Origin: Bdellovibrionota bacterium
GTDB taxonomy: Bacteria > Bdellovibrionota_C > UBA2361 > JBGSMV01
Reading direction: 5' to 3'
Length of the DNA stretch: 64,000 nt
NCBI GenBank assembly: GCA_041739995.1
Contig: JBGSMV010000080.1
Location: 34,738-98,737 of the forward strand
In this document: positions 1-64,000 of the stretch, piece after piece
How positions within the stretch are numbered: position 1 is the stretch's first letter
Layout: each line of letters begins with the position of its first letter
The notes under the pieces: generated by a model
Told to the model about the DNA's origin: nothing
Seen by the model: the letters and a program-made list of their open reading frames with translations, nothing else
The model's database searches: none
Made by a program: the position numbers and the translations under genes

Positions 1-505
1 GAGTGTCGATATTAAGACAGTGATTGATCAGTACGGAAGTCTCTCACATCTCGACTTAGGCGACATCCTGCGTGGAGACGTCGAACGCAATCGTGACGCC
101 TATGACGTTACTAGGCTGATTCGATTGCCGCAGCTCATCACTTCCGAGTCCCACGTATACGACTTTCACCTGAGTCGGACCGAGCCGAATTTTATTACTC
201 AACGTCGCGTCAGCGAACTCGTGGTACTAGAGGACGAGATTCTTAATCAGGATCTCTCAAGGCGAATCGTGTTTATTCGCAGCGCTGACCCTGGATATGA
301 TTGGCTGTTCTCTCGCAACATCGGAGGATTAGTCACCATGTACGGTGGCGCAAATTCCCATATGGCGATACGTTGCGCTGAGTTAAGTATTCCGGCTGTT
401 ATCGGGTGCGGTGAGAAGAACTTTGAGTCATGGAGCCGCTCACGTATGCTCGAGATTGACTGCACGAATCGATTAGTCAAAGTGCCTAGCGATCTTCCAT
501 CGTAG
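1..505 (+). CDS. C-terminal part (5'-truncated by the window edge) of a PEP-utilising-enzyme family protein that ends in the phosphohistidine swivel (mobile) domain. Having the His domain at the C-terminus matches rifampicin-phosphotransferase / glutamine-kinase-like members rather than PpsA
   Basis: The frame is open back to position 2 with no upstream stop. The motif GGANSHMAIRCAELSIPAVIGCGE matches the PEP-utilisers mobile-domain consensus (GGxTSHAAIxARELGIPAVVG) including the catalytic His. The stop at 503-505 abuts the next start (ATG 507). Confidence 0.6.
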   Translation, partial: SVDIKTVIDQYGSLSHLDLGDILRGDVERNRDAYDVTRLIRLPQLITSESHVYDFHLSRTEPNFITQRRVSELVVLEDEILNQDLSRRIVFIRSADPGYDWLFSRNIGGLVTMYGGANSHMAIRCAELSIPAVIGCGEKNFESWSRSRMLEIDCTNRLVKVPSDLPS

Positions 506-506
506 T

Positions 507-1082
507 GTGATGATTCCGTATCGTCCGAATTACCTTGCTGATTCCTGTGTTCCAGTAGTCTGGATTACTGGCCTTGCGGGTGCGGGCAAGACGACCCTTG
601 CAGACCGCGTATGGGCCGAATTGCGTCCCACACTTCCAAATATTGTGAGACTCGATGGTGATGCGGTCAGAGAGATCTGGGGGGGAGAACTTGGATACAC
701 TCTCGAAGATCGCATTACGAATGCGGAGCGCCTAAGCCGCTTGGCTCTGTGCCTCCATCGGCAGGGGCTTGTAGTAGTCTGCTCGACCATGTCGCTCTAC
801 CCGCAAATTTGGGACTGGAATCGTGAGCATTTTAATTCGTATATTGAAGTGTACCTGCGCGTTAACATGGAGGTGCTTCAAGCTCGCAACAAGAAGGGGC
901 TTTACTCAACCTCAAATGCTGATGACGGACAAACAGTGGTAGGACGTGGCCAGGAATTTCATGAGCCCACCGCAGCGCACCTCACACTAGTAAACGAGAC
1001 AGTGGAAAACCTGGAATCTAATGTTATTCAAATCGTTCAGGCGATTAGGCAGAGCATGAACCTCAGGGGTCAGATATTATGA
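507..1082 (+). CDS. Adenylylsulfate-kinase-like P-loop kinase (CysC family). It may be a true APS kinase making PAPS, or a CysC-homologous nucleotide 3'-kinase such as a cytidine diphosphoramidate kinase
   Basis: Walker A GLAGAGKTTLA; LDGDAVR; DRxxNxxRL; C-terminal ARNKKGLY that resembles the CysC RDxKGLY motif. It is divergent from canonical CysC around the FTGIxSPYE region. It overlaps both neighbours, which suggests an operon. Confidence 0.65.
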   Translation: MMIPYRPNYLADSCVPVVWITGLAGAGKTTLADRVWAELRPTLPNIVRLDGDAVREIWGGELGYTLEDRITNAERLSRLALCLHRQGLVVVCSTMSLYPQIWDWNREHFNSYIEVYLRVNMEVLQARNKKGLYSTSNADDGQTVVGRGQEFHEPTAAHLTLVNETVENLESNVIQIVQAIRQSMNLRGQIL

Positions 1083-1846
1083 AACAGGGCGATTTTACAG
1101 ACTTGGCGAAGAACTACATCAATCGCCCTGGGTACTCGGCAAATGTATTGCGTGCTCTCGCAGAATACACTGGTGCGCGGAAATCTTCTCAGTTTCTCGT
1201 TGCTGACGTTGGTGCGGGAACCGGAAAGCTAACTGAGAACCTTGTCGAGCAGGAGCTCAAGGTCGTCGCTATCGAACCGAACGACGCAATGCGCGAAGAG
1301 GGCATGCGCTATACGGCTCCGCACCAAATTCCCTGGTCTAAGGGGAGTGGAGAGTCCACCGGTCTAGCTGCCACCTCGGTAAATTGGGTGTTGATGGGGT
1401 CGTCCTTTCACTGGGTCGACTTAAAGCTTGGCCTCGCTGAGTTTCACCGGGTACTAAAGAAAGGGGGTCATTTCACCGCACTTTGGAATCCGCGAGATTT
1501 GGAGCGTAGCGATCTACACCGTCGCATCGAAGAGCGTATTCATTCAATTGCCCCAAATATTTCCCGGGCCTCCTCCGGAGCCGGCAAATACACCGCCACC
1601 CTATTCGACGATCTCGTATCGACTGGACACTTTAAAGAGCCACTTTTTGTCGAGGCACGTCATGAAGTCGTGATGACGCCCGAGCGTTATCTCGGCGCAT
1701 GGCGTTCGGTCAATGATATTCAGTCACAGGCAGGGCCAGAGAAGTTCGCCGAAATTCTCATAGCGGTTGAGAAGGAAATCGCAAGTCTCAGCGAGATCGT
1801 CGTTCCGTATAAAACAAGATCATGGACGGTCCAGCGCGTCGATTGA
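1079..1846 (+). CDS. Class I SAM-dependent methyltransferase
   Basis: SAM-binding motif I VADVGAGTGKLTE, acidic motif II VVAIEPND and a Methyltransf_11-like length of 255 aa. ATGA overlap with the upstream gene. Confidence 0.7.
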   Translation: MKQGDFTDLAKNYINRPGYSANVLRALAEYTGARKSSQFLVADVGAGTGKLTENLVEQELKVVAIEPNDAMREEGMRYTAPHQIPWSKGSGESTGLAATSVNWVLMGSSFHWVDLKLGLAEFHRVLKKGGHFTALWNPRDLERSDLHRRIEERIHSIAPNISRASSGAGKYTATLFDDLVSTGHFKEPLFVEARHEVVMTPERYLGAWRSVNDIQSQAGPEKFAEILIAVEKEIASLSEIVVPYKTRSWTVQRVD

Positions 1847-1863
1847 TCGGGAGTTAGAAGTCA

Positions 1864-2592
1864 ATGAAAGGGATTGTTCTTGCCGCCGGTGAAGGCTCCC
1901 GACTCCGTCCACTCACCGACGATCGGCCCAAATGCATGGTGGAATATCGCGGGAAGCCGATATTGGACTACACCATCGAAGCCTTTCAACAGGGCGGATT
2001 AGCTGAAATTATCGTTGTCGGCGGCTATAAAGCCGAAGCGATTCAACGTTCCAGTGTTCGGAGTTATCTAAATCCACGATACGCAAGCACCAATATGGTG
2101 CACACGCTCTTCTGCGCCGAGGAGGAACTCACAGACGATATTATAGTGTCTTATGGCGACATCATTTATCATCCCGACATATTGAAAACGCTTATTGCTG
2201 ACCCCGGCATTATAGTTGTCGTGGTTGATAATCGCTGGGAGGAGCTGTGGCGACGTCGTATGGCTGATCCGCTCAGCGATGCAGAAACCATGAAGATCGA
2301 TCCTTCGGGGAATATCGTTGAGCTTGGGAAGAAACCGAATTCGTATGCGGATATACAGGGGCAGTACATAGGTCTATTCAAACTCGCGCGAAGCATCCTT
2401 CCGCAAATTCGAGATTTTTATCACTCGCTTGATCGCACGGCTCAATATGATGGAAAGAGCTTTGATCAGATGTATATGACCAGCTTCCTTCAGTTAATTG
2501 CCGATCAACTTCATCCAATTCGCGCGCTTCCTATTGAGGGAGGCTGGCTTGAGATCGATTCCGAGACCGATCTGGAGTGCCAGGCGGTTTAA
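1864..2592 (+). CDS. Sugar/phospho-substrate nucleotidyltransferase (LicC-like / CTP:phospho-X cytidylyltransferase family)
   Basis: N-terminal GIVLAAGEGSRLRPLTDDRPKCMV is the nucleotidyltransferase signature (G-x-G-x-R-L). It is 242 aa, the size of LicC-like cytidylyltransferases. Confidence 0.65.
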   Translation: MKGIVLAAGEGSRLRPLTDDRPKCMVEYRGKPILDYTIEAFQQGGLAEIIVVGGYKAEAIQRSSVRSYLNPRYASTNMVHTLFCAEEELTDDIIVSYGDIIYHPDILKTLIADPGIIVVVVDNRWEELWRRRMADPLSDAETMKIDPSGNIVELGKKPNSYADIQGQYIGLFKLARSILPQIRDFYHSLDRTAQYDGKSFDQMYMTSFLQLIADQLHPIRALPIEGGWLEIDSETDLECQAV

Positions 2593-2613
2593 GGTGACCC
2601 ACGCTTTGTAGCG

Positions 2614-4287
2614 CTATAGTGCTTTTAACACCGCGTCAATCCCTAGCCTATCGTAGTAACCCGCGATCCGTTCTGAGCCCTGCCTACTTTTTGAACCTTG
2701 AACGACTGCGTGAAAATCACTGACTGCTTCATGACCTTCTGCAGAATCTGGCGCAACGCGTAATAGCAATCCGCCTGCGGCATAACGAGCAATGCGGCTT
2801 CTCGATTGCGCCACACGACGAAGTCGATCAATCGCATATGCTTCATGGGTACGGTGCAGAAGGAGCTGCAACGCAAGATGACACTCAAGAATCGGGAGTT
2901 CGTCAACAAGCATGCAGTATTTCTGGAGCACCTTCTCAAATTCGCCAAATTGAAATTGCGGTTGCTGAAAATTACGGCGAATAGAAGAAAGCATGCTCTC
3001 GATCCAGAGATCGCGCGCCACGGTGAAAACGCTCAGATCCCACGTGAATGCGGGTATGACAGGTGCTATCGAAAGATCGTATCGAGCTTGGTGTTCTGTT
3101 CTCACCACACTTGCCACCAATGCGTAGCGGTTCAGCACACTTTGAGAATTGGCACTTCTCCACCGCTCTGCTCTTCCAGAGGTTGCTGCAGAATTTGGGT
3201 AGGCAGTCGCCTTTGCGCGTTCCGAGTTGCTCACCGCGGATTGAATAGCTTCGTCGCCTCGTTCGATCTCAAGAAACGACACTAAGCCACGCACCGCCCG
3301 TAGCGCACGATCGGGGTCCGTAAGATCCTCAAAGTAGAGGTGCATCAGATTGTCAGTGGGAACGCAGACTTCGAGAAATGTCTCTACCAAGAGCCACTCT
3401 TCAATCGTCGCCTGTCCAAAGATTCCTTCGCCGCCGTTCGTGGGAAGGTCAAGAACGTCATCCACACAAATCTCAGTCGTGTTTGATTGCAGGTTATTCT
3501 GTTTCGAAATACACACGTCACGTGGATCGCGAACGATTCGAACATGCTTCTTTCCGCTAAAGATCGCGGGCGAGAGGCTATGGGAAAACTGTGCCCCTAC
3601 ATCAACTTCGAAGGAGAAGTCCCGCCGACCACCCTGACGGACGACTATCGGCAAACAACTCGTCAGCCATTCGTGATGCTGCTCAAGCAGCCGAAAACTT
3701 CCTGCATGGAAGCGGAACATATCGTGAAAGCGTCCAAAATAGGTACATATTCCCAATTCTAGGAGCAAGTTCCATGTCTTATAAGTGCCACTGCACTCCA
3801 TGGACGAGAATTGAACCTCGCGAAGAAACGCACCATCGGCTACTCCCTCTGAGACTAAACAGATGCCATAAAGCGCCGACGAATTGAGGATAACTTTTGC
3901 CGGATGAAAGTCAGGGCGCAGTTCTATGAGTTTCTGGAGCAGAAGAGGTCCAAGATTGGGTTCGCCCGCGGAGCAAGCAGCCTGCGCCGCGTACCACAGA
4001 ATGCGCATCCCGGGGAAACCCATCTCGAGCGCCTTTATGAGATGCCCAAGTGCGACGGAAAATTCTCTCGCGCGGTAGGCGAGAACTCCAAGCCAGAATG
4101 GTCCGAATGGATCAGCGGGGTGTTGAACCGAGAAGAGTTGTGCCGCCGATCGGATCTCGGCAAGGTCTGCGTTTTCCCCTAGCTGACTATCTTCAACCGC
4201 AAAGATGCGTGAGCTTTCAACATTTCGGCTATGACGAAAGTGCTCAAGGTATTGTCCAAAGATGTCCAAACCAGACTGGTCTGTCAC
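2614..4287 (-). CDS. Sulfotransferase-domain protein with an N-terminal helical-repeat region
   Basis: VRIVRDPRDVCIS resembles the 3'-phosphate-binding RDPRD motif of sulfotransferases. LYFEDLTDPDRALRAVRGLVSFLEI matches the typical C-terminal Y-E-D-L-x-x-P...FLG sulfotransferase segment. 557 aa. Confidence 0.5.
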   Translation of the reverse strand: MTDQSGLDIFGQYLEHFRHSRNVESSRIFAVEDSQLGENADLAEIRSAAQLFSVQHPADPFGPFWLGVLAYRAREFSVALGHLIKALEMGFPGMRILWYAAQAACSAGEPNLGPLLLQKLIELRPDFHPAKVILNSSALYGICLVSEGVADGAFLREVQFSSMECSGTYKTWNLLLELGICTYFGRFHDMFRFHAGSFRLLEQHHEWLTSCLPIVVRQGGRRDFSFEVDVGAQFSHSLSPAIFSGKKHVRIVRDPRDVCISKQNNLQSNTTEICVDDVLDLPTNGGEGIFGQATIEEWLLVETFLEVCVPTDNLMHLYFEDLTDPDRALRAVRGLVSFLEIERGDEAIQSAVSNSERAKATAYPNSAATSGRAERWRSANSQSVLNRYALVASVVRTEHQARYDLSIAPVIPAFTWDLSVFTVARDLWIESMLSSIRRNFQQPQFQFGEFEKVLQKYCMLVDELPILECHLALQLLLHRTHEAYAIDRLRRVAQSRSRIARYAAGGLLLRVAPDSAEGHEAVSDFHAVVQGSKSRQGSERIAGYYDRLGIDAVLKAL

Positions 4288-4422
4288 GGTATCCGCCTAT
4301 AGCGAAGTGTAATCACGCAGCAATGCTGAACCCTTCCAATCTATAATGAAGCTTGCAGAATCGCGCCAGCAAAAGTGATATAGCATCGAGACAGAGGACG
4401 AACTCTCAGACCGTCGCTAGAG

Positions 4423-5124
4423 TTAAGATGAAATACTCAATATCTTGATGATTTTAATGTTCCACAGCAACTGTAGACCATTCGTATTCATACGAACGCC
4501 GTCCACTGCAGCAGTCCAAGAGCGCAGCTTGTTCTCCTTGGCCGGAATATCAAATGGCATCACCTGTTCGTCTACGTCGCAGCGCCACCCCAGCTCAGCA
4601 AGCCTCGCACAGAAGAGACCGAGAGGATACTGGTTGAACCCCGTGTGCCACTCACTGCTCCCCACACGCCGGTATTTGAGGGCGACCTCGAAATCGAAGT
4701 CATTAAAAACTCCAGTGATTACTGCGAGACCGCCCGGTCGCACATGGCGCAGGATATTCAAGGCAACGGGGATGGGGTCAGTCCAATACGAGAGAAGCGA
4801 TGTCGCGGTGACAAGATCAAATTTCTCGGAAAGACTGAAGCTTTCGGCATCGCCTACTTGAAACTCGATTTTCTGCGCTTCAAACCGTTTTTTTGCGCTC
4901 GCGATTAGCTCCTCCCCAATATCAACTCCTACTTTTCTCCCCGTAGGGAATACACTCTGGGAGAGGTGTGCGAGCAGTTCCCCGCTCGCACATCCAACAT
5001 CGAGACAGGATACCCCTTTGGCCACGTCGAAATGCGCGGTGGCAATCGAACTAATCCGTTTGAAGAGATCTTTAACTTCGAAGTGCGCGTCGTCTTGAAC
5101 ATGAAAATTGGAGGGGTTTGTCAT
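4423..5124 (-). CDS. Class I SAM-dependent methyltransferase
   Basis: Motif I CLDVGCASGELLAHL. The start was moved to internal Met (MTNPSNF) because the longer N-terminal extension in the ORF track is low-complexity. Confidence 0.6.
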   Translation of the reverse strand: MTNPSNFHVQDDAHFEVKDLFKRISSIATAHFDVAKGVSCLDVGCASGELLAHLSQSVFPTGRKVGVDIGEELIASAKKRFEAQKIEFQVGDAESFSLSEKFDLVTATSLLSYWTDPIPVALNILRHVRPGGLAVITGVFNDFDFEVALKYRRVGSSEWHTGFNQYPLGLFCARLAELGWRCDVDEQVMPFDIPAKENKLRSWTAAVDGVRMNTNGLQLLWNIKIIKILSISS

Positions 5125-5325
5125 AGCGGTCCATGAACTAGTTGCTGATCCAGTCAAAGAGAGAAGACTTGGGCTGTGGGGAGCTAACCGGTTTGTACAC
5201 AACCCATGGTGCAGCTACCCAAAAATACTCATAATTTCGCGAATCCTTGGTCATTTTCGCAGACTCGAAACATAGAGAGTAGTGGTACGTTTAGTGAATA
5301 GTATCAATTAGGTACATGGATTCCG

Positions 5326-7533
5326 ATGTCTCAGACTAGAGTACTGTTCTACGTTCCCTATGGGGGCTGGACTGTCCACAACCAGGTGGAAGCCGCTATC
5401 GCTTCCGCGCTCAGGGTTCGGGGCGCCGAAGTTATGGTGGTTGGGTGCGACGGCCTATTCTCGGAACGTTGTTATATTCTTAGTGGTTCTAAAACACCCG
5501 AAGCCGACTGCGCCCATTGCACAAAAACTGGGGTAGATTTTTTTGGAGCATTTCAATTACCGCTAGTGCAACTACGCTCGGCCCTCCAAAAGGGCGACTA
5601 CGATGGGATCGATAGCTGGCTGAACGATCAGGATCCTGCGCACTTCCCCGAGCTCACTTTTGAGGAGATTCCTGTTGGTAAACTGACTTCACCAGCAGTA
5701 TGTGGGTTTCATACGATAGGTCCCACCCTGCTCCGAGAAGCCGACCCGCAGTACACGCATCGGCTTTATCTGAAATATTGGCTGCTCACCTATGCCGGAC
5801 TCAATCGAATATTCGAACAATTCAAACCAACTCACACGGTCATTTTCCACGGAGCTGGTTTCTCGCATTCAGCAGCACTTTCACTTTCGAAAAAACGTGG
5901 GGTACCGATAGTCACGCATGAGAAGGGCTGGGTACCTCGTTCCTTCCTGATGGCGATCGATGAAACCGTGATAGGACCTTATTCGCGCGCAAAGTCTTCA
6001 CGAGCCTGGCTTCCGTACCCCTTATCTGCAGAGGAGGTGAAAAAGGCAGGGGAACTCTTTACCGACTGGGAGGAAGGCAAGAATAGGGTCACCGGACGAT
6101 TCTTTTCCTATTCAACCGATCCTACTCGCCTGCGGGAGCATCTTGGAATCCCCTCCGATGCCAGAATTTTCTCCGTCTTTACCACCAGCGAGCATGAGAT
6201 CCTTTATCTGGATGAATGGGGAATCTTACATGAACAAGTTCTGATGATTGAGCGTCTCGCCGAGATATTTCGTTCGAGAAAAGAATACTTAGTTATCCGT
6301 CACCACCCAAACGTCTGTAACCCTCTTCATCCAGGTCCCGACTCAGATTACCTCGAGAGGCTGCTCGCACTTTCGCAGCGACTTCCCTCAAATGTGCGAA
6401 TGATCATGCCGTATGAGTCGGTAAATTCTTACAGCCTCCTCTGGCATAGCGACGCCACTTTCTCGACAATCTCCACCATTGGTCTTGAAGCCGTCGCTCG
6501 CGGCATTCCGAGCGCTTCGCTTTCATGTTCAAGTTTCAGCGCTTCGATGCAAATGACTCTCGAATCGCTCGAACCTTCCGACCTCGAAAGAATGGTCAAC
6601 GATCTCCTATCGACACCTCTGAGCGCCTCTCTCGAGCAAATAGCGAAGGCCTATCGCGTCCTTTTCACGCAGATGTTTAGGTTTCCCCTTACCTTTAAAA
6701 CCATTGGTGTCGACGAGAACCGGAGGCCTGAGATTAAGATTGAATCTGTAGAGCAACTTCTACCTGGTGCAGATCCGGTGATGGATCGAGTATGCGACTA
6801 TTTCCTGAGGGGAACTTCTCTGCATGAGATTCCAGGTGACAACGCGCAAAATCGTAACGAGCATGATGAACGAAACGCTCTCGCCGAGGAGCGCGAGCGC
6901 TTCGTGCAGGCACGCGCGTTAGCTCGCGGGTCAGCACAAACTCAGGCGCCGCTCCCACTTTCAATGGCCGTGGTACTCGCTCGATACACCGATGGAGAGG
7001 CTCAGCAGCCGTGGTGGCTGGGCCGCCAAAGGACTAAACAATACCGCTTCTATCCCGCACAAGTACCCTCTCACGCTGACTGGCGAGAGCAGCTGATCTC
7101 GTTACAAAGAGTTATTATGGAACGCGAGGAAGCGCTTGTACTACCGGCACACCCGTCTTGCGAGTATGATGAATGCTTGATGCAATCGTCAAGCGAAGCC
7201 ATAAGCTGCTCCGAGCGTCACATTGACGCGGTGCTTTGGGGAGCATGGCTGTATGATAAGAATTCAAAGTTGATTAGCGGGGCCTATACTCCCTACCACA
7301 AAGTGAGTTCGTGGGAGGAACTCCTTAAGCATATGCCACAACTTGGAACGGTTACTGGGCAGCTAGGCCTGGGAGTATTCAGACGTGATTTTTTAGTGAG
7401 ACTCCTCTCTGAGATGGGCGCTGCGAAGAACGAGCAGGTTGCTGCCTTTGAACTATTTAGACTGCTCTCGGGAGATGCTGTACTTCGGCTCGAACAACCA
7501 ATGGTGTTTTATAAACAGGATCTCCAGGGATGA
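5326..7533 (+). CDS. Large 735-aa hypothetical protein. A central region resembles the C-terminal GT-B-like half of capsule-polysaccharide (KpsC/KpsS, beta-Kdo transferase) family proteins, making it a candidate CMP-ulosonic-acid transferase
   Basis: Long ORF in the operon with ATGA overlap to the downstream SDR. Segments HHPNV...PYESVNSYSLLWHSDATFSTISTIGLEAVARGIP resemble the Capsule_synth/TagF-like donor-binding half. The N-terminus VLFYVPYGGW...GAEV is Rossmann-like. The family assignment is from memory only. Confidence 0.4.
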   Translation: MSQTRVLFYVPYGGWTVHNQVEAAIASALRVRGAEVMVVGCDGLFSERCYILSGSKTPEADCAHCTKTGVDFFGAFQLPLVQLRSALQKGDYDGIDSWLNDQDPAHFPELTFEEIPVGKLTSPAVCGFHTIGPTLLREADPQYTHRLYLKYWLLTYAGLNRIFEQFKPTHTVIFHGAGFSHSAALSLSKKRGVPIVTHEKGWVPRSFLMAIDETVIGPYSRAKSSRAWLPYPLSAEEVKKAGELFTDWEEGKNRVTGRFFSYSTDPTRLREHLGIPSDARIFSVFTTSEHEILYLDEWGILHEQVLMIERLAEIFRSRKEYLVIRHHPNVCNPLHPGPDSDYLERLLALSQRLPSNVRMIMPYESVNSYSLLWHSDATFSTISTIGLEAVARGIPSASLSCSSFSASMQMTLESLEPSDLERMVNDLLSTPLSASLEQIAKAYRVLFTQMFRFPLTFKTIGVDENRRPEIKIESVEQLLPGADPVMDRVCDYFLRGTSLHEIPGDNAQNRNEHDERNALAEERERFVQARALARGSAQTQAPLPLSMAVVLARYTDGEAQQPWWLGRQRTKQYRFYPAQVPSHADWREQLISLQRVIMEREEALVLPAHPSCEYDECLMQSSSEAISCSERHIDAVLWGAWLYDKNSKLISGAYTPYHKVSSWEELLKHMPQLGTVTGQLGLGVFRRDFLVRLLSEMGAAKNEQVAAFELFRLLSGDAVLRLEQPMVFYKQDLQG

Positions 7534-8357
7534 AAACCGGTAGCGCCACCGCAATGTTTGATCTGACCGGAAAGGTGATCGTGGTCACCGGTGCTGCAGG
7601 TATCCTCGGCGGTCATTTTAGTCGTGCACTTGCGGGCAGTGGCGGCACCCTCGCACTTCTTGATCAACAACGACTCGAAGTCGAGGAACTCGCAAAATCG
7701 ATTGCCCTTGAGTTCGGTGTTGATGCGATTGGACTCCATTGTGACGTGACTGATCCGAAGTCTGTCATACAAGCCGTAGATCAGGTCGAAGACCGATTTG
7801 GTCACATCGATGTCTTACATAACAATGCCGCAACAAAGGGGAAGGATCCCCGTGCCTTCTTTGATCCTTTTGAGGACTTCTCTCTCCGTACTTGGCGCGA
7901 GATTATGTCGGTCAACATCGATGGGATGTTTTTAATGGCTCAGGCCGTCGGTCGAAAAATGAAAGCGAGAGGCAACGGTGGAAGTATAATTCAAACCGCG
8001 TCAATATATGGAGTCGTTGCGCCAGACCAGAGAATCTACGAAGGCTCGAACTACCTCGGAGGCACCATTAATACTCCTGCGGTATATTCAACATCAAAGG
8101 CAGCGGTCATTGGCCTTTCGCAACATCTTTCAACCTACTGGGGCCCACTTGGAATTCGAGTGAACACTCTCACCCCTGGCGGCGTGCAAAGCGGCCAAAA
8201 TGGTGAATTTGTGCGCAAGTATAGCGAACGAGTCCCGCTCGGACGCATGGCAACACCCGATGACCTTAGTGGCGCACTGGTATACCTCGCATCCGACGCT
8301 TCTCGCTATGTAACGGGGCAGAATTTGGTGGTCGATGGAGGCTTCACCGTTTGGTGA
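7530..8357 (+). CDS. Short-chain dehydrogenase/reductase (SDR) family oxidoreductase
   Basis: Cofactor-binding VIVVTGAAGILG; catalytic YSTSKAAVIGL (YxxxK); 275 aa. Confidence 0.8.
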   Translation: MKTGSATAMFDLTGKVIVVTGAAGILGGHFSRALAGSGGTLALLDQQRLEVEELAKSIALEFGVDAIGLHCDVTDPKSVIQAVDQVEDRFGHIDVLHNNAATKGKDPRAFFDPFEDFSLRTWREIMSVNIDGMFLMAQAVGRKMKARGNGGSIIQTASIYGVVAPDQRIYEGSNYLGGTINTPAVYSTSKAAVIGLSQHLSTYWGPLGIRVNTLTPGGVQSGQNGEFVRKYSERVPLGRMATPDDLSGALVYLASDASRYVTGQNLVVDGGFTVW

Positions 8358-8372
8358 CCAGCAGGAGTTAGT

Positions 8373-9296
8373 ATGGGGTGCTGCACCCGCGTAATCGCCC
8401 GCTTGGACATTAAAGGTCCAAATGTAATTAAGGGACTCCAGTTCGAGGGGCACCGCGTTTTGGGCACTGCGGATGCATTAGCAACTGCATACTACCGAGC
8501 CGGGATCGACGAGATAATTTATCAGGACACTGTCGCCAGCCTCTATCAACGCTCCAACATTGCGGAACTCATCAAGCGCGCTGCTACCGGTATCTTTGTC
8601 CCCATAGCGGTTGGAGGCGGGCTACGAAGCATAGAAGATATGCGAAACGTACTTCGCGCCGGGGCGGATAAAGTTATCTTGAATACCGGTGCAGTAAAAT
8701 CTCCGTCGCTAATAGACGCAGGTGCCCGCGAGTTCGGATCTCAGTGCATTGTTTGCTCAATCGAAACCGCTCGAATCAATGGTGAATATAAGGTTTGGGT
8801 TGACTATGGACGTGAGGTCTCCTCTCTAGACCCCGTCAGCTGGGCTCAAGAAGTAGTGAATCGTGGCGCTGGCGAGATTATCATCAACTCACTTATGCAT
8901 GACGGCATGGGTGAAGGGTTCGATTTGGATATAATCAGCCAAATTGCAGAAAAAGTCTCGGTGCCGGTGGTAGCCTCGGGTGGTGCTGGCAAGAGGGAGC
9001 ACTGTCTCGACGTGCTGCGCTCAACCTCCGCGAATGCCGTAGTAGTAGGCTCGATGTTTCACTACCACTATCTGCAAAACTCCACTCAGGCATTACCACA
9101 GCAACCTTCTCACCTACTCGGCGGAGAAATCGATCAGGGAAACTTCGATTTTATAAAAGATGGTTATGGAGGTGATCGCGCCATTATGGTGCAGCCAACC
9201 TCGGTGCAAGAGGTCAAAACGTTCTTGAGTGAAAATGGGATTGTCGTTCGCACCGCAATTTCGTCACCTCTGCCTGACCATAGGGTGTCAGAATGA
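8373..9296 (+). CDS. Imidazole-glycerol-phosphate-synthase cyclase-like (HisF-like, WbuZ/PseudoHisF-type) subunit of a sugar amidotransferase
   Basis: HisF-like (beta/alpha)8 motifs RVIARLDIKG, VPIAVGGGLRS, VVASGGAG. It is followed by a HisH-like and a WbpG-like gene, the arrangement seen in O-antigen/nonulosonate acetamidino loci. Confidence 0.75.
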   Translation: MGCCTRVIARLDIKGPNVIKGLQFEGHRVLGTADALATAYYRAGIDEIIYQDTVASLYQRSNIAELIKRAATGIFVPIAVGGGLRSIEDMRNVLRAGADKVILNTGAVKSPSLIDAGAREFGSQCIVCSIETARINGEYKVWVDYGREVSSLDPVSWAQEVVNRGAGEIIINSLMHDGMGEGFDLDIISQIAEKVSVPVVASGGAGKREHCLDVLRSTSANAVVVGSMFHYHYLQNSTQALPQQPSHLLGGEIDQGNFDFIKDGYGGDRAIMVQPTSVQEVKTFLSENGIVVRTAISSPLPDHRVSE

Positions 9297-9970
9297 AAAC
9301 TCAATCAATTGTAGTGATTGACTATGGTGTAGGAAACCTCTTCAACGTTGAGTCCGCTTGCAAAGCGCTCGATCTTGATTTTCTCACCACCACCGATCCT
9401 CAGGTAGTTAGTAATGCTGCTCGCATCCTATTGCCTGGAGTCGGCGCTTTTAGACCAGCGATGCAACGCCTCCATGACGGTGGACTGATAGAACCACTGC
9501 GTAACTTCGTTACATCTGGACGGCCACTTCTCGGTATATGCCTTGGCATGCAGTTACTTTTCTCTACCTCTGAGGAGCACGGCTCCTGGAACGGCCTTAA
9601 TTTTATTCCTGGAAAGGTCGTACGTCTCCACGAGGGTGCAGCCGCTTCCAATTCACAGGTCAAAATCCCCCATATTGGGTGGAATATGGTCAACCGTAGC
9701 CCCGATCACCCCTCTCAATCAGTTCTCGATGGTCTACCTGCTCCAATATCGGTGTACTTTAACCACTCTTTCATGGCGGTACCGGTCGACCCAAATGTCG
9801 TGCTCGGACATTGTTCGTATGGCGAGAACTCTGTCGCATCTGTGATTCGACATAACAACATTCATGGATGCCAGTTTCATCCAGAACGAAGCGCGGATGC
9901 GGGACTACGAATTTTGTATAATTTTGCTCACCTAGATGGTCTAGGATCAACCCACACGGGAGGATATTAA
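9293..9970 (+). CDS. Class I glutamine amidotransferase (HisH-like, WbuY-type)
   Basis: IVVIDYGVGNLFNVESA N-terminus, catalytic GICLGMQLL (Cys) and HIGWN / FHPE His-Glu motifs. ATGA overlap with the hisF-like gene. Confidence 0.8.
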   Translation: MKTQSIVVIDYGVGNLFNVESACKALDLDFLTTTDPQVVSNAARILLPGVGAFRPAMQRLHDGGLIEPLRNFVTSGRPLLGICLGMQLLFSTSEEHGSWNGLNFIPGKVVRLHEGAAASNSQVKIPHIGWNMVNRSPDHPSQSVLDGLPAPISVYFNHSFMAVPVDPNVVLGHCSYGENSVASVIRHNNIHGCQFHPERSADAGLRILYNFAHLDGLGSTHTGGY

Positions 9971-9971
9971 G

Positions 9972-11171
9972 ATGAGCAACCATCACCACTCCCAGCTCGA
10001 CCGCCAGTTTGATTCTCTTCCGAAGGAAGTAGCCTTCTGCAAAAACTGTGTGGTTTCCAATCAGCGTCCTCGCACAAGATTCAACGCAGAAGGGGTCTGC
10101 TCGGCCTGCCAGTGGGCTCACGAGAAGGACCATCTCGTTGACTGGATAGAAAGGGAGCGTGAGCTGAAGGATTTATGCGACCGCTTTCGAAGTCCCACTG
10201 GTGGCTTTGATGTGGTGGTTCCCGGTAGCGGCGGAAAGGACAGCGCATACGTTGCGCACCAACTAAAGCATCGATACGGCATGCACCCTCTGTGCGTAAC
10301 CTGGGCACCCTTCGAGTGGACCCCAATCGGCTTTGCTAACCTGCAAGCATTTAATCGCGCCGGATTTACAAATTTGATTACACAACCCGACGGGAAATTG
10401 CATCGAGCTCTCTCTCGTCTCGCATTCGAGCTCAAAGGCGATGCATGGGAACCATTTGCCTACGGCCAGAAATCGCTTGCGTTTCACCTTGCCTGTCGCT
10501 TCGGTATTAAACTTATTTTTTATGGCGAGAATGGAGAGCTAGAGTACGGGGGTTCGGAACGGCACAAGAATCTCCCCAAGGAAGGGCCTGAGGAGTGGAA
10601 AGACGCATATTTCAAAGGAGCGTCCCTCGATGAGGTTATTGAAACTGGGTTGTCTCGGGGAGTGATAGAGAAATTCGATCTCTGCAACGCTTCGCTTGAA
10701 CTTTACAAAGCGCCACCTCTACAGGAAATCCAAGAGCATGGCGCTGAAATGCACTGGTTTTCTTATTATCGAAAGTGGACCCCTCAGGAGAATTTCTACT
10801 ATGCCGCACGCCATACTGGATTCTTAACCAACCCCGAGGGCCGCTCAGAAGGTACTTATACCAGGTACGCGAGCTTGGATGATAAGGCAGATGGATTCCA
10901 TTGGTACCTGAGCTACATGAAGTTTGGCATGGGTCGAGCCTCACGTGATGCGCAAGGCGACATTCGCAGACATCACCTCACAAGAGAAGAGGGCGTTGCG
11001 CTCGTACGAAGATATGACGGAGAGTTCCCTGCTCGATATTTTGATTGGTTTTTGAAGTATCTCGAAATTACCCGAGAGCGTTTTTGGGAGGTAATGGACA
11101 TGTACAGGTCTCTGTCTAACGTGTGGCGCAAAGACGGGAAGGAGTGGGTCATGACTCATCCAGTGAAATAA
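9972..11171 (+). CDS. N-acetyl-sugar amidotransferase (WbpG/LfnA family, PP-loop ATP pyrophosphatase)
   Basis: N-terminal Cys cluster CKNCVVSNQRP...CSAC and PP-loop VVPGSGGKDSAY, which are characteristic of WbpG-family amidotransferases that partner HisH/HisF homologues. Confidence 0.75.
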   Translation: MSNHHHSQLDRQFDSLPKEVAFCKNCVVSNQRPRTRFNAEGVCSACQWAHEKDHLVDWIERERELKDLCDRFRSPTGGFDVVVPGSGGKDSAYVAHQLKHRYGMHPLCVTWAPFEWTPIGFANLQAFNRAGFTNLITQPDGKLHRALSRLAFELKGDAWEPFAYGQKSLAFHLACRFGIKLIFYGENGELEYGGSERHKNLPKEGPEEWKDAYFKGASLDEVIETGLSRGVIEKFDLCNASLELYKAPPLQEIQEHGAEMHWFSYYRKWTPQENFYYAARHTGFLTNPEGRSEGTYTRYASLDDKADGFHWYLSYMKFGMGRASRDAQGDIRRHHLTREEGVALVRRYDGEFPARYFDWFLKYLEITRERFWEVMDMYRSLSNVWRKDGKEWVMTHPVK

Positions 11172-12325
11172 TGACTATTCGAGTATGTGTGGTAACGGGA
11201 ACAAGGGCAGATTACGGACATCTTGCAAGTCTGCTAAAGTTGCTACGCGACGATCAAGAGATCGAACTCCAACTGATTGTTGCAGCGATGCACCTCTCGG
11301 CAGAGCATGGCAATACCATTATCGAGATTCAGCAGGACGGTTTTGAGATTGCCGCTAAAGTTGAATCTGTAGTCGAGGGGAATGATGGCTCAGCCGTTGC
11401 ACGATCTACCGCGCTCGCCCTAGTCGGCTTCTCGAATGCTTTTGCCAATCTTAGACCAGACGTGGTTCTCCTTCTCGGGGATCGCTATGAGATGGGGGCA
11501 GCAGCTCAGGCCGCACTTTTCTCGAAACACCCTATCGTGCACATCAATGGTGGCGATAACACCGCCGGAAGCTACGACGATGCGATTCGCCATTTCATCA
11601 CCAAATGCGCTCAGCTTCACTTCGTAACCAGCACAACCGCTGCACGACGAGTTGCTCAGCTTGGGGAAGCTCCCGACAGCATATTCAACGTCGGAAGCCT
11701 CTCGCTCGACAACATTAAACAAACCGCCCTTCTCTCACGAGAAGAGCTAGAGAGCTCCCTGGACTTTCGCTTTAAGCAGAGAAACATTTTAGTCACTTAC
11801 CACCCAGCCACTGCAGACGAAGTAGACGCTACAGAAGAACTTAACGAACTATTGGCCGCACTTGATTGTTTCGGCTCAGAAGTCGGCATAATTTTTACAA
11901 AACCTAACCACGACACAGGCGGAGCTGCAATTATTGAAGTCTTGAAGCACTATGTTTCATCTCGACCACATACCGCGTTAAGAGCAAGCCTCGGTCGGCA
12001 ACGCTACTATAGCGCGGTGAACATAGTGGACGTGGTCTTGGGAAACTCTTCGAGTGGGATTCATGAAGCTCCCGTACTCAAAACACCCACCGTTAACGTG
12101 GGAAATCGCCAACGCGGACGCTTCATGCCTAGCTCGGTACTCTCAGTCGACGGGAAGAGAGATCAGATTCACCAAGCACTCCTTAAAGCTTTTGCTACCG
12201 CGGTTACTGACACCTCCACTGAATACGGGGACGGAACTGCAGGTCCGAAGATATTGGCGACTCTTAAAGAGCAATGGAAACTGGGAAAAATGAGGAGTGT
12301 CTTAAAAGACTTTCATGACTTGTAG
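11171..12325 (+). CDS. neuC: UDP/GDP-N-acetylglucosamine-type 2-epimerase, hydrolysing (NeuC/LegG family)
   Basis: MTIRVCVVTGTRADYGHL..., GDRYEMGAAAQAA, HINGGD and the C-terminal LGNSSSGIHEAP motifs are typical of NeuC-type epimerases. ATG at 11171 overlaps the upstream stop (TAATG). Confidence 0.8.
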   Translation: MTIRVCVVTGTRADYGHLASLLKLLRDDQEIELQLIVAAMHLSAEHGNTIIEIQQDGFEIAAKVESVVEGNDGSAVARSTALALVGFSNAFANLRPDVVLLLGDRYEMGAAAQAALFSKHPIVHINGGDNTAGSYDDAIRHFITKCAQLHFVTSTTAARRVAQLGEAPDSIFNVGSLSLDNIKQTALLSREELESSLDFRFKQRNILVTYHPATADEVDATEELNELLAALDCFGSEVGIIFTKPNHDTGGAAIIEVLKHYVSSRPHTALRASLGRQRYYSAVNIVDVVLGNSSSGIHEAPVLKTPTVNVGNRQRGRFMPSSVLSVDGKRDQIHQALLKAFATAVTDTSTEYGDGTAGPKILATLKEQWKLGKMRSVLKDFHDL

Positions 12326-13025
12326 CACAGAGAAATCTGCCCTTTTAGTGGGGAAAGCCGGTCACCCCTTTCTTCCACAAGCGATAGCTCTTGCCAAAGA
12401 AGTCTTTGCATCCGTCGAAGTTGTGGAAGGAAAACGAGGTGACCCGCTACCTCAACAGTTTGCTACCTGGAGAGGCGACTATCTCATCTCTTATCTTTCT
12501 CAATGGGTGATTCCTGCCGAGACACTCCAACACGCTCGCGTAGAGGCGATCAATTTTCATCCTGGGCCACCAGCATATCCTGGCATCGGGTGCACCAACT
12601 TCGCGCTCTACAATCAAGAGCTGTCCTTTGGAGCAACGTGCCATCGAATGGTAGCTAAAGTTGATACAGGTGATATTCTTTTTGTTGCGCGATGCCCAGT
12701 GCTGGTCTCCGACAGTGTTCTTAGTCTAACCGAGCGCTGTTATGCCCTCATCTGGGAGCTCTACGCTGAGACTTTGGGGAAAATTCGTGATGGCGTTCCA
12801 TTCATACCTTGTGGTGAGACGTGGAGCAGACAGCCCTACACACGAAAGGAACTAGATGCCCTTTGCCAAATCACCCCAGACATGTCCGTTAACGAAGTAG
12901 CTCGGAGAGTGAGAGCTACAAACTACCCAAACATGCCAGGCCCCTTCGTCGAGATCGGGGGATTTAAATTCAACCTCGACCTGCACGCGATGTCTTTGCC
13001 TAAAGGTTCTTCCTGTAAGAAGTAA
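12315..13025 (+). CDS. Sugar N-formyltransferase (formyl_trans_N domain protein)
   Basis: INFHPGPPAYPGIGCTNFALYN and HRMVAKVDTGDIL match the formyltransferase catalytic core (His/Asp), and a similar fold is used by sugar N-formyltransferases. 236 aa. Confidence 0.65.
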   Translation: MTCSTEKSALLVGKAGHPFLPQAIALAKEVFASVEVVEGKRGDPLPQQFATWRGDYLISYLSQWVIPAETLQHARVEAINFHPGPPAYPGIGCTNFALYNQELSFGATCHRMVAKVDTGDILFVARCPVLVSDSVLSLTERCYALIWELYAETLGKIRDGVPFIPCGETWSRQPYTRKELDALCQITPDMSVNEVARRVRATNYPNMPGPFVEIGGFKFNLDLHAMSLPKGSSCKK

Positions 13026-13224
13026 TGCTGTCTTTGTCGCCGCACAAAACGCCCGCACTGCGCTGGCGCAAGACCAGCGTGATACTTGGCTCCGCTACGG
13101 CATCCGACAAGGCTTGCTCCCACACTCAAAATATCTTTATATTTCAGCTCGTTACAGAGCGGCGCTGACCCAAATGGAGGGGAAAGGCCTGAATCCCTAG
13201 GGACCGCCAGCTCATCAAAATTTA

Positions 13225-13602
13225 TTGGAACAGTTCCAAGCGCAGTGTCTTATGTCTAATGCACCCGATCATTCATTCGAGCTACTTGGCCACCGATTCT
13301 TTTTCGGAGAGCCCCCGCCAACGCACGCCCAAGCTATTCAAGAGTGGCAAAAGCAGTACAGCGGCATGGCAGAGGCGGAAGCTGCAATAGCTCAGTACAA
13401 CTCTGGGAACCTGGAAGAAGCACTGCATCAGTTAACTCGCCTTGTAGTCTTTCAGCCAGATTTTTTTTCCCTCTATATTCTTAAGGCAGTGGTAGAGGTG
13501 AATTTGGGGAAAATAGAGGATGCTCGCAAATCGCTAAATTGGGTGCTGGTTAAAGACCCCACCTCTACTCAAGCCCGTCAGTTATTGGAGCAACTGGGAT
13601 AA
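13225..13602 (+). CDS. Small TPR-like helical-repeat protein
   Basis: 125 aa with TPR-like helix pairs (LEEALHQLTRLVVFQPDFFSLYILKAVVEVNLGKIEDARKSL). Confidence 0.45.
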   Translation: MEQFQAQCLMSNAPDHSFELLGHRFFFGEPPPTHAQAIQEWQKQYSGMAEAEAAIAQYNSGNLEEALHQLTRLVVFQPDFFSLYILKAVVEVNLGKIEDARKSLNWVLVKDPTSTQARQLLEQLG

Positions 13603-13631
13603 ACAGAAAACAGATCAGGGATTGATCCAAA

Positions 13632-14600
13632 ATGGAACCCTCAATAAGTCGAACAGAAGAACAGTCAGGCGTCTTTGCCGGTCAAGGCGGCGGGGATGCT
13701 ATCGTTTGCTATTGTCACCGCCTCACCCACACCGACCTGGTGGAAGCTCATAAGAAGTGTGGAAGCCTTGCCCAACTAGAAGAGACCACGAGGGCAGGAC
13801 GTGGCTGCGGCGGATGTAGAGTCGTACTGCAATCGCTCTTCGGTGGCAGACATAGCGATGTAGTGGACTTCGACAAGGTCGCTTCCCAAGGAACTCTGTG
13901 CGTAAAGCCAGGGCACAAAGTGATGAAGGGGTTCGTGGTCGCCAACGAGCACCTTGAGTCTTCTGTATTCTCATCCAACTGTGTGGCTCCTCAGCTAGGC
14001 ACCTGCGACACCACCACTCGCATCGAGTATGGACTCATCGACCACAAAGGCACTCCGGTTCTTCATCGCCATGAAGTCGTGCCGACGAATGCGACATTTC
14101 GTTTTGATACTAAGAACGAAGATATTCCTCGACCATTCTACGGTATGTTCTTTCTCACACTCGATCGCGAAAATGTTGGTGCAGCTCGATTCAACATCTA
14201 CTGGCGCGGACAGAATTCCATTTGCTCCACTCATGAAAATGCGAACACCGGTCGCCCTCGCGTCTCTGTTCCCATTATCGTAACCGAAGATTTTCTTCGA
14301 AGCTGCAATTCCCTTTACGTTGCGCTTATAAATCCACATTCGCGCGCCAATCCCTTCGCGCTCACTGTTCATGAGGTAGATACTGGCGAGGTCCTCACCT
14401 GGAAAACAGATCTTGGTCCGTTTGGTTCGACCTGGATTAACGCCAGTGAATATCTATTTGGCCCTGCGGTCTCCAAAAACAGAAAAGGGCGCTTTGCCCT
14501 CACTGTAGAAACCGCGACGCTGCACCCTCAAGGCGCTATCACCGTCTACTTTTTTGTACATAATCGGCGACACAACACATGGACGTCCAACCACCTCTAG
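13632..14600 (+). CDS. Hypothetical protein with an N-terminal BFD-like [2Fe-2S]-binding domain
   Basis: CYCHRLTHTDL...TRAGRGCGGCR matches the BFD-like Cys4 pattern (C-x-C...C-x-x-C). The remaining ~250 aa are unassigned. Confidence 0.5.
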   Translation: MEPSISRTEEQSGVFAGQGGGDAIVCYCHRLTHTDLVEAHKKCGSLAQLEETTRAGRGCGGCRVVLQSLFGGRHSDVVDFDKVASQGTLCVKPGHKVMKGFVVANEHLESSVFSSNCVAPQLGTCDTTTRIEYGLIDHKGTPVLHRHEVVPTNATFRFDTKNEDIPRPFYGMFFLTLDRENVGAARFNIYWRGQNSICSTHENANTGRPRVSVPIIVTEDFLRSCNSLYVALINPHSRANPFALTVHEVDTGEVLTWKTDLGPFGSTWINASEYLFGPAVSKNRKGRFALTVETATLHPQGAITVYFFVHNRRHNTWTSNHL

Positions 14601-15358
14601 CATACGACCCGGAAACGGTTCGGCAGGAATACTGTTGCGGAGTGCTTCTTCCGACCGACGAGTATACTACGTCGATCACCAATTTCCCTGGGGGAAATTG
14701 CTTTCCCTACTGGGACACAAAAGGCGATTTCTTTTTGTCCTGCTCTATTTTTTCTGACGGCAAGCGTCATGCAGTCGTACATTCAAAGCACTGCAACGAG
14801 AAGGGTTATCTAGAGGTCCACATCGACCATGCCACACAGTTCTCCGAAAAGCCGTTGAGTGGATTGGTGCTTATTGAACTTACTCTCCCGAAGAAGGTTC
14901 CCGTCGACCTCTACACCGCGCATGTACATAAAAAAACGGGCATCTACGTTTCGTACCCTTCTGGTCATTTCGTCGGAGATACGCTCTACACTGCCACACG
15001 CGCCCGCGAGCTATTCAATACCGGCTTTTGGCCTGGATTAGTGAGCAGCGATACCGCTGAGACTTCTGTTATCTTAATGAACCCCTACAAAATTCCGTTC
15101 TCGTATCAACTGTCGCTCTTTCTCCCTGATGGTCGAAAACTTCAAACGGACGTAATGAAAGTACTCCCCTTTCGCTTCCAGATACATGCGATTGAAGAAA
15201 CATTCCCTGAAGTCAAAAACTTGAGTGTAGAAGATAGGGAATGCTGCTCTATATGCATTTCTTCACAGTATAATCTTGTCGGATACGTCATGATTAAAGA
15301 CAGAGGCACCGGCGCATTCACGTCGATTGACCACCTCCACCCTTATGTTTTGATCTAG
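14579..15358 (+). CDS. Hypothetical protein (259 aa)
   Basis: Long ORF in the same operon orientation that overlaps the upstream gene end. No family recognised. Confidence 0.4.
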   Translation: MDVQPPLAYDPETVRQEYCCGVLLPTDEYTTSITNFPGGNCFPYWDTKGDFFLSCSIFSDGKRHAVVHSKHCNEKGYLEVHIDHATQFSEKPLSGLVLIELTLPKKVPVDLYTAHVHKKTGIYVSYPSGHFVGDTLYTATRARELFNTGFWPGLVSSDTAETSVILMNPYKIPFSYQLSLFLPDGRKLQTDVMKVLPFRFQIHAIEETFPEVKNLSVEDRECCSICISSQYNLVGYVMIKDRGTGAFTSIDHLHPYVLI

Positions 15359-15360
15359 CC

Positions 15361-15807
15361 ATGAGTAGCTTTAGGACAACCCAACATCAAACATCTCTCC
15401 CCAGCGGCGCCAGAATCGCCGTCGATGTAATCGAGGTGCTGAGCGATGAGAACTGCCGCACCCCCTCTTTTGGTCAGGTGCTCAACAGCGAATTAGCGCT
15501 TAATCAAGGTGAGGTGGTGATACTTACCACTTCTTGGGATTCGGTCAGGGCCGAGGCAGAGAAGTCCCTACCACTACTTACCACCTCACCGTCCGTGCGT
15601 GCTGTTCTTAAATATCAAGCGCCATGGTTTGCGACATTTACTCGCCAGGCCCTTCAAAGCTCAGGAAACTTTCCGAACGAGATAACTCTGGAAGATGCGC
15701 TGTCGCTTTTCGTACAGCGTGCAAAGTTACGTCGAGAATTCTCATTTATTGAGCTGACCGATCCCATCAAATTCTCAAAAAGCGAGATGAAGATGGGAGG
15801 ACCCTGA
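15361..15807 (+). CDS. Hypothetical protein (148 aa)
   Basis: ORF immediately following (3-nt gap) in the same operon. No family recognised. Confidence 0.4.
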   Translation: MSSFRTTQHQTSLPSGARIAVDVIEVLSDENCRTPSFGQVLNSELALNQGEVVILTTSWDSVRAEAEKSLPLLTTSPSVRAVLKYQAPWFATFTRQALQSSGNFPNEITLEDALSLFVQRAKLRREFSFIELTDPIKFSKSEMKMGGP

Positions 15808-16051
15808 TAGAGAGGACAGGATGTCCGACCGCGGACTGGAGCAAAGCGTAAGTACGCGAAGTGACGTGGATTTCGCGCCGCTCGTCGCGCGAAAGGAGCT
15901 TGGAGCGAGTGAAAAAGTGCCAAGGAGGGCATTTTTTCACCAGCCTGCTAGTGGGTTTCGCTGTCGCACTTCCTATTTAACAACTTGATTCTGAATCGCG
16001 GCACGAAACTCGAGCAAACGTTGGGCCTTCAAGCCTTTCCCATGTTGACCA

Positions 16052-16798
16052 CTAGGACGAGCACTGCCTCTTGCTTTTATTTACCAAGAACTCCGCGAAC
16101 TCAAAATCAAGCGGAGAATCAATATCTAGTGCCCTTTCACGGGGAACCACTACGGCCTTCGTTTTCCCTGCGAACAGTCCAGCATTCTGCAACACAAATT
16201 CTGGCCTCGTCGCATAGGCCACCGTCGTTATATCAAATACTTCGGGAGCCTCCTGCCGCCTACTATGACGGCCTTCAGAGGGTATCACTACGCGCGCATA
16301 TCCTTCGGAATCAAGTGCCACCATATTGTAGTACGGATTTCTCGCTGCGGGGGTAACCGTTAACACCAGGTCGGCATCGCTTGTGCTAAGAAGTCGAAGA
16401 CATGCCTCGATATCCACAAGAGATCGTAGCGGCGAGGTAGTTGGAATGGTCAGCAGCGTATCGAATTGGTCACCACCACGGGTAAGCTCCTCAATTGCGT
16501 GCCGCCACACCAACCACTCAGGAGAATCATCTTGAGCAAGACGTGAGGGGCGCATGAAAGGGACTTCGGCACCAAAGCTTTGAGCAATTTGTGCAATCTC
16601 TTGATCCTCCGTACTCACTACCACTCGCGAAACAAGATCACTTTTCAATGCAAGTTCTATGGCATAACCAATGAGCGGACGGCCTGCCAGGAGCTTTATA
16701 TTCTTTCGCGGCACTCCCTTAGAACCACCACGCGCACAGATTAGAGCTATAGTTCGTGGCTTAGCGATATTTTGGTCGACCATAGCTGCACTACACAA
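16052..16798 (-). CDS. neuA: Acylneuraminate cytidylyltransferase family (CMP-nonulosonic acid synthetase, NeuA/LegF-like)
   Basis: N-terminal IALICARGGSKGVPRKN is the CMP-NeuAc synthetase signature. 248 aa. Confidence 0.8.
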   Translation of the reverse strand: MCSAAMVDQNIAKPRTIALICARGGSKGVPRKNIKLLAGRPLIGYAIELALKSDLVSRVVVSTEDQEIAQIAQSFGAEVPFMRPSRLAQDDSPEWLVWRHAIEELTRGGDQFDTLLTIPTTSPLRSLVDIEACLRLLSTSDADLVLTVTPAARNPYYNMVALDSEGYARVVIPSEGRHSRRQEAPEVFDITTVAYATRPEFVLQNAGLFAGKTKAVVVPRERALDIDSPLDFEFAEFLVNKSKRQCSS

Positions 16799-16957
16799 AC
16801 AGTTGGAATCTCCGTGGCGGGGTCAGTTCCTCTACGATGGAACATGCGAGCCGCGAGACCCGCGTTTCGTCTCAACGGACCGACAACAATAAAATACTTG
16901 GTTGGCTCTGGCCCGGATCCTACAACAACACTCAATCTCTGCACCACAGGCAGTGTG

Positions 16958-17998
16958 TTAGGGTTCTTGAGCTCGGGCATAGTTTTCAGGGAGACCTACA
17001 TCAAGCCATCGTTCATGGATAGGAAAGGCACCCACCCGCTTATTCAAACTGACGAGGCAATCGATGAACTCAGTCATACCGCACGGTCGTGCCTTCGGAA
17101 CCAAAGGAAGCATGTTCGGATCAACCACGTACAATCCCGCATTGATCGAATAGTAGAGGGTTGGCTTTTCCTGTACTCCGGTAACCTGATTCTCCGCATC
17201 GAGCGACACCACTCCGTAGGGAATCTTCACCTCATAGGAACTGACAGTAAGTGTGAGGTCTGCACGATTCGCATAATGGAAATCCACGCACGCACCAAAG
17301 TCAACCTCGGTTACCAAATCTCCATTCACTACCAGCAGCGGAGCACTAATTGATCCGTTAAGGAGGCGCAACGGGCCCGCCGTTCCAAGCTCTGCTTCCT
17401 CGCGAATATAGGAGATTGAACATCCAAATTGCTCACCACTTCCGAAATGCTCTTCAAACTTAGATCCAAGATAATTGATCGAAATCGCTATGTCGGTGAA
17501 GCCTTGCAGCACGAGACGTCGAACCAAATGCTCGATCATAGGTCGCCCACGTACAGGCAGAAGGGGTTTCGGCGTAAGATCGGTGAGGGGTCGCAACCGC
17601 TGCCCTCTCCCACCTGCGAGGATAAGTACTGGATTCTTTCGTGGCTCTTTGCGCGGAACAAGTTCAGGAGAGGTTATGATATCAACCAGCATCCTTTTGT
17701 CGTCCACCACTGGAATTTGTCTGATCTGATTCGCACGCATCAGGCTGTAGATCTGCGGAAGGCGGAACGATCTATCTACCACCACAAAGCTCTTGTTCAT
17801 TATCTCTGCGGCGGTGATGGTGAGATTCTTGCGATTGATCAGCGCACGACGGCAGTCACCGTCCGTTACGGTACCCAGCACCTGCTTATCATTCCCAACG
17901 ACGATACAGATCCCAAAGGGACTCTCTTGCAGAGTCTCCAAAACCGTCTCGAGATCGGCGTCGGTGCCCACACATATTTTGTCGATTGCATTCGACAT
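16958..17998 (-). CDS. CBS-pair + nucleotidyltransferase protein (PtmE-like sugar-1-phosphate nucleotidyltransferase of the legionaminic acid pathway)
   Basis: Two CBS-like segments (ICIVVGNDKQVLGTVTDGD; SFVVVDRSFRL...IPVVDD) followed by ILAGGRGQRLRPLTDLTPKPLLPV nucleotidyltransferase motifs. This architecture is characteristic of PtmE. The start was moved to internal Met MSNAIDK. Confidence 0.7.
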   Translation of the reverse strand: MSNAIDKICVGTDADLETVLETLQESPFGICIVVGNDKQVLGTVTDGDCRRALINRKNLTITAAEIMNKSFVVVDRSFRLPQIYSLMRANQIRQIPVVDDKRMLVDIITSPELVPRKEPRKNPVLILAGGRGQRLRPLTDLTPKPLLPVRGRPMIEHLVRRLVLQGFTDIAISINYLGSKFEEHFGSGEQFGCSISYIREEAELGTAGPLRLLNGSISAPLLVVNGDLVTEVDFGACVDFHYANRADLTLTVSSYEVKIPYGVVSLDAENQVTGVQEKPTLYYSINAGLYVVDPNMLPLVPKARPCGMTEFIDCLVSLNKRVGAFPIHERWLDVGLPENYARAQEP

Positions 17999-18090
17999 AG
18001 AAACACTACTCCTCGCCACTTTTAGATGCGGCGCGAGGCAGTATCGCCGCAAGGCGTTGTTGGCCCTAACTAGCTATAATATCTATATGT

Positions 18091-19023
18091 TTAGGTGAAC
18101 GCGCAGCCTATTCCTGCTCCTGGATACCAGTGAGATTCTGGGCGCTCAGGAAAGAAGAGGAACTTCCTGCCCGTGCGGGAGGCGAACTGATAGAGACTCT
18201 CTGATGAGTGGGCGTTGTCACCAAGGACAATGGCGTGGTCAGTGAGCATAGATCTGATGGTGTCATATTCTCGTGCCTCGTACTCGGCCGAGTGATCGCT
18301 ATCATTGATAAACAGGTCGATTCGCTGATTTAGAGACTTGAGCGATTCGATAGAATCCCCGTACACGATCTTCCCTACCTCACTGTATTTGCCCTGAAGG
18401 AGGTATCCTGCCTGAGGATTGATATCGGTCCCAATGTAGACTCCCGGCGCACCTTCAGCCGCGTTTCGAAGCAGGGCAGAAGCCAAGACGACGGATCCTA
18501 ATCCTTGCTCGACTCCTGTTTCGACGATTACTCTGGGCTTCATGGCGCGCGCAATCGCGTACCATCCCAGGCGACGTCCAAAATCGAACTGTGGATCAAT
18601 CCCCATGTACACACCGGGTTGATTGACGAGCGTTGAGATATGCTTTCGAATCTCAGAATCTTGATCGAGCTCGGCAATGTACTGATGGACTCTCTCTGGG
18701 GAGGTCCGCGCAATAACTGCCACAAAGGCAGCTAAATAGTTCTTGTTTGTCTGATTAATCGCGTAGGTAAAGTTTGAGCCTTCTTGCGAACGAAACAGCC
18801 AAGAAAAGATATCTTTCAGCGAAGGCTCGAAATAGGTCATGGCGACATGGAGGCGCGCTTCGAACTCTTGTGCCTGGCGGTCGGAGCACGTCAGCCCTTT
18901 ATTGGTGGCCTCCGAAGCACAATGCACCAGGATCTTCTCGAACGCCTTTTGAAAAAGGCCTAAAGCGTGCCCAGCCGTCGGTGAGACTGAGAACTCTGTA
19001 GATTGAGCGGCTTGATTGGTCAT
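18091..19023 (-). CDS. Class I SAM-dependent methyltransferase of the TylF/CmcI-like (macrocin-O-methyltransferase-like) type
   Basis: IVETGVEQGLGSVVLA (motif I-like), DLFINDSDHS and IVLGDN resemble TylF/CmcI-family sugar O-methyltransferases. 310 aa. Confidence 0.5.
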   Translation of the reverse strand: MTNQAAQSTEFSVSPTAGHALGLFQKAFEKILVHCASEATNKGLTCSDRQAQEFEARLHVAMTYFEPSLKDIFSWLFRSQEGSNFTYAINQTNKNYLAAFVAVIARTSPERVHQYIAELDQDSEIRKHISTLVNQPGVYMGIDPQFDFGRRLGWYAIARAMKPRVIVETGVEQGLGSVVLASALLRNAAEGAPGVYIGTDINPQAGYLLQGKYSEVGKIVYGDSIESLKSLNQRIDLFINDSDHSAEYEAREYDTIRSMLTDHAIVLGDNAHSSESLYQFASRTGRKFLFFPERPESHWYPGAGIGCAFT

Positions 19024-19072
19024 AGCAATTTCCTAGGGGTCCTCGATAGGGTCAAAAGGTTTAGATGACTCA

Positions 19073-20242
19073 TCAAGATGAGAGTTTCACCGAACTAGGA
19101 AGGTTAATAATTCTGCCCACCGCCTGCTCAGTGGTAGAGAGGTCCATTCGAGGGCAGGCCGCGTACATGGGTAGCGTATGCAGAGGCTCCCACGCAGGTC
19201 GAACAAAGATATTCTGGGCAACAGCCTCGTTTATAAGGGAATCACGGAGACCTATATTTGGCTCATCAAGAAGCGCCGTATTCAACCAGTAGTTGCTTTT
19301 GGCGTACGAGGGCTCTTGAAAAATTGTGAGGCCCGAGACACCCCGAAACAACTCCAGGTAGCGTTGAGCGAGCGTCCGCTTACGACCGAGAAAGCCAGGA
19401 AGCTGCTCCAATTGAGCCACTCCTAGCGCGGCGTTGATGTTGGGCAAGCGGTAATTGTATCCAACTTCATCATGGGCATACCGCCAGGCATGCGGAACTC
19501 GAGCCGTTGTCGTGATATGCTTAAGGCGTGTGGCCAGCCGCTCGTCATTTGTCAGTATTGCTCCGCCGCCACCCGTCGTAATGGTTTTATTCCCATTGAA
19601 GCTCAATGCCGTCATTACTCCGTGGCTTCCGCTATGCCGCCCTCTATAGAGTGAACCAAGAGACTCAGCAGCATCCTCTATCAACGGAATTCTATATTTT
19701 TCGCTCACGGCTTTTAGGGCGTCCAGATCGACGGGGTGGCCGAAGCAGTGCATCACTATCAACGCTGCAATTCGTCGCCCAGACTGGCGATTACGAAATC
19801 CTTCCTTCTCGAGCGTCCCAACGCGATCGAGGTATGCGTCAAGTTTCTGTGCATCGATACCCAAGGATCCCATTTCAATATCTGCGAAATGACACTGAGC
19901 GCCGCAGTACGCAACGCTGTTAGCTGTCGCGATAAAGGTCAACGAGGGAAGCAGTACTTCGTCGAGGGAGGTAACCCCAAGCACTCTTAGGATCGCGTGC
20001 AGTGCCGACGTCCCGTTTGCCACTGCAACTCCAAACTTGGTTCCCGCATATGAGGCGAGCTCCCTCTCATAACGGTCAACGAACGGCCCCACCGAGGAAA
20101 CCCACCCAGTATCTAGACACTCTTTCACGTAGCGCCATTCATTTCCCTCAAAACACGGCTCGTGAAGCGCATATAAAGTTTGTGGATCGGGACAAACCTC
20201 ACGCAAGGCTTCGACAAATCTTTGAGGCAGGCTGTCACTCAT
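19073..20242 (-). CDS. DegT/DnrJ/EryC1/StrS-family PLP-dependent sugar aminotransferase (LegC/PglE-like)
   Basis: VAVANGTSALH, ALSFNGNKTITTGGGGAIL (the PLP-Lys region) and the N-terminal YALHEPCFEGNEWRYV are typical of this family. 389 aa. Confidence 0.85.
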   Translation of the reverse strand: MSDSLPQRFVEALREVCPDPQTLYALHEPCFEGNEWRYVKECLDTGWVSSVGPFVDRYERELASYAGTKFGVAVANGTSALHAILRVLGVTSLDEVLLPSLTFIATANSVAYCGAQCHFADIEMGSLGIDAQKLDAYLDRVGTLEKEGFRNRQSGRRIAALIVMHCFGHPVDLDALKAVSEKYRIPLIEDAAESLGSLYRGRHSGSHGVMTALSFNGNKTITTGGGGAILTNDERLATRLKHITTTARVPHAWRYAHDEVGYNYRLPNINAALGVAQLEQLPGFLGRKRTLAQRYLELFRGVSGLTIFQEPSYAKSNYWLNTALLDEPNIGLRDSLINEAVAQNIFVRPAWEPLHTLPMYAACPRMDLSTTEQAVGRIINLPSSVKLSS

Positions 20243-20331
20243 GTGCTAAGTTTATATTGTGTCCCATCAATCCCGAAAGTAATCTTTGCAGGCTTTGGTT
20301 CCGAAGCGCCCCTATCAGCCGTTAGAAAAGA

Positions 20332-21351
20332 TTGGTTTCTATGAGTTTGAAAAATAAAAAGGTCCTTGTCACCGGTGCAGGCGGCTTCATTGGTAGCCAC
20401 TTAACTGAGGCCTTAGTCGCTCAAGGAGCCTCAGTGAAAGCCTTTGTTCACTATAACGCTCTTGATTCAAGAGGATGGCTCGACTCCATCGACTCCAAGA
20501 TTGCGCCACACATCGAGGTAATCTCAAGTGACATTCGTGACCCTACGGCTGTACGCAACGCCGCAAAAGGCATGAATGTGGTGTTTCACCTCGCGGCACT
20601 AATCGGCATTCCCTTTTCATACGAGGCGCCGGATCTCTACGTGGATACAAATGTGCGCGGAACGCTCAATGTGCTGCAAGCAGGTCGAGAACTGGGTACC
20701 GAGCGCCTAGTGGTCACCTCAACAAGCGAGGTATACGGCTCAGCTCAATCGGTGCCTATGACCGAAGCGCACCCGCTGCACCCACAATCGCCCTACGCGG
20801 CAAGCAAGGTCGGCGCGGATCAACTAGCGCTTTCATTCCATCGCTCCTTCGCTACACCAGTGACTGTCGTTCGCCCATTCAACACTTACGGGCCACGCCA
20901 ATCTTCGAGAGCCGTTCTGCCCACCGTCATTAGCCAAATCGTAAAGGGAGCAAAGACGCTAAAACTTGGCGCCCTTGCTCCCACGAGGGATTTCTCCTTT
21001 GTAAGTGACACCACCAGCGCCTTTATCACCGCAGCCACCAACGAACGCGCCATCGGAGAGGTGATTCATTTTGGGAGCGGATTTGAAATTTCCGTGGGCG
21101 ATGCGGCGCGTCTTATCGCTCGCCTCATGGACTGTGAAGTTCAGATTGAGGAAGAAAATGTCAGAGTGCGCCCTTCTACCAGTGAAGTTGACAGACTTTT
21201 CGCCGATATCGGTAAGGCTCGCGAACTTTTGGGATGGCAACCAGCTTTTTCTGGGCTCGAAGGCTTCGGACGTGGCCTTAAAGAGACCATCACTTGGTTT
21301 AGCAATCCAGCGAACACTCAACGATACAGAGCTAATCACTACGCGATATAG
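20332..21351 (+). CDS. NAD-dependent epimerase/dehydratase (extended SDR, nucleotide-sugar 4,6-dehydratase/4-epimerase family)
   Basis: KVLVTGAGGFIGSHL Rossmann motif; catalytic YAASKVGAD (YxxxK); 339 aa. Confidence 0.8.
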   Translation: MVSMSLKNKKVLVTGAGGFIGSHLTEALVAQGASVKAFVHYNALDSRGWLDSIDSKIAPHIEVISSDIRDPTAVRNAAKGMNVVFHLAALIGIPFSYEAPDLYVDTNVRGTLNVLQAGRELGTERLVVTSTSEVYGSAQSVPMTEAHPLHPQSPYAASKVGADQLALSFHRSFATPVTVVRPFNTYGPRQSSRAVLPTVISQIVKGAKTLKLGALAPTRDFSFVSDTTSAFITAATNERAIGEVIHFGSGFEISVGDAARLIARLMDCEVQIEEENVRVRPSTSEVDRLFADIGKARELLGWQPAFSGLEGFGRGLKETITWFSNPANTQRYRANHYAI

Positions 21352-21362
21352 AAAAACGCTCA

Positions 21363-22343
21363 CTAGGAGAAATGGGGGTGCCCCTGCCTCGCTTTTGCCT
21401 CGTAGGCTTGAGACATTTCGTCAAGAACGTTCAATGTTTTCTTACTCAATCCCTTCGCAAGCGCTTCTCGTCGATCGGTACGGCCCGAGGAAGGCTCTTT
21501 GCCCGGTAATTTTTCCCTCTTCTTAATCATCTCCATCGAAGGGAGGACAGGCTGCTGTAAGAACTTGGCCAAACGATCAACCTCAGCATCAGGAGAAACA
21601 ACCAAATCTTCGTATCGCAATTGAAAGACTTTCTCCTTCTCTGATGCCGCAAGCCGGGTCCATCGATCTTCCGAACGCTGAGCAATGGTGGCGATCGACC
21701 GAACAACTCGCTCCTCGGCCGAAACATCTGCATAGTCCTCAGCCCAATCTAAGGCGAACCAAGGCACCAACCCCTTCCCCTTTTTGAACGGAATGACGAA
21801 GCCCTTAGGGTCCGTTCCCCAGCGCCCACCCCAACCACGCTGCAACCAAGAAAAACAAAGATCCAAGGGGTGCCGATCTAAACGCACGACTCGAAGCTCC
21901 GGAAGGAAAGAGAAGAACAGATCGATGAAGGGGAGAACTTCGTGCATCACATAGGGGAGATAAGGAGGGTCCGATTGAAGCTTTGCCATGACCTCGGTGT
22001 CGTCCGAGCTTAAGCAGCGCTGGAGGTAGTCAGCAAAACGAGGCGACTGAACAACCGAAGATTTGTCCGATAGTCTGAAGTTCAGACCTCGACCAACCAT
22101 TAAATCATACGCGGTGTTGTCGAACTGAACTTGCAACAGAGAAGTCGCCGTTTCCCTTGAAATTTTTCCGAACGACTCAAGGAACGGGACATGCTCAAAA
22201 ATACTGTGGTATTGAAAGTGCTCAACATTCGAGATACCTGACAGCACGTTGGACACGAGAAACTTTCCGGAGCGAGTAACTCCTTCTACGAATAATATGC
22301 GCTCCACCAACCGAGCGCGATCTCCTAGCGGATAAGATTTCAT
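21363..22343 (-). CDS. Sulfotransferase family protein
   Basis: GVTRSGKFLV (5'-PSB-like), RLDRHPLD (3'-PB-like RxxRxPxD) and LRYEDLVVSPDAEVDRLAKFL (the typical C-terminal YEDL...FLG segment). Confidence 0.55.
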   Translation of the reverse strand: MKSYPLGDRARLVERILFVEGVTRSGKFLVSNVLSGISNVEHFQYHSIFEHVPFLESFGKISRETATSLLQVQFDNTAYDLMVGRGLNFRLSDKSSVVQSPRFADYLQRCLSSDDTEVMAKLQSDPPYLPYVMHEVLPFIDLFFSFLPELRVVRLDRHPLDLCFSWLQRGWGGRWGTDPKGFVIPFKKGKGLVPWFALDWAEDYADVSAEERVVRSIATIAQRSEDRWTRLAASEKEKVFQLRYEDLVVSPDAEVDRLAKFLQQPVLPSMEMIKKREKLPGKEPSSGRTDRREALAKGLSKKTLNVLDEMSQAYEAKARQGHPHFS

Positions 22344-22352
22344 AGATTCTAA

Positions 22353-24620
22353 CTATTCAGTAAAGACTTTGCGGCCAATAGCTATTTCGGAAAGCAAATA
22401 ATTGGAAATTTCAGGCCTCACCAACCATTCAGGCGGTCGCTCTCCTTTCAAGAGACTGGAACGCAGCTCGGTGCCACTAAGCGCCATAAACGATTCCTCG
22501 GCAGAGGTTCGTTCGCCATAAGCACCTTTCGCTGCCAAATACCCCACTTCGTCAAAAAATATTGGCTTAATGTCAAGATCAGGAAACTCTTCGAATATGC
22601 GCCGTGCTGCGTCCTTTGCGTAGAACGACCCCACTCCCGCATGGTCCCTTCCCACAATGAAGTGAGAACACCCAAAATTCTGCCGACAGAGCGCCGTGAA
22701 TACTGCCTCTCTTGGTCCTGCAAATCGCGAATATGAAGCAAAAGTGGAGAATAAGACCTTGTTCTCTGGGTAGTGCGCCCGCAAAAGAATCGAGTACGCA
22801 CGAATAATTGCCTCTGCTTCAAAGTCGCCCGCCTTTCGTTGGCCCACCACTGGATGGATAAATAGGCCATCACACTCCCCACGTATCATCGCCTCGTGAT
22901 GAAGATACTCATGGGAGCGATGAGGTACGTTGCGCGAATGAAATCCTACTACTCGAGTCCAACCGCGACTCTCGAAAATCTTGCGGACTTGAAGCGGTGT
23001 AAGTTCGAAATTCTTTTGCTTCGCAGGAGGTCTACTAAAAAGTGATACTCTGCCGGCCACCGAAAAGCTTCCCCCGCCGAGTATTCGAGCAACCCCCGGG
23101 TGTTTAGAATCAACGGTGCCAAACCAATCACGACAGAGGTCCTCTACCTTAAGTGGGAAGACCTCTGAAACATGCAACAGCCCAAACGGGACTTGATCTC
23201 CCTCCGATACCAACTTAATCACTGGGGCGCTGCCAAAACTCCGTGCCCGCGCTTCCTCTACCTGAAGAAGGATCGGCATCGGCCAAATCTTCCCACCCGG
23301 AAGACGCTTATTTGCCAGAACCGAAGCGAGCTCTTCGGGCCCCATGAACCCTTGAAGTGGACTATAGGTGCCGATAGCGAGCTGCTCAGCGTCCATCGCT
23401 TGCTCGATACGAAGCTCCAACGCCGGAAGTGACGCCAAATAATCCTGGGGAGGAGGTCTCTGTAAAAGTCTATCGACGAGCTGTCCTCCGTGTGGACGAA
23501 TAAGGCTGGCACCTACCGTGGGGCTAGTTAAAAATTTCGAGCGCTCGAGAACTTGTATCAGTTCTTGAGTGCCTCCTCTCATTTCATCAGTCGAACCAAG
23601 GAAGAACAGAGTCTGCTTCCCTACGGTTTGAATTAAATTGATAGCCTCAATCGGGTGCTTCCCGACCGCTGTCTCAGCTGCCAAGACCAAGCCATCTGCG
23701 CCGTCGACAAGCGTATTAACGATATCATTGATCTCGGCCCGACTGGGCTTGAGACTGGCCATCATAGTGTCTAAGAAATTGGTGGCAACAAATACGGGTA
23801 TGCGCTTACCGTTTGCTCGATGGATGATAATCTTTTGCGCAAACGCTACCCTTTCAAGAGGGACTTCTCGGCTAAGATCTCCTCGATCAATCAGGATGCC
23901 ATCGGAGCAATCAAGTATTGAATCTAGGTTCTCTACCGCTCGCTTGGTCTCAATTTTACTGATTACAGTTGCCTCAGGGTAGAGCTCTCGCACTTCCTGA
24001 ACGTCTTCACGAGAGTTGACAAAGGAAAGGTTGAGAAGCGTAATTCCGTGTCTACGAGAAATTTCTATCGCTGCTCTATCCTTCTCACTCAGCGCCGGCA
24101 GTTGAAACTGCTGGTTCTCTACAGAGACCGCTTTATTGTTACCAACGTCTCCTCCCGTAATTACAGTGCACTCCACGTAACCAGCACCACTCAGGTCCGT
24201 GAGGCTGTCGACTCGTAGAATAGCAGTGTCAAAGTCAACGAATATAAGGTCACCAACTCTCAGACTTGCGACCGCTTCCGCCGGCCTCAGAAACAACTGA
24301 CTTGAGCTGCACTTGACGGCCTTACGGTATAGGCGCAGCGAATCTCCAGTGCGAAGAGCTACCTTGGCGACCCCTAGGTCCCCGGTACGAATCTGGCACC
24401 CTTCGGTGTCAACAATGATAGGTGTAGAGATCTCGTTTCTTATCGCGCGGATCGTTGTTTCGAGATCTTCGATCTTGGTATGTGACAAATTGATACGCAC
24501 ATAATCCACATCCCTAGCCGCGATTTTGCGAAGCATTTCCGCTGAAGACGTAGAGGGTCCCAAAGTGACGATGAGCTGCATTGCTCCGCCCTTCTCGCTC
24601 CGAACCGGTAACTTCGCCAT
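22353..24620 (-). CDS. sat: Fusion protein with an N-terminal pyruvate-kinase-like barrel domain and a C-terminal sulfate adenylyltransferase (ATP sulfurylase)
   Basis: The N-terminal ~330 aa align colinearly with pyruvate kinase (LIVTLGPSTSS...RINLSH; IIVDTEG; ISKIETKRAVENLD...ILIDRGDL; VATNFLDTMM...PSRAE). The C-terminal ~380 aa carry the ATP-sulfurylase motifs VVGFHSRNVPHRSHE (QTRN-HxxH-like) and GRDHAGVG. It is a single uninterrupted ORF. I preferred the start at MAKLP (AAGGAG 6 nt upstream), and the alternative MQLIV at 24581 also has a GGAG. Confidence 0.75.
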   Translation of the reverse strand: MAKLPVRSEKGGAMQLIVTLGPSTSSAEMLRKIAARDVDYVRINLSHTKIEDLETTIRAIRNEISTPIIVDTEGCQIRTGDLGVAKVALRTGDSLRLYRKAVKCSSSQLFLRPAEAVASLRVGDLIFVDFDTAILRVDSLTDLSGAGYVECTVITGGDVGNNKAVSVENQQFQLPALSEKDRAAIEISRRHGITLLNLSFVNSREDVQEVRELYPEATVISKIETKRAVENLDSILDCSDGILIDRGDLSREVPLERVAFAQKIIIHRANGKRIPVFVATNFLDTMMASLKPSRAEINDIVNTLVDGADGLVLAAETAVGKHPIEAINLIQTVGKQTLFFLGSTDEMRGGTQELIQVLERSKFLTSPTVGASLIRPHGGQLVDRLLQRPPPQDYLASLPALELRIEQAMDAEQLAIGTYSPLQGFMGPEELASVLANKRLPGGKIWPMPILLQVEEARARSFGSAPVIKLVSEGDQVPFGLLHVSEVFPLKVEDLCRDWFGTVDSKHPGVARILGGGSFSVAGRVSLFSRPPAKQKNFELTPLQVRKIFESRGWTRVVGFHSRNVPHRSHEYLHHEAMIRGECDGLFIHPVVGQRKAGDFEAEAIIRAYSILLRAHYPENKVLFSTFASYSRFAGPREAVFTALCRQNFGCSHFIVGRDHAGVGSFYAKDAARRIFEEFPDLDIKPIFFDEVGYLAAKGAYGERTSAEESFMALSGTELRSSLLKGERPPEWLVRPEISNYLLSEIAIGRKVFTE

Positions 24621-24716
24621 ATCTCTCCTTCTCTCGCCTACCGCATGGAAACATGCCACGCCCGAACAAGAGAGCGCCTTAACATGATGCCTCAATGAAA
24701 GTGTGTTTGAAAGTGG

Positions 24717-25994
24717 CTATGGAGCAGGTGTTAGTGTCAGCAAGGGCTCCCGCTGACGAGCGACTCCAAGCCAAAGCGCGGCAAGCACCGAAGTAACCAC
24801 AGCGCTCAGAATCAAAGTGCAGGCGAACTCAGATGAAATAGCCCCTGCGGCAAGCGCCGTGGTCGCAAGCACAATCCCGGGCCCCCCACGTGCATTCATG
24901 CACACTCCGAAAGTAATGGCAGTAGAGGTACTCAACCCGTTAAAACGGGCACTCACAAATGCACCAATTATCTTTAGGGCGCTGGTCGCAAAGAGGAACA
25001 GAACAAACTGTGACAGTATGAAGTTCTCGCCAAGATGAAGGTTGAGCCCAACAAGAAAGAAGTAGACTGGCGCAAAATAAGCCATCACTATTTCTCGAAA
25101 GTGCTCGTGGGCCCGTTGCACACTTGCTTGGTCACAGGCTCGCGCTCCGATGCCGCCAAAAAATGCTCCGATGGATGGGTCAATACCTCCAAGGCGGGCG
25201 GCGGCTGCACACACCAGGCAAGCGATAATCAGAATGCTTAGAGGCGCAGGCTCAGGGGCATCTTGTTGAGTTGCCGATGAAATAGCACGATGAATACGGG
25301 AGCGCAGTTTGAGCACTTGGGCCAACAGCCTGGGCACCAAAAAAGGAAAGAGAAATACGAACACCAAGAAGGGCGCTCGAAATAGCATATCCATCCAGGT
25401 TGTCTCTGCTGCACCTGCTTGAATGGAGAAAGCCACGGCCAGCACTGCCTAAAGTAGGAGATCCTCTAACGTCGCGGTCGCAAGCACAATTCGTGCAAAC
25501 CGCGTCTGAAGGATTCCAAGATCCATAAAGATTCTGGTGATGACAGGGATTGATGTCACGGAGGCGGCTATAGCAATCATCAATAGCAACGAGACAGGGT
25601 CGCACTTCACTCCGCATAGAGTCTGATAATCAAGCGCGGGGACGATGAGCAATGCGGCCATAAAGGGAAGCACCGCGCTTCCGATCGCGAGTCCAAAGAT
25701 CGTCTTACCCTCCTTTCCAATCGATTTTCGACCTATTTCAAATCCGGCAACAAACATCAAAAGCACTGTACCGAGAGCACTCAGCAGAATAAAAACTGGG
25801 TTGGACTGAGCATTCTCCCCCCACAATATGCGGTGAGCTCCTGGAATCAATCGACCTAAGATATCTGTCCCAAGCAAAACGCCGGCGAAGATCTCACCAA
25901 CCACTCTTGGAATGCGCACCAGCTGGCACAACTGCCCAAGCCCTAACGCCACCGCAATCGCCACAGCCAGGGTGATGAACACGTCACCTACCAT
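24717..25994 (-). pseudogene. Cation/proton antiporter (Na_H_exchanger/CPA family) interrupted by a single in-frame TAG stop. It may be a pseudogene, a sequencing error or a read-through
   Basis: Two adjacent ORFs (25449..26090 and 24717..25445) lie in the same frame, separated only by the TAG at 25449-25451. Both halves are polytopic with CPA-like motifs (GEIFAGVLLG...; ...GGIGARA...), and together they are ~425 aa, a normal antiporter length. Confidence 0.55.
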
Positions 25995-26991
25995 CCGCCC
26001 CCCTGAGTGAAGACAGAATAACTTTTTCTCCGCTCTCACTTGCTTGCCTGCACGCAGCGATAAGGCGCAGTGTTTGAACTCCTTCGGCAAACGTGACCAG
26101 CGGATTCTCAGCGCCCTGAGCGCATTGAAGAAAGTGTCTCATTTCTTCTAGATACATCTGATTTTTATCAAGTAACGCGGGCGAATAGACTTGTTTTGTT
26201 GCTCCGTTAGCGAGCACCGTTACTATGTGCGAGATCCCATCCCACACAAGCGTCCCTTCCGACCCCACCACTCGACAGACTCGCGTTGGGTGACGCTGAA
26301 TCATATCAAGGTGGACTTGCACTCGCAGGCCACTTCCAAACTCGGCAATCAAGTTGACACAGTCCTCTACATCAATATCGAAGGTGCCTGATTTCCACGC
26401 GATCCCTTGAACCGCATGGACGTCTCCGAATAACCATTGAATATAGTCAAGCTCGTGACTGAGCTCCAGTAGTGCCCCTCCCCCAAGCTTGGCTATGGCA
26501 CTTGCTGATTTTGTATAGTCCTTACCGGGCCTCCAATCGGGAAGATATTGGCCAACTTCGGCCGAAGCGCAGACAAGCTTTCCAACAATGCCCTGCTCAA
26601 GAGATCGCTTGAATGCTCGCAATGAACTTGAGAATCGAAGGTGATACCCAACTAAGCAGATAGCCTCGCAACGCTCCAGGATTTTCGAAACTTCTGATAT
26701 CCCTTCATCGGAATGCGAAAGCGGTTTCTCCACTAAGGTGTGAATGCCGGCAGACAGTAATTCCTTTAAATAGGCAAGATGGGTACTGGAAGGCGAAGCG
26801 ATGATTGCGCCATGCAAGGGGGCGGTCAGCGCTTCAGCGATTGAGCTAACTGACTGGTCAGCAAACTCGATACTACCAACACTTCGCACCGAGGGCAGTA
26901 CAAGTATATGAGCCGCTGGAACCAAGGCCCTAAGATTATTCGCGTGACGTCGCGCGATGTTTCCGGCGCCCACTATCAGAAACCGAGACAA
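25984..26991 (-). CDS. Gfo/Idh/MocA-family NAD(P)-dependent oxidoreductase
   Basis: N-terminal Rossmann MSRFLIVGAGNIARRH and the ...EKPL... motif (LVEKPLS). 335 aa. Confidence 0.8.
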   Translation of the reverse strand: MSRFLIVGAGNIARRHANNLRALVPAAHILVLPSVRSVGSIEFADQSVSSIAEALTAPLHGAIIASPSSTHLAYLKELLSAGIHTLVEKPLSHSDEGISEVSKILERCEAICLVGYHLRFSSSLRAFKRSLEQGIVGKLVCASAEVGQYLPDWRPGKDYTKSASAIAKLGGGALLELSHELDYIQWLFGDVHAVQGIAWKSGTFDIDVEDCVNLIAEFGSGLRVQVHLDMIQRHPTRVCRVVGSEGTLVWDGISHIVTVLANGATKQVYSPALLDKNQMYLEEMRHFLQCAQGAENPLVTFAEGVQTLRLIAACRQASESGEKVILSSLRGADGR

Positions 26992-27009
26992 ACGAACCTC
27001 TCTGTAACT

Positions 27010-27921
27010 TCATGAGTTAAACGACATCGCACAGTGCATCTGCGGCTCTTGGGCTGTGACCACAGCCCCGCGAGCGAGCATTGAGTAGAACTCCCTTATG
27101 GTTTCCTCGATCGAACAAAAGAAGTGGTTCTTCTTTGGTGAACGAACTGCCGTGACACAAAGCTCCCAGTCCCCGCCACGACCATAATGTTGATACAGGT
27201 AAGATGTCATGAACAACCCGTACTTGTTTAGCCAGGAAGCCATTGCGATATGGTCCCACACCGACATGTCATCGGCTCCAAATGCGCCTAGCGAATGCGG
27301 TCGACTGCCGTAGCGCCATGCGGGGACAGCCACTATCAGCGAGCCAGAGCTCTTTAATGATCGACCTGCGAACGAGAAGAAATCATTTGGGTCATAAATA
27401 TGCTCAATCGCGTGGTTGGCGAAAATGAGATCATACTGAACATCTCGCGGCAAATCTTCAACCGTCGGCACAATGCGCGTATGAAAATGTTCGTTTCCAA
27501 ACGCAGCTCGACTTCGATCGATTTCGACGCCCCAGAGCGAGTTATGCTGGTTGGCAAGAAATTCAAATGAGCCTCCGATTCCGCATCCGAAATCCAGACA
27601 AGTTCCATTCGTGATGAGACGCGGATCATGCGCATTCATGACCAACCAGGGGAGGAATCGAATAAGTTGATGCGGCGCAAAGTCGATGTAGCCCGGTGAA
27701 ATCGAAGCACCCGAGTTCGCTGCAGAATCTGCGTATGCGCTCTCGAGCTCCGCTCTAGTTGGTCGAGGGCTTTGAAATACATATCCGCAAGATCCGCATA
27801 GCTTCCATGAAGGGCTATTAGAAATGGCCTTTCCCGCTTCTGAATGAGACCCCGAGGGAAGTTGAAGTCCTATGAGAGAAGCTGAGGCACAGCACGGGCA
27901 CTCTTGCAGAGTCAGCGTCAT
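27010..27921 (-). CDS. Class I SAM-dependent methyltransferase with an N-terminal Cys4 zinc-ribbon
   Basis: CPCCAS...CGSCGY zinc-ribbon-like Cys pairs. Motif I CLDFGCGIGGSFEFL and a post-I acidic residue. Confidence 0.65.
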   Translation of the reverse strand: MTLTLQECPCCASASLIGLQLPSGSHSEAGKAISNSPSWKLCGSCGYVFQSPRPTRAELESAYADSAANSGASISPGYIDFAPHQLIRFLPWLVMNAHDPRLITNGTCLDFGCGIGGSFEFLANQHNSLWGVEIDRSRAAFGNEHFHTRIVPTVEDLPRDVQYDLIFANHAIEHIYDPNDFFSFAGRSLKSSGSLIVAVPAWRYGSRPHSLGAFGADDMSVWDHIAMASWLNKYGLFMTSYLYQHYGRGGDWELCVTAVRSPKKNHFFCSIEETIREFYSMLARGAVVTAQEPQMHCAMSFNS

Positions 27922-28371
27922 AAAGTCCCTAGAAAATGTTCCGTTCAGAATAAGGCTAAGCTACTAAGATGAGGAAAAACGAGCAACAGATTCAACCGGT
28001 TGAGAGTACATGCGCGGCCTAGAGGAACCTCACGACGCACCCTAGAGCCACCTGCCCACTCAAAGCTATCCTGGCAATCGACGGCGCGCTTAAAGGTTCT
28101 GAGTGGAACTACAGTTTTTACCCTTCCTATTCACTAGACGAACGCTCAGGTCCCGACGGCGCAATACGCAAAGCGCACTCGATGAGCCTGAGAAGTGTGG
28201 AGCGCATCGAAAGGCACTTTGGTCAGCAGTAGCATTCCCGTAGGATTGCCCTCTCCAATAGCATCGAGGCCCTACACCCGGAGAACTCTATGTTACAAGG
28301 TGAGTAAGGCGACTACCCCCTATGAAGTTGACCCCTCAAATGAACTTCGTTTTTTGGGACAAGCGAGAGTT

Positions 28372-29496
28372 ATGAATATTCCTACTGGCCTTACCGCGAT
28401 TCCTTTCGGTTCGAAGCTCATTTCTGAAGCAACCCCAACCTTCATTATTGCCGAGATAGGCGTAAACCATAACGGAGATGTTGATCTTGCCCATAGGATG
28501 ATCGACGAAGCGGCGGCTACTGGAGTTGATGCCGTCAAGTTTCAAACTTTCCGTGCTGAGACACTAGTGTCTCGTGATGCCGCAATGGCTGAGTATCAGA
28601 AGAAGAATCTAGGGCACACGGGTACCCAGTTCGAGATGTTGAAAGGACTTGAGCTGCCGCTTGAATCGTATAGCGCGCTCAAGGAGCACGCTGAACGACT
28701 AGGGGTAGTCTTTCTTTCAACTCCATTCGACAAGGGCACTGCTGATTTTTTGAATACACTGGGTGTAGTTGCATTTAAAATCGGCTCCTCGGATACGGAC
28801 AACATCCCTCTACTTAGGCACATTGCTCGGTTCCATAAGCCCATGATTTTATCATCTGGCATGTCCGACATCGAGGAGCTTAGCGCAGCAGTTTCGGAGG
28901 TTTTAGCGTTGAATCAAGCTGTCGTCACACTTCAATGCACCACTGATTATCCTTGCGCTGCTAAGTATGCGCATCTCTCAGCACTTTCAACGATTCGAGA
29001 TCGCTGCAGAACTTTGGTTGGATTTTCCGACCATACTGAGGGCCTCTCTGCTGGGATTGCCGCGGTGGCTCTCGGAGCGGTGGTGATCGAGAAACATTTC
29101 ACCACCGATCGTTCATTGCCTGGGCCAGATCAAGTCGCCTCAAGCGAACCAGCAGAGTTCTCAGCGCTCGTTCAGGGCATCCGCAAGCTAGAAATCGAGG
29201 CTCCTAAGAGACGCCTCGCGCGAGTGAAGGCCTTTCCCGAGTTCGCCGAGTTGCTCGGAGATTCGAGCAAACAAATTGCAAAGAACGTTATTTCTTCGGG
29301 CGTTATGAAAGTTGCGAAGAAAAGTATCGTCGCTGCCTGCCGTATTAGTGTGGGAACTGCTCTCACAGAAGAAATGTTGTGTGTAAAAAGACCGAGCGGT
29401 GGCGTCCGACCGCTTGACTTCAGTCGTCTTCTCGGACGCTGCACCAATCGAGTTATTCAAGTCGACGAGCCCTTGAACTGGGAGGATCTTGTGTAA
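28372..29496 (+). CDS. neuB: N-acetylneuraminate / legionaminate synthase family (NeuB/LegI-like, with C-terminal SAF domain)
   Basis: FIIAEIGVNHNGD...AVKFQTF is the NeuB signature. A C-terminal SAF-like antifreeze-like domain is present. The start was set at the in-frame internal ATG (MNIPTGL), giving ~375 aa, the normal NeuB size. Confidence 0.85.
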   Translation: MNIPTGLTAIPFGSKLISEATPTFIIAEIGVNHNGDVDLAHRMIDEAAATGVDAVKFQTFRAETLVSRDAAMAEYQKKNLGHTGTQFEMLKGLELPLESYSALKEHAERLGVVFLSTPFDKGTADFLNTLGVVAFKIGSSDTDNIPLLRHIARFHKPMILSSGMSDIEELSAAVSEVLALNQAVVTLQCTTDYPCAAKYAHLSALSTIRDRCRTLVGFSDHTEGLSAGIAAVALGAVVIEKHFTTDRSLPGPDQVASSEPAEFSALVQGIRKLEIEAPKRRLARVKAFPEFAELLGDSSKQIAKNVISSGVMKVAKKSIVAACRISVGTALTEEMLCVKRPSGGVRPLDFSRLLGRCTNRVIQVDEPLNWEDLV

Positions 29497-30372
29497 GAGT
29501 GAATCGAAACTCTACTACAAGATTATAGGCCACTAATTACTTCATGAGAGGCTCCCATCTAAACGCTGGGAATGTGCTAAGAGAATCTCTCCCGTAGAAA
29601 GGGTGACTTCTGCCTGGCAGCGCGTCTTTAACTCCCCCCCTGACTCAATTTTAATCTCAAGGTTCGACTTTCCTGCATCAACCCGAGTCTCGATAGCGAG
29701 GTAAATGGGTTGATCAATTCTCCCATTCACATCTCCGTACTCACGCTGCTCTTGGATATTACCATTTACAGAAACGGTGCCGGTATGTTGCAGAGGCGTG
29801 CGCGTACAGATTTCCTTTGGACGCATATGCAAAGGAAGCCCCCTATCTCATCTTCGGCGCGAGGATGACATTGCTCTGAGTTCGAACTTGCGAGAGCCCC
29901 CGCTACTCTGACGAGCGCGAAAGGTAGAATCGTACCGTTGGGAACTTGAGCTACAAACGCGCACAATCCCAATAACATGATTGACATAACGGAAGCTCGA
30001 AGGCGCTTGTTCCAGATGGAACATGTCGCGGACGGGGCTACCCCACTGCGCAATTGAGCACGGAATCCTTCAAGCGCATCGAAAACTCTGCGGCTCTCAG
30101 ATTCGGGAAGGGCAGCCTACTGTGGTCAATGGCTCGATCAAGAAAGGGAGCTCGCTTTTCAAAAATTCGCTCTGCCAAAATCAGATGCTCACACTAACTA
30201 CTATACGAACATCAACCGACTTCGCGAACTAACGCTGTCAATAAAGGATTTCTATGTCTATTATAAGATGCGAGGCTTGTGCTTACGTCTGAAACGCTGA
30301 GATCGACTGAGTAGTTACGACACTAAAAATAGCCCTTTTTGAAGGTAATTAGCTGACTCTGTGATTTCCCAG

Positions 30373-30408
30373 CCTAGGAGCCTGTGTCTGCGTCAGATAA
30401 CTCCTAGG
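30373..30408. promoter_or_regulatory. Perfect 8-bp inverted repeat CCTAGGAG-N20-CTCCTAGG about 50 bp upstream of the Rrf2 regulator gene. It is a candidate operator or RNA hairpin
   Basis: Read directly: cctaggag (30373-30380) and ctcctagg (30401-30408) are exact reverse complements. They are followed by a T-rich stretch and an AT-rich promoter-like region before the ATG at 30459. Confidence 0.35.
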
Positions 30409-30458
30409 ATACTCTTATTTTAAACTACGTATTAGAATCATAGCGCTGAAGGGAAATA

Positions 30459-30842
30459 ATGCTTTCTGTCTCCTCAAAATACGCGATTCAAGCTCTGCTC
30501 ACGCTCGCCAAGCACGAGGACGGTGAGTTTGTGCGCGTGGAGGAGCTCTCCCGAAAATCTAAGATACCTGGCCCCTACCTGTCGAAGATAATGAAGAGCC
30601 TTGCCCAAAAGAAAATCATTGAAAGCAGACGTGGCATTTCTGGAGGAGTTCGACTTCCGCCTACCAAGAGTAATCTAAGTTTCTACGATGTCTGTCTGGC
30701 ACTGAACGAGCCGACACTTAATTCGCAGTGCTTGCTCTCAAAGAGAGGCTGCAACTTACAAAGCCCCTGCGAAATGCATCAACGATGGAGCACGATGCGA
30801 GAGTCCTTTTGTAAATTCCTCAAAGATGCGCGCATCCGTTAG
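30459..30842 (+). CDS. Rrf2-family transcriptional regulator (IscR/NsrR-like)
   Basis: Canonical Rrf2 N-terminus MLSVSSKYAIQALLTLAKH and wHTH ...RGISGGVRL. Three C-terminal Cys (C-x6-C-x5-C: CLLSKRGCNLQSPC) are compatible with an Fe-S-liganding Rrf2. Confidence 0.85.
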   Translation: MLSVSSKYAIQALLTLAKHEDGEFVRVEELSRKSKIPGPYLSKIMKSLAQKKIIESRRGISGGVRLPPTKSNLSFYDVCLALNEPTLNSQCLLSKRGCNLQSPCEMHQRWSTMRESFCKFLKDARIR

Positions 30843-31063
30843 CTACTTGTAGCCAAACAAAGCGCCTGCTGCATATTCCAAACCGCCAGAAGTTGAGTGG
30901 TAAGCTCATGTATAATTTTCTGAGCAATACTTTAATGATCACTTCTCATTGAAAGCGCGCACTTGGCAAACAAAAGAGATATGTATATCTTTTATTTGTT
31001 GCCGACCCAGCTTCCTTCTTTACGAGCCAAGCCTTGAATCCGATAAGCACAGTGAGTATTGAT

Positions 31064-32392
31064 ATGAACTTGTCTTCCATTTCCAGCGCTCTCGCCAGAA
31101 CCCTGTGGGTGCTGGCATTTTCTATAGTTTTCGATACCTCGCAGCTTCACGCTCAAGAAAGACATGAACTCGCACCGGGCGTAACAATCGGAGGCAGTCT
31201 CCGAACCCGTCTTGAGTACAAGTATGACTTTAAGTTTGATGAATCCGCCCCCGGCAACACTGACAACTATTTCCTCTCTCAAGTTCGAGTCAATTTAAAG
31301 TGGGACATCTCGGATGCGTTCTCGGCTTATCTGGAAGGTCAGGACGCAGCAATTCAAGGGTCAAAGTCGATTGATGATGAAGCAACTCCAAATATTTATA
31401 GCGACAGCTTCGACCTCCATCAGGCCTACTTAGATTTTACGCAACCTTCCACCTCCCTGCCTACCGCTGTGCGCGTCGGACGGCAGAAACTAAAGTATGG
31501 TGCAGAGCGGCTATTAGGACCTCTGGAATGGGTAAACACAGCTCGTGTGTTTGACGCCGCGAAGTTCACGTTGGGCGATGTAAGCGCACGCTCTGCTGAC
31601 GTGTTCGCCTCGCGAGTAGTTCCAGTCGACCCAGAGGATTTCAACGATTGGGGACCAACGGTGAACAGATACGCCAACAGCTCCTTGTACGGCGTCTATT
31701 ATACTGACTATGCACTGATCGAATCGTCAGTTCTTGAGGGTTACTATCTTCTACGATACGAGAGCGATATCGATGATGAAGTTCACACCATCGGCAGCAG
31801 GTATGCGGGAACATGGGAGCAATGGGATCTGGACGGTGACATCTCATACCAATCCGGTCGATTTGGAGGTCTAGACCACAGCGCCTTTGCGACTCATGTC
31901 GGAGCAGGATTTACCTTCTGCCCCTGCAACAAGTCACGTCTCGGGGTCACCTATAACTACGCCAGTGGTGATGACGATCCGACTGACTCCGACCATGGAA
32001 CTTTCGACAACCTCTTTCCGACCAATCATGCGTTCTACGGCTATATGGACTTCTTTTCTCTCCAGAATATGCACAACGTGGAGTTAACCTATTCGGTAAG
32101 TCCCGTTGAAGATTTGAACTTGAGAGCGGCATGGCAGAATTTCTGGCTAGCCGAGGCTGATAGCGATTCCTGGTACAATGCAAGTCTTGGTACCGTACGC
32201 ACACCGGATGGCAGCGATAATGATTCCTATGTTGGTAGTGAAATCGATTTAACTGCCGCTTATCCCATTTGGAAAAAGCGTCTTAACTTCCTGGTCGGGT
32301 ACAGTCACTTCTTCACTGGTGCCTACGTGAGCGATACCGGTAGTAGCCAAGATGCTGACTTCGTATACTTTCAGGCCAAGCTGGCCCTTTAG
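31064..32392 (+). CDS. Putative outer-membrane beta-barrel protein (porin / alginate-export-like)
   Basis: N-terminal signal peptide (LARTLWVLAFSIVFDTSQLHA). It is rich in alternating aromatic/Gly/Asp/Ser and has a C-terminal aromatic-containing end (FVYFQAKLAL). Confidence 0.45.
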   Translation: MNLSSISSALARTLWVLAFSIVFDTSQLHAQERHELAPGVTIGGSLRTRLEYKYDFKFDESAPGNTDNYFLSQVRVNLKWDISDAFSAYLEGQDAAIQGSKSIDDEATPNIYSDSFDLHQAYLDFTQPSTSLPTAVRVGRQKLKYGAERLLGPLEWVNTARVFDAAKFTLGDVSARSADVFASRVVPVDPEDFNDWGPTVNRYANSSLYGVYYTDYALIESSVLEGYYLLRYESDIDDEVHTIGSRYAGTWEQWDLDGDISYQSGRFGGLDHSAFATHVGAGFTFCPCNKSRLGVTYNYASGDDDPTDSDHGTFDNLFPTNHAFYGYMDFFSLQNMHNVELTYSVSPVEDLNLRAAWQNFWLAEADSDSWYNASLGTVRTPDGSDNDSYVGSEIDLTAAYPIWKKRLNFLVGYSHFFTGAYVSDTGSSQDADFVYFQAKLAL

Positions 32393-32464
32393 TCGGAATT
32401 TTTCCGCACCCTAAGGCCTAACTCCTTGCATACTGCTGTGCCCTCTCAGTAGTCTCGCTGGCCT

Positions 32465-33748
32465 ATGAGAATCCTTTGGATCTGCTTTGTCTGGCCAGAA
32501 CCCACGTCCTCAGCTGCTGGATTTCGCACCTTACAGCTCATGCAGGCATGCAAGTATGCGGGCTACGAGGTGCGTGCACTTTCCTCATGCAAAGACAATT
32601 CGCATCGAGAGGCTCTGGAGCAGTTCGGCGTTCCTACTTTTCAGTGCGATCCAAATGACTCACGCTTTGATGCAGAATTGCTGGAATATCGTCCCGACAT
32701 CGTCATTTTCGACCGCTTCATGCTAGAAGAACAGTTCGGCTGGCGCGTCCGACAGCATTGCCCTGATGCTGTGCGGGTGCTCGACACTGTAGATCTGCAT
32801 GCGCTACGAAGATCGCGACAGAAGAAAATCGAGAATGGCGAAAGCTCTTGCACGCTATCTTCCGAGGATTTTCAGTCCGAAGATGCGCTCCGTGAAGTTT
32901 CTGCTATTTTTCGAAGTGACCTTTCTTTGCTCGTTTCGAACTTTGAGCGATCGCTTCTTTCTTCGCGCTATCAAGTGCCAGAGGAAATGCTTTCGCTAAC
33001 CCGCATGCACTACCGTACTCCAGAGAACCAACATGATTTCGAACAGCGTAACAATTTCGTAACGATCGGCAATTTTCGTCATGCACCCAATGCGGACAGC
33101 TACCGGGTGTTGCACCAAAAGATTTGGAAGCCGCTTCGTCGTGCTCTATCAGATCTTGGGCTGCCAGGCGTTGAACTGCATATATATGGTGCGTATCCCA
33201 CTAGAGAATTTCTTGATCTTGATGACCCTTCCACCGGATTTCGCGTATTGGGCTGGGTCCCCAACGCGCAAGAAACACTTTCGCGTTACAGAGTTAATTT
33301 GGCTCCGCTGCGCTTTGGAGCAGGAATCAAGGGCAAGATTTCTGACGGCTGGGCGGTCGGAACGCCGTGCGTTGGCACCTCCATAGCGGCAGAAGGAATG
33401 TGCGAAAATCTTGAATTTGGTGGGTTGATTTCTGACGAGTGGGATAATTTCATCACCTCAGCAGCTCTACTTTATGCAGAGCGCGCTGAGTGGGTTCAAG
33501 CCCAGGCCCGCGGAAACACCATCATTGAGTCGCTCTATAGTGAAGGGACAACTATCCCAGCTATGTTAAACGCCTTAACCGGCGCACTCGCGGCACGAGA
33601 GCAACGAAGAAGTCGCAACATGATTGGTGCCATGCTCTGGCAGAATCAATTAAGAAGCACCGAATATTTCTCACGCTGGATTGAAGTTAAAAAACTCCTC
33701 GCAACTCCGCCGTCTCAAGCACCAAAGACAGAATCTCTCCGCGATTAG
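32465..33748 (+). CDS. Glycosyltransferase, GT-B fold (GT4-like)
   Basis: N-terminal MRILWICFVWPEPTSSAAG and the C-terminal donor-binding-like GAGIKGKISDGWAVGTPCVGT resemble the GT4 EX7E region. 427 aa. Confidence 0.5.
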   Translation: MRILWICFVWPEPTSSAAGFRTLQLMQACKYAGYEVRALSSCKDNSHREALEQFGVPTFQCDPNDSRFDAELLEYRPDIVIFDRFMLEEQFGWRVRQHCPDAVRVLDTVDLHALRRSRQKKIENGESSCTLSSEDFQSEDALREVSAIFRSDLSLLVSNFERSLLSSRYQVPEEMLSLTRMHYRTPENQHDFEQRNNFVTIGNFRHAPNADSYRVLHQKIWKPLRRALSDLGLPGVELHIYGAYPTREFLDLDDPSTGFRVLGWVPNAQETLSRYRVNLAPLRFGAGIKGKISDGWAVGTPCVGTSIAAEGMCENLEFGGLISDEWDNFITSAALLYAERAEWVQAQARGNTIIESLYSEGTTIPAMLNALTGALAAREQRRSRNMIGAMLWQNQLRSTEYFSRWIEVKKLLATPPSQAPKTESLRD

Positions 33749-33794
33749 GAGACCCTTATCCACAAGGCACTTTCCCCAAGTACTGAGACTCAAG

Positions 33795-35168
33795 TCATGT
33801 ACGCTTCGTCCCCAAAAGGTTCACAGCGAACACCAGCATAGCACTTAGACCTAGCGTTCCTGACATAGCGAAAATTTCCCGGGGCAACCTTATCTCATAC
33901 TCGCCAAGCGTCAAAGGTACGGTACGAGTCAGCGCAGAAGCGAACAGCAAGCAGAATGCTACAAGCGTAAGCCGAGGATTTATAAGTTTGCGGTGCAAGA
34001 GGTTGGGGAGCAGACGATGCCCTACCCCAAACACTAAATGCGCCGCAAATCCAAGCAGAAGGATGTGTCGAATGACTTGCGGCGAAACGACTTCCCGTGA
34101 TCCGACAAGGAACGCCAAGGAATTCGCTATTTCCAGACAAGCCACTAAGGCCAGCCACATGAATCCAGCGATGGCAAAAAGCTCGAATCTTCCGTACTCA
34201 CCTCGGTCACCAAATCGCCCGCGGTGAGTTGCCGCATCGCTTCTAAAGACCTTAAGAGAAATGCGTTCAGGGCGCACGCGAAAAAGTAGTGCGTCTAGCT
34301 CCCAGATGTACCAGAGCATTGTGACGGAAAGGAACATGGAAGCCCATGCCGCAACAGTTTCGGGCCAGAACAGATCGGGTTGAAGAAGCCCTATGAATCG
34401 GCAAAATAGGAGTCCAAGCGTACTCGCCGCCAACATCCACCCTATGTCGCGCACGGGCCAAAGTGGTGCGCGAAGTCCAAGGAACACCGGCAGCATCTTC
34501 ACTCCAAAACCCAGAATGCCCATCACAAGCACAAGGCGAAGAAAGGCTTCTATCTGAAATGCGGTCCACAGAGGTGAAATTAACCCGGCACTCACAAGGG
34601 CTGCGGCAGTGATAATCAAATCGCTCCCGACGAACACCAACCAACCGATCGCCATTGAGAGTAGAAATGGCAAGAGCCTAAGCACATCACTTCTATCGAT
34701 TTTCGCGAGGCGCACACCGGATACGACAAAGTGTAAATATGCTCCCACCGCGAGCGCCTGAAACACCGCACCCGTAAAGGTCAGCGCACCACAGAAAAGG
34801 CGCTGCTCAAGCGGCAAATATCCTTCCGCTACTGGAGCAAGAGTACGAAGCAGCACTCCCACTACCGCAAATCGAAATATCCAAACAATTTGATTTCTGG
34901 AGCCGGAAGGATTGCTCGTCATGCGCGGTAGAACATATAAGCTCACGCCTATCAGCAGCATTCCCATCCACCCAAAAATCTGCAGATGTCCGTGGGCTTG
35001 AATCAGTGCGAGAAGACTTGGACCTGAAGAAACCCCATACGCGAACACGTACGAAAGATGCCCCGCAAGTCCAAAGCCTCCCAGAATCGCAATGAGAAAC
35101 GAGGCCCATATAAATGGTGGATATAGATCAGGGTAGCGCGCAGCCGCGCCTGGAGAAGAGTGAGGCAT
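33795..35168 (-). CDS. Polytopic inner-membrane protein (>=12 predicted TM helices), possibly NnrS family (NO-response, haem-copper membrane protein)
   Basis: 457 aa with almost continuous hydrophobic segments and conserved-looking His (AHGHLQIFGW). The NnrS assignment is tentative and rests on context (Rrf2 regulator and Dps nearby). Confidence 0.35.
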   Translation of the reverse strand: MPHSSPGAAARYPDLYPPFIWASFLIAILGGFGLAGHLSYVFAYGVSSGPSLLALIQAHGHLQIFGWMGMLLIGVSLYVLPRMTSNPSGSRNQIVWIFRFAVVGVLLRTLAPVAEGYLPLEQRLFCGALTFTGAVFQALAVGAYLHFVVSGVRLAKIDRSDVLRLLPFLLSMAIGWLVFVGSDLIITAAALVSAGLISPLWTAFQIEAFLRLVLVMGILGFGVKMLPVFLGLRAPLWPVRDIGWMLAASTLGLLFCRFIGLLQPDLFWPETVAAWASMFLSVTMLWYIWELDALLFRVRPERISLKVFRSDAATHRGRFGDRGEYGRFELFAIAGFMWLALVACLEIANSLAFLVGSREVVSPQVIRHILLLGFAAHLVFGVGHRLLPNLLHRKLINPRLTLVAFCLLFASALTRTVPLTLGEYEIRLPREIFAMSGTLGLSAMLVFAVNLLGTKRT

Positions 35169-35274
35169 AGGTCCCAGTATTTAATGGATACTAGACGTTC
35201 CGTCTATGTTTTCGCCACCTCAGCTCGACCCAAAGGCTCAGACTCCGCAAATCAACCTCCCACACTTCCTAAAA

Positions 35275-35775
35275 CTAATTCTTTAGTTCTGGATGATCAT
35301 TCTCTGCACGTGAGAGTGAGCTACGGAACATCCAAAGCGCTTTTTCTAGAATCGCGAGGTGAGTAGTCAACATGTCCGAGGTCACTGGATCTACCAATAG
35401 CTCTGCACTCTCTCGTGTCTTGGCGGCATGCTCGCGTACCACCACACAACAAGTAATCAGATCATCAAGCATCGCGTCCGCATCCAATGGCATTCCTCTA
35501 CCGGCAATCGTTGAAAGCTCGTTAAGCGTTTCTAGGCCCACGGGCGCATAAGCGCCAAGGGCTCGAATTCGCTCCCCCACCACATCAACCTCTTCCCACA
35601 ACTCTTTGTAAAAGTTCTCGAACATCGCATGTGCTGCGTGAAACTGCGGACCCTCTACGTTCCAGTGAAATCCCTGGAGTCGAATAACCAGGTTGTACAA
35701 ATGCGCGAGGTGTACGCCGAGCGAATCTGCTAGCTCGCTATGAATCTCTTTCCTGCCTGCAACAATCTTCTGCAT
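35275..35775 (-). CDS. dps: Dps (DNA-binding ferritin-like protein from starved cells)
   Basis: HLYNLVIRLQGFHWNVEGPQFHAAHAMFE...EEVD carries the Dps ferroxidase-centre residues (H..W..G..F...H...E....D/E). 166 aa. Confidence 0.85.
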   Translation of the reverse strand: MQKIVAGRKEIHSELADSLGVHLAHLYNLVIRLQGFHWNVEGPQFHAAHAMFENFYKELWEEVDVVGERIRALGAYAPVGLETLNELSTIAGRGMPLDADAMLDDLITCCVVVREHAAKTRESAELLVDPVTSDMLTTHLAILEKALWMFRSSLSRAENDHPELKN

Positions 35776-35982
35776 GCTTCCTCCTTACCCGCTTTCCACG
35801 AGTCTTAATAATATCTATTCGTGCCAAACCAAGCTTTGAGCTTAGTGGCCAAGAATTAAAATCTTTTCGTCAGGCAACAGACATAAGTAGCCGTACAGTC
35901 GAGGGAGCATTCCTGACCGCAATGCGCTTGGCGAATCTCGTTGAGCCTTCTTCCAATCTCTAATATATCACACTTTTGGCCG

Positions 35983-35998
35983 AAAATCTCGAGATTTT
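35983..35998. promoter_or_regulatory. 16-bp perfect palindrome AAAATCTCGAGATTTT in the divergent dps / 36099-gene promoter region. It is a candidate transcription-factor operator
   Basis: Read directly. It is exactly self-complementary and embedded in AT-rich DNA ~200 bp upstream of dps and ~100 bp upstream of the 36099 ORF. Confidence 0.35.
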
Positions 35999-36098
35999 GT
36001 GATCCGCTCTCAAGGGTCAAGAATGTGCTTTGTTAGTTTGTAATTCTTCTTTACATTGAATTTATCAAAGGTCACACAGCTTAAAGCGAGAAATTTGA

Positions 36099-37433
36099 AT
36101 GCACTCGAATCTTGGCACGAACGGCTCTCCAAAGTCCCCCGCTCAGAAACTTCCGCCCTGGTCTCAAAATATCTCTGCCGCTCTTCCCTCAATTCCCAAT
36201 GATTCACCACGGTCAGACGAAACTCCTCTCGAATCCGAGAAAAGTCTTGGCTTCGCTGAACATGTGGTCGCAAAGAGCTCAATACCCTCACAGACCGAAA
36301 TTGCTGATTATTTGGCAATTTCTAAAAAGATTGCGACCTCTACAAAGGTGTCTTCTCAAGAACTTGTTGATTCAACTCGTGCTGCCTTCGAAATGCGGTC
36401 GCGCCTCAGTGGTGATTCTGGTTCCGGCGGAATCGCACTATTGGAACTAAGACAAGGATGGGCGAAACAAGTGGCTGAAGCTCTCCCTCAGATCACCACC
36501 TCCATCGAAATGATGTATCAAGAAGCGCCTTCAAAGGTGATTGAGGCCATAGCTAACGATTTTCTTTCCAGGATCAATGAACGCGCTCCCAATCTCGCAG
36601 AACCGCACTCCGCAAGTGCGATCAGCTCTTGTCTTGAACAGACCAGACTCATGGTCATTTTCGCAGGCAGAGCACTGAAGAGTGAAGACCATGTTCAGAG
36701 CGCTCTCTCAGGCCTTCAGGAACGCTCCTTTGTCAGTGATGGCTCCCAAACTCCCGCCGCGAATGCAAAGGAAAAAAGTGCCGAAGATCGGCGCTCTTCT
36801 TTCGAATCACGACAAGCTCAGAAAGCCGCGCAGAGTGCTGCTAAAAAGGCAGCGCTTCAAGCAGGTCAAGCGCTTCCCGTAAAAGATGCTCCTCCGCCAA
36901 TAGTAAAAGACGATGAGAAATCCGAACTGCTTGCCTCCACCGCCGCCCAACACCGAGGGAACTTTGACGATGCTCGTCCCAGCGACCAACAAAAACACTT
37001 GCTTCGACAGCGCGGACAAAAGGAGCTCGAGCGCACACTCGCCGACCGCCTTCGTAGCCCTAAAGGAGCGGAGCGAGAGAAGGAACTGGAAACTACCAGA
37101 ATTGAACTGACTAATGTGTTGGCAACCAGACTCAAAGACTGGTTCTCGACTGAGATTCAGCTGGGAAAGCATCTTGGGAAGTCGGCGATCGGCCCAGCTG
37201 ATATTTCAAAGGATGTGCACTCAGCAAATGCTCGGCGTGCGGAGATCGAGACTCACCTGTCTGCCATCAAGGCTCTTCATCAGCAGATAGAAGCTGATCT
37301 TCGACGCTCTGCGCGTGTTGCTGAGACTCATAAAGACAAGCTTGTAGGCGCATTCAGCCTCCAAGAATTTAAGCTCTTAGACGAGATCTTGAACCCGCCT
37401 AAGCCAAAAGAGACCTTCGAACTGGCGGATTGA
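36099..37433 (+). CDS. Hypothetical 444-aa low-complexity, charged, coiled-coil-like protein with no signal peptide
   Basis: Long ORF biased to Ala/Lys/Glu/Ser/Gln with predicted long helices and no recognisable domain. Confidence 0.4.
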   Translation: MHSNLGTNGSPKSPAQKLPPWSQNISAALPSIPNDSPRSDETPLESEKSLGFAEHVVAKSSIPSQTEIADYLAISKKIATSTKVSSQELVDSTRAAFEMRSRLSGDSGSGGIALLELRQGWAKQVAEALPQITTSIEMMYQEAPSKVIEAIANDFLSRINERAPNLAEPHSASAISSCLEQTRLMVIFAGRALKSEDHVQSALSGLQERSFVSDGSQTPAANAKEKSAEDRRSSFESRQAQKAAQSAAKKAALQAGQALPVKDAPPPIVKDDEKSELLASTAAQHRGNFDDARPSDQQKHLLRQRGQKELERTLADRLRSPKGAEREKELETTRIELTNVLATRLKDWFSTEIQLGKHLGKSAIGPADISKDVHSANARRAEIETHLSAIKALHQQIEADLRRSARVAETHKDKLVGAFSLQEFKLLDEILNPPKPKETFELAD

Positions 37434-37471
37434 AGATGAGGCTTTTGCGAGTTAACTGACGTCGCGACAGT

Positions 37472-38380
37472 TCAGACTGCCACCGGGTGCCAGGTCGTCT
37501 TTATCTCAAGCATGCTTTCGAGCTCAGTAAGGGAGTCTGCCTGAGCCGACTGGGCAACTACCCGCTTAAGATTCTCACCGCCAAGAGCTCGTACCAAGGC
37601 AATATCATCCCTCTCTTCGCGGGGAAGACAAACCGCACCGATATCCATGTGAGAACCAAGTGGAGTTAATAGCTCATCTTTGAGACCAGAGAGCAGATTA
37701 ACCACTCCCGCAGGAACATCTGAGGAAGCGAGCACTTCAGCGAAGCTAAGTCCCACGGTAGCGCTGCGCTCAGAGAGCAGCACTATCACTGCGTTTCCCG
37801 CGCACACTGCCGGTGCAAGTGCACGTACAAGCCCAAGAAGTGCGGATGATTCAGGGGCTACGACCCCCACCACTCCAATCGGTTCAGCGCAAGAGAAGTT
37901 GAAGAAATTTCCCGCTACAGGATTGATGCTCCCAAGCACTTGCTGGAACTTGTCGGCCCATCCTGCATAGTGGACAATACAATCAATCGCCGCACCTGTC
38001 TCAGCAATCGCCTGCTTCTTCGTCGCCCCGAGCAAGATTAACTCTTTCTCGAACTGGTCTCGACGGCTCTCAAGCATCTCAGCCATTCGATAAATTATCT
38101 GCGCTCGATTGTAGGCCGTGCGGCTCTTCCACACAGCGAACCCTTTATGCGCAGCAACCACCGCGTTCCGAATATCCTTACGGGTTCCTCTACACACATG
38201 CGCGACTAATTTCTGCTTAGATCCGACAACTGGGTACTCGCGTTCTGATTCGGAGCGCACGAATGCCCCGCCAATGTACATCTTGTAAGTCTTTAGGACC
38301 GGGACACGCCCGTTCGCTTCAGCCATAGAGGACTTGTGCTGCACCTTCCCGTTACTCGAAGTATCGCGCTTTGTGCTCAT
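37472..38380 (-). CDS. Aldehyde-dehydrogenase-like protein truncated to the N-terminal/NAD-binding portion. It has no catalytic Cys segment and is 302 aa
   Basis: ALDH-like blocks (YKMYIGGAFV; IVHYAGWADK; PIGVVGVVAP) are present but the catalytic domain is absent. It overlaps the upstream full-length ALDH by 4 nt. Confidence 0.55.
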   Translation of the reverse strand: MSTKRDTSSNGKVQHKSSMAEANGRVPVLKTYKMYIGGAFVRSESEREYPVVGSKQKLVAHVCRGTRKDIRNAVVAAHKGFAVWKSRTAYNRAQIIYRMAEMLESRRDQFEKELILLGATKKQAIAETGAAIDCIVHYAGWADKFQQVLGSINPVAGNFFNFSCAEPIGVVGVVAPESSALLGLVRALAPAVCAGNAVIVLLSERSATVGLSFAEVLASSDVPAGVVNLLSGLKDELLTPLGSHMDIGAVCLPREERDDIALVRALGGENLKRVVAQSAQADSLTELESMLEIKTTWHPVAV

Positions 38381-39879
38381 GAACTTGCTCCAATCGACAG
38401 GTAAGGCAACAGCCCGTGCAGTCCGCCCTCTCTACCAAACCCGCTCTCCTTTACTCCTCCAAACGGAGAAGAAGGGTCAAACTTATTGTAGGTGTTAGCC
38501 CACATCACACCCGCATCAATCTGAGAGGTAACCTTAAAAATCTTCGAGCCCTTGTCGGTCCAAACGCCGCCAGAAAGTCCGTAGCGGGTGTTGTTTGCTT
38601 TCTCAATTCCTTCTTCCGGAGTGCGAAAGGTTTGAACCGTCAATACGGGTCCAAAAATCTCTTCCTGCACAATTCGAAAGGATTGTGAGACCTCGGTGAA
38701 AACTGCAGGCGCGCACCAATATCCTTTACCTGGCAGGACAGCGGAGCTCTGAAAAAGTTCTGCGCCTTCGCTTTTTCCAATCTGAAGATACTCTTGGATT
38801 CGTTCCAGCTGAGATTTCGAATTAATGGCCCCTATGTCCGTGTTTTTGTCGAGCGGATCACCCACTCGCAGCGTGGCGATACGGTCTTTAAGTTTTCGAA
38901 TTACTTGTTTGGCAACTGATTCCTGAACCAGCAAACGGGAACCCGCACAGCAAACGTGTCCTTGGTTAAAGAAAATGCCGTTCACAATTCCTTCAACCGC
39001 CTGGTCGATGGCCGCATCCTCAAATATTAGATGCGCAGCTTTGCCACCCAGCTCAAGCGTTATCTTGGCCGAACGCTGCGCATTCGCGGCCAAAATCAAC
39101 TTCCCGACTTCGGTTGACCCGGTAAACGCAATTTTATCTACGCCCTTAGCTTTCACCAAAGACGCTCCAGTATCACCGCCACCAGTTATAATATTCACCA
39201 CTCCGGGCGGCAGATCAGCTTCTTGAATAATTTGGGCCAGCAGTAAAGCGGTGAGAGGTGTGGTCTCCGCGGGCTTTAGTACTACCGTGTTACCCGTAGC
39301 GAGAGCGGGCGCGATTTTCCAAGCAGCCATCAACAGCGGAAAGTTCCAAGGAATAATTTGAGCAGCCACTCCAAGCGGCTTGGCGTCTCTTCCCTTTAGC
39401 GCGTAGCGCAACTTGTCAGCCCAGCCTGCATAGTAGAAAAAATGTGCGGCGCTTAGTGGAATATCAACACTTTTTGATTCGCGTATCGGCTTGCCGCCGT
39501 TCATGGATTCGACAATCGATAATGTGCGCGCCTGTTCTTGAATGAGTCTGGCAATACGAAACAGGTACTTGCCACGTTCGAGGCCCGATAACTTTGACCA
39601 GTACTTAGTATGTGCGCGTCGCGCGGTGTCGACTGCATGAGCGACATCTTTCTCGCCCGCATCCGGAACGCGCGAAAGAAGTTGCTCATTGGCAGGATTG
39701 ATGACTTGCCGATACTTGCGCGAGATGGGTTTTGTAAATTTTCCACCAATAAACAGATCGTAGGATTTTTCTATTGAAACATGCTCATGCGCTTCAGGTG
39801 CGGGCGCATACTCGAAAGGCAAGTCTTTCCCGGTACGAAAGTCCAAGGGAGCTGGTGAAGTCATGGGGGTCTGCCGCAT
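38377..39879 (-). CDS. NAD(P)-dependent aldehyde dehydrogenase
   Basis: FTGSTEVGKLI, the ELGGK(A) Glu motif and FNQGHVCCAGSRLLVQ with the catalytic Cys. 500 aa. Confidence 0.85.
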   Translation of the reverse strand: MRQTPMTSPAPLDFRTGKDLPFEYAPAPEAHEHVSIEKSYDLFIGGKFTKPISRKYRQVINPANEQLLSRVPDAGEKDVAHAVDTARRAHTKYWSKLSGLERGKYLFRIARLIQEQARTLSIVESMNGGKPIRESKSVDIPLSAAHFFYYAGWADKLRYALKGRDAKPLGVAAQIIPWNFPLLMAAWKIAPALATGNTVVLKPAETTPLTALLLAQIIQEADLPPGVVNIITGGGDTGASLVKAKGVDKIAFTGSTEVGKLILAANAQRSAKITLELGGKAAHLIFEDAAIDQAVEGIVNGIFFNQGHVCCAGSRLLVQESVAKQVIRKLKDRIATLRVGDPLDKNTDIGAINSKSQLERIQEYLQIGKSEGAELFQSSAVLPGKGYWCAPAVFTEVSQSFRIVQEEIFGPVLTVQTFRTPEEGIEKANNTRYGLSGGVWTDKGSKIFKVTSQIDAGVMWANTYNKFDPSSPFGGVKESGFGREGGLHGLLPYLSIGASS

Positions 39880-39906
39880 ATTATTCAGTCAGTTTAACAA
39901 GCGTAT

Positions 39907-40896
39907 CTAATCTTTACTGAAATACTCCGGATTTTGATATCTTCCGGTTTTTTCTTTCAGCAGTTGCATTTGAATATCATTGGCGAGTCGACTGGCACCA
40001 AAACGGAAGAGATCGGGCGTAAACCAGTCGTTTCCCAAAGTCTCATGCAGCAATACAAGATACTGACTCGCATCCTTTGAGGTCGCTATGCCACCTGCGG
40101 GCTTCATGCCTATGCGTTTTCCGGTTCTATAGTAAAAGTCACGGACAGCTTCCAGCATGACTGCCGTAACCGGGAGAGTTGCCGCGGGCTGTACTTTCCC
40201 GGTGGAAGTCTTAATGAAGTCAGCTCCTGCATACATGGCAATATCGCTGGCGCGCCGCACGGCATCGAGTGAACCGAGTTCTCCTGTTTCCAGAATTACT
40301 TTTAGGTGGGCGCTGCCGCAGGCTTCTTTAATTGTAGCAACTTCATCAGAGATAAACTGGTAGTCACCTTCTAAGAAGCGCCCCCGAGAAATGACCATGT
40401 CTATCTCGTCTGCCCCCTGCTCGACGGCACGGCGCGTCTCCTCTACTCGTTCGCTTAAGGCCGCAAGTCCACTAGGAAACGCAGTGGAGACCGAAGCTAC
40501 TTTTATGTTTGTTCCTCGAAGTGCTGCTTTCGCGATTGCTACAAAAGTCGGATACACACAAACCGCGGCAACATGCGGCAGTTCAGGAAGCTCCTCGATG
40601 TGCTGGCGCGCCTTAGCGCAGAGTTGCCGGACCTTTCCTTCGGTGTCCTTACCCTCCAAAGTGGTAAGGTCCATCATGCCGTAGGCGGTCAGTAAAAGTT
40701 TTACTTTGGCAGTTTTTTTGAGGCTGCGGGAATTTAGGCGCGCGATGCGCTCGTGTAGTGCTACGGTGTCAATGCACGCAGCGGAGGCGCGCTCGTGCGG
40801 CAAGGCCTCAGCGAGACCGAGGCTTCCCACCCCGCTCTGTTTTACGCTGTGCTTTCCGTTAGAAGCGGCTGCGATGCTTGGCGACCCGTCGTTCAT
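39907..40896 (-). CDS. deoC: Deoxyribose-phosphate aldolase (long, DERA-like form)
   Basis: DMVISRG..., KVILETGEL and the Schiff-base lysine region ADFIKTSTGK. It is 329 aa with an N-terminal extension, so the true start may be internal. Confidence 0.75.
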   Translation of the reverse strand: MNDGSPSIAAASNGKHSVKQSGVGSLGLAEALPHERASAACIDTVALHERIARLNSRSLKKTAKVKLLLTAYGMMDLTTLEGKDTEGKVRQLCAKARQHIEELPELPHVAAVCVYPTFVAIAKAALRGTNIKVASVSTAFPSGLAALSERVEETRRAVEQGADEIDMVISRGRFLEGDYQFISDEVATIKEACGSAHLKVILETGELGSLDAVRRASDIAMYAGADFIKTSTGKVQPAATLPVTAVMLEAVRDFYYRTGKRIGMKPAGGIATSKDASQYLVLLHETLGNDWFTPDLFRFGASRLANDIQMQLLKEKTGRYQNPEYFSKD

Positions 40897-41147
40897 GCCT
40901 TGGAGGCTACCCTTTTCCGTAAGGGGTCTAAAGGAATTGCATGCGGCGCTCGGCTATAATTTGAACACATCGATGCTTCTCCACGTCGGAAGCCAGCTAT
41001 GCTTAACTCCATGAAAACACTTACAGGTTGCCATATGCTATCGCGGTGGCACGGGGTCACGAGTGGTGACCTAGTGAGCATCGAAGCCAAGGGATGATTT
41101 TATTAGCACTTAAATTGTAATAAAATCAGTGTAATAGGCGGATATAG

Positions 41148-41555
41148 TTGAGTTTATGTATAGTTTTCTATATAATCTGCTTCATGAATGCTGAAGATTT
41201 AATTTATCCCAGATCGAGATTTCAAGTTTTACGTACGTTGAATTATTCCGAGACGCCAATATCACTGCATGAGATCGTCGATCGCTCTGGGTTAGTAGTC
41301 GGCTCAGTGCAATCTGCATTGAGTTGGTTACTTGAAGCTAAGGTTATTTCAACACAGAAACTCAATAATCGACGATGCTTTCGAATCAAGAATAAATCTG
41401 TGATTGAAATTGTTTCAAAACTACAAAACGTTCTTGCGCCGATGGAACTCCAAGAGCGCGCCAAACAATATCAGAATAGGGCACGGAACTTATTGGAAGA
41501 CATTGAAGATCGAGTAAGGATAATTCACAAAGCTCGCAGTTCAATGAAGTTATGA
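41148..41555 (+). CDS. Small winged-helix DNA-binding protein, a putative antitoxin/regulator partner of the downstream nucleotidyltransferase
   Basis: wHTH-like ISLHEIVDRSGLVVGSVQSALSWLLEAKVIS. 135 aa. It overlaps the downstream gene by 4 nt and has an AT-rich upstream flank. Confidence 0.45.
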   Translation: MSLCIVFYIICFMNAEDLIYPRSRFQVLRTLNYSETPISLHEIVDRSGLVVGSVQSALSWLLEAKVISTQKLNNRRCFRIKNKSVIEIVSKLQNVLAPMELQERAKQYQNRARNLLEDIEDRVRIIHKARSSMKL

Positions 41556-42178
41556 AATTGAGTGAACTGTTTGAAGCAGCAATCAAAGAATTAGTGAAGC
41601 TCAATTGCGCCTTTGCAGTTGGCGGCGGGCTCGCCGCTGACCTGTATAGAACTCAGAGCCGAGTAACAAATGATGCGGATTTCTTATTCCTTACGGAGGG
41701 CCTGGAAGTAGAGACTGGAAGGGGACTACTGGAGAACCTCGACTTGAGCGTTGGAGAAGTGAAATTGCACCAGCTTGTGCGCTCTCCCCAGATGAATAAG
41801 AAATCATCCGAAACCTACATTCTTGTAGGGCGCAAAACTCGAGATGAACCAGGAGTCGATCTTTTACTTCCACCATTCCCGTGGTTTTCTAATGCACTAG
41901 AAAGGGCGAAATCAAACTTAATCGATTTTGGATTCGGAGCTGTGCCTACACTTACCCCCGAAGATGTTATTCTCGCCAAGCTATTTGCCAACCGTCCGAA
42001 AGATGTCGATGACATAATTTCGATATTTGAATCGGGTAAAAGTTTAGATATCGCCTATCTGGCCGCAGAAATGGATCGACTGAAATTTACGTTGCCAAAA
42101 GAAGCTGTAAAGAACGCTCCAATGAGTTTGCAGAGGTTTGTTAAAAGAGCTGTACAAAAGAGAAAATCTTTTCCTTAA
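41552..42178 (+). CDS. Pol-beta-superfamily nucleotidyltransferase (AbiEii/MNT-like) and putative toxin component
   Basis: AFAVGGGLAADLYRTQSRVTNDADFLFL matches the minimal nucleotidyltransferase G[GS]-x9-R-x-T-x-D-x-D motif. 208 aa. Confidence 0.5.
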   Translation: MKLSELFEAAIKELVKLNCAFAVGGGLAADLYRTQSRVTNDADFLFLTEGLEVETGRGLLENLDLSVGEVKLHQLVRSPQMNKKSSETYILVGRKTRDEPGVDLLLPPFPWFSNALERAKSNLIDFGFGAVPTLTPEDVILAKLFANRPKDVDDIISIFESGKSLDIAYLAAEMDRLKFTLPKEAVKNAPMSLQRFVKRAVQKRKSFP

Positions 42179-42192
42179 CTGAGTCTGCCTCT

Positions 42193-42230
42193 GGATTCGC
42201 CTCAGAGATGCTGGGGAAGGGATGCTGGGC
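42193..42230 (+). repeat. Copy 1 of a recurring intergenic ~25-nt motif GGAYTCGYCTCAGAGAKGYTGGGG (...GATGCTGGGGAAGGGATGCTGGGC)
   Basis: Read directly. The same oriented motif recurs at ~44303 and ~49593, all three outside credible CDSs. Confidence 0.55.
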
Positions 42231-42254
42231 AAAGTACTCGCTCCTAGCTACTAA

Positions 42255-44153
42255 TTAAGATGGACGAGCCTTCCCCCGCTTCTCTAGTGCTCGGGCTTTA
42301 AACCCCGCCAGGTCTCTTGGCGAAAGCCCAAGTTCGCTCATTACCCTTCGTGCGCCGAGTTCAGGAGGAATTTTCTCAGATGGAAATCCTGGCAGAATGC
42401 GGTGCGTAGAATCTGCCTCTTGAGAACCATCTGGATACCCCACTAGAAGAACCTCAGGATGCAACGGGTTCACCATGATGCCTGCAGAAGCGAGTGCGTC
42501 TTTAAGTGGATAGTTATGAGTAGCGACGAGCACTCGACACTCATGTGCAGCAAGTACTTCAAGAATGTCCACGCCAATCGGCGCGGAGGCACCTTCCGAG
42601 GTTCCACTACCGATCTCATCGAATGCCACGACACTACAAGAATTGAGTCCCCGATCTAGTTCAGGCCTCAACCACTGAATCTCTTCGCCAAATCTCCCCT
42701 GTGTGGACTCGTGGTTGTTCTGCTTTGGCACCGAAAGAATAAAGCGAGTGGCTGGCGAGAAACTACCTTCGCGCACGAAGCTTCGTCCCCCAACTTGTGC
42801 CAGCAGCCAATTGGAGAATACGTCCTTAAGCCAGCTCGTCTTTCCTCCACTGTTGGGACCCATAATAATTGTTGGCGCGGCATCTACGACTGACGCAGCA
42901 TTGTATACCCACGTCTCCTGCTCAGCATGTAGCGGACTGCCCATATCCTGTGCTGAAAAATATGCGCCGTCAGACGGGACCAATCGCATGAACGAAGAAG
43001 GATGAGTCGATGACTCGGCGAATCGATTGAGCGCGAGAAACTCTCGAATAAGTGCTGTGGCACCCAACAGGGGCGGAACTTGCGTTTGTGCCTTAGCTAC
43101 AAATTCATCCACAAATGCGTACTTGAGCGCCACTCCACCCGCTGCCGTGTAGGCCAGAGCTCCGACTGATGCGATGCCCGCTGCCGTCAACACCCGCAAA
43201 CTTGCGGCAGACATCTCGGTGCTACCAAGAAGCATCACCACCCCCGTCGCCGCCAGAGCGGCTGGAATGTACAGAGGAAAGGAGCGAACCGGATGCAAGG
43301 CGAGTGGATGAAAGTTCATCGAAAGCAGCCCACCCTTGGTATCCGCCGGTTCAAGGCCGCGCGGCGTGAATCGAGCTCCATTGGTGTGAAGACGGGATAG
43401 TTCCGAGTCGGCAAAAGTCCTCAACTGGGTCACAGCCGAACGTAACAGAGGTGACTGCGGCTCAGAAATTTTTTCGAGATCGGATTTAAACCTATCTAAC
43501 GCTCTGCGATTCCGATTGTACCAGGCTCTAATGGTGAGCGGGACGAATCGATCTTGAAGTCTGTTTGATGGTCCTGCAAGAAGGGAAACGGCAGACTCAA
43601 CAATAGAATCGCTGAGCATCGACTCGAATTGAGCTGCGAGCTTCGGATTCTCGCTCAACTCTTTTACTGCCTGCTGTCGCGCGCTGATCTCGCCCGGAGA
43701 GGTGGGAAGTTTAGAGAACGATTGAGTTAGAGCAAGAATATCTAGACCGCTCGCAGGCGAATCTCTGAAGATGCTGGCCACCTCGAAATTCTCAGCAAAA
43801 TGCGTTCGTATATAGGCCTTGTCCTCTGAACAAAGGGCGATGTGACCAATAAGGGACGGCATGCCAAGCGCCTCCCAGGTTTCGGAGGGAATTGAACTAT
43901 GGCCATAGTGGAGCGCCAAAGACGAAATTGAAATCGAGCGCCTCCAGTCTATCAACCGGTCTAAACCGCTTTGGATTTGTCTCGCGTGCTCTGCGACTAA
44001 CTCGTCGCACACCGCCGCGGTGACCAGGACACCCGATTGAAAATTGCTTTCATTCAGTGCGAGTTCCGTCGACGGGGCAGCTCCAGTCGGGACCGCCAGA
44101 AGAGCGGGGGGCGGAACAGGCCGTGGGACTGGTATTTGCGATGGTTCAGGCAT
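42255..44153 (-). CDS. MutS-domain-V (ABC-type ATPase) protein with a long unrelated N-terminal region containing hydrophobic segments. It has no mismatch-binding, clamp or Smr domains
   Basis: Walker A IIMGPNSGGKTSWLK, followed by a signature/Walker B-like VVAFDEIGSGTSEGAS...LVATHNYPL in the MutS C-terminal ATPase order. The N-terminal 400 aa are unassigned and include possible TM helices (AALAATGVVMLLG...). Confidence 0.55.
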   Translation of the reverse strand: MPEPSQIPVPRPVPPPALLAVPTGAAPSTELALNESNFQSGVLVTAAVCDELVAEHARQIQSGLDRLIDWRRSISISSLALHYGHSSIPSETWEALGMPSLIGHIALCSEDKAYIRTHFAENFEVASIFRDSPASGLDILALTQSFSKLPTSPGEISARQQAVKELSENPKLAAQFESMLSDSIVESAVSLLAGPSNRLQDRFVPLTIRAWYNRNRRALDRFKSDLEKISEPQSPLLRSAVTQLRTFADSELSRLHTNGARFTPRGLEPADTKGGLLSMNFHPLALHPVRSFPLYIPAALAATGVVMLLGSTEMSAASLRVLTAAGIASVGALAYTAAGGVALKYAFVDEFVAKAQTQVPPLLGATALIREFLALNRFAESSTHPSSFMRLVPSDGAYFSAQDMGSPLHAEQETWVYNAASVVDAAPTIIMGPNSGGKTSWLKDVFSNWLLAQVGGRSFVREGSFSPATRFILSVPKQNNHESTQGRFGEEIQWLRPELDRGLNSCSVVAFDEIGSGTSEGASAPIGVDILEVLAAHECRVLVATHNYPLKDALASAGIMVNPLHPEVLLVGYPDGSQEADSTHRILPGFPSEKIPPELGARRVMSELGLSPRDLAGFKARALEKRGKARPS

Positions 44154-44270
44154 GCGCCTCCTCTCTCCTCAGAAGTCGCGGCAGCTTATAGAGCGATATT
44201 CAGACAGTCAAACGATGTTATTTCAGCGCCTTATCCCACTACTGTGCAAGTAAGAGCGCCGGAAATGTCC

Positions 44271-44318
44271 CGCTTCAGGACTTCGTCTCAGGACTTCGTC
44301 CAGGACTTCGTCTCAGAG
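44271..44318 (+). repeat. Imperfect tandem repeat of a 12-14-nt unit (TTCGTCYCAGGAC) x3-4 leading into motif copy 2
   Basis: Read directly: ggaccttcgtctca / ggacttcgtcca / ggacttcgtctca, consecutive. Confidence 0.55.
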
Positions 44319-44340
44319 AGGTTGGGGTGCATCTCTGAAG
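44303..44340 (+). repeat. Copy 2 of the recurring motif (GGACTTCGTCTCAGAGAGGTTGGGGTGCATCTCTGA). TCAGAGA ... TCTCTGA can form a 7-bp hairpin
   Basis: Read directly. It lies in the 650-bp AT-rich gap between the divergent 44153 (-) and 44800 (+) genes. Confidence 0.55.
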
Positions 44341-44799
44341 AAATGGAGCGAGCCTCCTTGTAGAGGCTTTTAGGTTGGTAAGGGTCGACAGGCCCCTCCC
44401 CAAGGTCTCTGAGGGAATGGGAAGGATTGATTACGGCATTAAAGAGCATAAACCGCCACTTCAAATAGACATTTTCATCTACACTCTGGTCTATTTAAGT
44501 GCCCGACTTCGCTGTGGCACTAGAAACATCATTAACATATTGTATATAATAAGATTAATTTGGATTTGATTTAATGAGGAATCTCACTTTATATCTCCAT
44601 TTTTGGCTGAATAGCCTCAAATCTAACAAAAAAAGCATTTTACGTACCTAAGAAATTGCTCAGTCGTATAACTATGCCTACGAAGCAAGTGAGGGCGGCT
44701 CTTTCGGCTATTACTTAAACAACTCCGGGCATCAGTGATGGCTGGGCCTTCTCCGCCTCTACTTAAAACTTAGGAATCTTCAAACTTAGGGATCCGAGC

Positions 44800-46263
44800 A
44801 TGACAACTACAATAGCAACCGTCGCTGACATTCATCACGGACCAAAAGCCTCCGGGCATGGGTCCAGTTTCAAAGCAACCGACGAAGCCCTCCCACGAAC
44901 ACGAGCTCTCGTAGCCCATGTAAATGACCTAAAGGCCGTCGATCACACTCTCAATCTCGGAGATCTCATTGAGCACGCTGGTACAGACGCGGCCGCCGAT
45001 CGTAATGCGATGATTGCCGGTCTTAACGTATTGGGCTCTCTAAAAACCCCTTGTCACCACGTAGCGGGCAACCATGATTTGATGAATTTGTCCGAAGCGG
45101 TCGTTGCTGAACTCTTTAAACGCGAAGCTCTTCACTTCTCGACAGACCTCGGGGATCACCATCTGATAGTGCTCCACTCAAGAGCCGGTCAACGCGATGG
45201 CAGTCAGATTTCTGTCGACTCGGCCCAACTCAAGTGGCTTGAACAAGAGCTCATTCGGACTGAGAAACCAACAATCGTCGCAGTTCATCATCCACTCTCC
45301 GATCAAGATCTTTCAAACAATAGATGGTTTGCGGAGCACCCTCAGTGCGCTCTTATTCAGAACCGGGATGAAATAAGAAGTCTCCTTCAGAGACATGGGA
45401 ATGTGATAGCGGTCCTTAACGGACATACCCATTGTAACAGTCTCGAACTCCACGATGGAATTCCTTATGTGACGCAGAACTCCCTGGTTGAAAGAATTGG
45501 TACCCAAGGGTTAGTAGCAAACACCCATGGATTGGTAACTCTGAAAGATGCCCAGTTTGGAATGGAGATCTTTGGAAACGATTCCACCATTTCGAGCCAT
45601 GAAGAGATCGCTAGGCGCCTGGGCGACACCTATGACTCAATCGCCCAAAGCTATAGAGAAAATACTGCTGCGTACGGGCAGGCCGAGTGCAATGAATTTG
45701 ACCGCTTGGCGGCGATGCGTGGAAAGCGGTCCAATTTATGCGTCGTGGATTATGGGTGTGGGCCAGCTCGAGATGCCAATCACTTTATGGGCTGGGGGTA
45801 CAACTATGTGGGAGTAGACGCCTCACGTGAATTTATTCGGCACGGACGCGCAGCATATCCGACAGCACAATTTCATCACGGAGACTTCGCTACACTGCGC
45901 CTAACCCCAAATTCAGCAGATATCGCGTGGCATTCATCAAGCCTACAGCACGTACGGCGCGATACGCTTCCGCAGGTTCTCGAACAAGCATACAACACCC
46001 TTAAGCCGGGAGGTCTTTTCTATGCCCACTACCGCTCAGGGGAGGGAGATAGCATTCAAATATCCGGCGAATATGGTCGCCCGATTGCTCGGCCTATTTC
46101 ACTGTACGGTGAAGCCGAGATGCAGGCAGCGCTCAGACAAGCTGGCTTTGAGATAGTTCGATCGTGGACGTTCGATCATCAATATCCCGGGCTCAAGGGA
46201 ACAACCGTAAAGTACAAATCAAAGGTCATCGCTCGGAAGCCAGAGTCGGGAGCGGCGCTATAG
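44800..46263 (+). CDS. Fusion of a calcineurin-like metallophosphoesterase (N-terminal) and a class I SAM-dependent methyltransferase (C-terminal)
   Basis: VADIHHGP..., GDLIEH and VAGNHD metallophosphoesterase motifs in the first half. VVDYGCGPARDANHF (MTase motif I) and LKPGGLFYAHY (post-II) in the second half. Confidence 0.65.
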   Translation: MTTTIATVADIHHGPKASGHGSSFKATDEALPRTRALVAHVNDLKAVDHTLNLGDLIEHAGTDAAADRNAMIAGLNVLGSLKTPCHHVAGNHDLMNLSEAVVAELFKREALHFSTDLGDHHLIVLHSRAGQRDGSQISVDSAQLKWLEQELIRTEKPTIVAVHHPLSDQDLSNNRWFAEHPQCALIQNRDEIRSLLQRHGNVIAVLNGHTHCNSLELHDGIPYVTQNSLVERIGTQGLVANTHGLVTLKDAQFGMEIFGNDSTISSHEEIARRLGDTYDSIAQSYRENTAAYGQAECNEFDRLAAMRGKRSNLCVVDYGCGPARDANHFMGWGYNYVGVDASREFIRHGRAAYPTAQFHHGDFATLRLTPNSADIAWHSSSLQHVRRDTLPQVLEQAYNTLKPGGLFYAHYRSGEGDSIQISGEYGRPIARPISLYGEAEMQAALRQAGFEIVRSWTFDHQYPGLKGTTVKYKSKVIARKPESGAAL

Positions 46264-46453
46264 GTAGGCTACTAATATTGCTCCATAGCGTTTGGGAGCA
46301 AGATTACTCCAACGCGGTAACGCCTTCAAGAAGCACGAATTGAGCCGCCTATTAGGAGGCGCGTATCTGGGTGTTCGCAAGCATTTGTAAGAAAGTTTTC
46401 GCCAGTACTTTAAGGGGGCAATTCTCCCTGACCCAGTACCAGTGCAGCCGAAA

Positions 46454-48745
46454 TCACTCGCTCCCTAGATCCGCTGATTGCGGCCGCTTGTCGTCAATGC
46501 GGGCCTGATAGATATCAAGCGAAGTCTTCGGCCCTTCATTCGAAATGTGTTTACTCGGCGCTGCCTTAGTGCTGGATGAGCGTGAGCTTCCAACCCCCTT
46601 GCTGGTAGAAGATTCCGCAGCAGGCCCCTGAGACACCGAAGCTTCACCACTTTGAATTGCTCGCACCTTGCGCAGCAAACGTTGCACTCTTGGATCGAAG
46701 TTGCTTACTCCACGACGCTTCTGCAGCACCACCAGCAGATCCGAAAGCTCATTAAGTCGTTCAGCGCTTGATAACGATCTTTCTTCATCAAATTGTTCAA
46801 GTAAAGACTTCATAAGTTTTGCCTTAATTTGCAGATCCGCCACACCGGATATCTCGCGCAGGATATGGCGCGTCACTTCACTCAATAGCTTAAGGCGCAT
46901 AAGGTGCTGCTGACGCTGAGTACTCAAGCGTCGACTTTCCACAGTTCGTACCTCACGCGACACTGGTCTACGATCGCGTTCTACTTTGCGTAACTCCTGT
47001 GGGCGCTCCCCAGCTCTCCGCAGGTGTCGCTCTGCTCGTTCCTTTGAGCGTTCAGTGCGAGGGACCTTGTCGCGAGCGTCTTTCTTATCAAGCTTTTGAA
47101 CGGACGGTTCTCTCTTGGTGGTGACCTTCTGCCTCGCGAGATCACGCTCTTTGAGTGTCGTAGGTGACTGGATGCGCTGCAGTCGCTGTATGGCAGAATA
47201 CTTACGAGCGAAAGTGGTTAGTCCATCGACCTTTCCACGTAGCTCCTGCATCGAAGGAAGTCTCGATACCAGACGTTTACGCTGTGCTGCAATCTGGTCG
47301 GGATTAGCACGAACACCAACTGCCGTGCTCCTTTTGCTTATTAGTTGGGCAGTCGTCGGTTGGTTCCTCCGAAGCTGCAACGATTGGATGGCCGCCATCC
47401 TTGCTTGTGCCTGTTGAGCGCGCAGAGATGCATTTTCAGCTACTATACGAACGCTTGGCACTTCAACCTTTTTATTGCGACTGCGAACGGCCGATGCCAG
47501 CACCTGCTCCGGTCGTTTGTGACTGCTGTGTCTACCTTTGACTTCCTGTCGAGCAATTGTTCGGGAAGCAATTGGACCTCTGCCCTGACTCGTCCTAGAT
47601 AAAGTTGCGGCTACCGAACTACGAAATCTTGGAGCGGCAAGTCTTGGCGCTGAAGTGGGAGGTTCTCGACGTAACGGATTAGAGCGCGTCTCTCGATCAC
47701 GACGGACTTCGGGAGAGTGCTCGCGTTTGGTTGCCTCTTTGGAAATATTTGACCCCTCGCGATCTCTCTGCGCCCTAGCTTCACTACGACCCCTGGTATC
47801 GGCTTGAGCCCTGGATTCGAGCGGTTTAAGTCGCTCATTCTGTTTTGCCAAAATAGCTAGAGAAGTCGCCTTTTCCTTTTCTAGTTGGGGTTCCTTAGGC
47901 GTATCGATCTTTTTGGCTCCCTCTTTGCCTTCACGAGAAATCGCTTTCTCCACCTTCTCCTGGGTGGCCTTCGTAACTACCTGGGCCTCTTTGTAGTGCT
48001 CGTCCTGTCGTCGAGCAGCAATGCGCGCGGATTCTGCTTGCTCAGCTTCACGAACGGTAGTGATGGTTCTTGGCTGCGCTGCCGTTTCAGTCGAGGGACT
48101 CTCTCTTATTGCTTCAGCTAGTTTTTGAAGGGGAGCCTCTCTCACGATCGTAGGCTCGGTGGGCGCTTTGATCAGGCGTGGTTCGGCGGTAACCGTCGTC
48201 TCAACGGTAGTCGCAGGTGCCGCGGGAGTGGTCGGCGGAGTATTTACCCGCTCATCAGCTCTTAATGTAGGGCGAAGATTGTTGGGATCATTCACCGGGG
48301 GAAGTCCAGTGACATCCACGGCAGGAAGTACCGACTGCATCGGGACAATATCGAGAGGGACCGGAGAGTTTTCCTTGAGGACTAAAGCATTTTCCGGAGA
48401 ATTTAACTTTTCAAAGTCTTTCTGTGTAGCCAACGCATCTTTGGACAGTTCGGCGTGCTCTGCGATCTTCTGTTCTAGGCCTTGGGGAGTATCAGCAATC
48501 AGAATATTGTCGAAATTTAAATCCTCTTCCGGGGGAATCTGCGCTGCAATCTTTGCGGCTAGTTCTGGATCTTTCGCCGCATTCTCAGCGAGTTCCCCTA
48601 ATTTGCACCCCGGGCAAGCTCCAGTGCACCCCTCGCATTTATGAACGGGAACATTTGTGGAAGTGTCTGTTGAAGTATGTGTGTGATCGGCACTGGCAAC
48701 AGCATCCGCAACCAGCCTTTCAACATCTACGTTAAATATAGACAC
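46454..48745 (-). CDS. Hypothetical 763-aa very basic, Arg/Lys/Glu-rich low-complexity protein with an N-terminal Cys cluster (CEGCTGACPGC)
   Basis: Single long ORF. Extreme R/K/E/Q bias with RxxR-type periodicity over ~500 aa. No recognised enzymatic domain. Confidence 0.5.
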   Translation of the reverse strand: MSIFNVDVERLVADAVASADHTHTSTDTSTNVPVHKCEGCTGACPGCKLGELAENAAKDPELAAKIAAQIPPEEDLNFDNILIADTPQGLEQKIAEHAELSKDALATQKDFEKLNSPENALVLKENSPVPLDIVPMQSVLPAVDVTGLPPVNDPNNLRPTLRADERVNTPPTTPAAPATTVETTVTAEPRLIKAPTEPTIVREAPLQKLAEAIRESPSTETAAQPRTITTVREAEQAESARIAARRQDEHYKEAQVVTKATQEKVEKAISREGKEGAKKIDTPKEPQLEKEKATSLAILAKQNERLKPLESRAQADTRGRSEARAQRDREGSNISKEATKREHSPEVRRDRETRSNPLRREPPTSAPRLAAPRFRSSVAATLSRTSQGRGPIASRTIARQEVKGRHSSHKRPEQVLASAVRSRNKKVEVPSVRIVAENASLRAQQAQARMAAIQSLQLRRNQPTTAQLISKRSTAVGVRANPDQIAAQRKRLVSRLPSMQELRGKVDGLTTFARKYSAIQRLQRIQSPTTLKERDLARQKVTTKREPSVQKLDKKDARDKVPRTERSKERAERHLRRAGERPQELRKVERDRRPVSREVRTVESRRLSTQRQQHLMRLKLLSEVTRHILREISGVADLQIKAKLMKSLLEQFDEERSLSSAERLNELSDLLVVLQKRRGVSNFDPRVQRLLRKVRAIQSGEASVSQGPAAESSTSKGVGSSRSSSTKAAPSKHISNEGPKTSLDIYQARIDDKRPQSADLGSE

Positions 48746-48753
48746 AAGCTAAA

Positions 48754-49362
48754 CTATGCTGTGCTGCCTGATACGGCACTGCCTGAAACAGCGCCGCCTG
48801 AGCCTGTCAGGATCTGCAGCATTTGTTGAACCCGTGGACTGGCATCGCCTTGCTCCCACTTCCTTCCACCATGATGAACGGTCGCGCTGTTTACTCTGAC
48901 TGCTCCCGGCGTAGCGCCTGCTTCGACTGCTTTCGCCTCCGACTTAGCGGCCAATCTTTTGCCTGCAGGACACTCGTCAATGGTGAAGCGCATAAACAAA
49001 TGCGTATTAACTGAACCGTCCTCCAAACCTTCAAATCCGATAATTTTAATAAAGCCACATTCGACCACGCTCGTGGTAGGCATGTGCTCGTCTTTAACCT
49101 CGGTCAGCCCCTTTAAGGTCGCGGCTAGAAGCGCCTGGGTCGCCGGAGTAACTTCTAAATCCCTCACCCAAAGTCCACCTTTCACATAACGCTCGAGCCC
49201 TGGGGAGCTGGGCACTTGTCGAAACCCGCTGGCTTGAAGCCACTCTTTTGCTGCTGGTTCACTCATAGGGGCGTCAAGTTTTTCCACTGGTGCTCCCGCT
49301 AAACTCTGAAGAACATTAAGTGAGATTCGGCCTGTAGTCGGCTGAGATGGAGATATGCTCAT
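48754..49362 (-). CDS. Hypothetical protein (202 aa), co-oriented and adjacent (8-nt gap) to the basic 763-aa protein
   Basis: ORF with a plausible start. No family recognised. Confidence 0.4.
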   Translation of the reverse strand: MSISPSQPTTGRISLNVLQSLAGAPVEKLDAPMSEPAAKEWLQASGFRQVPSSPGLERYVKGGLWVRDLEVTPATQALLAATLKGLTEVKDEHMPTTSVVECGFIKIIGFEGLEDGSVNTHLFMRFTIDECPAGKRLAAKSEAKAVEAGATPGAVRVNSATVHHGGRKWEQGDASPRVQQMLQILTGSGGAVSGSAVSGSTA

Positions 49363-49592
49363 AAATTCAACATCTTAACAGTTGGCATTACCATTTGCCG
49401 AAGCTATGTATCATTGAACTACATGCTATGGCAAGCAACAACATGAAGGCTAGAAGCTTCTCATGGCACCCCGGCCGAGGCCTCGCGACCCCATGTATTA
49501 GGTCCACGAAATGGCAAGTAAGTCTCGGTGGGCCAAGCCGCCGTACGGGCACTCAGCGCATGGCAGAAGTTGCGGCGACCCCAGCCCTTCCG

Positions 49593-49635
49593 GATTCGTC
49601 TCAGAGATGTTGGGGTATGATGTTGGGGTATGCAG
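49593..49635 (+). repeat. Copy 3 of the recurring motif (GGATTCGTCTCAGAGATGTTGGGGTATGATGTTGGGGTATGCAGG), with an internal duplicated GATGTTGGGGTATG
   Basis: Read directly. It lies in the ~700-bp gap between 49362 and 50063, and only short overlapping ORFs without support cover it. Confidence 0.55.
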
Positions 49636-50062
49636 GAAACTTCTCGGCGATCGATCGCTGACCCTCCAGTGCTAGCGACTCTCACCACTACTGGGACCGA
49701 CTAAGGCAGAAACAGCACATTCGAAACGCTGACACCCAGCTGAGTCGGGTTCCCCATGGTTTCAAATACAGTCACGGTTAACGTAACGGTTCGGGCATCG
49801 GCGCGCGGAGAGACATTAGCCGTTGCCTGTCCGAAGGCATTCTCGGTTTCCGCAAATACGTTCAGCAGCAGATTATTCGGACGCAAAAGCACGGAAAAGG
49901 TAATGCTGTTGCCCTCTGAAAATATCACTTCGCCACTTATCGGCCCGGAGAATGCCAGAGAGAGTCCCTCCCGCAGGGAAGATTCGGCATCCATAAGGCG
50001 CTCCAAGGTTCCTTCCGCTCCAGAGTTCCTTCAAACCTTTGGTAACGACCCGACACTGGTGA

Positions 50063-51301
50063 TTAGCCAGCCACCTCCGGCACTTCAAGCTTCCACTCCG
50101 GTAACCAACGCTCGCGAAAATCTCGGATGACGTTCATGAAGTTAATGAAGGCCTCATACGGGCTCTCGTATGGACTAAAGTAGGCGTGCACGTCTCCGTC
50201 AGCAAACCACTTAGTGCACATGTAATAGAAGTGATCCGACGTAAGAAGCTTGCGCCATGTATCGAGCACCAAAGGATCAACCGCGTCGCCAAACTTATCT
50301 TTGAGCCTCTGCCCAATCTCATATACAAGATTCAGCGCACTGTTTTGCATGCGGTTTCCACGCCACGCCGTAAGATCGCGTTCAACATCAGCCCACGAAG
50401 TGAGTCGATGAAATGGCAGCTCCGCTCTGGAAGGATAACGATCAATAACCTGTGATGGCGTGGCAAAATTCCAGTCGGGTTTACGAAGAATCATCTCAGG
50501 AAGATGTTTTAAGAACTCGAAAATCCCAGTGTCAGCCCACTGATGCTCTCCAAAGGTTTCATAATCCATGAAGAGGTTCACCACATCGCCGCCGCCACTT
50601 ACCTCATGCACCCAGCCCGCAAACTTTTCTGCAGTGAGCGGCCATTCGGGCCAGCCGCGATTCGAGAAACGAAAGGCGATGTCGTCAGAAAGGCGGTAAT
50701 TCTTCAGCAGAAGTTTAACCTCTCGGCCTGAAGTAAGCTGCCTTGGCACCGAATACACGAAGTTCGGAGTGCGCCACCCAAGAACGTCGTCCGCACCTTC
50801 TGCAATCACTGCATCAAACCCAAGCTCACTGACCAACTGGCCAACTTCATCTGAATAGATAAGTTCAGTATTTCTAAAAACTCTCGGCGTTTGTCCAAAT
50901 AGCTCTTTTACCAACTCGCGGTGCTTTGCCACCTGCTCGCGAAACTCATCAGCGTGATAGACCGCAGCGAGTGAGTGGTAATAGGTCTCGTTGACGAATT
51001 CCACCGCACCGGTTTCGGCAAGTTTCTCAAAACTTCGCAAAGTCTCCGGTGAATACAGCTTCATCTGCTCGATTGCGGTGCCAGTGATCGAGTAAGCAAT
51101 TCGAAACGCTCCTTGGTGGCGCTTCACCAGCTCAAGCATAGTGGCATTAGTGGGAAGATAGCACTTCTCGGCTACCTTCTTCAGCACAGTGCCGTTCTTC
51201 TCATCATCAAAGTAAATGTGATCGTGGTTCACCTGGAAGAACGAGTAGCGCTTTATGCGAAACGGTTGGTGTACCTGAAAATAGAAGCATACTGATGGCA
51301 T
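50063..51301 (-). CDS. Glycoside hydrolase family 57 protein (alpha-glucan branching / amylopullulanase-type)
   Basis: N-terminal CFYFQVHQPFRIKRY is the hallmark GH57 start. 412 aa. Confidence 0.8.
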   Translation of the reverse strand: MPSVCFYFQVHQPFRIKRYSFFQVNHDHIYFDDEKNGTVLKKVAEKCYLPTNATMLELVKRHQGAFRIAYSITGTAIEQMKLYSPETLRSFEKLAETGAVEFVNETYYHSLAAVYHADEFREQVAKHRELVKELFGQTPRVFRNTELIYSDEVGQLVSELGFDAVIAEGADDVLGWRTPNFVYSVPRQLTSGREVKLLLKNYRLSDDIAFRFSNRGWPEWPLTAEKFAGWVHEVSGGGDVVNLFMDYETFGEHQWADTGIFEFLKHLPEMILRKPDWNFATPSQVIDRYPSRAELPFHRLTSWADVERDLTAWRGNRMQNSALNLVYEIGQRLKDKFGDAVDPLVLDTWRKLLTSDHFYYMCTKWFADGDVHAYFSPYESPYEAFINFMNVIRDFRERWLPEWKLEVPEVAG

Positions 51302-51353
51302 AAGTCTTTACTGCGATAGCTTGGGACCAAGTTCAAAGTTAAATTGCCCCCGA

Positions 51354-52727
51354 CTAACACACCCTCCTGTACACCTCGACCGTTTTTATCGCCGAGGCCT
51401 CCCAATGCAATCGCCGCACCTCGTTTCGCGCCATCGAGATCATGTCCTCGCGCAACTCAGGGTGAAGCAGCGCGTTAATCATAAGATCGGCCAAACGCTC
51501 GATGTCCCAAAAATCGACTTTGAGCGCATGCGAGAGCACTTCCGACACCCCTGACTGACGCGAGATTATGACCGGAGTCTCAAACTTAATCGCTTCAAGC
51601 GCAGAAATGCCAAACGGCTCAGACACCGATGGCATTACGTACACGTCGGCGAGCGAAAACATCTCTTCGACTTCCTGTCCTCTTAAGAAGCCTGGAAAGT
51701 AGAAATTATCCTGAAGCCCCAACTCATGCACTCGGTCGATCATGCGTTGGCGCATGTCCCCAGTGCCCGCCATCACGAACAATACATCCGGCACAATCGG
51801 CACGACCTTTGCCGCTGCTTCCACAAAATAGTCAGGACCTTTCTGGAAGGTGATTCTTCCCAGAAAAAGAACTATGCGCGATGGCCAGCGCCGATCACTG
51901 CGATAGCGCTCACGCACCGTGTCGGAATAAACCCCATTATGTACCACCGCAATTTTTTCAAGCGGGATACCGTATTGTTCATTCAGAATGCGCCGCGTGT
52001 AATAACTCACGGCGATGATGACGTCTGCGTTCTCAAGACCCCAGCGCTCGACGCCAAAAATCTGGTCATTTACATGTGCGCCGCTACGATCAAATTCGGC
52101 GCTATGCACATGCAACACAAGCGGACGCCCCGTCATTTTTTTTAAAGTGACTCCGGCAGGAAAAGTCATCCAATCGTGGCAATGAATCACGTCGAATGAA
52201 TAGCCGGAGAAAAGTTCACTAATGCGTGCGGCGTAACGGCTCACCTCACCAAACATGTCCCAAGAGTAGTGCACTGACGGATTACGCGCAGAGGTTGGAG
52301 AAAGGGCTCCTGATTCAATGCCTACCGAGTCTAATTCTGCTCGAAGACTGGCGCCGCGCGTTGAGAGCTCGCCTGCGAGCGCCTTCAGTTTCGAAACGTA
52401 GTCGTCGAAGGTTTCCGGAGTAAGGTAGGGCATGAGCATGGCGGGAACTCGCTTGGTGCGAACTCTGCCCTTGGCAGGAAACTGTAGCCCGTCGTCCGCT
52501 TCCTCAGTTTCGTCTGAGATATGGAGCGTCCCGCGCTCGTCCGTGATACGCCCGTGCGAATCGACAAGGTGGACATGATCTGATTTTTCACCACCGAACA
52601 GTTCTGGAACGACGAAAGTGACGTCTACTCCGTGGCGAGCAAGTCCAGTGGTAAGCCCCTCGCATGCGGTACCGAGGCCTCCACTGATGTGAGGGGGGAA
52701 CTCCCAACCCAACATTAAGACGCGCAT
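51354..52727 (-). CDS. GT4-family glycosyltransferase (alpha-glucan / glycogen-synthase-like)
   Basis: MRVLMLGWEFPPHISGGLGTACEGL N-terminus and a C-terminal GT4 EX7E region (FVMPSVSEPFGISALEA). Confidence 0.8.
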   Translation of the reverse strand: MRVLMLGWEFPPHISGGLGTACEGLTTGLARHGVDVTFVVPELFGGEKSDHVHLVDSHGRITDERGTLHISDETEEADDGLQFPAKGRVRTKRVPAMLMPYLTPETFDDYVSKLKALAGELSTRGASLRAELDSVGIESGALSPTSARNPSVHYSWDMFGEVSRYAARISELFSGYSFDVIHCHDWMTFPAGVTLKKMTGRPLVLHVHSAEFDRSGAHVNDQIFGVERWGLENADVIIAVSYYTRRILNEQYGIPLEKIAVVHNGVYSDTVRERYRSDRRWPSRIVLFLGRITFQKGPDYFVEAAAKVVPIVPDVLFVMAGTGDMRQRMIDRVHELGLQDNFYFPGFLRGQEVEEMFSLADVYVMPSVSEPFGISALEAIKFETPVIISRQSGVSEVLSHALKVDFWDIERLADLMINALLHPELREDMISMARNEVRRLHWEASAIKTVEVYRRVC

Positions 52728-53053
52728 GACTACTCCGTGCTTCCCGCTATGACCACACACCGCCAGCGAAAATTCTCACTGACAATTCCAATTCGCCCGC
52801 CCAGTAGTAACCCGCGCAATAAGACAGCGCTTTCCACACCCTCCCAAAAGTTCAATCTTCTGAGAGTGCGGAGAAATGAGAAAAATGCAATGACTTCAGA
52901 CGGCTAAGCGTCGAAACTATAACCACACAATAGTGCAAAGTCCAACTTCTCTGCTCCACCACTCGGGGCGAGTGTGTTAAGACCAACCCGTATGGGCAGC
53001 GAACCAGGCAGCCCGCGAGCATACCCACAGGACTACTGAAACGGAGAGATTCC

Positions 53054-54103
53054 ATGACAGACGACTCAAAGACCTCTGACATCAAGGTGGCTCTTCAAGA
53101 CGGAGCACCATCAGGAAGAATCCTGGTGGGAGATGTCGGAGGAACTAAGACGCAGTTTGGGCTCTACGAGACCAGCGGGGGCCAGCTGGTGCGTACTCAC
53201 GTGCAGCGCTACCAGAGCGACTCGGCGCCAACGTTCCAGGAACTGGCGAAACAATTTCTCAAAGAGGCCGGGGCTAACGGGGCGGAAGCGGCCTGTTTTG
53301 GAGTTCCGGGTCCAGTCAACAAGGGTGTCGTCAAGGCCACCAATCTTCCTTGGCTCTTGTCTGAACAAGAACTCAAACGCGACTTGAACATTTCAAAGGT
53401 TCGCCTAGTTAATGATCTGGTTGCCTACACCGCTGCCATTCCGTTTTTTAGCCGTGCTGATTTGATGGTGCTGCATGAGGGTTCTGCTGAACGCAACAAG
53501 AGTCTCGCCTGCGTACTGGCACCAGGAACGGGTTTGGGCATGGCATTTCTCCATATCTTTAATGGCGTTCCTCATCCGCTACCCTCCGAAGGAGGACATG
53601 CCAACTTTGCACCGAACTCGGATCTGGAAATTGAGTTACTCAAGTATCTAAAACGCGAGTTTCCCACTTCGGTAAGTTGTGAGCGCTTGCTGTGTGGCCC
53701 AGGTCTCTACAACATTTACCGCTTTCTAACCGAGACCGGTGTCGAGAAGGAATCGCCGACAGTACATGAGCAGTTATCGAACGGAAATCGCGCTCGAGTC
53801 ATTTCGCAGATGGCCCAAGAACAAGCAGATCCTGCCTGCGAGAGAGCGCTAGACTTGTTCGTTTCTATTCTAGGTGGTCACGCCAGCAATCTAGTTCTGA
53901 CTTTTCTTGCCACCGGTGGCGTGTATCTTGGAGGTGGAATTCCGCCAAAGATAGCCAAGAAACTTTCAGACGGATCTTTTATGCGTGCGTTTTTAGAGAA
54001 GCAACGCTTGAAAGAAGTAGTGGAACAGACTCCGGTGTATGTCATCAAGGATGATAAGGCAGCATTGTTGGGGGCGGCGGTGCTGGCGCAAAGAATGCGA
54101 TAG
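53054..54103 (+). CDS. glk: Glucokinase (Glk family)
   Basis: ILVGDVGGTKTQFGLYE (glk N-terminal ATP motif) and the overall 349-aa Glk architecture. Confidence 0.75.
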   Translation: MTDDSKTSDIKVALQDGAPSGRILVGDVGGTKTQFGLYETSGGQLVRTHVQRYQSDSAPTFQELAKQFLKEAGANGAEAACFGVPGPVNKGVVKATNLPWLLSEQELKRDLNISKVRLVNDLVAYTAAIPFFSRADLMVLHEGSAERNKSLACVLAPGTGLGMAFLHIFNGVPHPLPSEGGHANFAPNSDLEIELLKYLKREFPTSVSCERLLCGPGLYNIYRFLTETGVEKESPTVHEQLSNGNRARVISQMAQEQADPACERALDLFVSILGGHASNLVLTFLATGGVYLGGGIPPKIAKKLSDGSFMRAFLEKQRLKEVVEQTPVYVIKDDKAALLGAAVLAQRMR

Positions 54104-54202
54104 AACAATGCTTGACTGTGAGCGGATCAACTGTCGCAAAGTGGGGAGAGAGACGAAACGTCCGAGCCCGAAGCTTTATTCACTATGGCAAACGCGAGTT
54201 CT

Positions 54203-55426
54203 TTATTTGAACGGCCCAATTCGCGTTAATGCCTGATCGAAGAACGTCACTTGGTCGGGGGTCGGACTCTCTATCGACAGCTGTTCAGCCCCTACGCACA
54301 ACCGATCGAGCGGGAGTTCCCGCACTAGCAGCCATCGCTTGAGTGCACCCACGGATTGCTCCTCTCGGCTAAATGCTAAAAATGTTACGAATCCAGTAGT
54401 ATCGAACGCGCCTGAACCGACGATGGCCGCTCCACTTTCAGGACTGACCTCTCGCAACTGTGCGATTATTGGGTCGGCTCCAAGTACTATGATCTGCGAA
54501 AGCCTTGACGCCGCTTCCCCCAACTGCTGATCAGCGTCAACTATCGCACCTCTAGGGGTCTGCCCACGCTCTGCCGCTTGAAGATCTGAGTCGAGCATCT
54601 TGATCAAAAGACTCGTGCTGCGAAAACGATTGGAGGCGATCTCTTCCCCCCATAATTTCGTTCCGTAAATTGAAACTGCTTCCCTTAAGAGAATTAGCTG
54701 TCCCACGCTCTCGCGTATCGCTGAGCTCCCATCTCCGACAGAGTTCGATTCATGCCCATCCGCAAGCACCGCAAGCCTATCCCGCCCCGTTACAGAGTAG
54801 ACGTCCCGGCTTGAATTCCCTAACCGCTCATCTCGGCGAAACCACTCGCTCAGTTCGCGCGCTGCAGACAGTTTTAACTCCGATGCGACTTCAGGATTTA
54901 AACTTGCTTCCTCGAGACTAACTCTACCGGCAACCCGGAGGGCGAAGTCAGACATGGCGCGGATGGATATTCTCTCGTTCGCAGGTGCTCGCGTTCCTAG
55001 ATCATTCAAGTAGGCACCCAGAGTGGCAAACTCGCCAACTACGGGATCGTTGACCACAGCCGTAAGGGCAATATCTCGCCGCTGATCATTGTTGGCATCT
55101 ATGGCCGCTCTCTCGTGGATAACCACCGATACGTTTTCAGGAGGTAACCCGCGCAACAGTTGCGTAAATTGATCTTCTGAGAGTACTCCAGGGTCGGAGG
55201 GTTGCTGTGTTGAGGTCACGGCGCTCTCCGTCTCAGTAGCAGAATCGTCCACTGGCGCCGAAGTGTTATCCGAAATACGCACTTCTCGACTGTCTGCAGA
55301 ATCAGAAATACCAGGCGTACTCGAACGCGAACTTGCACAACCAGCAAGCGCAAGCATGGTCGCTCCGGAGATGGCGCCGATTGAAGCACTTCGTGTAAGT
55401 GACGGCGGTATGAGTTTATGAAACAT
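54203..55426 (-). CDS. Hypothetical lipoprotein
   Basis: Lipobox signal ...MLALAGC at the N-terminus followed by a Ser/Thr/Asp-rich linker. 407 aa. Confidence 0.5.
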   Translation of the reverse strand: MFHKLIPPSLTRSASIGAISGATMLALAGCASSRSSTPGISDSADSREVRISDNTSAPVDDSATETESAVTSTQQPSDPGVLSEDQFTQLLRGLPPENVSVVIHERAAIDANNDQRRDIALTAVVNDPVVGEFATLGAYLNDLGTRAPANERISIRAMSDFALRVAGRVSLEEASLNPEVASELKLSAARELSEWFRRDERLGNSSRDVYSVTGRDRLAVLADGHESNSVGDGSSAIRESVGQLILLREAVSIYGTKLWGEEIASNRFRSTSLLIKMLDSDLQAAERGQTPRGAIVDADQQLGEAASRLSQIIVLGADPIIAQLREVSPESGAAIVGSGAFDTTGFVTFLAFSREEQSVGALKRWLLVRELPLDRLCVGAEQLSIESPTPDQVTFFDQALTRIGPFK

Positions 55427-55684
55427 GAGAGCAGCACCTCCAGCAAGAATTGAAGGGACACTATAAGTAGATCTGAATTCCTAATCAAAACGCCGTATTA
55501 TAAATTTGACTACCGGGGCCTAACCTCGCATTGTTTGGGGTCTTCGGGGACTTAGGCCTCCTGGAAATAACCTTCGTGGCGTCCAGGGCGGCGTAGAGAG
55601 AACCTTCGACACTGACGACGCGCTTCTAAAACGGCGCTTTTCGCTGAAGCGGCGTCTTCAGATTTACTTTAGAGGAACAATAAA

Positions 55685-57463
55685 GTGTTCGAGCTCGTAT
55701 CGACATCGCCAGCAAGGAGAAGTATCGCGGAGCGTTCGCGCGATATGTCTGGCGCATTCTCAGGCGCAAAGCATCCGTTACTTGGCGCTGAGAGATGGTG
55801 CGCCCTGCCCGGTCATCTCGCACTCCTTTCTGAACATTCAAATGATTCTGCGCCAGTAATTTTTAAGCAAAGTTCTCCCAACAAATCTTCGGCTACCGAA
55901 CAGCCGTCTGCTGCAATTAACCCCGACCAACTAAGTCAGCTGGGTCTCAAGGCGGAACGCCTACTCACTTTTCATCATGCAGAACATGGAAGCGTTTTAG
56001 TAGACCTCGACAGCTCTCGGGTCTTTTCACTTGAAGATTCCGGCATCTTGCGCTGCCGATTTCAGCCTGGCGCTAAGGTTCCCTTCGTACTTCCTGAGAT
56101 TAGAAATCTCAGGGTAACCGAGCTTCCTCACGCTTCGAATGGAAGTGATGACGCTAAGCATCAGTTCTCTACGATAGGCACTACAGCGGCAGTCGCAGCC
56201 ACCGTCGTTCTACTGGCTGGCGCATTTTACGGCCTCTCCCTTCTAAACCGTCCGTCAACGGCACCACAGTCCGACGCACCACAGTCCGGCGCACCACAGT
56301 CCGACACACCACAGTCCGGCGAGGGAGAGACCTCTCGCCCAGAACCCGACGCTTCCGGTCCCGATGTTGCACCACCAGCCATTACTGACCCAGTTGCTGT
56401 CTCGCCTGCAGAGACCGAGACTCCTCTCGTATCACCGAACAGCGGAGAGGCAACTGTTTCTGAGCCCAGCGCACCTCCAGTCTTGACGCCACAAGAAACC
56501 ACACCCGTCCTGACTCTGCCTGAGCCGGTTTTGGTTCCTCAGCAACCGCCCGCACCTGCAGCAACTACAGAAGTAGCGCCAACAGAATCGCCAGCAATTA
56601 AGCCTGAAGTAGTGCCTGCGCCGCCAACGGTTCCCGAGTCTGTGCCGCCGAGCGCCCCCTGGAGCACTGAACTGGTTACGCCACCTACCACCGAAACAAG
56701 CGGCATTGAGGGGCGGGATGCGAGTTGTCCAGAGGTACCGCAGCAGACAACTGCGCCAGCACCACTTCCGGGACCCCTTACGGAACCGCCTACGGTACTT
56801 TGTCCGACTCCACCCCCGCCATTTTCTCCCACACGTCAGTCAGATGTTTCTCCTGGAAGGCCTCATGAAAGTGGTCCTGCATTCTCAGGACTTGGTGTTC
56901 CGCTTGACGACGATCTGCAAGCGTTGCTTGTACCTCAGATTTCATCCGAGGTTCGCCCCCAATCAGGACCAAACTTAGTGATGCCAGACGGCTTCCCGTC
57001 TTTCTTCTTTCGTTCGCATCTTGGATTTCCTCTGCACACCATACCAAACGCCCTACCCAACAACCTCCCCAACATCGGCCCCAACCACGGCCCAGCCGGC
57101 ATTCCTGCCGGGATCTCAGTGCCACTACCTCCGTGGGTTGACGAGCTCTTCCCTTCGCAGCCTGGTCCGATTTCAGAGAATGGCGCCGCACCAGAAAATC
57201 GACTTTTCCAAAGTTGGGTCAGCAAGCAAGAACTAAGCGCCACGAACTTAGGCGTTCAGCTTCCTGACTGGGCTAATTCGCTTTTGGGTGAGCGGTCAGA
57301 AAACCTGCGTGGACCGGCTTTGGCCGCTGGCCCCAAAACCGCTAAGGTTAGACCTCCGAAACACGAAGCGTCTGAGCCAACGTCCTCTCACCCAGAGCAA
57401 TATGACGCAGAAAGAACTCTGCATTCGCCTGTTTCCAGTGCTGAGTTAGTAGGAAGCAAGTAG
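55685..57463 (+). CDS. Hypothetical proline-rich protein with one TM helix and a tandem pentapeptide repeat (APQSD/APQSG)
   Basis: TM segment TTAAVAATVVLLAGAFYGLSLL followed by >350 aa that are Pro/Thr/Ser/Ala-rich. The start choice is uncertain. Confidence 0.45.
   Translation: MFELVSTSPARRSIAERSRDMSGAFSGAKHPLLGAERWCALPGHLALLSEHSNDSAPVIFKQSSPNKSSATEQPSAAINPDQLSQLGLKAERLLTFHHAEHGSVLVDLDSSRVFSLEDSGILRCRFQPGAKVPFVLPEIRNLRVTELPHASNGSDDAKHQFSTIGTTAAVAATVVLLAGAFYGLSLLNRPSTAPQSDAPQSGAPQSDTPQSGEGETSRPEPDASGPDVAPPAITDPVAVSPAETETPLVSPNSGEATVSEPSAPPVLTPQETTPVLTLPEPVLVPQQPPAPAATTEVAPTESPAIKPEVVPAPPTVPESVPPSAPWSTELVTPPTTETSGIEGRDASCPEVPQQTTAPAPLPGPLTEPPTVLCPTPPPPFSPTRQSDVSPGRPHESGPAFSGLGVPLDDDLQALLVPQISSEVRPQSGPNLVMPDGFPSFFFRSHLGFPLHTIPNALPNNLPNIGPNHGPAGIPAGISVPLPPWVDELFPSQPGPISENGAAPENRLFQSWVSKQELSATNLGVQLPDWANSLLGERSENLRGPALAAGPKTAKVRPPKHEASEPTSSHPEQYDAERTLHSPVSSAELVGSK
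56261..56320 (+). repeat. Perfect/near-perfect 15-nt tandem repeat x4 (GCACCACAGTCCGRC) inside the proline-rich gene
   Basis: Read directly: gcaccacagtccgac / gcaccacagtccggc / gcaccacagtccgac / acaccacagtccggc. Confidence 0.8.
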
Positions 57464-57712
57464 CCTTTCGTTATCGCTTCGGTCGAAGACTGCGTGCCTG
57501 CACTTGGCGACGGCTGATTAGCAGAACCGGCACCACCGAAAGCCTACCAAGAAAAACCCGCTACAAGCGCATTTGTACGCACTCGTTAATCTTGCACGTG
57601 TTTCTGGATAATTATCTAAAAAGGGGAAATGAAAGGAGAAATGGCGCAGAAGAGCAGCATGAATTTTCCTCTTCTTGGGAGAACGCCATTATTCACTAGT
57701 ACTCGAAGAAAT

Positions 57713-57791
57713 GAGCGGGCACCCGATCGCCAAAGTGGTCGATCGGGTGCCGCTCATCGAAACACCTCGCTGAGTAGGGAACCCAGCGAGG
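57713..57791. terminator. Two consecutive strong inverted repeats between convergent genes: a 16-17-bp stem (GAGCGGGCACCCGATCG ... CGATCGGGTGCCGCTC, 10-nt loop) and an 8-bp stem (CCTCGCTG-N11-CAGCGAGG). They are a candidate bidirectional terminator or structured RNA
   Basis: Read directly. They are located in a 430-bp gap between the 3' ends of 55685..57463 (+) and 57892..58419 (-), with no clear U-tract. Confidence 0.3.
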
Positions 57792-57891
57792 CGGACCTGA
57801 CCGTGAGAGAACTCAGTTTTTCGCAAGCTAATACCCGAACGGGCTTGAGCTCACTATAACCAAATTCCTGGGGAGGGTGTCAGGCCTCTGA

Positions 57892-58419
57892 TCAGGTGGG
57901 GTCCGGAAGTTCCGAGTCCTTGCGGTGGTTGATGTCGATGTTCCCATCGAGCGTCCCGCGCCAGTCCTCGTCCCAGCGACCCTTGACATCGAGGTCATGG
58001 GCCGTCTTCGGGGTGGTAAGCCCGAAGTAGTACGAGCCTGCCCCGGCCGCCATCCAGGTGTACCCGACATTCGCCAGGTCGCGGAAAAACTGGCCGCGGG
58101 TGACCGCGTCCATGTTGTCCACGATGTACTGCGGGACTCTGTAGAAGTCCGCACTCTGCATGATGTAGACGATTTTCCCGTCAGGGAGACACGTCCGCAC
58201 CATACTCCACCTCGCACCCGTCTCACGGGTGATGAGGAAGTCGAGCCCGATGCCGGTTTCGTTGCCGGTCATCTCGGCGGCAGTCAGCGGACCGCCGTCC
58301 CTGCCTACCGGTTGCGTGATTCCGCAACCGCCTGCGATCAGGGTCAGAGCCCCGATGCCAATGAGTCGAACGAGAGTTGTTGTGGCCACAACAAACTCCT
58401 TTCTGCGCCCGAGGCGCAA
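57892..58419 (-). CDS. Hypothetical lipoprotein (high-GC gene)
   Basis: Lipobox LIAGGC after a hydrophobic N-terminus. Its codon usage is strongly GC3-rich, unlike most of the window. Confidence 0.5.
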   Translation of the reverse strand: MRLGRRKEFVVATTTLVRLIGIGALTLIAGGCGITQPVGRDGGPLTAAEMTGNETGIGLDFLITRETGARWSMVRTCLPDGKIVYIMQSADFYRVPQYIVDNMDAVTRGQFFRDLANVGYTWMAAGAGSYYFGLTTPKTAHDLDVKGRWDEDWRGTLDGNIDINHRKDSELPDPT

Positions 58420-58947
58420 GAGTCTTCATGCCCAGAGTGAAGACCATACTAGTAAAGCGCACGCGCGCTGGGCTTTCTTCTTCCAAGCTACTGTCAAAGG
58501 GCACAGATCGCTTGGAAGGAGAAAGCCCAGCTCAACGCACAAAAAAACCTCATCGTTTTGCCCCGGTATCCAGACCTTCGCGTGAACGCTCGTCTGGAGA
58601 TCAGGGAAACGAGAGAAAGAACCTTAATATGCTGCTCTTCTGCAAATGATTTGGTTGTCTGAAAGATCGACTAAGACGACGAAATTAGGTTTCATACCAT
58701 TGTTAGTCAAACTTTGTTTCAAAAACTCTTGCTTACATTCTGCCCAAGGTATAGACCGAACTGCCCACCTGAACGTTTTTGCCCCCTGGCTTCTAAGTTC
58801 TTTAAATACAGGTGCTTGAGTGTCTATACCGACCCTCAAATCAGAGTAGAGGAGGAGAGTAGCGGCGTGTCGGTCAACCTGAATGAGTAAGGTTGATTCT
58901 TCTGACACGACGTCTGACAGGGGGTCTTTGACCCCAAGGAGGATACC

Positions 58948-59466
58948 GTGAAACGGTTTCCCATTCTGAAGGCTGGAGGATTCATTCCTCTGGTAGTTCT
59001 GGCCATGGCACTCGCAAGCGCCGGTGGCTGTGCAAGCTCGAAGCACTGCAGCAACAACGAGGACTGGCATGCTCGAAACCAGGCCGACCGCGAAGCTGGC
59101 TGGGCTTTGGCACGGCAGGCGCCGTGCAAGGGTGACTGCGGGGGCTGCAATCAGCATCCTCAGCCGCAGCCACAGCCGCCGGTGGTGATCACCAAGCCGT
59201 GCGCCGAGACTGGCTCGGTTCTCGTCGAGGGTGGTGAGTGGACCAAGATCGTCGGTGCCGATATCACCGGCACGATCATGGTCCAGGACTGGACACAGAA
59301 CTGCGACGGCTCGAACCGTTGTCCGGGTGAGCTGAGGTCGTTCCCCGTCAACGGGACGGTCTCAATGCCGGTCACCACTCGAGTCGGTCCGTTCGCGGTT
59401 CCGGTCTCGCTCACCGCGCGGCCTGGCGAGAAGTGTCCGGACTGCGGCACTGTGCACAAGCCGTGA
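58948..59466 (+). CDS. Hypothetical Cys-rich lipoprotein (high-GC gene)
   Basis: GTG start with a perfect AAGGAGG 6 nt upstream. Signal + lipobox LASAGGC. There are ~12 Cys in 150 aa (C-x-C, CGGC, CPDCG). Confidence 0.55.
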   Translation: MKRFPILKAGGFIPLVVLAMALASAGGCASSKHCSNNEDWHARNQADREAGWALARQAPCKGDCGGCNQHPQPQPQPPVVITKPCAETGSVLVEGGEWTKIVGADITGTIMVQDWTQNCDGSNRCPGELRSFPVNGTVSMPVTTRVGPFAVPVSLTARPGEKCPDCGTVHKP

Positions 59467-59813
59467 CGGAAACGGTCAGCGCACTCCGTTAGACTTCGGT
59501 CTTTCGGAACTGTTCAGGACCCCACCGTCACGACCCTGGCCAGGATCGTGATGTAACTCTGGCTGCCGGTTTTTCTCTGGGTTTTTAGACTCAGGGGCCG
59601 GCACGCCGCTGCTCTTCTCCTCTCGCTTTCCTCTACACTTTCGCCGATACGAAAACATCGCAGTTCCTGCGACCGAGCTAACTCACGCAAGCGATTCGCT
59701 ATTTCATCAAGAATCCTCAGTCGTTTTCCTATCTCCCTTCCGTCTTTCTCACGGCATGCCGGTTGCATTAGAAATGTGGAGTGTAGCGGAAAATCGCTCT
59801 TTCTAAATTTTTT

Positions 59814-60623
59814 ATGTGGCCATTCGTATCAAATACTGCTCGCTTTTTTCGGGCACTTGAGAATTCAAATCTCGAGCTATTACAGCGGGCACTTTCGCGT
59901 GGTGCTTCTGCCAATGCACGAAAGCATGGCAAGTCCGCGCTTGCCTATGCGCTGGAACACCGCAGCAATACTGAACTGGTGAAAACATTGCTTGATGCAA
60001 AAGCTGATCCCAATGTCCCACTTCAAGAGGGCCAGACACCGCGCGCATTGCACTATGTATGCAGAAACTTCCCGGAGCGAGATCTACTTGATGCTTTGTT
60101 GATTGCGGGCGCAAACCCAAACGTCGCAATTACAAGTAGCGATCAAGAACTAAATGGCATGACTCCTCTACTGCTTGCCGCCACAAGTTCACTCCCCAAC
60201 ATCGCCGAAAGACTGCGCGTACTTTTAGAAGGCGGAGCAGATGCGCAAGCACGCGACGCTCACGGAAGGACCGCCTTGATGCACCTTGCCTCAGCGCAAA
60301 GAGAACCACGCACTCAAGAGTTGCGCGGTAGATTGAACGAGATTAATGGCGAGCGAGCATCACCAGGCGTTCACTCGTTAGGAAAACGACCTGTCTCAGA
60401 CGAGACTGAAGCGCTCGACGCTCTGCGTCTGTTGCTTGCTGCACGCACTGACATCAGTGCAACAGATAGCCTCGGGCTCTCCGCTCTTGATCATGCGCTG
60501 CTGTCTAAGAACGACGAGTTCGCGATCGCTCTACGCCTGGCTGGAGCACCGCTTTGCCACGACATTGGTCAAGTCGCCCTACCTCTGGATTACGCTCGCA
60601 CCGCACTAAAGAGAGCGATTTAG
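59814..60623 (+). CDS. Ankyrin-repeat protein
   Basis: At least 4-5 ANK repeats (G-TPLh-A...LL--GAD-N motifs: ...KSALAYALEH...LLDAKADPN; GQTPRALHYV...LLIAGANPN; GMTPLLLAA...LLEGGADAQ; GRTALMHLA). Confidence 0.75.
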   Translation: MWPFVSNTARFFRALENSNLELLQRALSRGASANARKHGKSALAYALEHRSNTELVKTLLDAKADPNVPLQEGQTPRALHYVCRNFPERDLLDALLIAGANPNVAITSSDQELNGMTPLLLAATSSLPNIAERLRVLLEGGADAQARDAHGRTALMHLASAQREPRTQELRGRLNEINGERASPGVHSLGKRPVSDETEALDALRLLLAARTDISATDSLGLSALDHALLSKNDEFAIALRLAGAPLCHDIGQVALPLDYARTALKRAI

Positions 60624-60766
60624 TCCTCTCGAACCAACATTTCTCACTCTCTGACCATTTGATTTTTCGATCGAAAACCTAACTCCCCTATACCCTTACA
60701 GATTTGCTCGGCGCCGCACTTGACTAGGATCTCAAGGAGCGTTAACTCAATGATTCTATTTTAAAA

Positions 60767-62515
60767 TTGAGTTTGATTGGCGCTGTTATGAAAACCAACT
60801 GTCCGGTACTCCTCACCCCATGCCCATCGCGCGGCTTTTTTCGTTCGCAATTGAAGGCCGTCCGTTTCCGGATGGCACTTTTCGCTTTGTTGTTTATCGG
60901 CTCGGTCGCAATCAGCTGGACGTCTATTGCTCACGCCACTCCGCAGTGTGGATTTTCAGCTCCACGTGATGTGGTTTTCATGATGGATCTGTCGGGGAGC
61001 CAAACCGCTGACTCCATTCAAGCTCAAAAGGCAGGCATACGCGCTTTTCTTGATCAGTTTCAAACTGCTCCTGTTAAGCCTCACGTCGCTATTGGAACTT
61101 TCAATAGCCACTGCAACTGTACGAATCAACCAGGTTCCTATGACACTTGTTCAAGCGGCGAAATTGAATGCTACGATCCTCCTGTTAACGCGGCACGAAT
61201 TATAGTGCCGCTGTCGACCAACTACACGGCTGCTTACGCCCAGCTCGCAACGGGTTCTGGGATTCTCGGACAAGGTACAGGCGGAAACGGTCGTGGCGGT
61301 TCAGATTTGAAGCGTGCACTCGAAGTGGGAAACGCCCATCTCAGCTCAAATGGTAGCCCAAGCCGAGCTAACTACTTTGTAATGCTTTCAGACGGAAAAC
61401 CTAACTTCCCAGGCTATTATTTGCACCCGCTTTACGGATGCAGCAACTGCAACTGCCCACCCGCAGCTTCTGCCGCTTCAACCGCTGCACAAACAGTGCG
61501 CAACTCCGGTACCGCGATTTTTACCAACTTTGTCGCCACTCCATGCGACGAACAACAGTGTGGTCCATGCAGCAATGGCCAGACCTACCTGAGTTCCCAG
61601 ATCTCTAGTGGCTCAGGATATGCGTTGGTTGGGGCGAGCAATCTCTATCTGATTGCACAAGTAATTTCTGATGTGATCGGATGCAATGACGACTTGTCTT
61701 GCACGGTTGATTCCTGCAACACATCGTCCGGCTACTGCTCGTTTGTAGAAACGCCTCCCGGTGCATGTACTCCTCCAACGGCAACACCGACTCGAACGCC
61801 TACTCGCACGCCGACAAGAACTCCCACGGTCACTCCTACAAGAACTCCTACTAGAACTCCGACTAGGACGGCGACCCATACCGCAACGCACACTCCGATT
61901 CACACCCCCACTCACACCGCTACTCCAACGGTGACACCGACGGGGACGTTCATTCCTCCGCCAACGGCTACTCCAACCGCTGTGGCGACGATCGAAGGCG
62001 GCCAGTGCTCCACTGTAGACGTGCAGGGCTATATACAAGCGCTCACCTACACTACTGGTCAGCAACGTGGGCAAGTGAAGCGTATCGATCGACGTATTAA
62101 GCTTATTCGGGAAAAGTGTTCGAGCATTGAGGCTGCCAATAACTTCGTCGCTCGCACCAATCGTACTGCGAGAAAGCTTGCGTCGGCGAACCTCTCAGAA
62201 GTGGCGCTGCTGCCGCTCTTCACACTTTCTTGTGTTGGCGTTGAGGGCTGCACAAGCTCTATTATTCCATTCAACTCCACCTTGTATTCGAAGAACTCTT
62301 CAACATTCATCCGACTGGTGAAGCAAGCACTGAATTTCGAGAAGGCCTGTAATAGTGGGCCTGGCACCTGTAATGGTTCAGCTAGTGAATGTCTCGAGCG
62401 CTCAAAGCAGAGAGAACGCAACCGTCGCGCAGAAATCAGACAGGCCAAGCGACTCAAGGTCAACAACAGCGTAACCGTATCTTCTCTGCCGACGACTACT
62501 GCTACCTGTCGATAG
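60767..62515 (+). CDS. Secreted/membrane-anchored von Willebrand factor A (vWA) domain protein with a Thr-Pro repeat linker and a Cys-containing C-terminal domain
   Basis: N-terminal hydrophobic segment [21 protein letters not shown], a MIDAS-like DLSGS motif in [14 protein letters not shown], and a (PTRTPT)n linker. Confidence 0.65.
61783..61960 (+). repeat. Imperfect short tandem repeats (ACNCCNACNMGNACN) encoding the (T-P-T-R/T-H) linker of the vWA protein
   Basis: Read directly: ...acgcctactcgcacgccgacaagaactcccacggtcactcctacaagaactcctactagaactccgactaggacg... The repeat extends from ~61783 (first acaccgactcgaacgcct unit) to ~61960. Confidence 0.6.
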
Positions 62516-62925
62516 AGATCTCGCGCTCCAAGACATAAGGCCGCGGAGAGGACAGATACTTTTCCTCTCCGCGACTTCCATGCCCCCCGTGTTACAAAAG
62601 GATCTCCAACGGTGACCAAGCACCGCCCACGATACACATCCATTTGTACGGCTGAACGCTTGCGACGCCTAAACAAGAAATGCCGGTCAAGAAAATCCGT
62701 TTCTCCCCTTCGCTCTCTCTGCGGTCTCCTCGCAAACAAAAATTAACCAGAAGGCCTGAAGGACCTAAGAACTCAATTGATGGTTGCGCAAAGCCTTAGT
62801 GGATGAGCCTGCATTCTGGTTAGGATTTTTATCGCGCGGAGATAGGGAAAGAGCGGAGTGTAGGCCAAAACTGTAGCAGGACTCACGTGTATATAGACGG
62901 ATCGCTCGAGTTGCCCAGTCTGGGC

Positions 62926-64000
62926 CTAGAATCCTCGGTATTCGTATCCTACCCGTATAAAATAGCTGCCAAGTTTGCGCCCGTTAATCTGCGGAACAAA
63001 TTCTTCGATCGGTCCAAGTGACTCGAAAAATTCCTCAGTGGCCTGATCGTCTACGTCCGATTTCGTGCGACTGACCATTACCACCGGGTGACCTTGTGTG
63101 TGGTCGACATGAGACCAAAATTGATACATCAAGCTGTACGCGCCTCCAAGCAAGTAGCGCCCTTGGGTCGGCAATGGTACCGCCGCACCAGTGTCGGCTG
63201 CCTGCTTCGCGCGATAAAATCCTACGAGCGATCCGACATAATGCGAGTCAGCTCCCATCACCACCGGCACAATGCCGGTGAGCTGAAACGTCTCCTGCTC
63301 GACTCGCCGCACTTCCGCCGCAAGCGCCTCTCGGCCTAAAAACTTCTTAAAGGATGACGGGTAGTGCAGGGTGCTCCACCCCACTCCAAGTATAAATAGA
63401 AACAAATGCAGGCCACCGACTATCAAAATCACGGTCGCTAACCAACCACGTTGCACCCACGCAAGTGAGCGATCTGCTGACCTCACTCCACTAGATTTTC
63501 TCTGGAAGGCCAGCGCCAGGACCGGCACACACACAAGTAGTGCTGGCCCAAGCCAATTTACCTTGAGCTCTTGAGTGAAACTTGCGTACAGAAACATCAG
63601 TAACGGAGCTCCCGCGAGCGCGAGAACAAAGAGTCGCACTCGTCGATTAAGATTGAAATTCTCAGCGAGGGCAAAGCGTGAGCGAAACTTGGCGGGCAGT
63701 GCAAACACAAACATCCAATACGCACCAATTGGAGTAAGAAGCAGAAGAAAGAAGGCGAGAAACATATGCACACTAAATTCTGAAGCTGCTTCAAAACGCC
63801 TGGCACCTTGAAAGGTGAATGACGCCCACTCATGTTGTTGATTCCAGAACAACACGGGAGAAAATATCAGAAACGCCAAAATTGCGGCACTATAGGGCTG
63901 TGGGCTCCAGAACCACTTACGAGAATCACGATCGAGCAACAAAAACGCGAAGATCCCGGGTCCTAGCAACACCATCGGATACTTCGCGAGCATCCCAAAA
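62926..64000 (-). CDS. 3'-portion of a polytopic membrane protein whose start lies beyond the window end. It is possibly the C-terminal part of a GT-C (ArnT/PMT-like) glycosyltransferase
   Basis: The frame is open to the window edge. It has multiple hydrophobic helices followed by a ~120-aa soluble C-terminal domain. The family assignment is weak. Confidence 0.35.
   Translation of the reverse strand, partial: FGMLAKYPMVLLGPGIFAFLLLDRDSRKWFWSPQPYSAAILAFLIFSPVLFWNQQHEWASFTFQGARRFEAASEFSVHMFLAFFLLLLTPIGAYWMFVFALPAKFRSRFALAENFNLNRRVRLFVLALAGAPLLMFLYASFTQELKVNWLGPALLVCVPVLALAFQRKSSGVRSADRSLAWVQRGWLATVILIVGGLHLFLFILGVGWSTLHYPSSFKKFLGREALAAEVRRVEQETFQLTGIVPVVMGADSHYVGSLVGFYRAKQAADTGAAVPLPTQGRYLLGGAYSLMYQFWSHVDHTQGHPVVMVSRTKSDVDDQATEEFFESLGPIEEFVPQINGRKLGSYFIRVGYEYRGF

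Follow-up and report, generated by a model that had tools for sequence, protein, structure and literature searches.

A pyruvate kinase-ATP sulfurylase fusion in a sugar-tailoring locus: a candidate PEP-driven module for PAPS synthesis

Why should a pyruvate kinase (PK) be joined, in a single polypeptide, to an ATP sulfurylase (Sat)? The question is raised by a gene in the 64,000 nucleotides of Bdellovibrionota DNA analysed here (the window), which a sequence-only reading had described as one uninterrupted ORF with a PK-like N-terminal part of about 330 aa and a C-terminal half carrying the HxxH and GRDHAGVG motifs of Sat. The position it gave, 22353-24620, is exactly that of the ATG-to-stop ORF found here, and the frame is continuous, without a stop.

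Structure of the fusion gene and its product

The gene and its parts are as follows:
22353..24620, minus strand: PK-Sat fusion gene, 755 aa plus stop (stop at 22353..22355), no internal stop
23640..24578, minus strand: PK A (TIM barrel) and B (lid) domains, aa 15-327; Pfam PF00224, E 2.9e-68
24480..24500, minus strand: PK motif VRINLSH
24387..24410, minus strand: PK motif DTEGCQIR
23946..23960, minus strand: PK motif SKIET
23874..23888, minus strand: PK motif DRGDL
23502..23639, minus strand: inter-module linker, aa 328-373, about 46 aa
23034..23501, minus strand: PUA_2 domain, aa 374-529; PF14306, E 7.7e-36; aligns to 8a8d and 1v47
22392..23012, minus strand: ATP-sulfurylase catalytic domain, aa 537-743; PF01747, E 2.6e-71
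22929..22943, minus strand: Sat motif FHSRN (variant of QXRN)
22911..22922, minus strand: Sat motif HRSH (HxxH)
22629..22652, minus strand: Sat motif GRDHAGVG

The longest ORF, counted from the first TTG, spans 22353..24695 on the minus strand and encodes 780 aa; the true start is likely the ATG at 24620, which has an AGGAG ribosome-binding site before it (about 24627-24632). NCBI holds an identical protein (P0001) on a contig of 106,844 bp. A scan for promoters and terminators around the operon returned sites no more numerous than in shuffled sequence. The AlphaFold model of the fusion protein is confident (pLDDT 88.7, pTM 0.85), with low confidence in the linker region at about aa 340-375, and Pfam gives the order of domains, from N to C, as PK A+B barrel, linker, PUA_2 and ATP-sulfurylase catalytic domain.

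The assignment of the N-terminal part to PK is confirmed by PF00224 (aa 40-352 in the 780-aa numbering, profile positions 5-328 of 328), by TIGR01064 (E 2.4e-83) and by Escherichia coli PykF, of which residues 5-350 align with the module at E 1.5e-55 and 34% identity. Foldseek places it on PykF over 337 columns with an rmsd of 2.8. HpcH/HpaI aldolase or PEP mutase, the other families raised for this half, left only a trace match (E 0.0087, 15.6 bits), with a model for rhamnonate aldolase. The regulatory PK_C domain (PF02887) has no Pfam match in the fusion protein. The TIGR01064 score of 280.3 bits is below the cut-off of 306.4 because this C domain is missing, and the match covers only profile positions 4-337 of 476.

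When the residues that bind K+, Mg2+ and PEP were compared, the query and at least 117 of 120 homologs were found to keep R32 (PEP phosphate) and R73 and K156 (ADP/ATP phosphates), the last two in 119 of 120. The catalytic K220 and T278, the Mg2+ ligands E222 and D246, E314, and N34, S36, D66 and T67 of the K+ site are likewise kept in at least 117 of the 120 (all in PykF numbering). The monovalent-cation signature is T113/E114/Q117 (rabbit numbering) in the query and in 114-118 of the 120 homologs. According to PMC8835810 and PMC4284704, the described classes are T113/K114/E117, which is K+-dependent, and L113/Q114/K117, which is K+-independent; T/E/Q fits neither of them. Other substitutions specific to the family lie around the K+/nucleotide site: K68E, E71Q, Q279N, S312A/T and K317I/V (PykF numbering). 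Standalone short PKs sharing the DTEGxQ(I/V)R signature exist. We infer that the module is likewise a "short" PK, consisting of the A and B domains only, which is able to catalyse the reaction but is not regulated.

In the C-terminal half, PUA_2 (aa 399-554 in the 780-aa numbering), the usual N-terminal domain of homo-oligomeric ATP sulfurylases, is followed by the catalytic domain (PF01747 at aa 562-768 in the same numbering). The module matches PDB 8a8d at E 3.9e-85 (Foldseek TMt 0.92, rmsd 2.3), and both motifs named in the sequence-only reading were located, HxxH as HRSH. The histidines H567 and H570 and the GRDH motif are present in all 120 homologs. The QXRN motif reads H-S/T-R-N in the family, with R and N kept; His replaces the Gln in 119 of the 120 fusions and in nine of ten standalone Sat relatives examined. 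That Gln contacts the sulfate of APS (PMC6607087). Scores for TIGR00339 (298.2 against 322.95) and NF003166 (362.4 against 387) are slightly under threshold, and Pfam finds no APS kinase domain (PF01583) in the window's fusion protein. The Sat module is predicted to turn ATP and sulfate into APS and PPi, for which neighbouring genes of APS kinase, sulfotransferase, CysQ and PAPS reductase in the homologous loci give indirect support.

Distribution and neighbours of the fusion

The same PK-Sat architecture was found in at least 120 protein clusters (90% identity) and at least 80 species-level genomes, at 41-54% identity. Leaving aside the identical P0001, the 120 fusion proteins are 43-54% identical to the query; the genome scan gave no match above 46% among the genomes listed. 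The best 80 genome matches all belong to uncultured lineages, including DPANN archaea, CPR bacteria, Omnitrophota, Chloroflexota, Gemmatimonadota and Planctomycetota. Among 150 representatives, a strict regular expression of four motifs recovered 46 fusions and a hand count by length and aligned range about 70, both being lower bounds on the diversity of the family. At this divergence, retention of the PK residues in at least 117 of 120 proteins, and of HxxH and GRDH in all of them, indicates purifying selection on two active sites. No paper describing a PK-Sat fusion was found in the literature searched, with subscription-only papers outside the search, and no solved structure was found; as far as that literature goes, the enzyme type is widespread yet undescribed. 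A PK partner, called unusual in the sequence-only reading, is so by comparison with characterised enzymes, but in the databases it is common.

Other fusions of PK and Sat also occur. P0193 has the reversed order (Sat followed by PK), P0168 has the order PK, PK_C and Sat, and P0174 carries a Phosphodiest domain before PK and Sat. The PKs of P0193 and P0168 bear the K+-independent L113/K117 signature and are 32-33% identical to the query PK, as distant from it as is E. coli PykF. Judging from these sequences, other PK lineages have been joined to Sat independently of the query family; the common ground of the separate fused lineages is ordinary PK chemistry.

In the window, the gene lies in a locus of the nonulosonic-acid/sugar-tailoring type (NeuB, a CMP-transferase, UDP-GlcNAc 2-epimerase, a DegT aminotransferase and WbuX/HisF/HisH), beside a sulfotransferase gene, as had been proposed:
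21363..22343, minus strand: sulfotransferase gene, 10 nt downstream of the fusion; Sulfotransfer_3, E 6.9e-09; Sulfotransfer_1, E 1.8e-06

Its product carries TRSGK (aa 23) and RYEDL (aa 243), and presumably consumes activated sulfate. No APS kinase passing the apsK equivalog model of NCBIfam was found within the 64-kb window. One gene did come up as an APS-kinase match by tblastn and Pfam:
507..1082: CysC-like gene, passing only the PRK05541 subfamily model and failing the apsK equivalog TIGR00455

On these model results and its neighbours it is rejected as the APS kinase of the pathway. The neighbours are the C-terminus of a PRK05849-family protein, an NTP_transf_3 gene, two methyltransferases and a sulfotransferase-like protein; the cluster is reminiscent of the phosphoramidate (MeOPN) pathway of Campylobacter (Cj1415-1418), and its PRK models are those that we take to be assigned to Cj1415 and Cj1418. 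The CysC-like gene therefore seems to be part of a phosphoramidate cluster.

The neighbourhoods of 85 homologous loci were compared. By iterative search, 54 of them have an APS kinase close by: 13 carry it as part of the PK-Sat protein, 31 as the adjacent gene on the same strand (directly downstream in 29) and 10 no more than 3 kb away. None was found within 10 kb in the remaining 31 loci, 21 of which have flanks of at least 5 kb on both sides. The two APS kinases checked in NCBIfam (loci L001 and L004) pass TIGR00455. An APSK domain is present in seven of the 120 listed homologs, which are PK-Sat-APSK triple fusions. CysQ-like PAP phosphatases and sulfotransferases recur beside the fusions, and APSK-CysQ and APSK-sulfotransferase fusions were found within these loci. 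An iterative sulfotransferase search, seeded with the window gene, the sulfotransferases of L004 and L005 and a 323-aa neighbour in L002, gave a match adjoining the fusion in 16 of the 85 loci and one no more than 3 kb away in another 11; the blastp cluster that holds the window's sulfotransferase spans 11 loci. Overall, 65 of the 85 loci have one or more neighbours from the PAPS pathway (APS kinase, sulfotransferase or CysQ).

Proposed function and alternatives

We consider it reasonably probable that the fusion builds a PEP-driven, ATP-regenerating and ADP-scavenging PK module into PAPS synthesis for the sulfation of surface glycans. The N-terminal module would convert PEP and ADP to pyruvate and ATP, with the flux in this direction and ADP as the acceptor, and the C-terminal module would convert ATP and sulfate to APS and PPi. 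Together with an APS kinase, which here would be encoded by a separate gene and is fused or adjacent in most relatives, the protein would form a PEP-driven unit of PAPS synthesis. The ADP released by the APS kinase would be re-phosphorylated at once by the PK module, so that the sulfurylase step, which is thermodynamically unfavourable, would be served by a high local level of ATP, and ADP would stay low enough for the APS kinase to escape the dead-end enzyme-ADP-APS complex. The net reaction would be sulfate + ATP + PEP -> PAPS + PPi + pyruvate, and the downstream sulfotransferase would spend PAPS, rather than APS, on sulfating what is predicted to be a surface glycan containing nonulosonic acid. 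The logic of the coupling needs the APS kinase, because PK and Sat share only ATP, and Sat releases PPi, not ADP. In the test tube, PAPSS1 makes practically no PAPS unless PK and PEP regenerate the ATP, because ADP builds up and a dead-end complex of APS kinase, ADP and APS is formed (PMC9885120).

The sequence-only reading had offered PEP-driven ATP regeneration channelled into sulfate activation. The regeneration is the part best supported by comparative evidence (the conserved PK residues, the APS kinase fused or adjacent in most loci, the independent fusions and the need for PK/PEP in vitro). The idea that the ATP is channelled is without support, and fusion alone does not prove metabolite channelling. 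Its alternative, a PK-like domain repurposed for a different phosphoryl transfer, is disfavoured.

Several observations stand against the proposal. The window is without an APS kinase of the apsK equivalog, and 31 of the 85 homologous loci are likewise without one within 10 kb. The PK module has the family-specific K+-site set T113/E114/Q117, with Q279N, S312A/T and K317I/V. The Sat module has His for the sulfate-contacting Gln, and both halves score slightly under the curated full-length NCBIfam cut-offs.

The PK module could be a housekeeping glycolytic PK, possibly the sole one in reduced genomes, fused to Sat for co-expression with no kinetic coupling. The intact active site agrees with this, as do the many carriers among CPR and DPANN, with their minimal metabolism, and the standalone short PKs with DTEGxQ(I/V)R. 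We regard it as unlikely, since the fusions sit in glycan-sulfation loci (65 of 85 with APS kinase, sulfotransferase or CysQ) and not in glycolytic contexts, the module lacks the allosteric PK_C that a glycolytic PK in control of flux should have, and recurrent independent fusion of PK to Sat argues for a specific link.

Improbable, in our view, is a PEP-dependent kinase acting on another acceptor, most attractively the 3'-OH of APS, which would give PAPS without an APS kinase. It would suit the window, with no genuine APS kinase in 64 kb, and the 31 loci with none within 10 kb, and the substitutions K68E, E71Q, Q279N, S312A/T and K317I/V near the K+/nucleotide site point the same way. However, a missing APS kinase could lie elsewhere in the genome. 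In 54 of 85 loci, those of the PK-Sat-APSK triple fusions among them, an APS kinase is already fused, adjacent or no more than 3 kb away. The PK module would have no need to duplicate its activity there, but its catalytic residues are just as well conserved, which counts against this alternative. So do the ADP/ATP-phosphate residues R73 and K156, kept in 119 of 120, and the canonical PK lineages, one of them with PK_C, that were fused to Sat independently. In its strongest form, to which we give little credence, the module with T113/E114/Q117 would phosphorylate APS to PAPS or couple directly to the Sat site, and PEP-driven synthesis of PAPS would need no enzyme other than the 755-aa protein. 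If true, genomes without a nearby APS kinase would have a new way of making PAPS, the universal sulfate donor.

A catalytically silent PK-like domain with a regulatory, scaffolding or oligomerisation role, for example as a sensor of PEP or ADP, is equally hard to credit. Fungal ATP sulfurylase, with its APS-kinase-like allosteric domain, offers a precedent, and the PK domain does fall below the TIGR01064 cut-off. The missing C domain accounts for that shortfall, however, and near-invariant catalytic and metal residues over divergence to about 45% identity would be unexpected in a silent domain. Finally, there is next to no chance that an error of sequencing or assembly made one gene out of adjacent PK and sat genes: the frame runs on across the junction, with neither frameshift nor stop, and the same junction is kept in at least 120 independent clusters and in 80 genomes from many projects.

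Relation to known systems

Sulfate activation is uphill, and the known solutions are the pull of APS kinase or of pyrophosphatase, or the hydrolysis of GTP (CysDN). If the proposed PEP-driven ATP regeneration is true, PK-Sat would represent a third strategy, in which PEP powers the regeneration of ATP and the removal of ADP inside the pathway. There is a close likeness to the PAPS synthases that join Sat and APS kinase (Aquifex aeolicus 2gks, human PAPSS1/2 and Thiobacillus 3cr8). In both, a Sat of the homo-oligomeric type is combined with a helper enzyme that pulls, or in PK-Sat would pull, the unfavourable APS-forming step in the supply of PAPS to sulfotransferases. Unlike theirs, the helper of PK-Sat is an N-terminal PK, which would act on the ATP/ADP side and not on APS. 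Fungal ATP sulfurylases (Saccharomyces cerevisiae 1g8f, which is among the structure matches of the Sat module, and Penicillium chrysogenum 1i2d/1m8p) also carry an extra enzyme-derived domain on a Sat core. In the fungal enzymes this APS-kinase-like domain is catalytically dead and regulatory, whereas the PK module of PK-Sat keeps the entire catalytic apparatus.

CysDN is a GTPase-coupled ATP sulfurylase, of which CysN-CysC fusions occur (NCBIfam NF004035, which we take to be the CysN/C type). Like PK-Sat as proposed, it couples an exergonic nucleotide reaction to endergonic APS formation. The fold of CysD is unrelated (PAPS-reductase-like), and its coupling is mechanistic, through GTP hydrolysis, whereas PK-Sat would spend PEP to act on the ATP/ADP ratio by mass action. 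As to canonical PK (E. coli PykF, 1pky/8eq3), the module shares the A and B domains and the catalytic, Mg2+, PEP and ADP-phosphate residues; it differs in lacking the C-terminal allosteric/tetramerisation domain, in T113/E114/Q117, in its link to Sat and in its glycan, not glycolytic, context.

Another close counterpart is man-made. In-vitro PAPS cascades combine Sat, APS kinase and PK with PEP, the PK regenerating ATP and removing ADP (PMC9885120); there the enzymes are separate, whereas the PK described here shares a single gene with Sat, and in some relatives with APS kinase as well. PK-Sat would thus mirror the PK/PEP that enzymologists add by hand, and the triple fusions would be single-polypeptide candidates for PAPS biocatalysis. 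The presence of a broad family in surface-glycan loci of uncultured lineages points to widespread glycan sulfation there. The fusion proteins are automatically annotated as "pyruvate kinase" or "sulfate adenylyltransferase", and metabolic reconstructions may therefore be distorted, for example by glycolysis seeming complete in reduced genomes.

The fusion protein and its locus

The pyruvate kinase-ATP sulfurylase (PK-Sat) ORF extends over 22353..24695 on the minus strand, with 780 aa counted from the first TTG in the ORF listing. An ATG at 24620 follows a good ribosome-binding site (GAGAAGGAGAGAT-ATG), and the product is likely to have 755 aa (22356..24620, stop at 22353..22355). The sequence-only reading had described one uninterrupted ORF at 22353-24620 with HxxH and GRDHAGVG in its C-terminal half; the coordinates agree, the 755-aa frame has no internal stop, and HRSH and GRDHAGVG lie where claimed.

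Pfam domains of the fusion (minus strand, 780-aa numbering)
aa 40-352: PK barrel, E 2.9e-68
aa 399-554: PUA_2, E 7.7e-36
aa 562-768: ATP-sulfurylase, E 2.6e-71

NCBIfam concurs (TIGR01064, pyruvate kinase, E 2.4e-83; NF003166, sulfate adenylyltransferase, E 1.9e-108), both matches falling a little under the full-length cut-offs. AlphaFold2 gave a confident model (pLDDT 88.7, pTM 0.85), except for the linker around aa 340-375, where confidence is low.

The sulfotransferase noticed beside the fusion was confirmed by Pfam at 21363..22343, on the same strand and 10 nt downstream. By gene content the supposed sugar-tailoring region is a nonulosonic-acid/aminosugar locus, with NeuB, CMP-transferase, UDP-GlcNAc 2-epimerase, DegT, SDR epimerases, WbuX with HisF/HisH amidotransferase, and methyltransferases around the fusion. 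Immediately upstream, a Na+/H+-exchanger-family gene (24717..26090, minus strand) is interrupted by one TAG codon in frame, at 25449..25451 (…LEDLLL*AVLAVAF…); the gene could be a pseudogene or be read through, or the stop could be an error of sequencing.

Family and active sites

A word-index protein search listed at least 120 protein clusters, all with PK, PUA_2 and ATP-sulfurylase. Apart from the identical P0001, identity to the query is 43-54%; query coverage is 96-100% in 119 of the 120 and 87% in P0034 (657 aa), and seven of the listed clusters also have a C-terminal APS kinase domain. A genome scan with one genome per GTDB species gave 561 relatives, of which the best 80 loci were inspected; all 80 encode full-length fusions, and all come from MAGs or SAGs. 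Carriers among these best 80 include DPANN archaea (Woese-, Pace- and Nanoarchaeia), CPR/Patescibacteria (Komeili-, Falkow-, Magasanik- and Harrisonbacteria, Saccharibacteria, Parcubacteria), Omnitrophota, Chloroflexota, Gemmatimonadota, Planctomycetota, Acidobacteriota, Actinomycetota, several proteobacterial classes, Bdellovibrionales and Victivallales. In an exhaustive HMMER search of 1.84 billion representatives the family forms several dozen clusters at 50% identity (among the best 150 matches, 46 fusions by a strict four-motif count and about 70 by hand from length and aligned range). Mis-joining of two genes through a frameshift or stop was rejected, given the intact frame and the recurrence of the architecture in at least 120 clusters and 80 loci.

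The N-terminal half aligns with residues 5-350 of E. coli PykF (E 1.5e-55), and its model superimposes on the PykF A and B domains with an rmsd of 2.8 over 337 columns (Foldseek). An aldolase-type, non-PK origin was also rejected, the sole such signal being a trace match at E 0.0087; on the evidence of frame and N-terminal family, neither objection foreseen in the sequence-only reading holds. The metal- and PEP-binding residues, whose conservation that reading had proposed to check, were scored in the 120 fusions.

PK residues in an alignment of 120 fusion proteins with PykF (PykF numbering)
Kept in at least 117/120: R32 (PEP-phosphate Arg); N34, S36, D66, T67 (K+ site); H37; R73, K156 (ADP/ATP-phosphate ligands); K220 (catalytic Lys); E222, D246 (Mg2+ ligands); G245; T278 (proton-donor Thr); E314
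Family-specific changes: K68E, 114/120; E71Q, 118/120; Q279N, 118/120; S312A/T, 110/120; K317I/V, 118/120

Because these residues are kept despite only about 45% mutual identity, the alignment indicates a clear signature of a predicted working active site, and a nucleoside diphosphate as its probable acceptor. K68E and E71Q give T113/E114/Q117 in rabbit-muscle numbering, within DTEGCQIR (window 24387..24410). According to PMC8835810, PMC4284704 and PMC5501398, K+-dependent PKs carry T113/K114/E117 and K+-independent ones L113/Q114/K117; the fusion fits neither, and these signature rules would yield no prediction of cation dependence for the family. In its fold and active-site residues the module is a PK, but it has no PK_C allosteric domain by Pfam, carries a non-canonical K+ signature and scores below the equivalog cut-off. 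Standalone short PKs (330-403 aa) share the DTEGxQ(I/V)R motif, and one of them sits 4 kb from a sulfotransferase gene.

Among solved structures, the Sat module is best matched by the ATP sulfurylases 8a8d (Methanothermococcus thermolithotrophicus, E 3.9e-85) and 1v47 (Thermus thermophilus); Foldseek superimposes the model on 8a8d with a TMt of 0.92 and an rmsd of 2.3. HXXH and GRDH are invariant in all 120 fusions. In yeast ATPS the Gln of QXRN touches the APS sulfate (PMC6607087); in 119 of the 120 fusions the motif is H-T/S-R-N instead (FHSRN at window 22929..22943). Since FHTRN also occurs in nine of ten standalone Sat proteins (375-424 aa) chosen from among the close relatives, HXRN marks a Sat clade rather than the fusion; in other respects the Sat core is a typical homo-oligomeric ATP sulfurylase.

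Genomic neighbours and independent fusions

The search for the same architecture and its neighbours, also recommended earlier, covered at least 120 clusters and 85 loci. Six loci were read through called genes, and all 85 were searched iteratively for APS kinase, sulfotransferase and the PAP phosphatase CysQ.

APS kinase in the 85 loci
Fused at the C-terminus of the fusion: 13
Adjacent, same strand: 31 (29 directly downstream)
Within 3 kb: 10
No match in the available flanks: 31 (21 with at least 5 kb on both sides)

A sulfotransferase search that started from the window's gene and from three related neighbours gave matches adjoining the fusion in 16 of the 85 loci and within 3 kb in 11 more; the blastp cluster holding the window's own sulfotransferase spans 11, another Sulfotransfer_1 family occurs in nine, and CysQ-like phosphatases in 12. 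Overall, one or more PAPS-pathway genes neighbour the fusion in 65 of the 85 loci. A single 453-aa stop-to-stop ORF in L047 (14997..16355) joins APS kinase to Inositol_P (CysQ-like PAP phosphatase), and in L053 the ORF directly downstream of the fusion matches APS kinase and sulfotransferase together. When all neighbours up to 4 kb away were clustered without bias, the remaining context proved to be glycan biosynthesis, with DegT, SDR epimerase/dehydratases, GT4, methyltransferases, NDP-sugar C-methyltransferases and a Wzx flippase. In two DPANN loci (L001, 8748..10004, and that of P0031) a Sulfatase/Phosphodiest gene of the alkaline-phosphatase superfamily overlaps the PK-Sat start; the encoded protein may hydrolyse PPi, PAP or nucleotides, or act as a transferase. 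The same family is N-terminally fused in P0174.

Other fusion architectures
P0193 (L088 1916..4093): PUA_2 + ATP-sulfurylase + PK, reversed order
P0168: PK + PK_C + PUA_2 + ATP-sulfurylase, full PK
P0174: Phosphodiest + PK + PUA_2 + ATP-sulfurylase

Both P0193 and P0168 have PK domains of the K+-independent type (L113, K117). As these domains are no closer to the query PK (32-33% identity) than is E. coli PykF (34%), different PK lineages have been joined to Sat several times. P0193 adjoins an anion ABC transporter and PAPS reductase, so the pairing is not limited to glycan sulfation. Further proteins combine PK with a partial ATP-sulfurylase-like domain (P0246, P0236) or with a C-terminal region without assigned identity (P0244, P0258, P0269).

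Proposed role and standing of the fusion

We regard as moderately probable, from comparison of sequences, that the fusion regenerates ATP from PEP and scavenges ADP. The Sat module would convert ATP and sulfate to APS and PPi, a strongly unfavourable step; APS kinase would convert APS and ATP to PAPS and ADP, and the PK module ADP and PEP to ATP and pyruvate (net: sulfate + ATP + PEP -> PAPS + PPi + pyruvate), which would maintain a high local ATP and a low local ADP level for the sulfate-activating enzymes. That such regeneration is needed has experimental support: when PK/PEP was omitted from PAPS synthesis in vitro, ADP built up and PAPS was "practically missing", which the authors attributed to a dead-end APS kinase-ADP-APS complex (PMC9885120). 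The absent PK_C would fit an unregulated helper enzyme better than a flux-controlling glycolytic PK. Of the earlier proposal of PEP-driven ATP regeneration channelled into sulfate activation, the regeneration is favoured, on comparative evidence, and the channelling of ATP found no support.

The main weakness of this regeneration model at the present locus is APS kinase. Across the 64 kb a single gene resembles APS kinase (507..1082); it lies 21 kb from the fusion on the other strand, in the following cluster.

Genes at 20..5202
20..505: C-terminus of a PRK05849-family protein (PEP-utilizer mobile domain), running off the window
507..1082: PRK05541-type CysC homolog
1079..1846: methyltransferase
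1864..2592: NTP_transf_3 gene
2614..4287, minus: 557-aa sulfotransferase-like protein
4423..5202, minus: second methyltransferase

Kinase scores (NCBIfam cut-offs: TIGR00455 apsK, 138.7; PRK05541 subfamily, 127)
Window 507..1082: TIGR00455 103.3, fails; PRK05541 161.9, passes
L004, adjacent to the fusion: TIGR00455 164.7, passes; PRK05541 105.5, fails
L001, one gene from the fusion: TIGR00455 183.8, passes; PRK05541 108.1, fails

The cluster resembles the Campylobacter O-methyl-phosphoramidate (MeOPN) pathway, its gene set around 507..1082 matching that of C. jejuni. CDP-phosphoramidate 3'-phosphate is made by Cj1415-Cj1418 (PMC11800397). No kinase in the window passes TIGR00455, and judging by this sole candidate's failure and by its neighbours, a genuine APS kinase is probably missing here, its gene presumably lying in another part of the genome. 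In L002, although it shares synteny with the window, APS kinase comes after the fusion. The probable absence is the main support for a PK module repurposed as a PEP-dependent kinase of another acceptor, most attractively APS itself. We consider this improbable, because different PK lineages have been fused to Sat and what they share is PK chemistry itself, which disfavours lineage-specific repurposing.

Known multidomain sulfate-activating enzymes join Sat to APS kinase or an APS-kinase-like regulatory domain, whereas here the partner is PK; some eukaryotes join Sat to pyrophosphatase, and CysD, unrelated to Sat, has the CysN GTPase as partner. A full-text search of literature outside subscription journals returned no description of a PK partner of Sat, and PDB sequence searches no chain spanning both halves (best query-normalised Foldseek TM-score, 0.47). 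The fusion is plentiful in sequence space and apparently uncharacterised, though not a categorically new type of system. Its members are named "pyruvate kinase" by JGI and "sulfate adenylyltransferase" or "pyruvate kinase" by NCBI, and automated CPR/DPANN metabolic reconstructions could take them for glycolytic PK. It offers a clean, testable hypothesis on energy coupling during sulfate activation, with practical relevance for CPR/DPANN metabolism annotation and PAPS biocatalysis.

Elsewhere in the window, ORFs of 735 aa (5326..7533, plus) and 444 aa (36099..37433, plus) have no family match in Pfam or NCBIfam and in Pfam, respectively, and one of 763 aa (46454..48745, minus) has no NCBIfam match at E <= 1e-10. 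A full-length aldehyde dehydrogenase ORF (38377..39879, minus, 500 aa) is followed immediately by a truncated one (37472..38380, minus, 302 aa), which matches profile positions 2-211 of 461.

Follow-up and report, generated by a model that had tools for sequence, protein, structure and literature searches.

A short repeat in one orientation, confined to an inserted island, most likely marks the seams between its gene modules

The occurrence of one short motif in three copies of the same orientation, spread over the intergenic DNA around a set of accessory-looking genes, raises the question of what has placed it there. A preliminary description had named three options, a dispersed regulatory site such as a shared promoter or operator, a small REP/MITE-like element, or recombination sites at the borders of inserted cassettes. 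In the window, the whole 64-kb stretch of DNA that was analysed, GGAYTCGYCTCAGAGAKGYTGGGG is found in three copies that start at 42193, 44304 and 49592, all on the plus strand and referred to here as copies 1, 2 and 3 (Table 1). The degenerate 24-mer matches the cores of copies 1 and 3 without a mismatch and that of copy 2 with two, the latter because of one extra C (GGACTTCG against GGATTCG). No match to the 24-mer was obtained in 100 dinucleotide-preserving shuffles, so that a chance similarity of the copies was rejected, and an nhmmer profile built from the three copies returned those same copies in the window with E values of 5e-6 to 5e-5, together with partial matches in inverted orientation at 44398-44414 and in tandem at 44278. 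The 24-mer scan, the shuffles and the profile thus bear out the co-oriented motif of about 25 nt that had been described. An assembly artefact at the repeat is unlikely, the longest exact run common to the copies being no more than 13 nt.

Table 1. Coordinates of the island, its gene modules, the repeat copies and their inverted partners in the 64-kb window.
Feature	Position	Strand	Remarks
Inserted island, ~9.3 kb	40755..50090		absent in relatives with contiguous GT-GH57-DeoC-Aldedh-Aldedh
Module left of copy 1: winged-helix (wHTH) protein (135 aa) and DUF6036 nucleotidyltransferase (208 aa)	41148..42178	+	
Copy 1	42190..42229	+	core 42193-42216 plus second GATGCTGGG at 42221-42229
Module between copies 1 and 2: MutS-domain-V-only ATPase (632 aa), rare family	42255..44153	-	
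Inverted partner of copy 1, CCTTCCCCCGCTTCTCT	42269..42285	+	pairs with 42204-42220, 15/17, 48-nt loop
Copy 2	44275..44327	+	three tandem 12-13-nt units GGACTTCGTC(T)CA; the last runs into core 44304-44327
Inverted partner of copy 2, CCCCAAGGTCTCTGAG	44398..44413	+	pairs with 44312-44327, 14/16, 70-nt branched loop
First gene between copies 2 and 3: metallophosphoesterase-methyltransferase fusion, MPE-MTase (487 aa)	44800..46263	+	
Two more genes between copies 2 and 3: 202-aa protein; 763-aa basic low-complexity protein	46454..49362	-	
Copy 3	49589..49632	+	core 49592-49615 plus tandem GATGTTGGGGTAT x 2.1

The repeat measures 24-40 nt. Copies 1 and 3, the outermost ones, are the most alike, with 34 of 40 positions identical (42190-42229 versus 49589-49627) and a common A-B-B layout in which GATGYTGGG is duplicated within the 40-nt unit; the similarity between copies 2 and 3 extends over 30 nt. 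The local elaborations that had been ascribed to the individual copies are all real. Copy 1 contains GATGCTGGG at 42207 and again at 42221. In copy 2 a 13-nt unit, TCAGGACTTCGTC, is repeated 3.3 times at 44275-44316 (TRF), and the copy carries the complementary pair TCAGAGA (44313-44319) and TCTCTGA (44332-44338). In copy 3 the 2.1 tandem units of GATGTTGGGGTAT occupy 49606-49632 (TRF).

All three copies lie inside an inserted island, since the stretch 40755-50090 has no counterpart in the syntenic relatives L009, L010 and L012, where the stop codon of GH57 and the start codon of DeoC are 9 nt apart. Homology breaks at 40754 and 50091, the insertion site being a conserved sugar-metabolism operon; note that the junction after GH57 differs in other relatives as well. 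With the island genes missing between GH57 and DeoC in these three genomes, the comparison with relatives confirms the earlier suspicion that the flanked genes are accessory. Neither the 24-mer scan nor nhmmer found a further copy in the 54.7 kb of the window outside the island. Non-coding DNA amounts to 1.57 kb in the island and to 8.57 kb in the whole window, and the chance that all three copies should fall into the island part, as they do, is about 0.006.

The genes of the island differ in composition and distribution. The winged-helix protein, for which weak Csa3/ArsR-type matches were obtained, and the nucleotidyltransferase constitute a toxin-antitoxin-like pair, and this module is a compositional outlier, with a GC content of 38-44% against 51.7 +/- 1.5% for the host genes. 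Copy 1 coincides with a sharp break in codon usage, at which GC and GC3 rise abruptly, from 38-44% to 54%. A tblastn search of plasmids with the nucleotidyltransferase gave no match. The MutS-like protein has a C-terminal tail that varies among homologs, and its homolog in L021 resides in an unrelated neighbourhood. Of MPE-MTase, the coding sequence alone recurs in another genome, L020 (65% amino acid identity), and neither the 202-aa nor the 763-aa protein matched any family.

The positions of the copies relative to these genes are diverse. Copy 1 occupies the 77 nt that separate two convergent stop codons, starting 15 nt past that of the DUF6036 nucleotidyltransferase and ending 26 nt from that of the MutS-like gene. 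Copy 2 is located in the 647-nt region between the divergent MutS-like and MPE-MTase genes, and copy 3 is situated 230 nt ahead of the operon of the 202-aa and 763-aa genes, with the start codon of the former at 49362 on one side and, at 49701, the stop codon of a 101-aa ORF on the minus strand on the other. The statement that the motif stays outside credible coding sequences therefore holds for the three copies themselves, but not for the hairpin partner of copy 1, which is found inside C-terminal codons of the MutS-like gene. The mechanically called ORFs that overlap copies (44037-44363 and 49395-49661) have no family match, and the three copies have no conserved reading frame in common, so that a protein-coding origin of the motif was rejected. 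The remnant of a tyrosine-recombinase gene was considered in particular, since two of eight exact-pattern matches elsewhere encode box II, VSE(R/M)LGH. It was likewise rejected, as the upstream sequences are unrelated, the H after LG is missing and no Pfam match was present at E <= 10; Pfam also gave no match for peptides translated across the motif.

Exact-pattern scans of GTDB genomes and JGI metagenomes produced either no match or chance ones within coding DNA, each of the eight matches being a single one, and IMG/VR contained no match. The motif was absent from L009-L021 at a tolerance of 6-7 mismatches, the sequences that flank the MutS-like homolog of L021 showed no significant similarity to any of the three copies, and the locus of a truncated homolog, L022, revealed no likeness to the motif by eye. 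Neither a single-copy attB nor a related site was found in the GTDB genomes, the JGI metagenomes or IMG/VR; the collections contain no relative with more than 89% identity in GH57. The motif is a lineage-specific repeat whose general kind is already known.

Three explanations other than a junction repeat have to be weighed, and two of them build on secondary structure. In copies 1 and 2 the motif provides the 5' arm of a long, imperfect hairpin, which measures 82 nt in the former and 102 nt in the latter and is far beyond chance, with stems of the type CTCAGAGA..TTGGGG / CCCCAA..TCTCTGAG; for copy 3 no inverted partner exists within +/-600 nt. A minus-strand RNA element, acting as a signal for processing, stability or termination in transcripts that cross the island in the direction of the host operon, would have the reverse complement of the motif as the 3' arm of hairpins with a protective or regulatory role. 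In line with this, every copy is sense-oriented both for the host GT-GH57...DeoC-Aldedh operon and for four of the seven genes in the island, the hairpin of copy 1 (fold z about -2) encloses the MutS-like stop codon, and the branched structure of copy 2, whose partner is upstream of the MutS-like start codon (44153) on the minus strand, probably belongs to the 5' leader of that gene and folds with z = -3.9 on this strand (0/200 shuffles). Nevertheless, copy 3 does not fold significantly (z about 0), conservation is strongest in GGAYTCG, a part of the motif outside the stems, and the single covarying pair, C-G in copy 1 and T-A in copy 2, comes from a comparison of two sequences. With U-tract terminators absent at the copies and no match to the Rfam 15 covariance models, at gathering score in the window or even at E <= 5 in 40500-50500, we regard an RNA signal as distinctly unlikely. 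The same hairpins recall the short intergenic inverted doublets of RAYT-mobilised REP/REPIN sequences. REPINs are reportedly REP doublets that form hairpins and leave singlets as decay products, and a small non-autonomous repeat of this or the MITE type would make copies 1 and 2 such doublets and copy 3 a decayed singlet, mobilised by a transposase encoded elsewhere in the genome. The partners at 48-70 nt, the covarying position, the weak likeness of the sequences 3' of copies 1 and 2 (z = 2.9) and the small size and intergenic location of all copies fit this description. Against it, the partner arms replicate the 3' half of the motif alone and otherwise match each copy's own flanking bases instead of forming a second common unit, the spacers differ, and the partner of copy 1 is native coding sequence within the last 12 codons (LEKRGKA) of the MutS-like gene. 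The ORFs scanned include no RAYT or Y1 transposase, and no exact copies turned up in GTDB genomes or JGI metagenomes, in a scan that may not cover the contig on record from JGI/IMG for the gene cluster of a close relative. The REPIN-like partners thus lend the earlier suggestion of a REP/MITE-like element some substance, but the confinement of three copies in 64 kb to one island weakens a genome-wide type, and we consider such an element rather improbable.

An operator, bound by a regulator that might be the winged-helix protein of the island itself and that would co-regulate or silence the island units, appears doubtful to a similar degree. It would account for the quasi-palindrome TCTC-A-GAGA in the core of every copy and for the local repetition of half-sites at a spacing of 13-14 nt (TRF), and it is compatible with the location of copy 2 in a divergent intergenic region and of copy 3 ahead of an operon. 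Copy 1, however, sits between convergent stops where no promoter is expected, no copy precedes the operon of the winged-helix protein, and the copies are co-oriented while the neighbouring genes are not. As no sigma-70-like pair of hexamers overlaps any copy and no constant position upstream of a gene with -35/-10 hexamers is seen for the three, the shared promoter or operator of the preliminary description is poorly supported.

We consider it most likely that the repeat marks seams at which gene modules were joined. Among the options for its nature recombination is favoured, because the flanked genes are accessory and the copies are found at the seams of separately inherited units, as judged from the GC break at copy 1 and from the occurrence of the MutS-like and MPE-MTase genes on their own elsewhere. 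The repeats share one orientation, they are restricted to the inserted island, and at copies 1 and 2 they coincide with compositional and phyletic seams. Tentatively, and with clearly less than even confidence, we take them for att-like junction repeats of a mosaic island that contains no recombinase, was built by accretion and depends on a recombinase in trans. The island would have been assembled by successive site-specific insertions at or beside one short sequence, its own recombinase having been lost or never present. Copies 1 and 3, which bracket 7.4 kb, would represent the attL/attR-like ends of one block (42193-49632), and copy 2 an internal, more diverged site that separates the MutS-like unit from the MPE-MTase/202-aa/763-aa unit, while the winged-helix-nucleotidyltransferase pair would have been added next to copy 1. 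Any further movement would require a recombinase in trans, as in cis-mobilizable elements (CIMEs). Such a recombinase may recognise the motif, and the half-site duplications and hairpin partners may be by-products or accessory parts of a recombination site.

Several observations count for the att-like reading. A common orientation is required of recombination products, direct repeats in one orientation enclose DNA that the empty locus of L009, L010 and L012 lacks, the two outer copies are those with the closest resemblance, and a promoter does not accord with the placement of the motif relative to the genes. Moreover, tandem accretion is a documented way in which att-flanked elements without recombinases are left behind (PMC5704250). 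On the other side, the repeats do not border the insertion but lie inside its edges, with about 1.4 kb on the DeoC side outside copy 1 and about 0.45 kb on the GH57 side outside copy 3, and the junction between the MPE-MTase and 763-aa genes has no copy of the motif. Tandem duplication of half-sites and custom inverted partners are atypical of att cores, and neither the ORFs of the island nor the 20 ORFs scanned from 22353-39879 and 53054-63993 showed a domain of an integrase, transposase or resolvase. Of the recombination sites bounding inserted cassettes that had been envisaged, the association with seams and with accessory genes stands, but the sites are not at the insertion edges and no recombinase was found.

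As in att-flanked decayed islands (CIMEs) and in tandem accretion of integrative elements, direct repeats of some tens of bases, all in one orientation, enclose and divide a block that was acquired horizontally, consists of units with separate histories and has no recombination genes inside (PMC5704250). Unlike in CIMEs, the repeat is not supplied by the 3' end of a target gene, tRNA or other, it is not situated at the outermost insertion edges, no cognate integrase is known, and the copies bear half-site duplications and hairpin partners. Clusters of attC sites without integrase (CALIN) are also reminiscent of the island, in that co-oriented sites stand between gene units that include a toxin-antitoxin-like pair, copies 1 and 2 form imperfect hairpins of 82-102 nt that have an internal loop and vary in their terminal part, and an integrase is absent nearby. 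In attC sites, R'' (RYYYAAC) and R' (GTTRRRY) boxes end an imperfect palindrome of 57-141 nt. A regular-expression search for RYYYAAC-N40-130-GTTRRRY found none in 40600-50200 on either strand, and attC was rejected. The island further differs in that the conserved box of the motif extends beyond the stem, in that its units, of 2.1 and 5.3 kb, carry genes on either strand, and in that a folded site is not present at every boundary, copy 3 having no hairpin. It is very unlikely, although conceivable, that the motif and its self-complementary arm make up a new folded recombination site delimiting cassettes, in an integron-like array without integrase and with the recombinase elsewhere in this Bdellovibrionota-like genome; it could then be a functional analogue of attC/CALIN whose sequence signature is unrelated and whose cassettes comprise several genes on two strands. 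Xer-exploiting elements (IMEXs) and pdif modules, bounded by sites of about 28 bp that are used by host recombinases, have in common with the island that the modules lack a recombinase. The motif does not have the two-arm palindromic layout of dif, however, and its copies are all in one orientation, not alternating as in pdif. A dif/Xer site was rejected for lack of a two-arm layout and of a skew inflection; the cumulative GC skew is monotonic in the window, which is therefore not a replication terminus.

Whichever of these readings holds, the result applies to this lineage only. As an operator or an RNA signal, the motif would define a small regulon specific to the island. If the copies are junction repeats, an accessory island has been assembled piecewise at a short reusable site within a conserved operon of an uncultured, predatory-bacteria-like lineage, from a toxin-antitoxin-like pair, an orphan MutS-type ATPase, a phosphoesterase-methyltransferase and two proteins without family, and without a recombinase of its own. 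With the motif, further islands in this genome could then be found and the recombinase that acts in trans identified.

A scan of the window with a degenerate 24-mer returned exactly three matches, all on the + strand and referred to here as copies c1, c2 and c3, and none of 100 dinucleotide-preserving shuffles yielded a match. The threefold motif in constant orientation of the preliminary description is thus real and significant, and the local elaborations listed there for each copy are all present in the sequence. The element GATGCTGGG is doubled in c1 (at 42207 and 42221), and TRF reports a 13-nt unit repeated 3.3 times in c2 (44275-44316) and 2.1 times in c3 (49606-49632). A profile built from the three copies found no further match in the 64 kb besides two partial copies at c2, one inverted (44398-44414) and one in tandem (44278). 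As evidenced by local alignment, c1 and c3 have a stretch of 40 nt in common (42190-42229 and 49589-49627), and c2 and c3 one of 30 nt. Similarity is highest between the two outer copies, c1 and c3, which share the layout of an A-part, a B-part and a second B-part and enclose 7.4 kb. No frame is both open and conserved through all three copies, the mechanical ORFs overlapping c2 and c3 have no family match, and Rfam gave no match at gathering score in the whole window and none at E <= 5 in 40500-50500. The window contains no tRNA gene.

Motif copies, hairpins and genes of the island
Feature	Position	Strand	Remark
c1 core	42193-42216	+	0 mismatches to degenerate 24-mer
c2 core	44304-44327	+	two mismatches, both from one extra C
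c3 core	49592-49615	+	0 mismatches to degenerate 24-mer
c1 hairpin	42204-42220 with 42269-42285		15/17 paired, 48-nt loop
c2 hairpin	44312-44327 with 44398-44413		14/16 paired, 70-nt branched loop
Winged-helix protein (wHTH) + DUF6036 nucleotidyltransferase	41148-42178	+	
MutS-domain-V-only ATPase	42255-44153	-	
Metallophosphoesterase-methyltransferase fusion	44800-46263	+	
763-aa basic low-complexity protein + 202-aa protein	46454-49362	-	no family match
Possible 101-aa ORF	49701-50006	-	

Other repeats occur in the window. A GC-rich palindrome, TCGGCGATCGATCGCTGA, with a HIP1-like GCGATCG core lies 12 nt past the c3 repeats (49644-49661); at 2 occurrences against 1.8 expected, the window shows no enrichment in the exact HIP1 octamer GCGATCGC. 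Two tandem arrays within long + strand ORFs are likely to code for repetitive peptide tracts: four 15-nt repeats GCACCACAGTCCGRC (56261-56320, in ORF 55685-57463) and ten overlapping copies of a 12-nt period (61773-61970, in ORF 60767-62515, which matches VWA weakly).

The GH57 glycoside hydrolase (50063-51301, - strand), whose named protein matches point to Bdellovibrionota/Oligoflexia-type MAGs, has relatives with 84% amino-acid identity on the Logan contigs L009 and L010. There, glucokinase, a GT4 glycosyltransferase, GH57, DeoC aldolase and two aldehyde dehydrogenases follow each other uninterrupted, and 9 nt separate the stop of GH57 from the start of DeoC. This gene order recurs on the minus strand of the window, and BLASTN homology to the relatives ends at 40754 on the DeoC side and restarts at 50091 on the GH57 side, so that some 9.3 kb are extra in the window. 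All three copies lie within this extra DNA, and the probability that all would fall in its non-coding part (1.57 kb of the window's 8.57 kb) is about 0.006. The suggestion that the repeats flank accessory genes is supported by synteny. What follows GH57 in other relatives is a Na+/H+ exchanger in L014 and a fatty-acid desaturase in L015-L019, so that this junction varies within the lineage. Note that the DeoC ORF (39907-40896, - strand) spans 329 aa in the window versus 295 aa in relatives (L009 11252-12139), its first ~34 codons coming from island-side DNA; the insertion thus took the place of the tight GH57-DeoC junction, and DeoC may have acquired a new start along with new upstream signals. 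From 1 to 64000, cumulative GC skew declines monotonically, levelling off over the island (39-49 kb) alone, a profile consistent with foreign DNA inserted within one replichore arm.

The units on either side of c1 and of c2 differ in history, as concluded from base composition and from the separate neighbourhoods of their homologs. The wHTH and nucleotidyltransferase genes have a GC content of 38% and 44% (GC3 37% and 41%), against 51.7 +/- 1.5% (GC3 52 +/- 3%) for 41 host genes, and the MutS-like gene, only 26 nt past c1, has a host-like 54%. Its best relative (46% identity) is found in an unrelated neighbourhood on contig L021, from the same sample as L009, and a 65% identical homolog of the metallophosphoesterase-methyltransferase on L020 (GCA_030431715.1), where the CDS alone is shared and the neighbours are different. 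The wHTH and DUF6036 genes overlap stop to start (ATGA) and have the appearance of a toxin-antitoxin or Abi-like module acquired recently; PADLOC matches were weak (PDC-M05A, Csa3 wHTH), and a search of plasmids with the nucleotidyltransferase found no homolog. The MutS-domain-V-only ATPase belongs to a rare family and is nearly an orphan: a full HMMER search of 1.84 billion representatives retrieved 9 at E <= 1e-30, and a word-indexed search of 5.8 billion proteins retrieved the ATPase itself as its only match. The predicted product of the 763-aa ORF (46454-48745, - strand) is very basic and R/K/E/S/T-rich, with a Cys-rich N-terminal patch (CEGCTGACPGC), and has no match in Pfam, NCBIfam, PADLOC or PHROGs; the ORF gives its region a strong AT skew, down to -0.39. 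Just downstream of the L021 MutS-like homolog, 2.5 tandem units of the 16-mer TCCATTATCATTGGGG (7880-7930) resemble the window's duplicated GATGYTGGGG in style, as a direct repeat ending in a G-run, but without significant sequence similarity and in opposite orientation relative to the gene. On contig L022 (228-610), what remains of a MutS-like C-terminus is 88 aa long and 58% identical to the protein in the window; a small ORF adjoins it upstream, an almost perfect palindrome of 76 nt (525-600) comes after it, and no motif copy is present.

The exact 20-mer pattern TCGYCTCAGAGAKGYTGGGG has four matches in GTDB representative genomes, four in JGI metagenomes and none in IMG/VR. All eight (L001-L008) are single, lie in coding DNA and read as (V/A)SE(M/R)LG; two fall in the box II region of tyrosine recombinases (L005, L006) and two in the same acyl-CoA dehydrogenase-like gene (L004, L008). 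We rejected them as homologs, regarding them as codon-usage coincidences. With no non-coding match elsewhere and no motif within 6-7 mismatches in the relatives' loci, the motif is specific to the lineage or the island.

The 3' two-thirds of the motif serve, in c1 and c2, as one arm (5') of an inverted repeat that is long but imperfect; by our own estimate, so good an inverted match within 200 nt has a chance probability on the order of 1e-5. At the K position of the motif each stem is interrupted by an internal loop, and the Y position covaries, pairing as C-G in c1 and T-A in c2. On the minus strand, the c2 structure folds better than 200 of 200 shuffles (z = -3.9); the c1 fold reaches a z of about -2, and c3 has neither an inverted partner nor a significant fold. 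The c1 partner falls within the final 12 codons of the MutS-like gene; as this C-terminal tail is variable and basic among homologs, the partner probably belongs to the native coding sequence. The stretches that follow the motif in c1 and c2 resemble each other only weakly (z = 2.9), and that of c3 is unrelated.

Among four readings of these data, that of junction or recombination sites, one of three options in the preliminary description, is ahead. Of the other two options, a promoter or operator would draw on the quasi-palindrome TCTCAGAGA, the half-site repeats and the position of c2 and c3 in 5' regions, but is not favoured, as c1 takes up the 77 nt that separate two convergent stops, no copy is overlapped by a sigma-70-like pair of hexamers, the wHTH operon has no copy in front, and the copies are co-oriented while the neighbouring genes are not. 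A REP/REPIN-like element would fit the doublet, doublet, singlet pattern of c1, c2 and c3; against it stand the restriction of the copies to the island, 'custom' partner arms, spacers that are not conserved and the lack of a RAYT among the ORFs scanned. The sense orientation of the copies relative to the host operon and the folds of c1 and c2 would also fit a signal in minus-strand RNA; c3 is unstructured, and nothing further supports this reading. Sites of the attC type are excluded by missing R boxes, and dif-like sites by the layout of the copies and the monotonic GC skew.

Junction repeats, att-like in kind, account for more of the facts than any other reading, although we hold this reading only tentatively. 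No recombinase, transposase or resolvase domain was found in any island ORF or in 20 neighbouring ORFs (22353-39879 and 53054-63993), and no attB copy in GTDB representatives, JGI metagenomes, IMG/VR or the relatives' loci. The repeats also lie inside the insertion rather than at its outer edges, and the internal junction at 46263-46454 carries no copy. The motif would mark the seams of an island that was built up through successive insertions and now lacks a recombinase, and cis-mobilizable elements and tandem accretion offer a comparable route (PMC5704250). The motif is a short repeat specific to this lineage, and its general kind is known.
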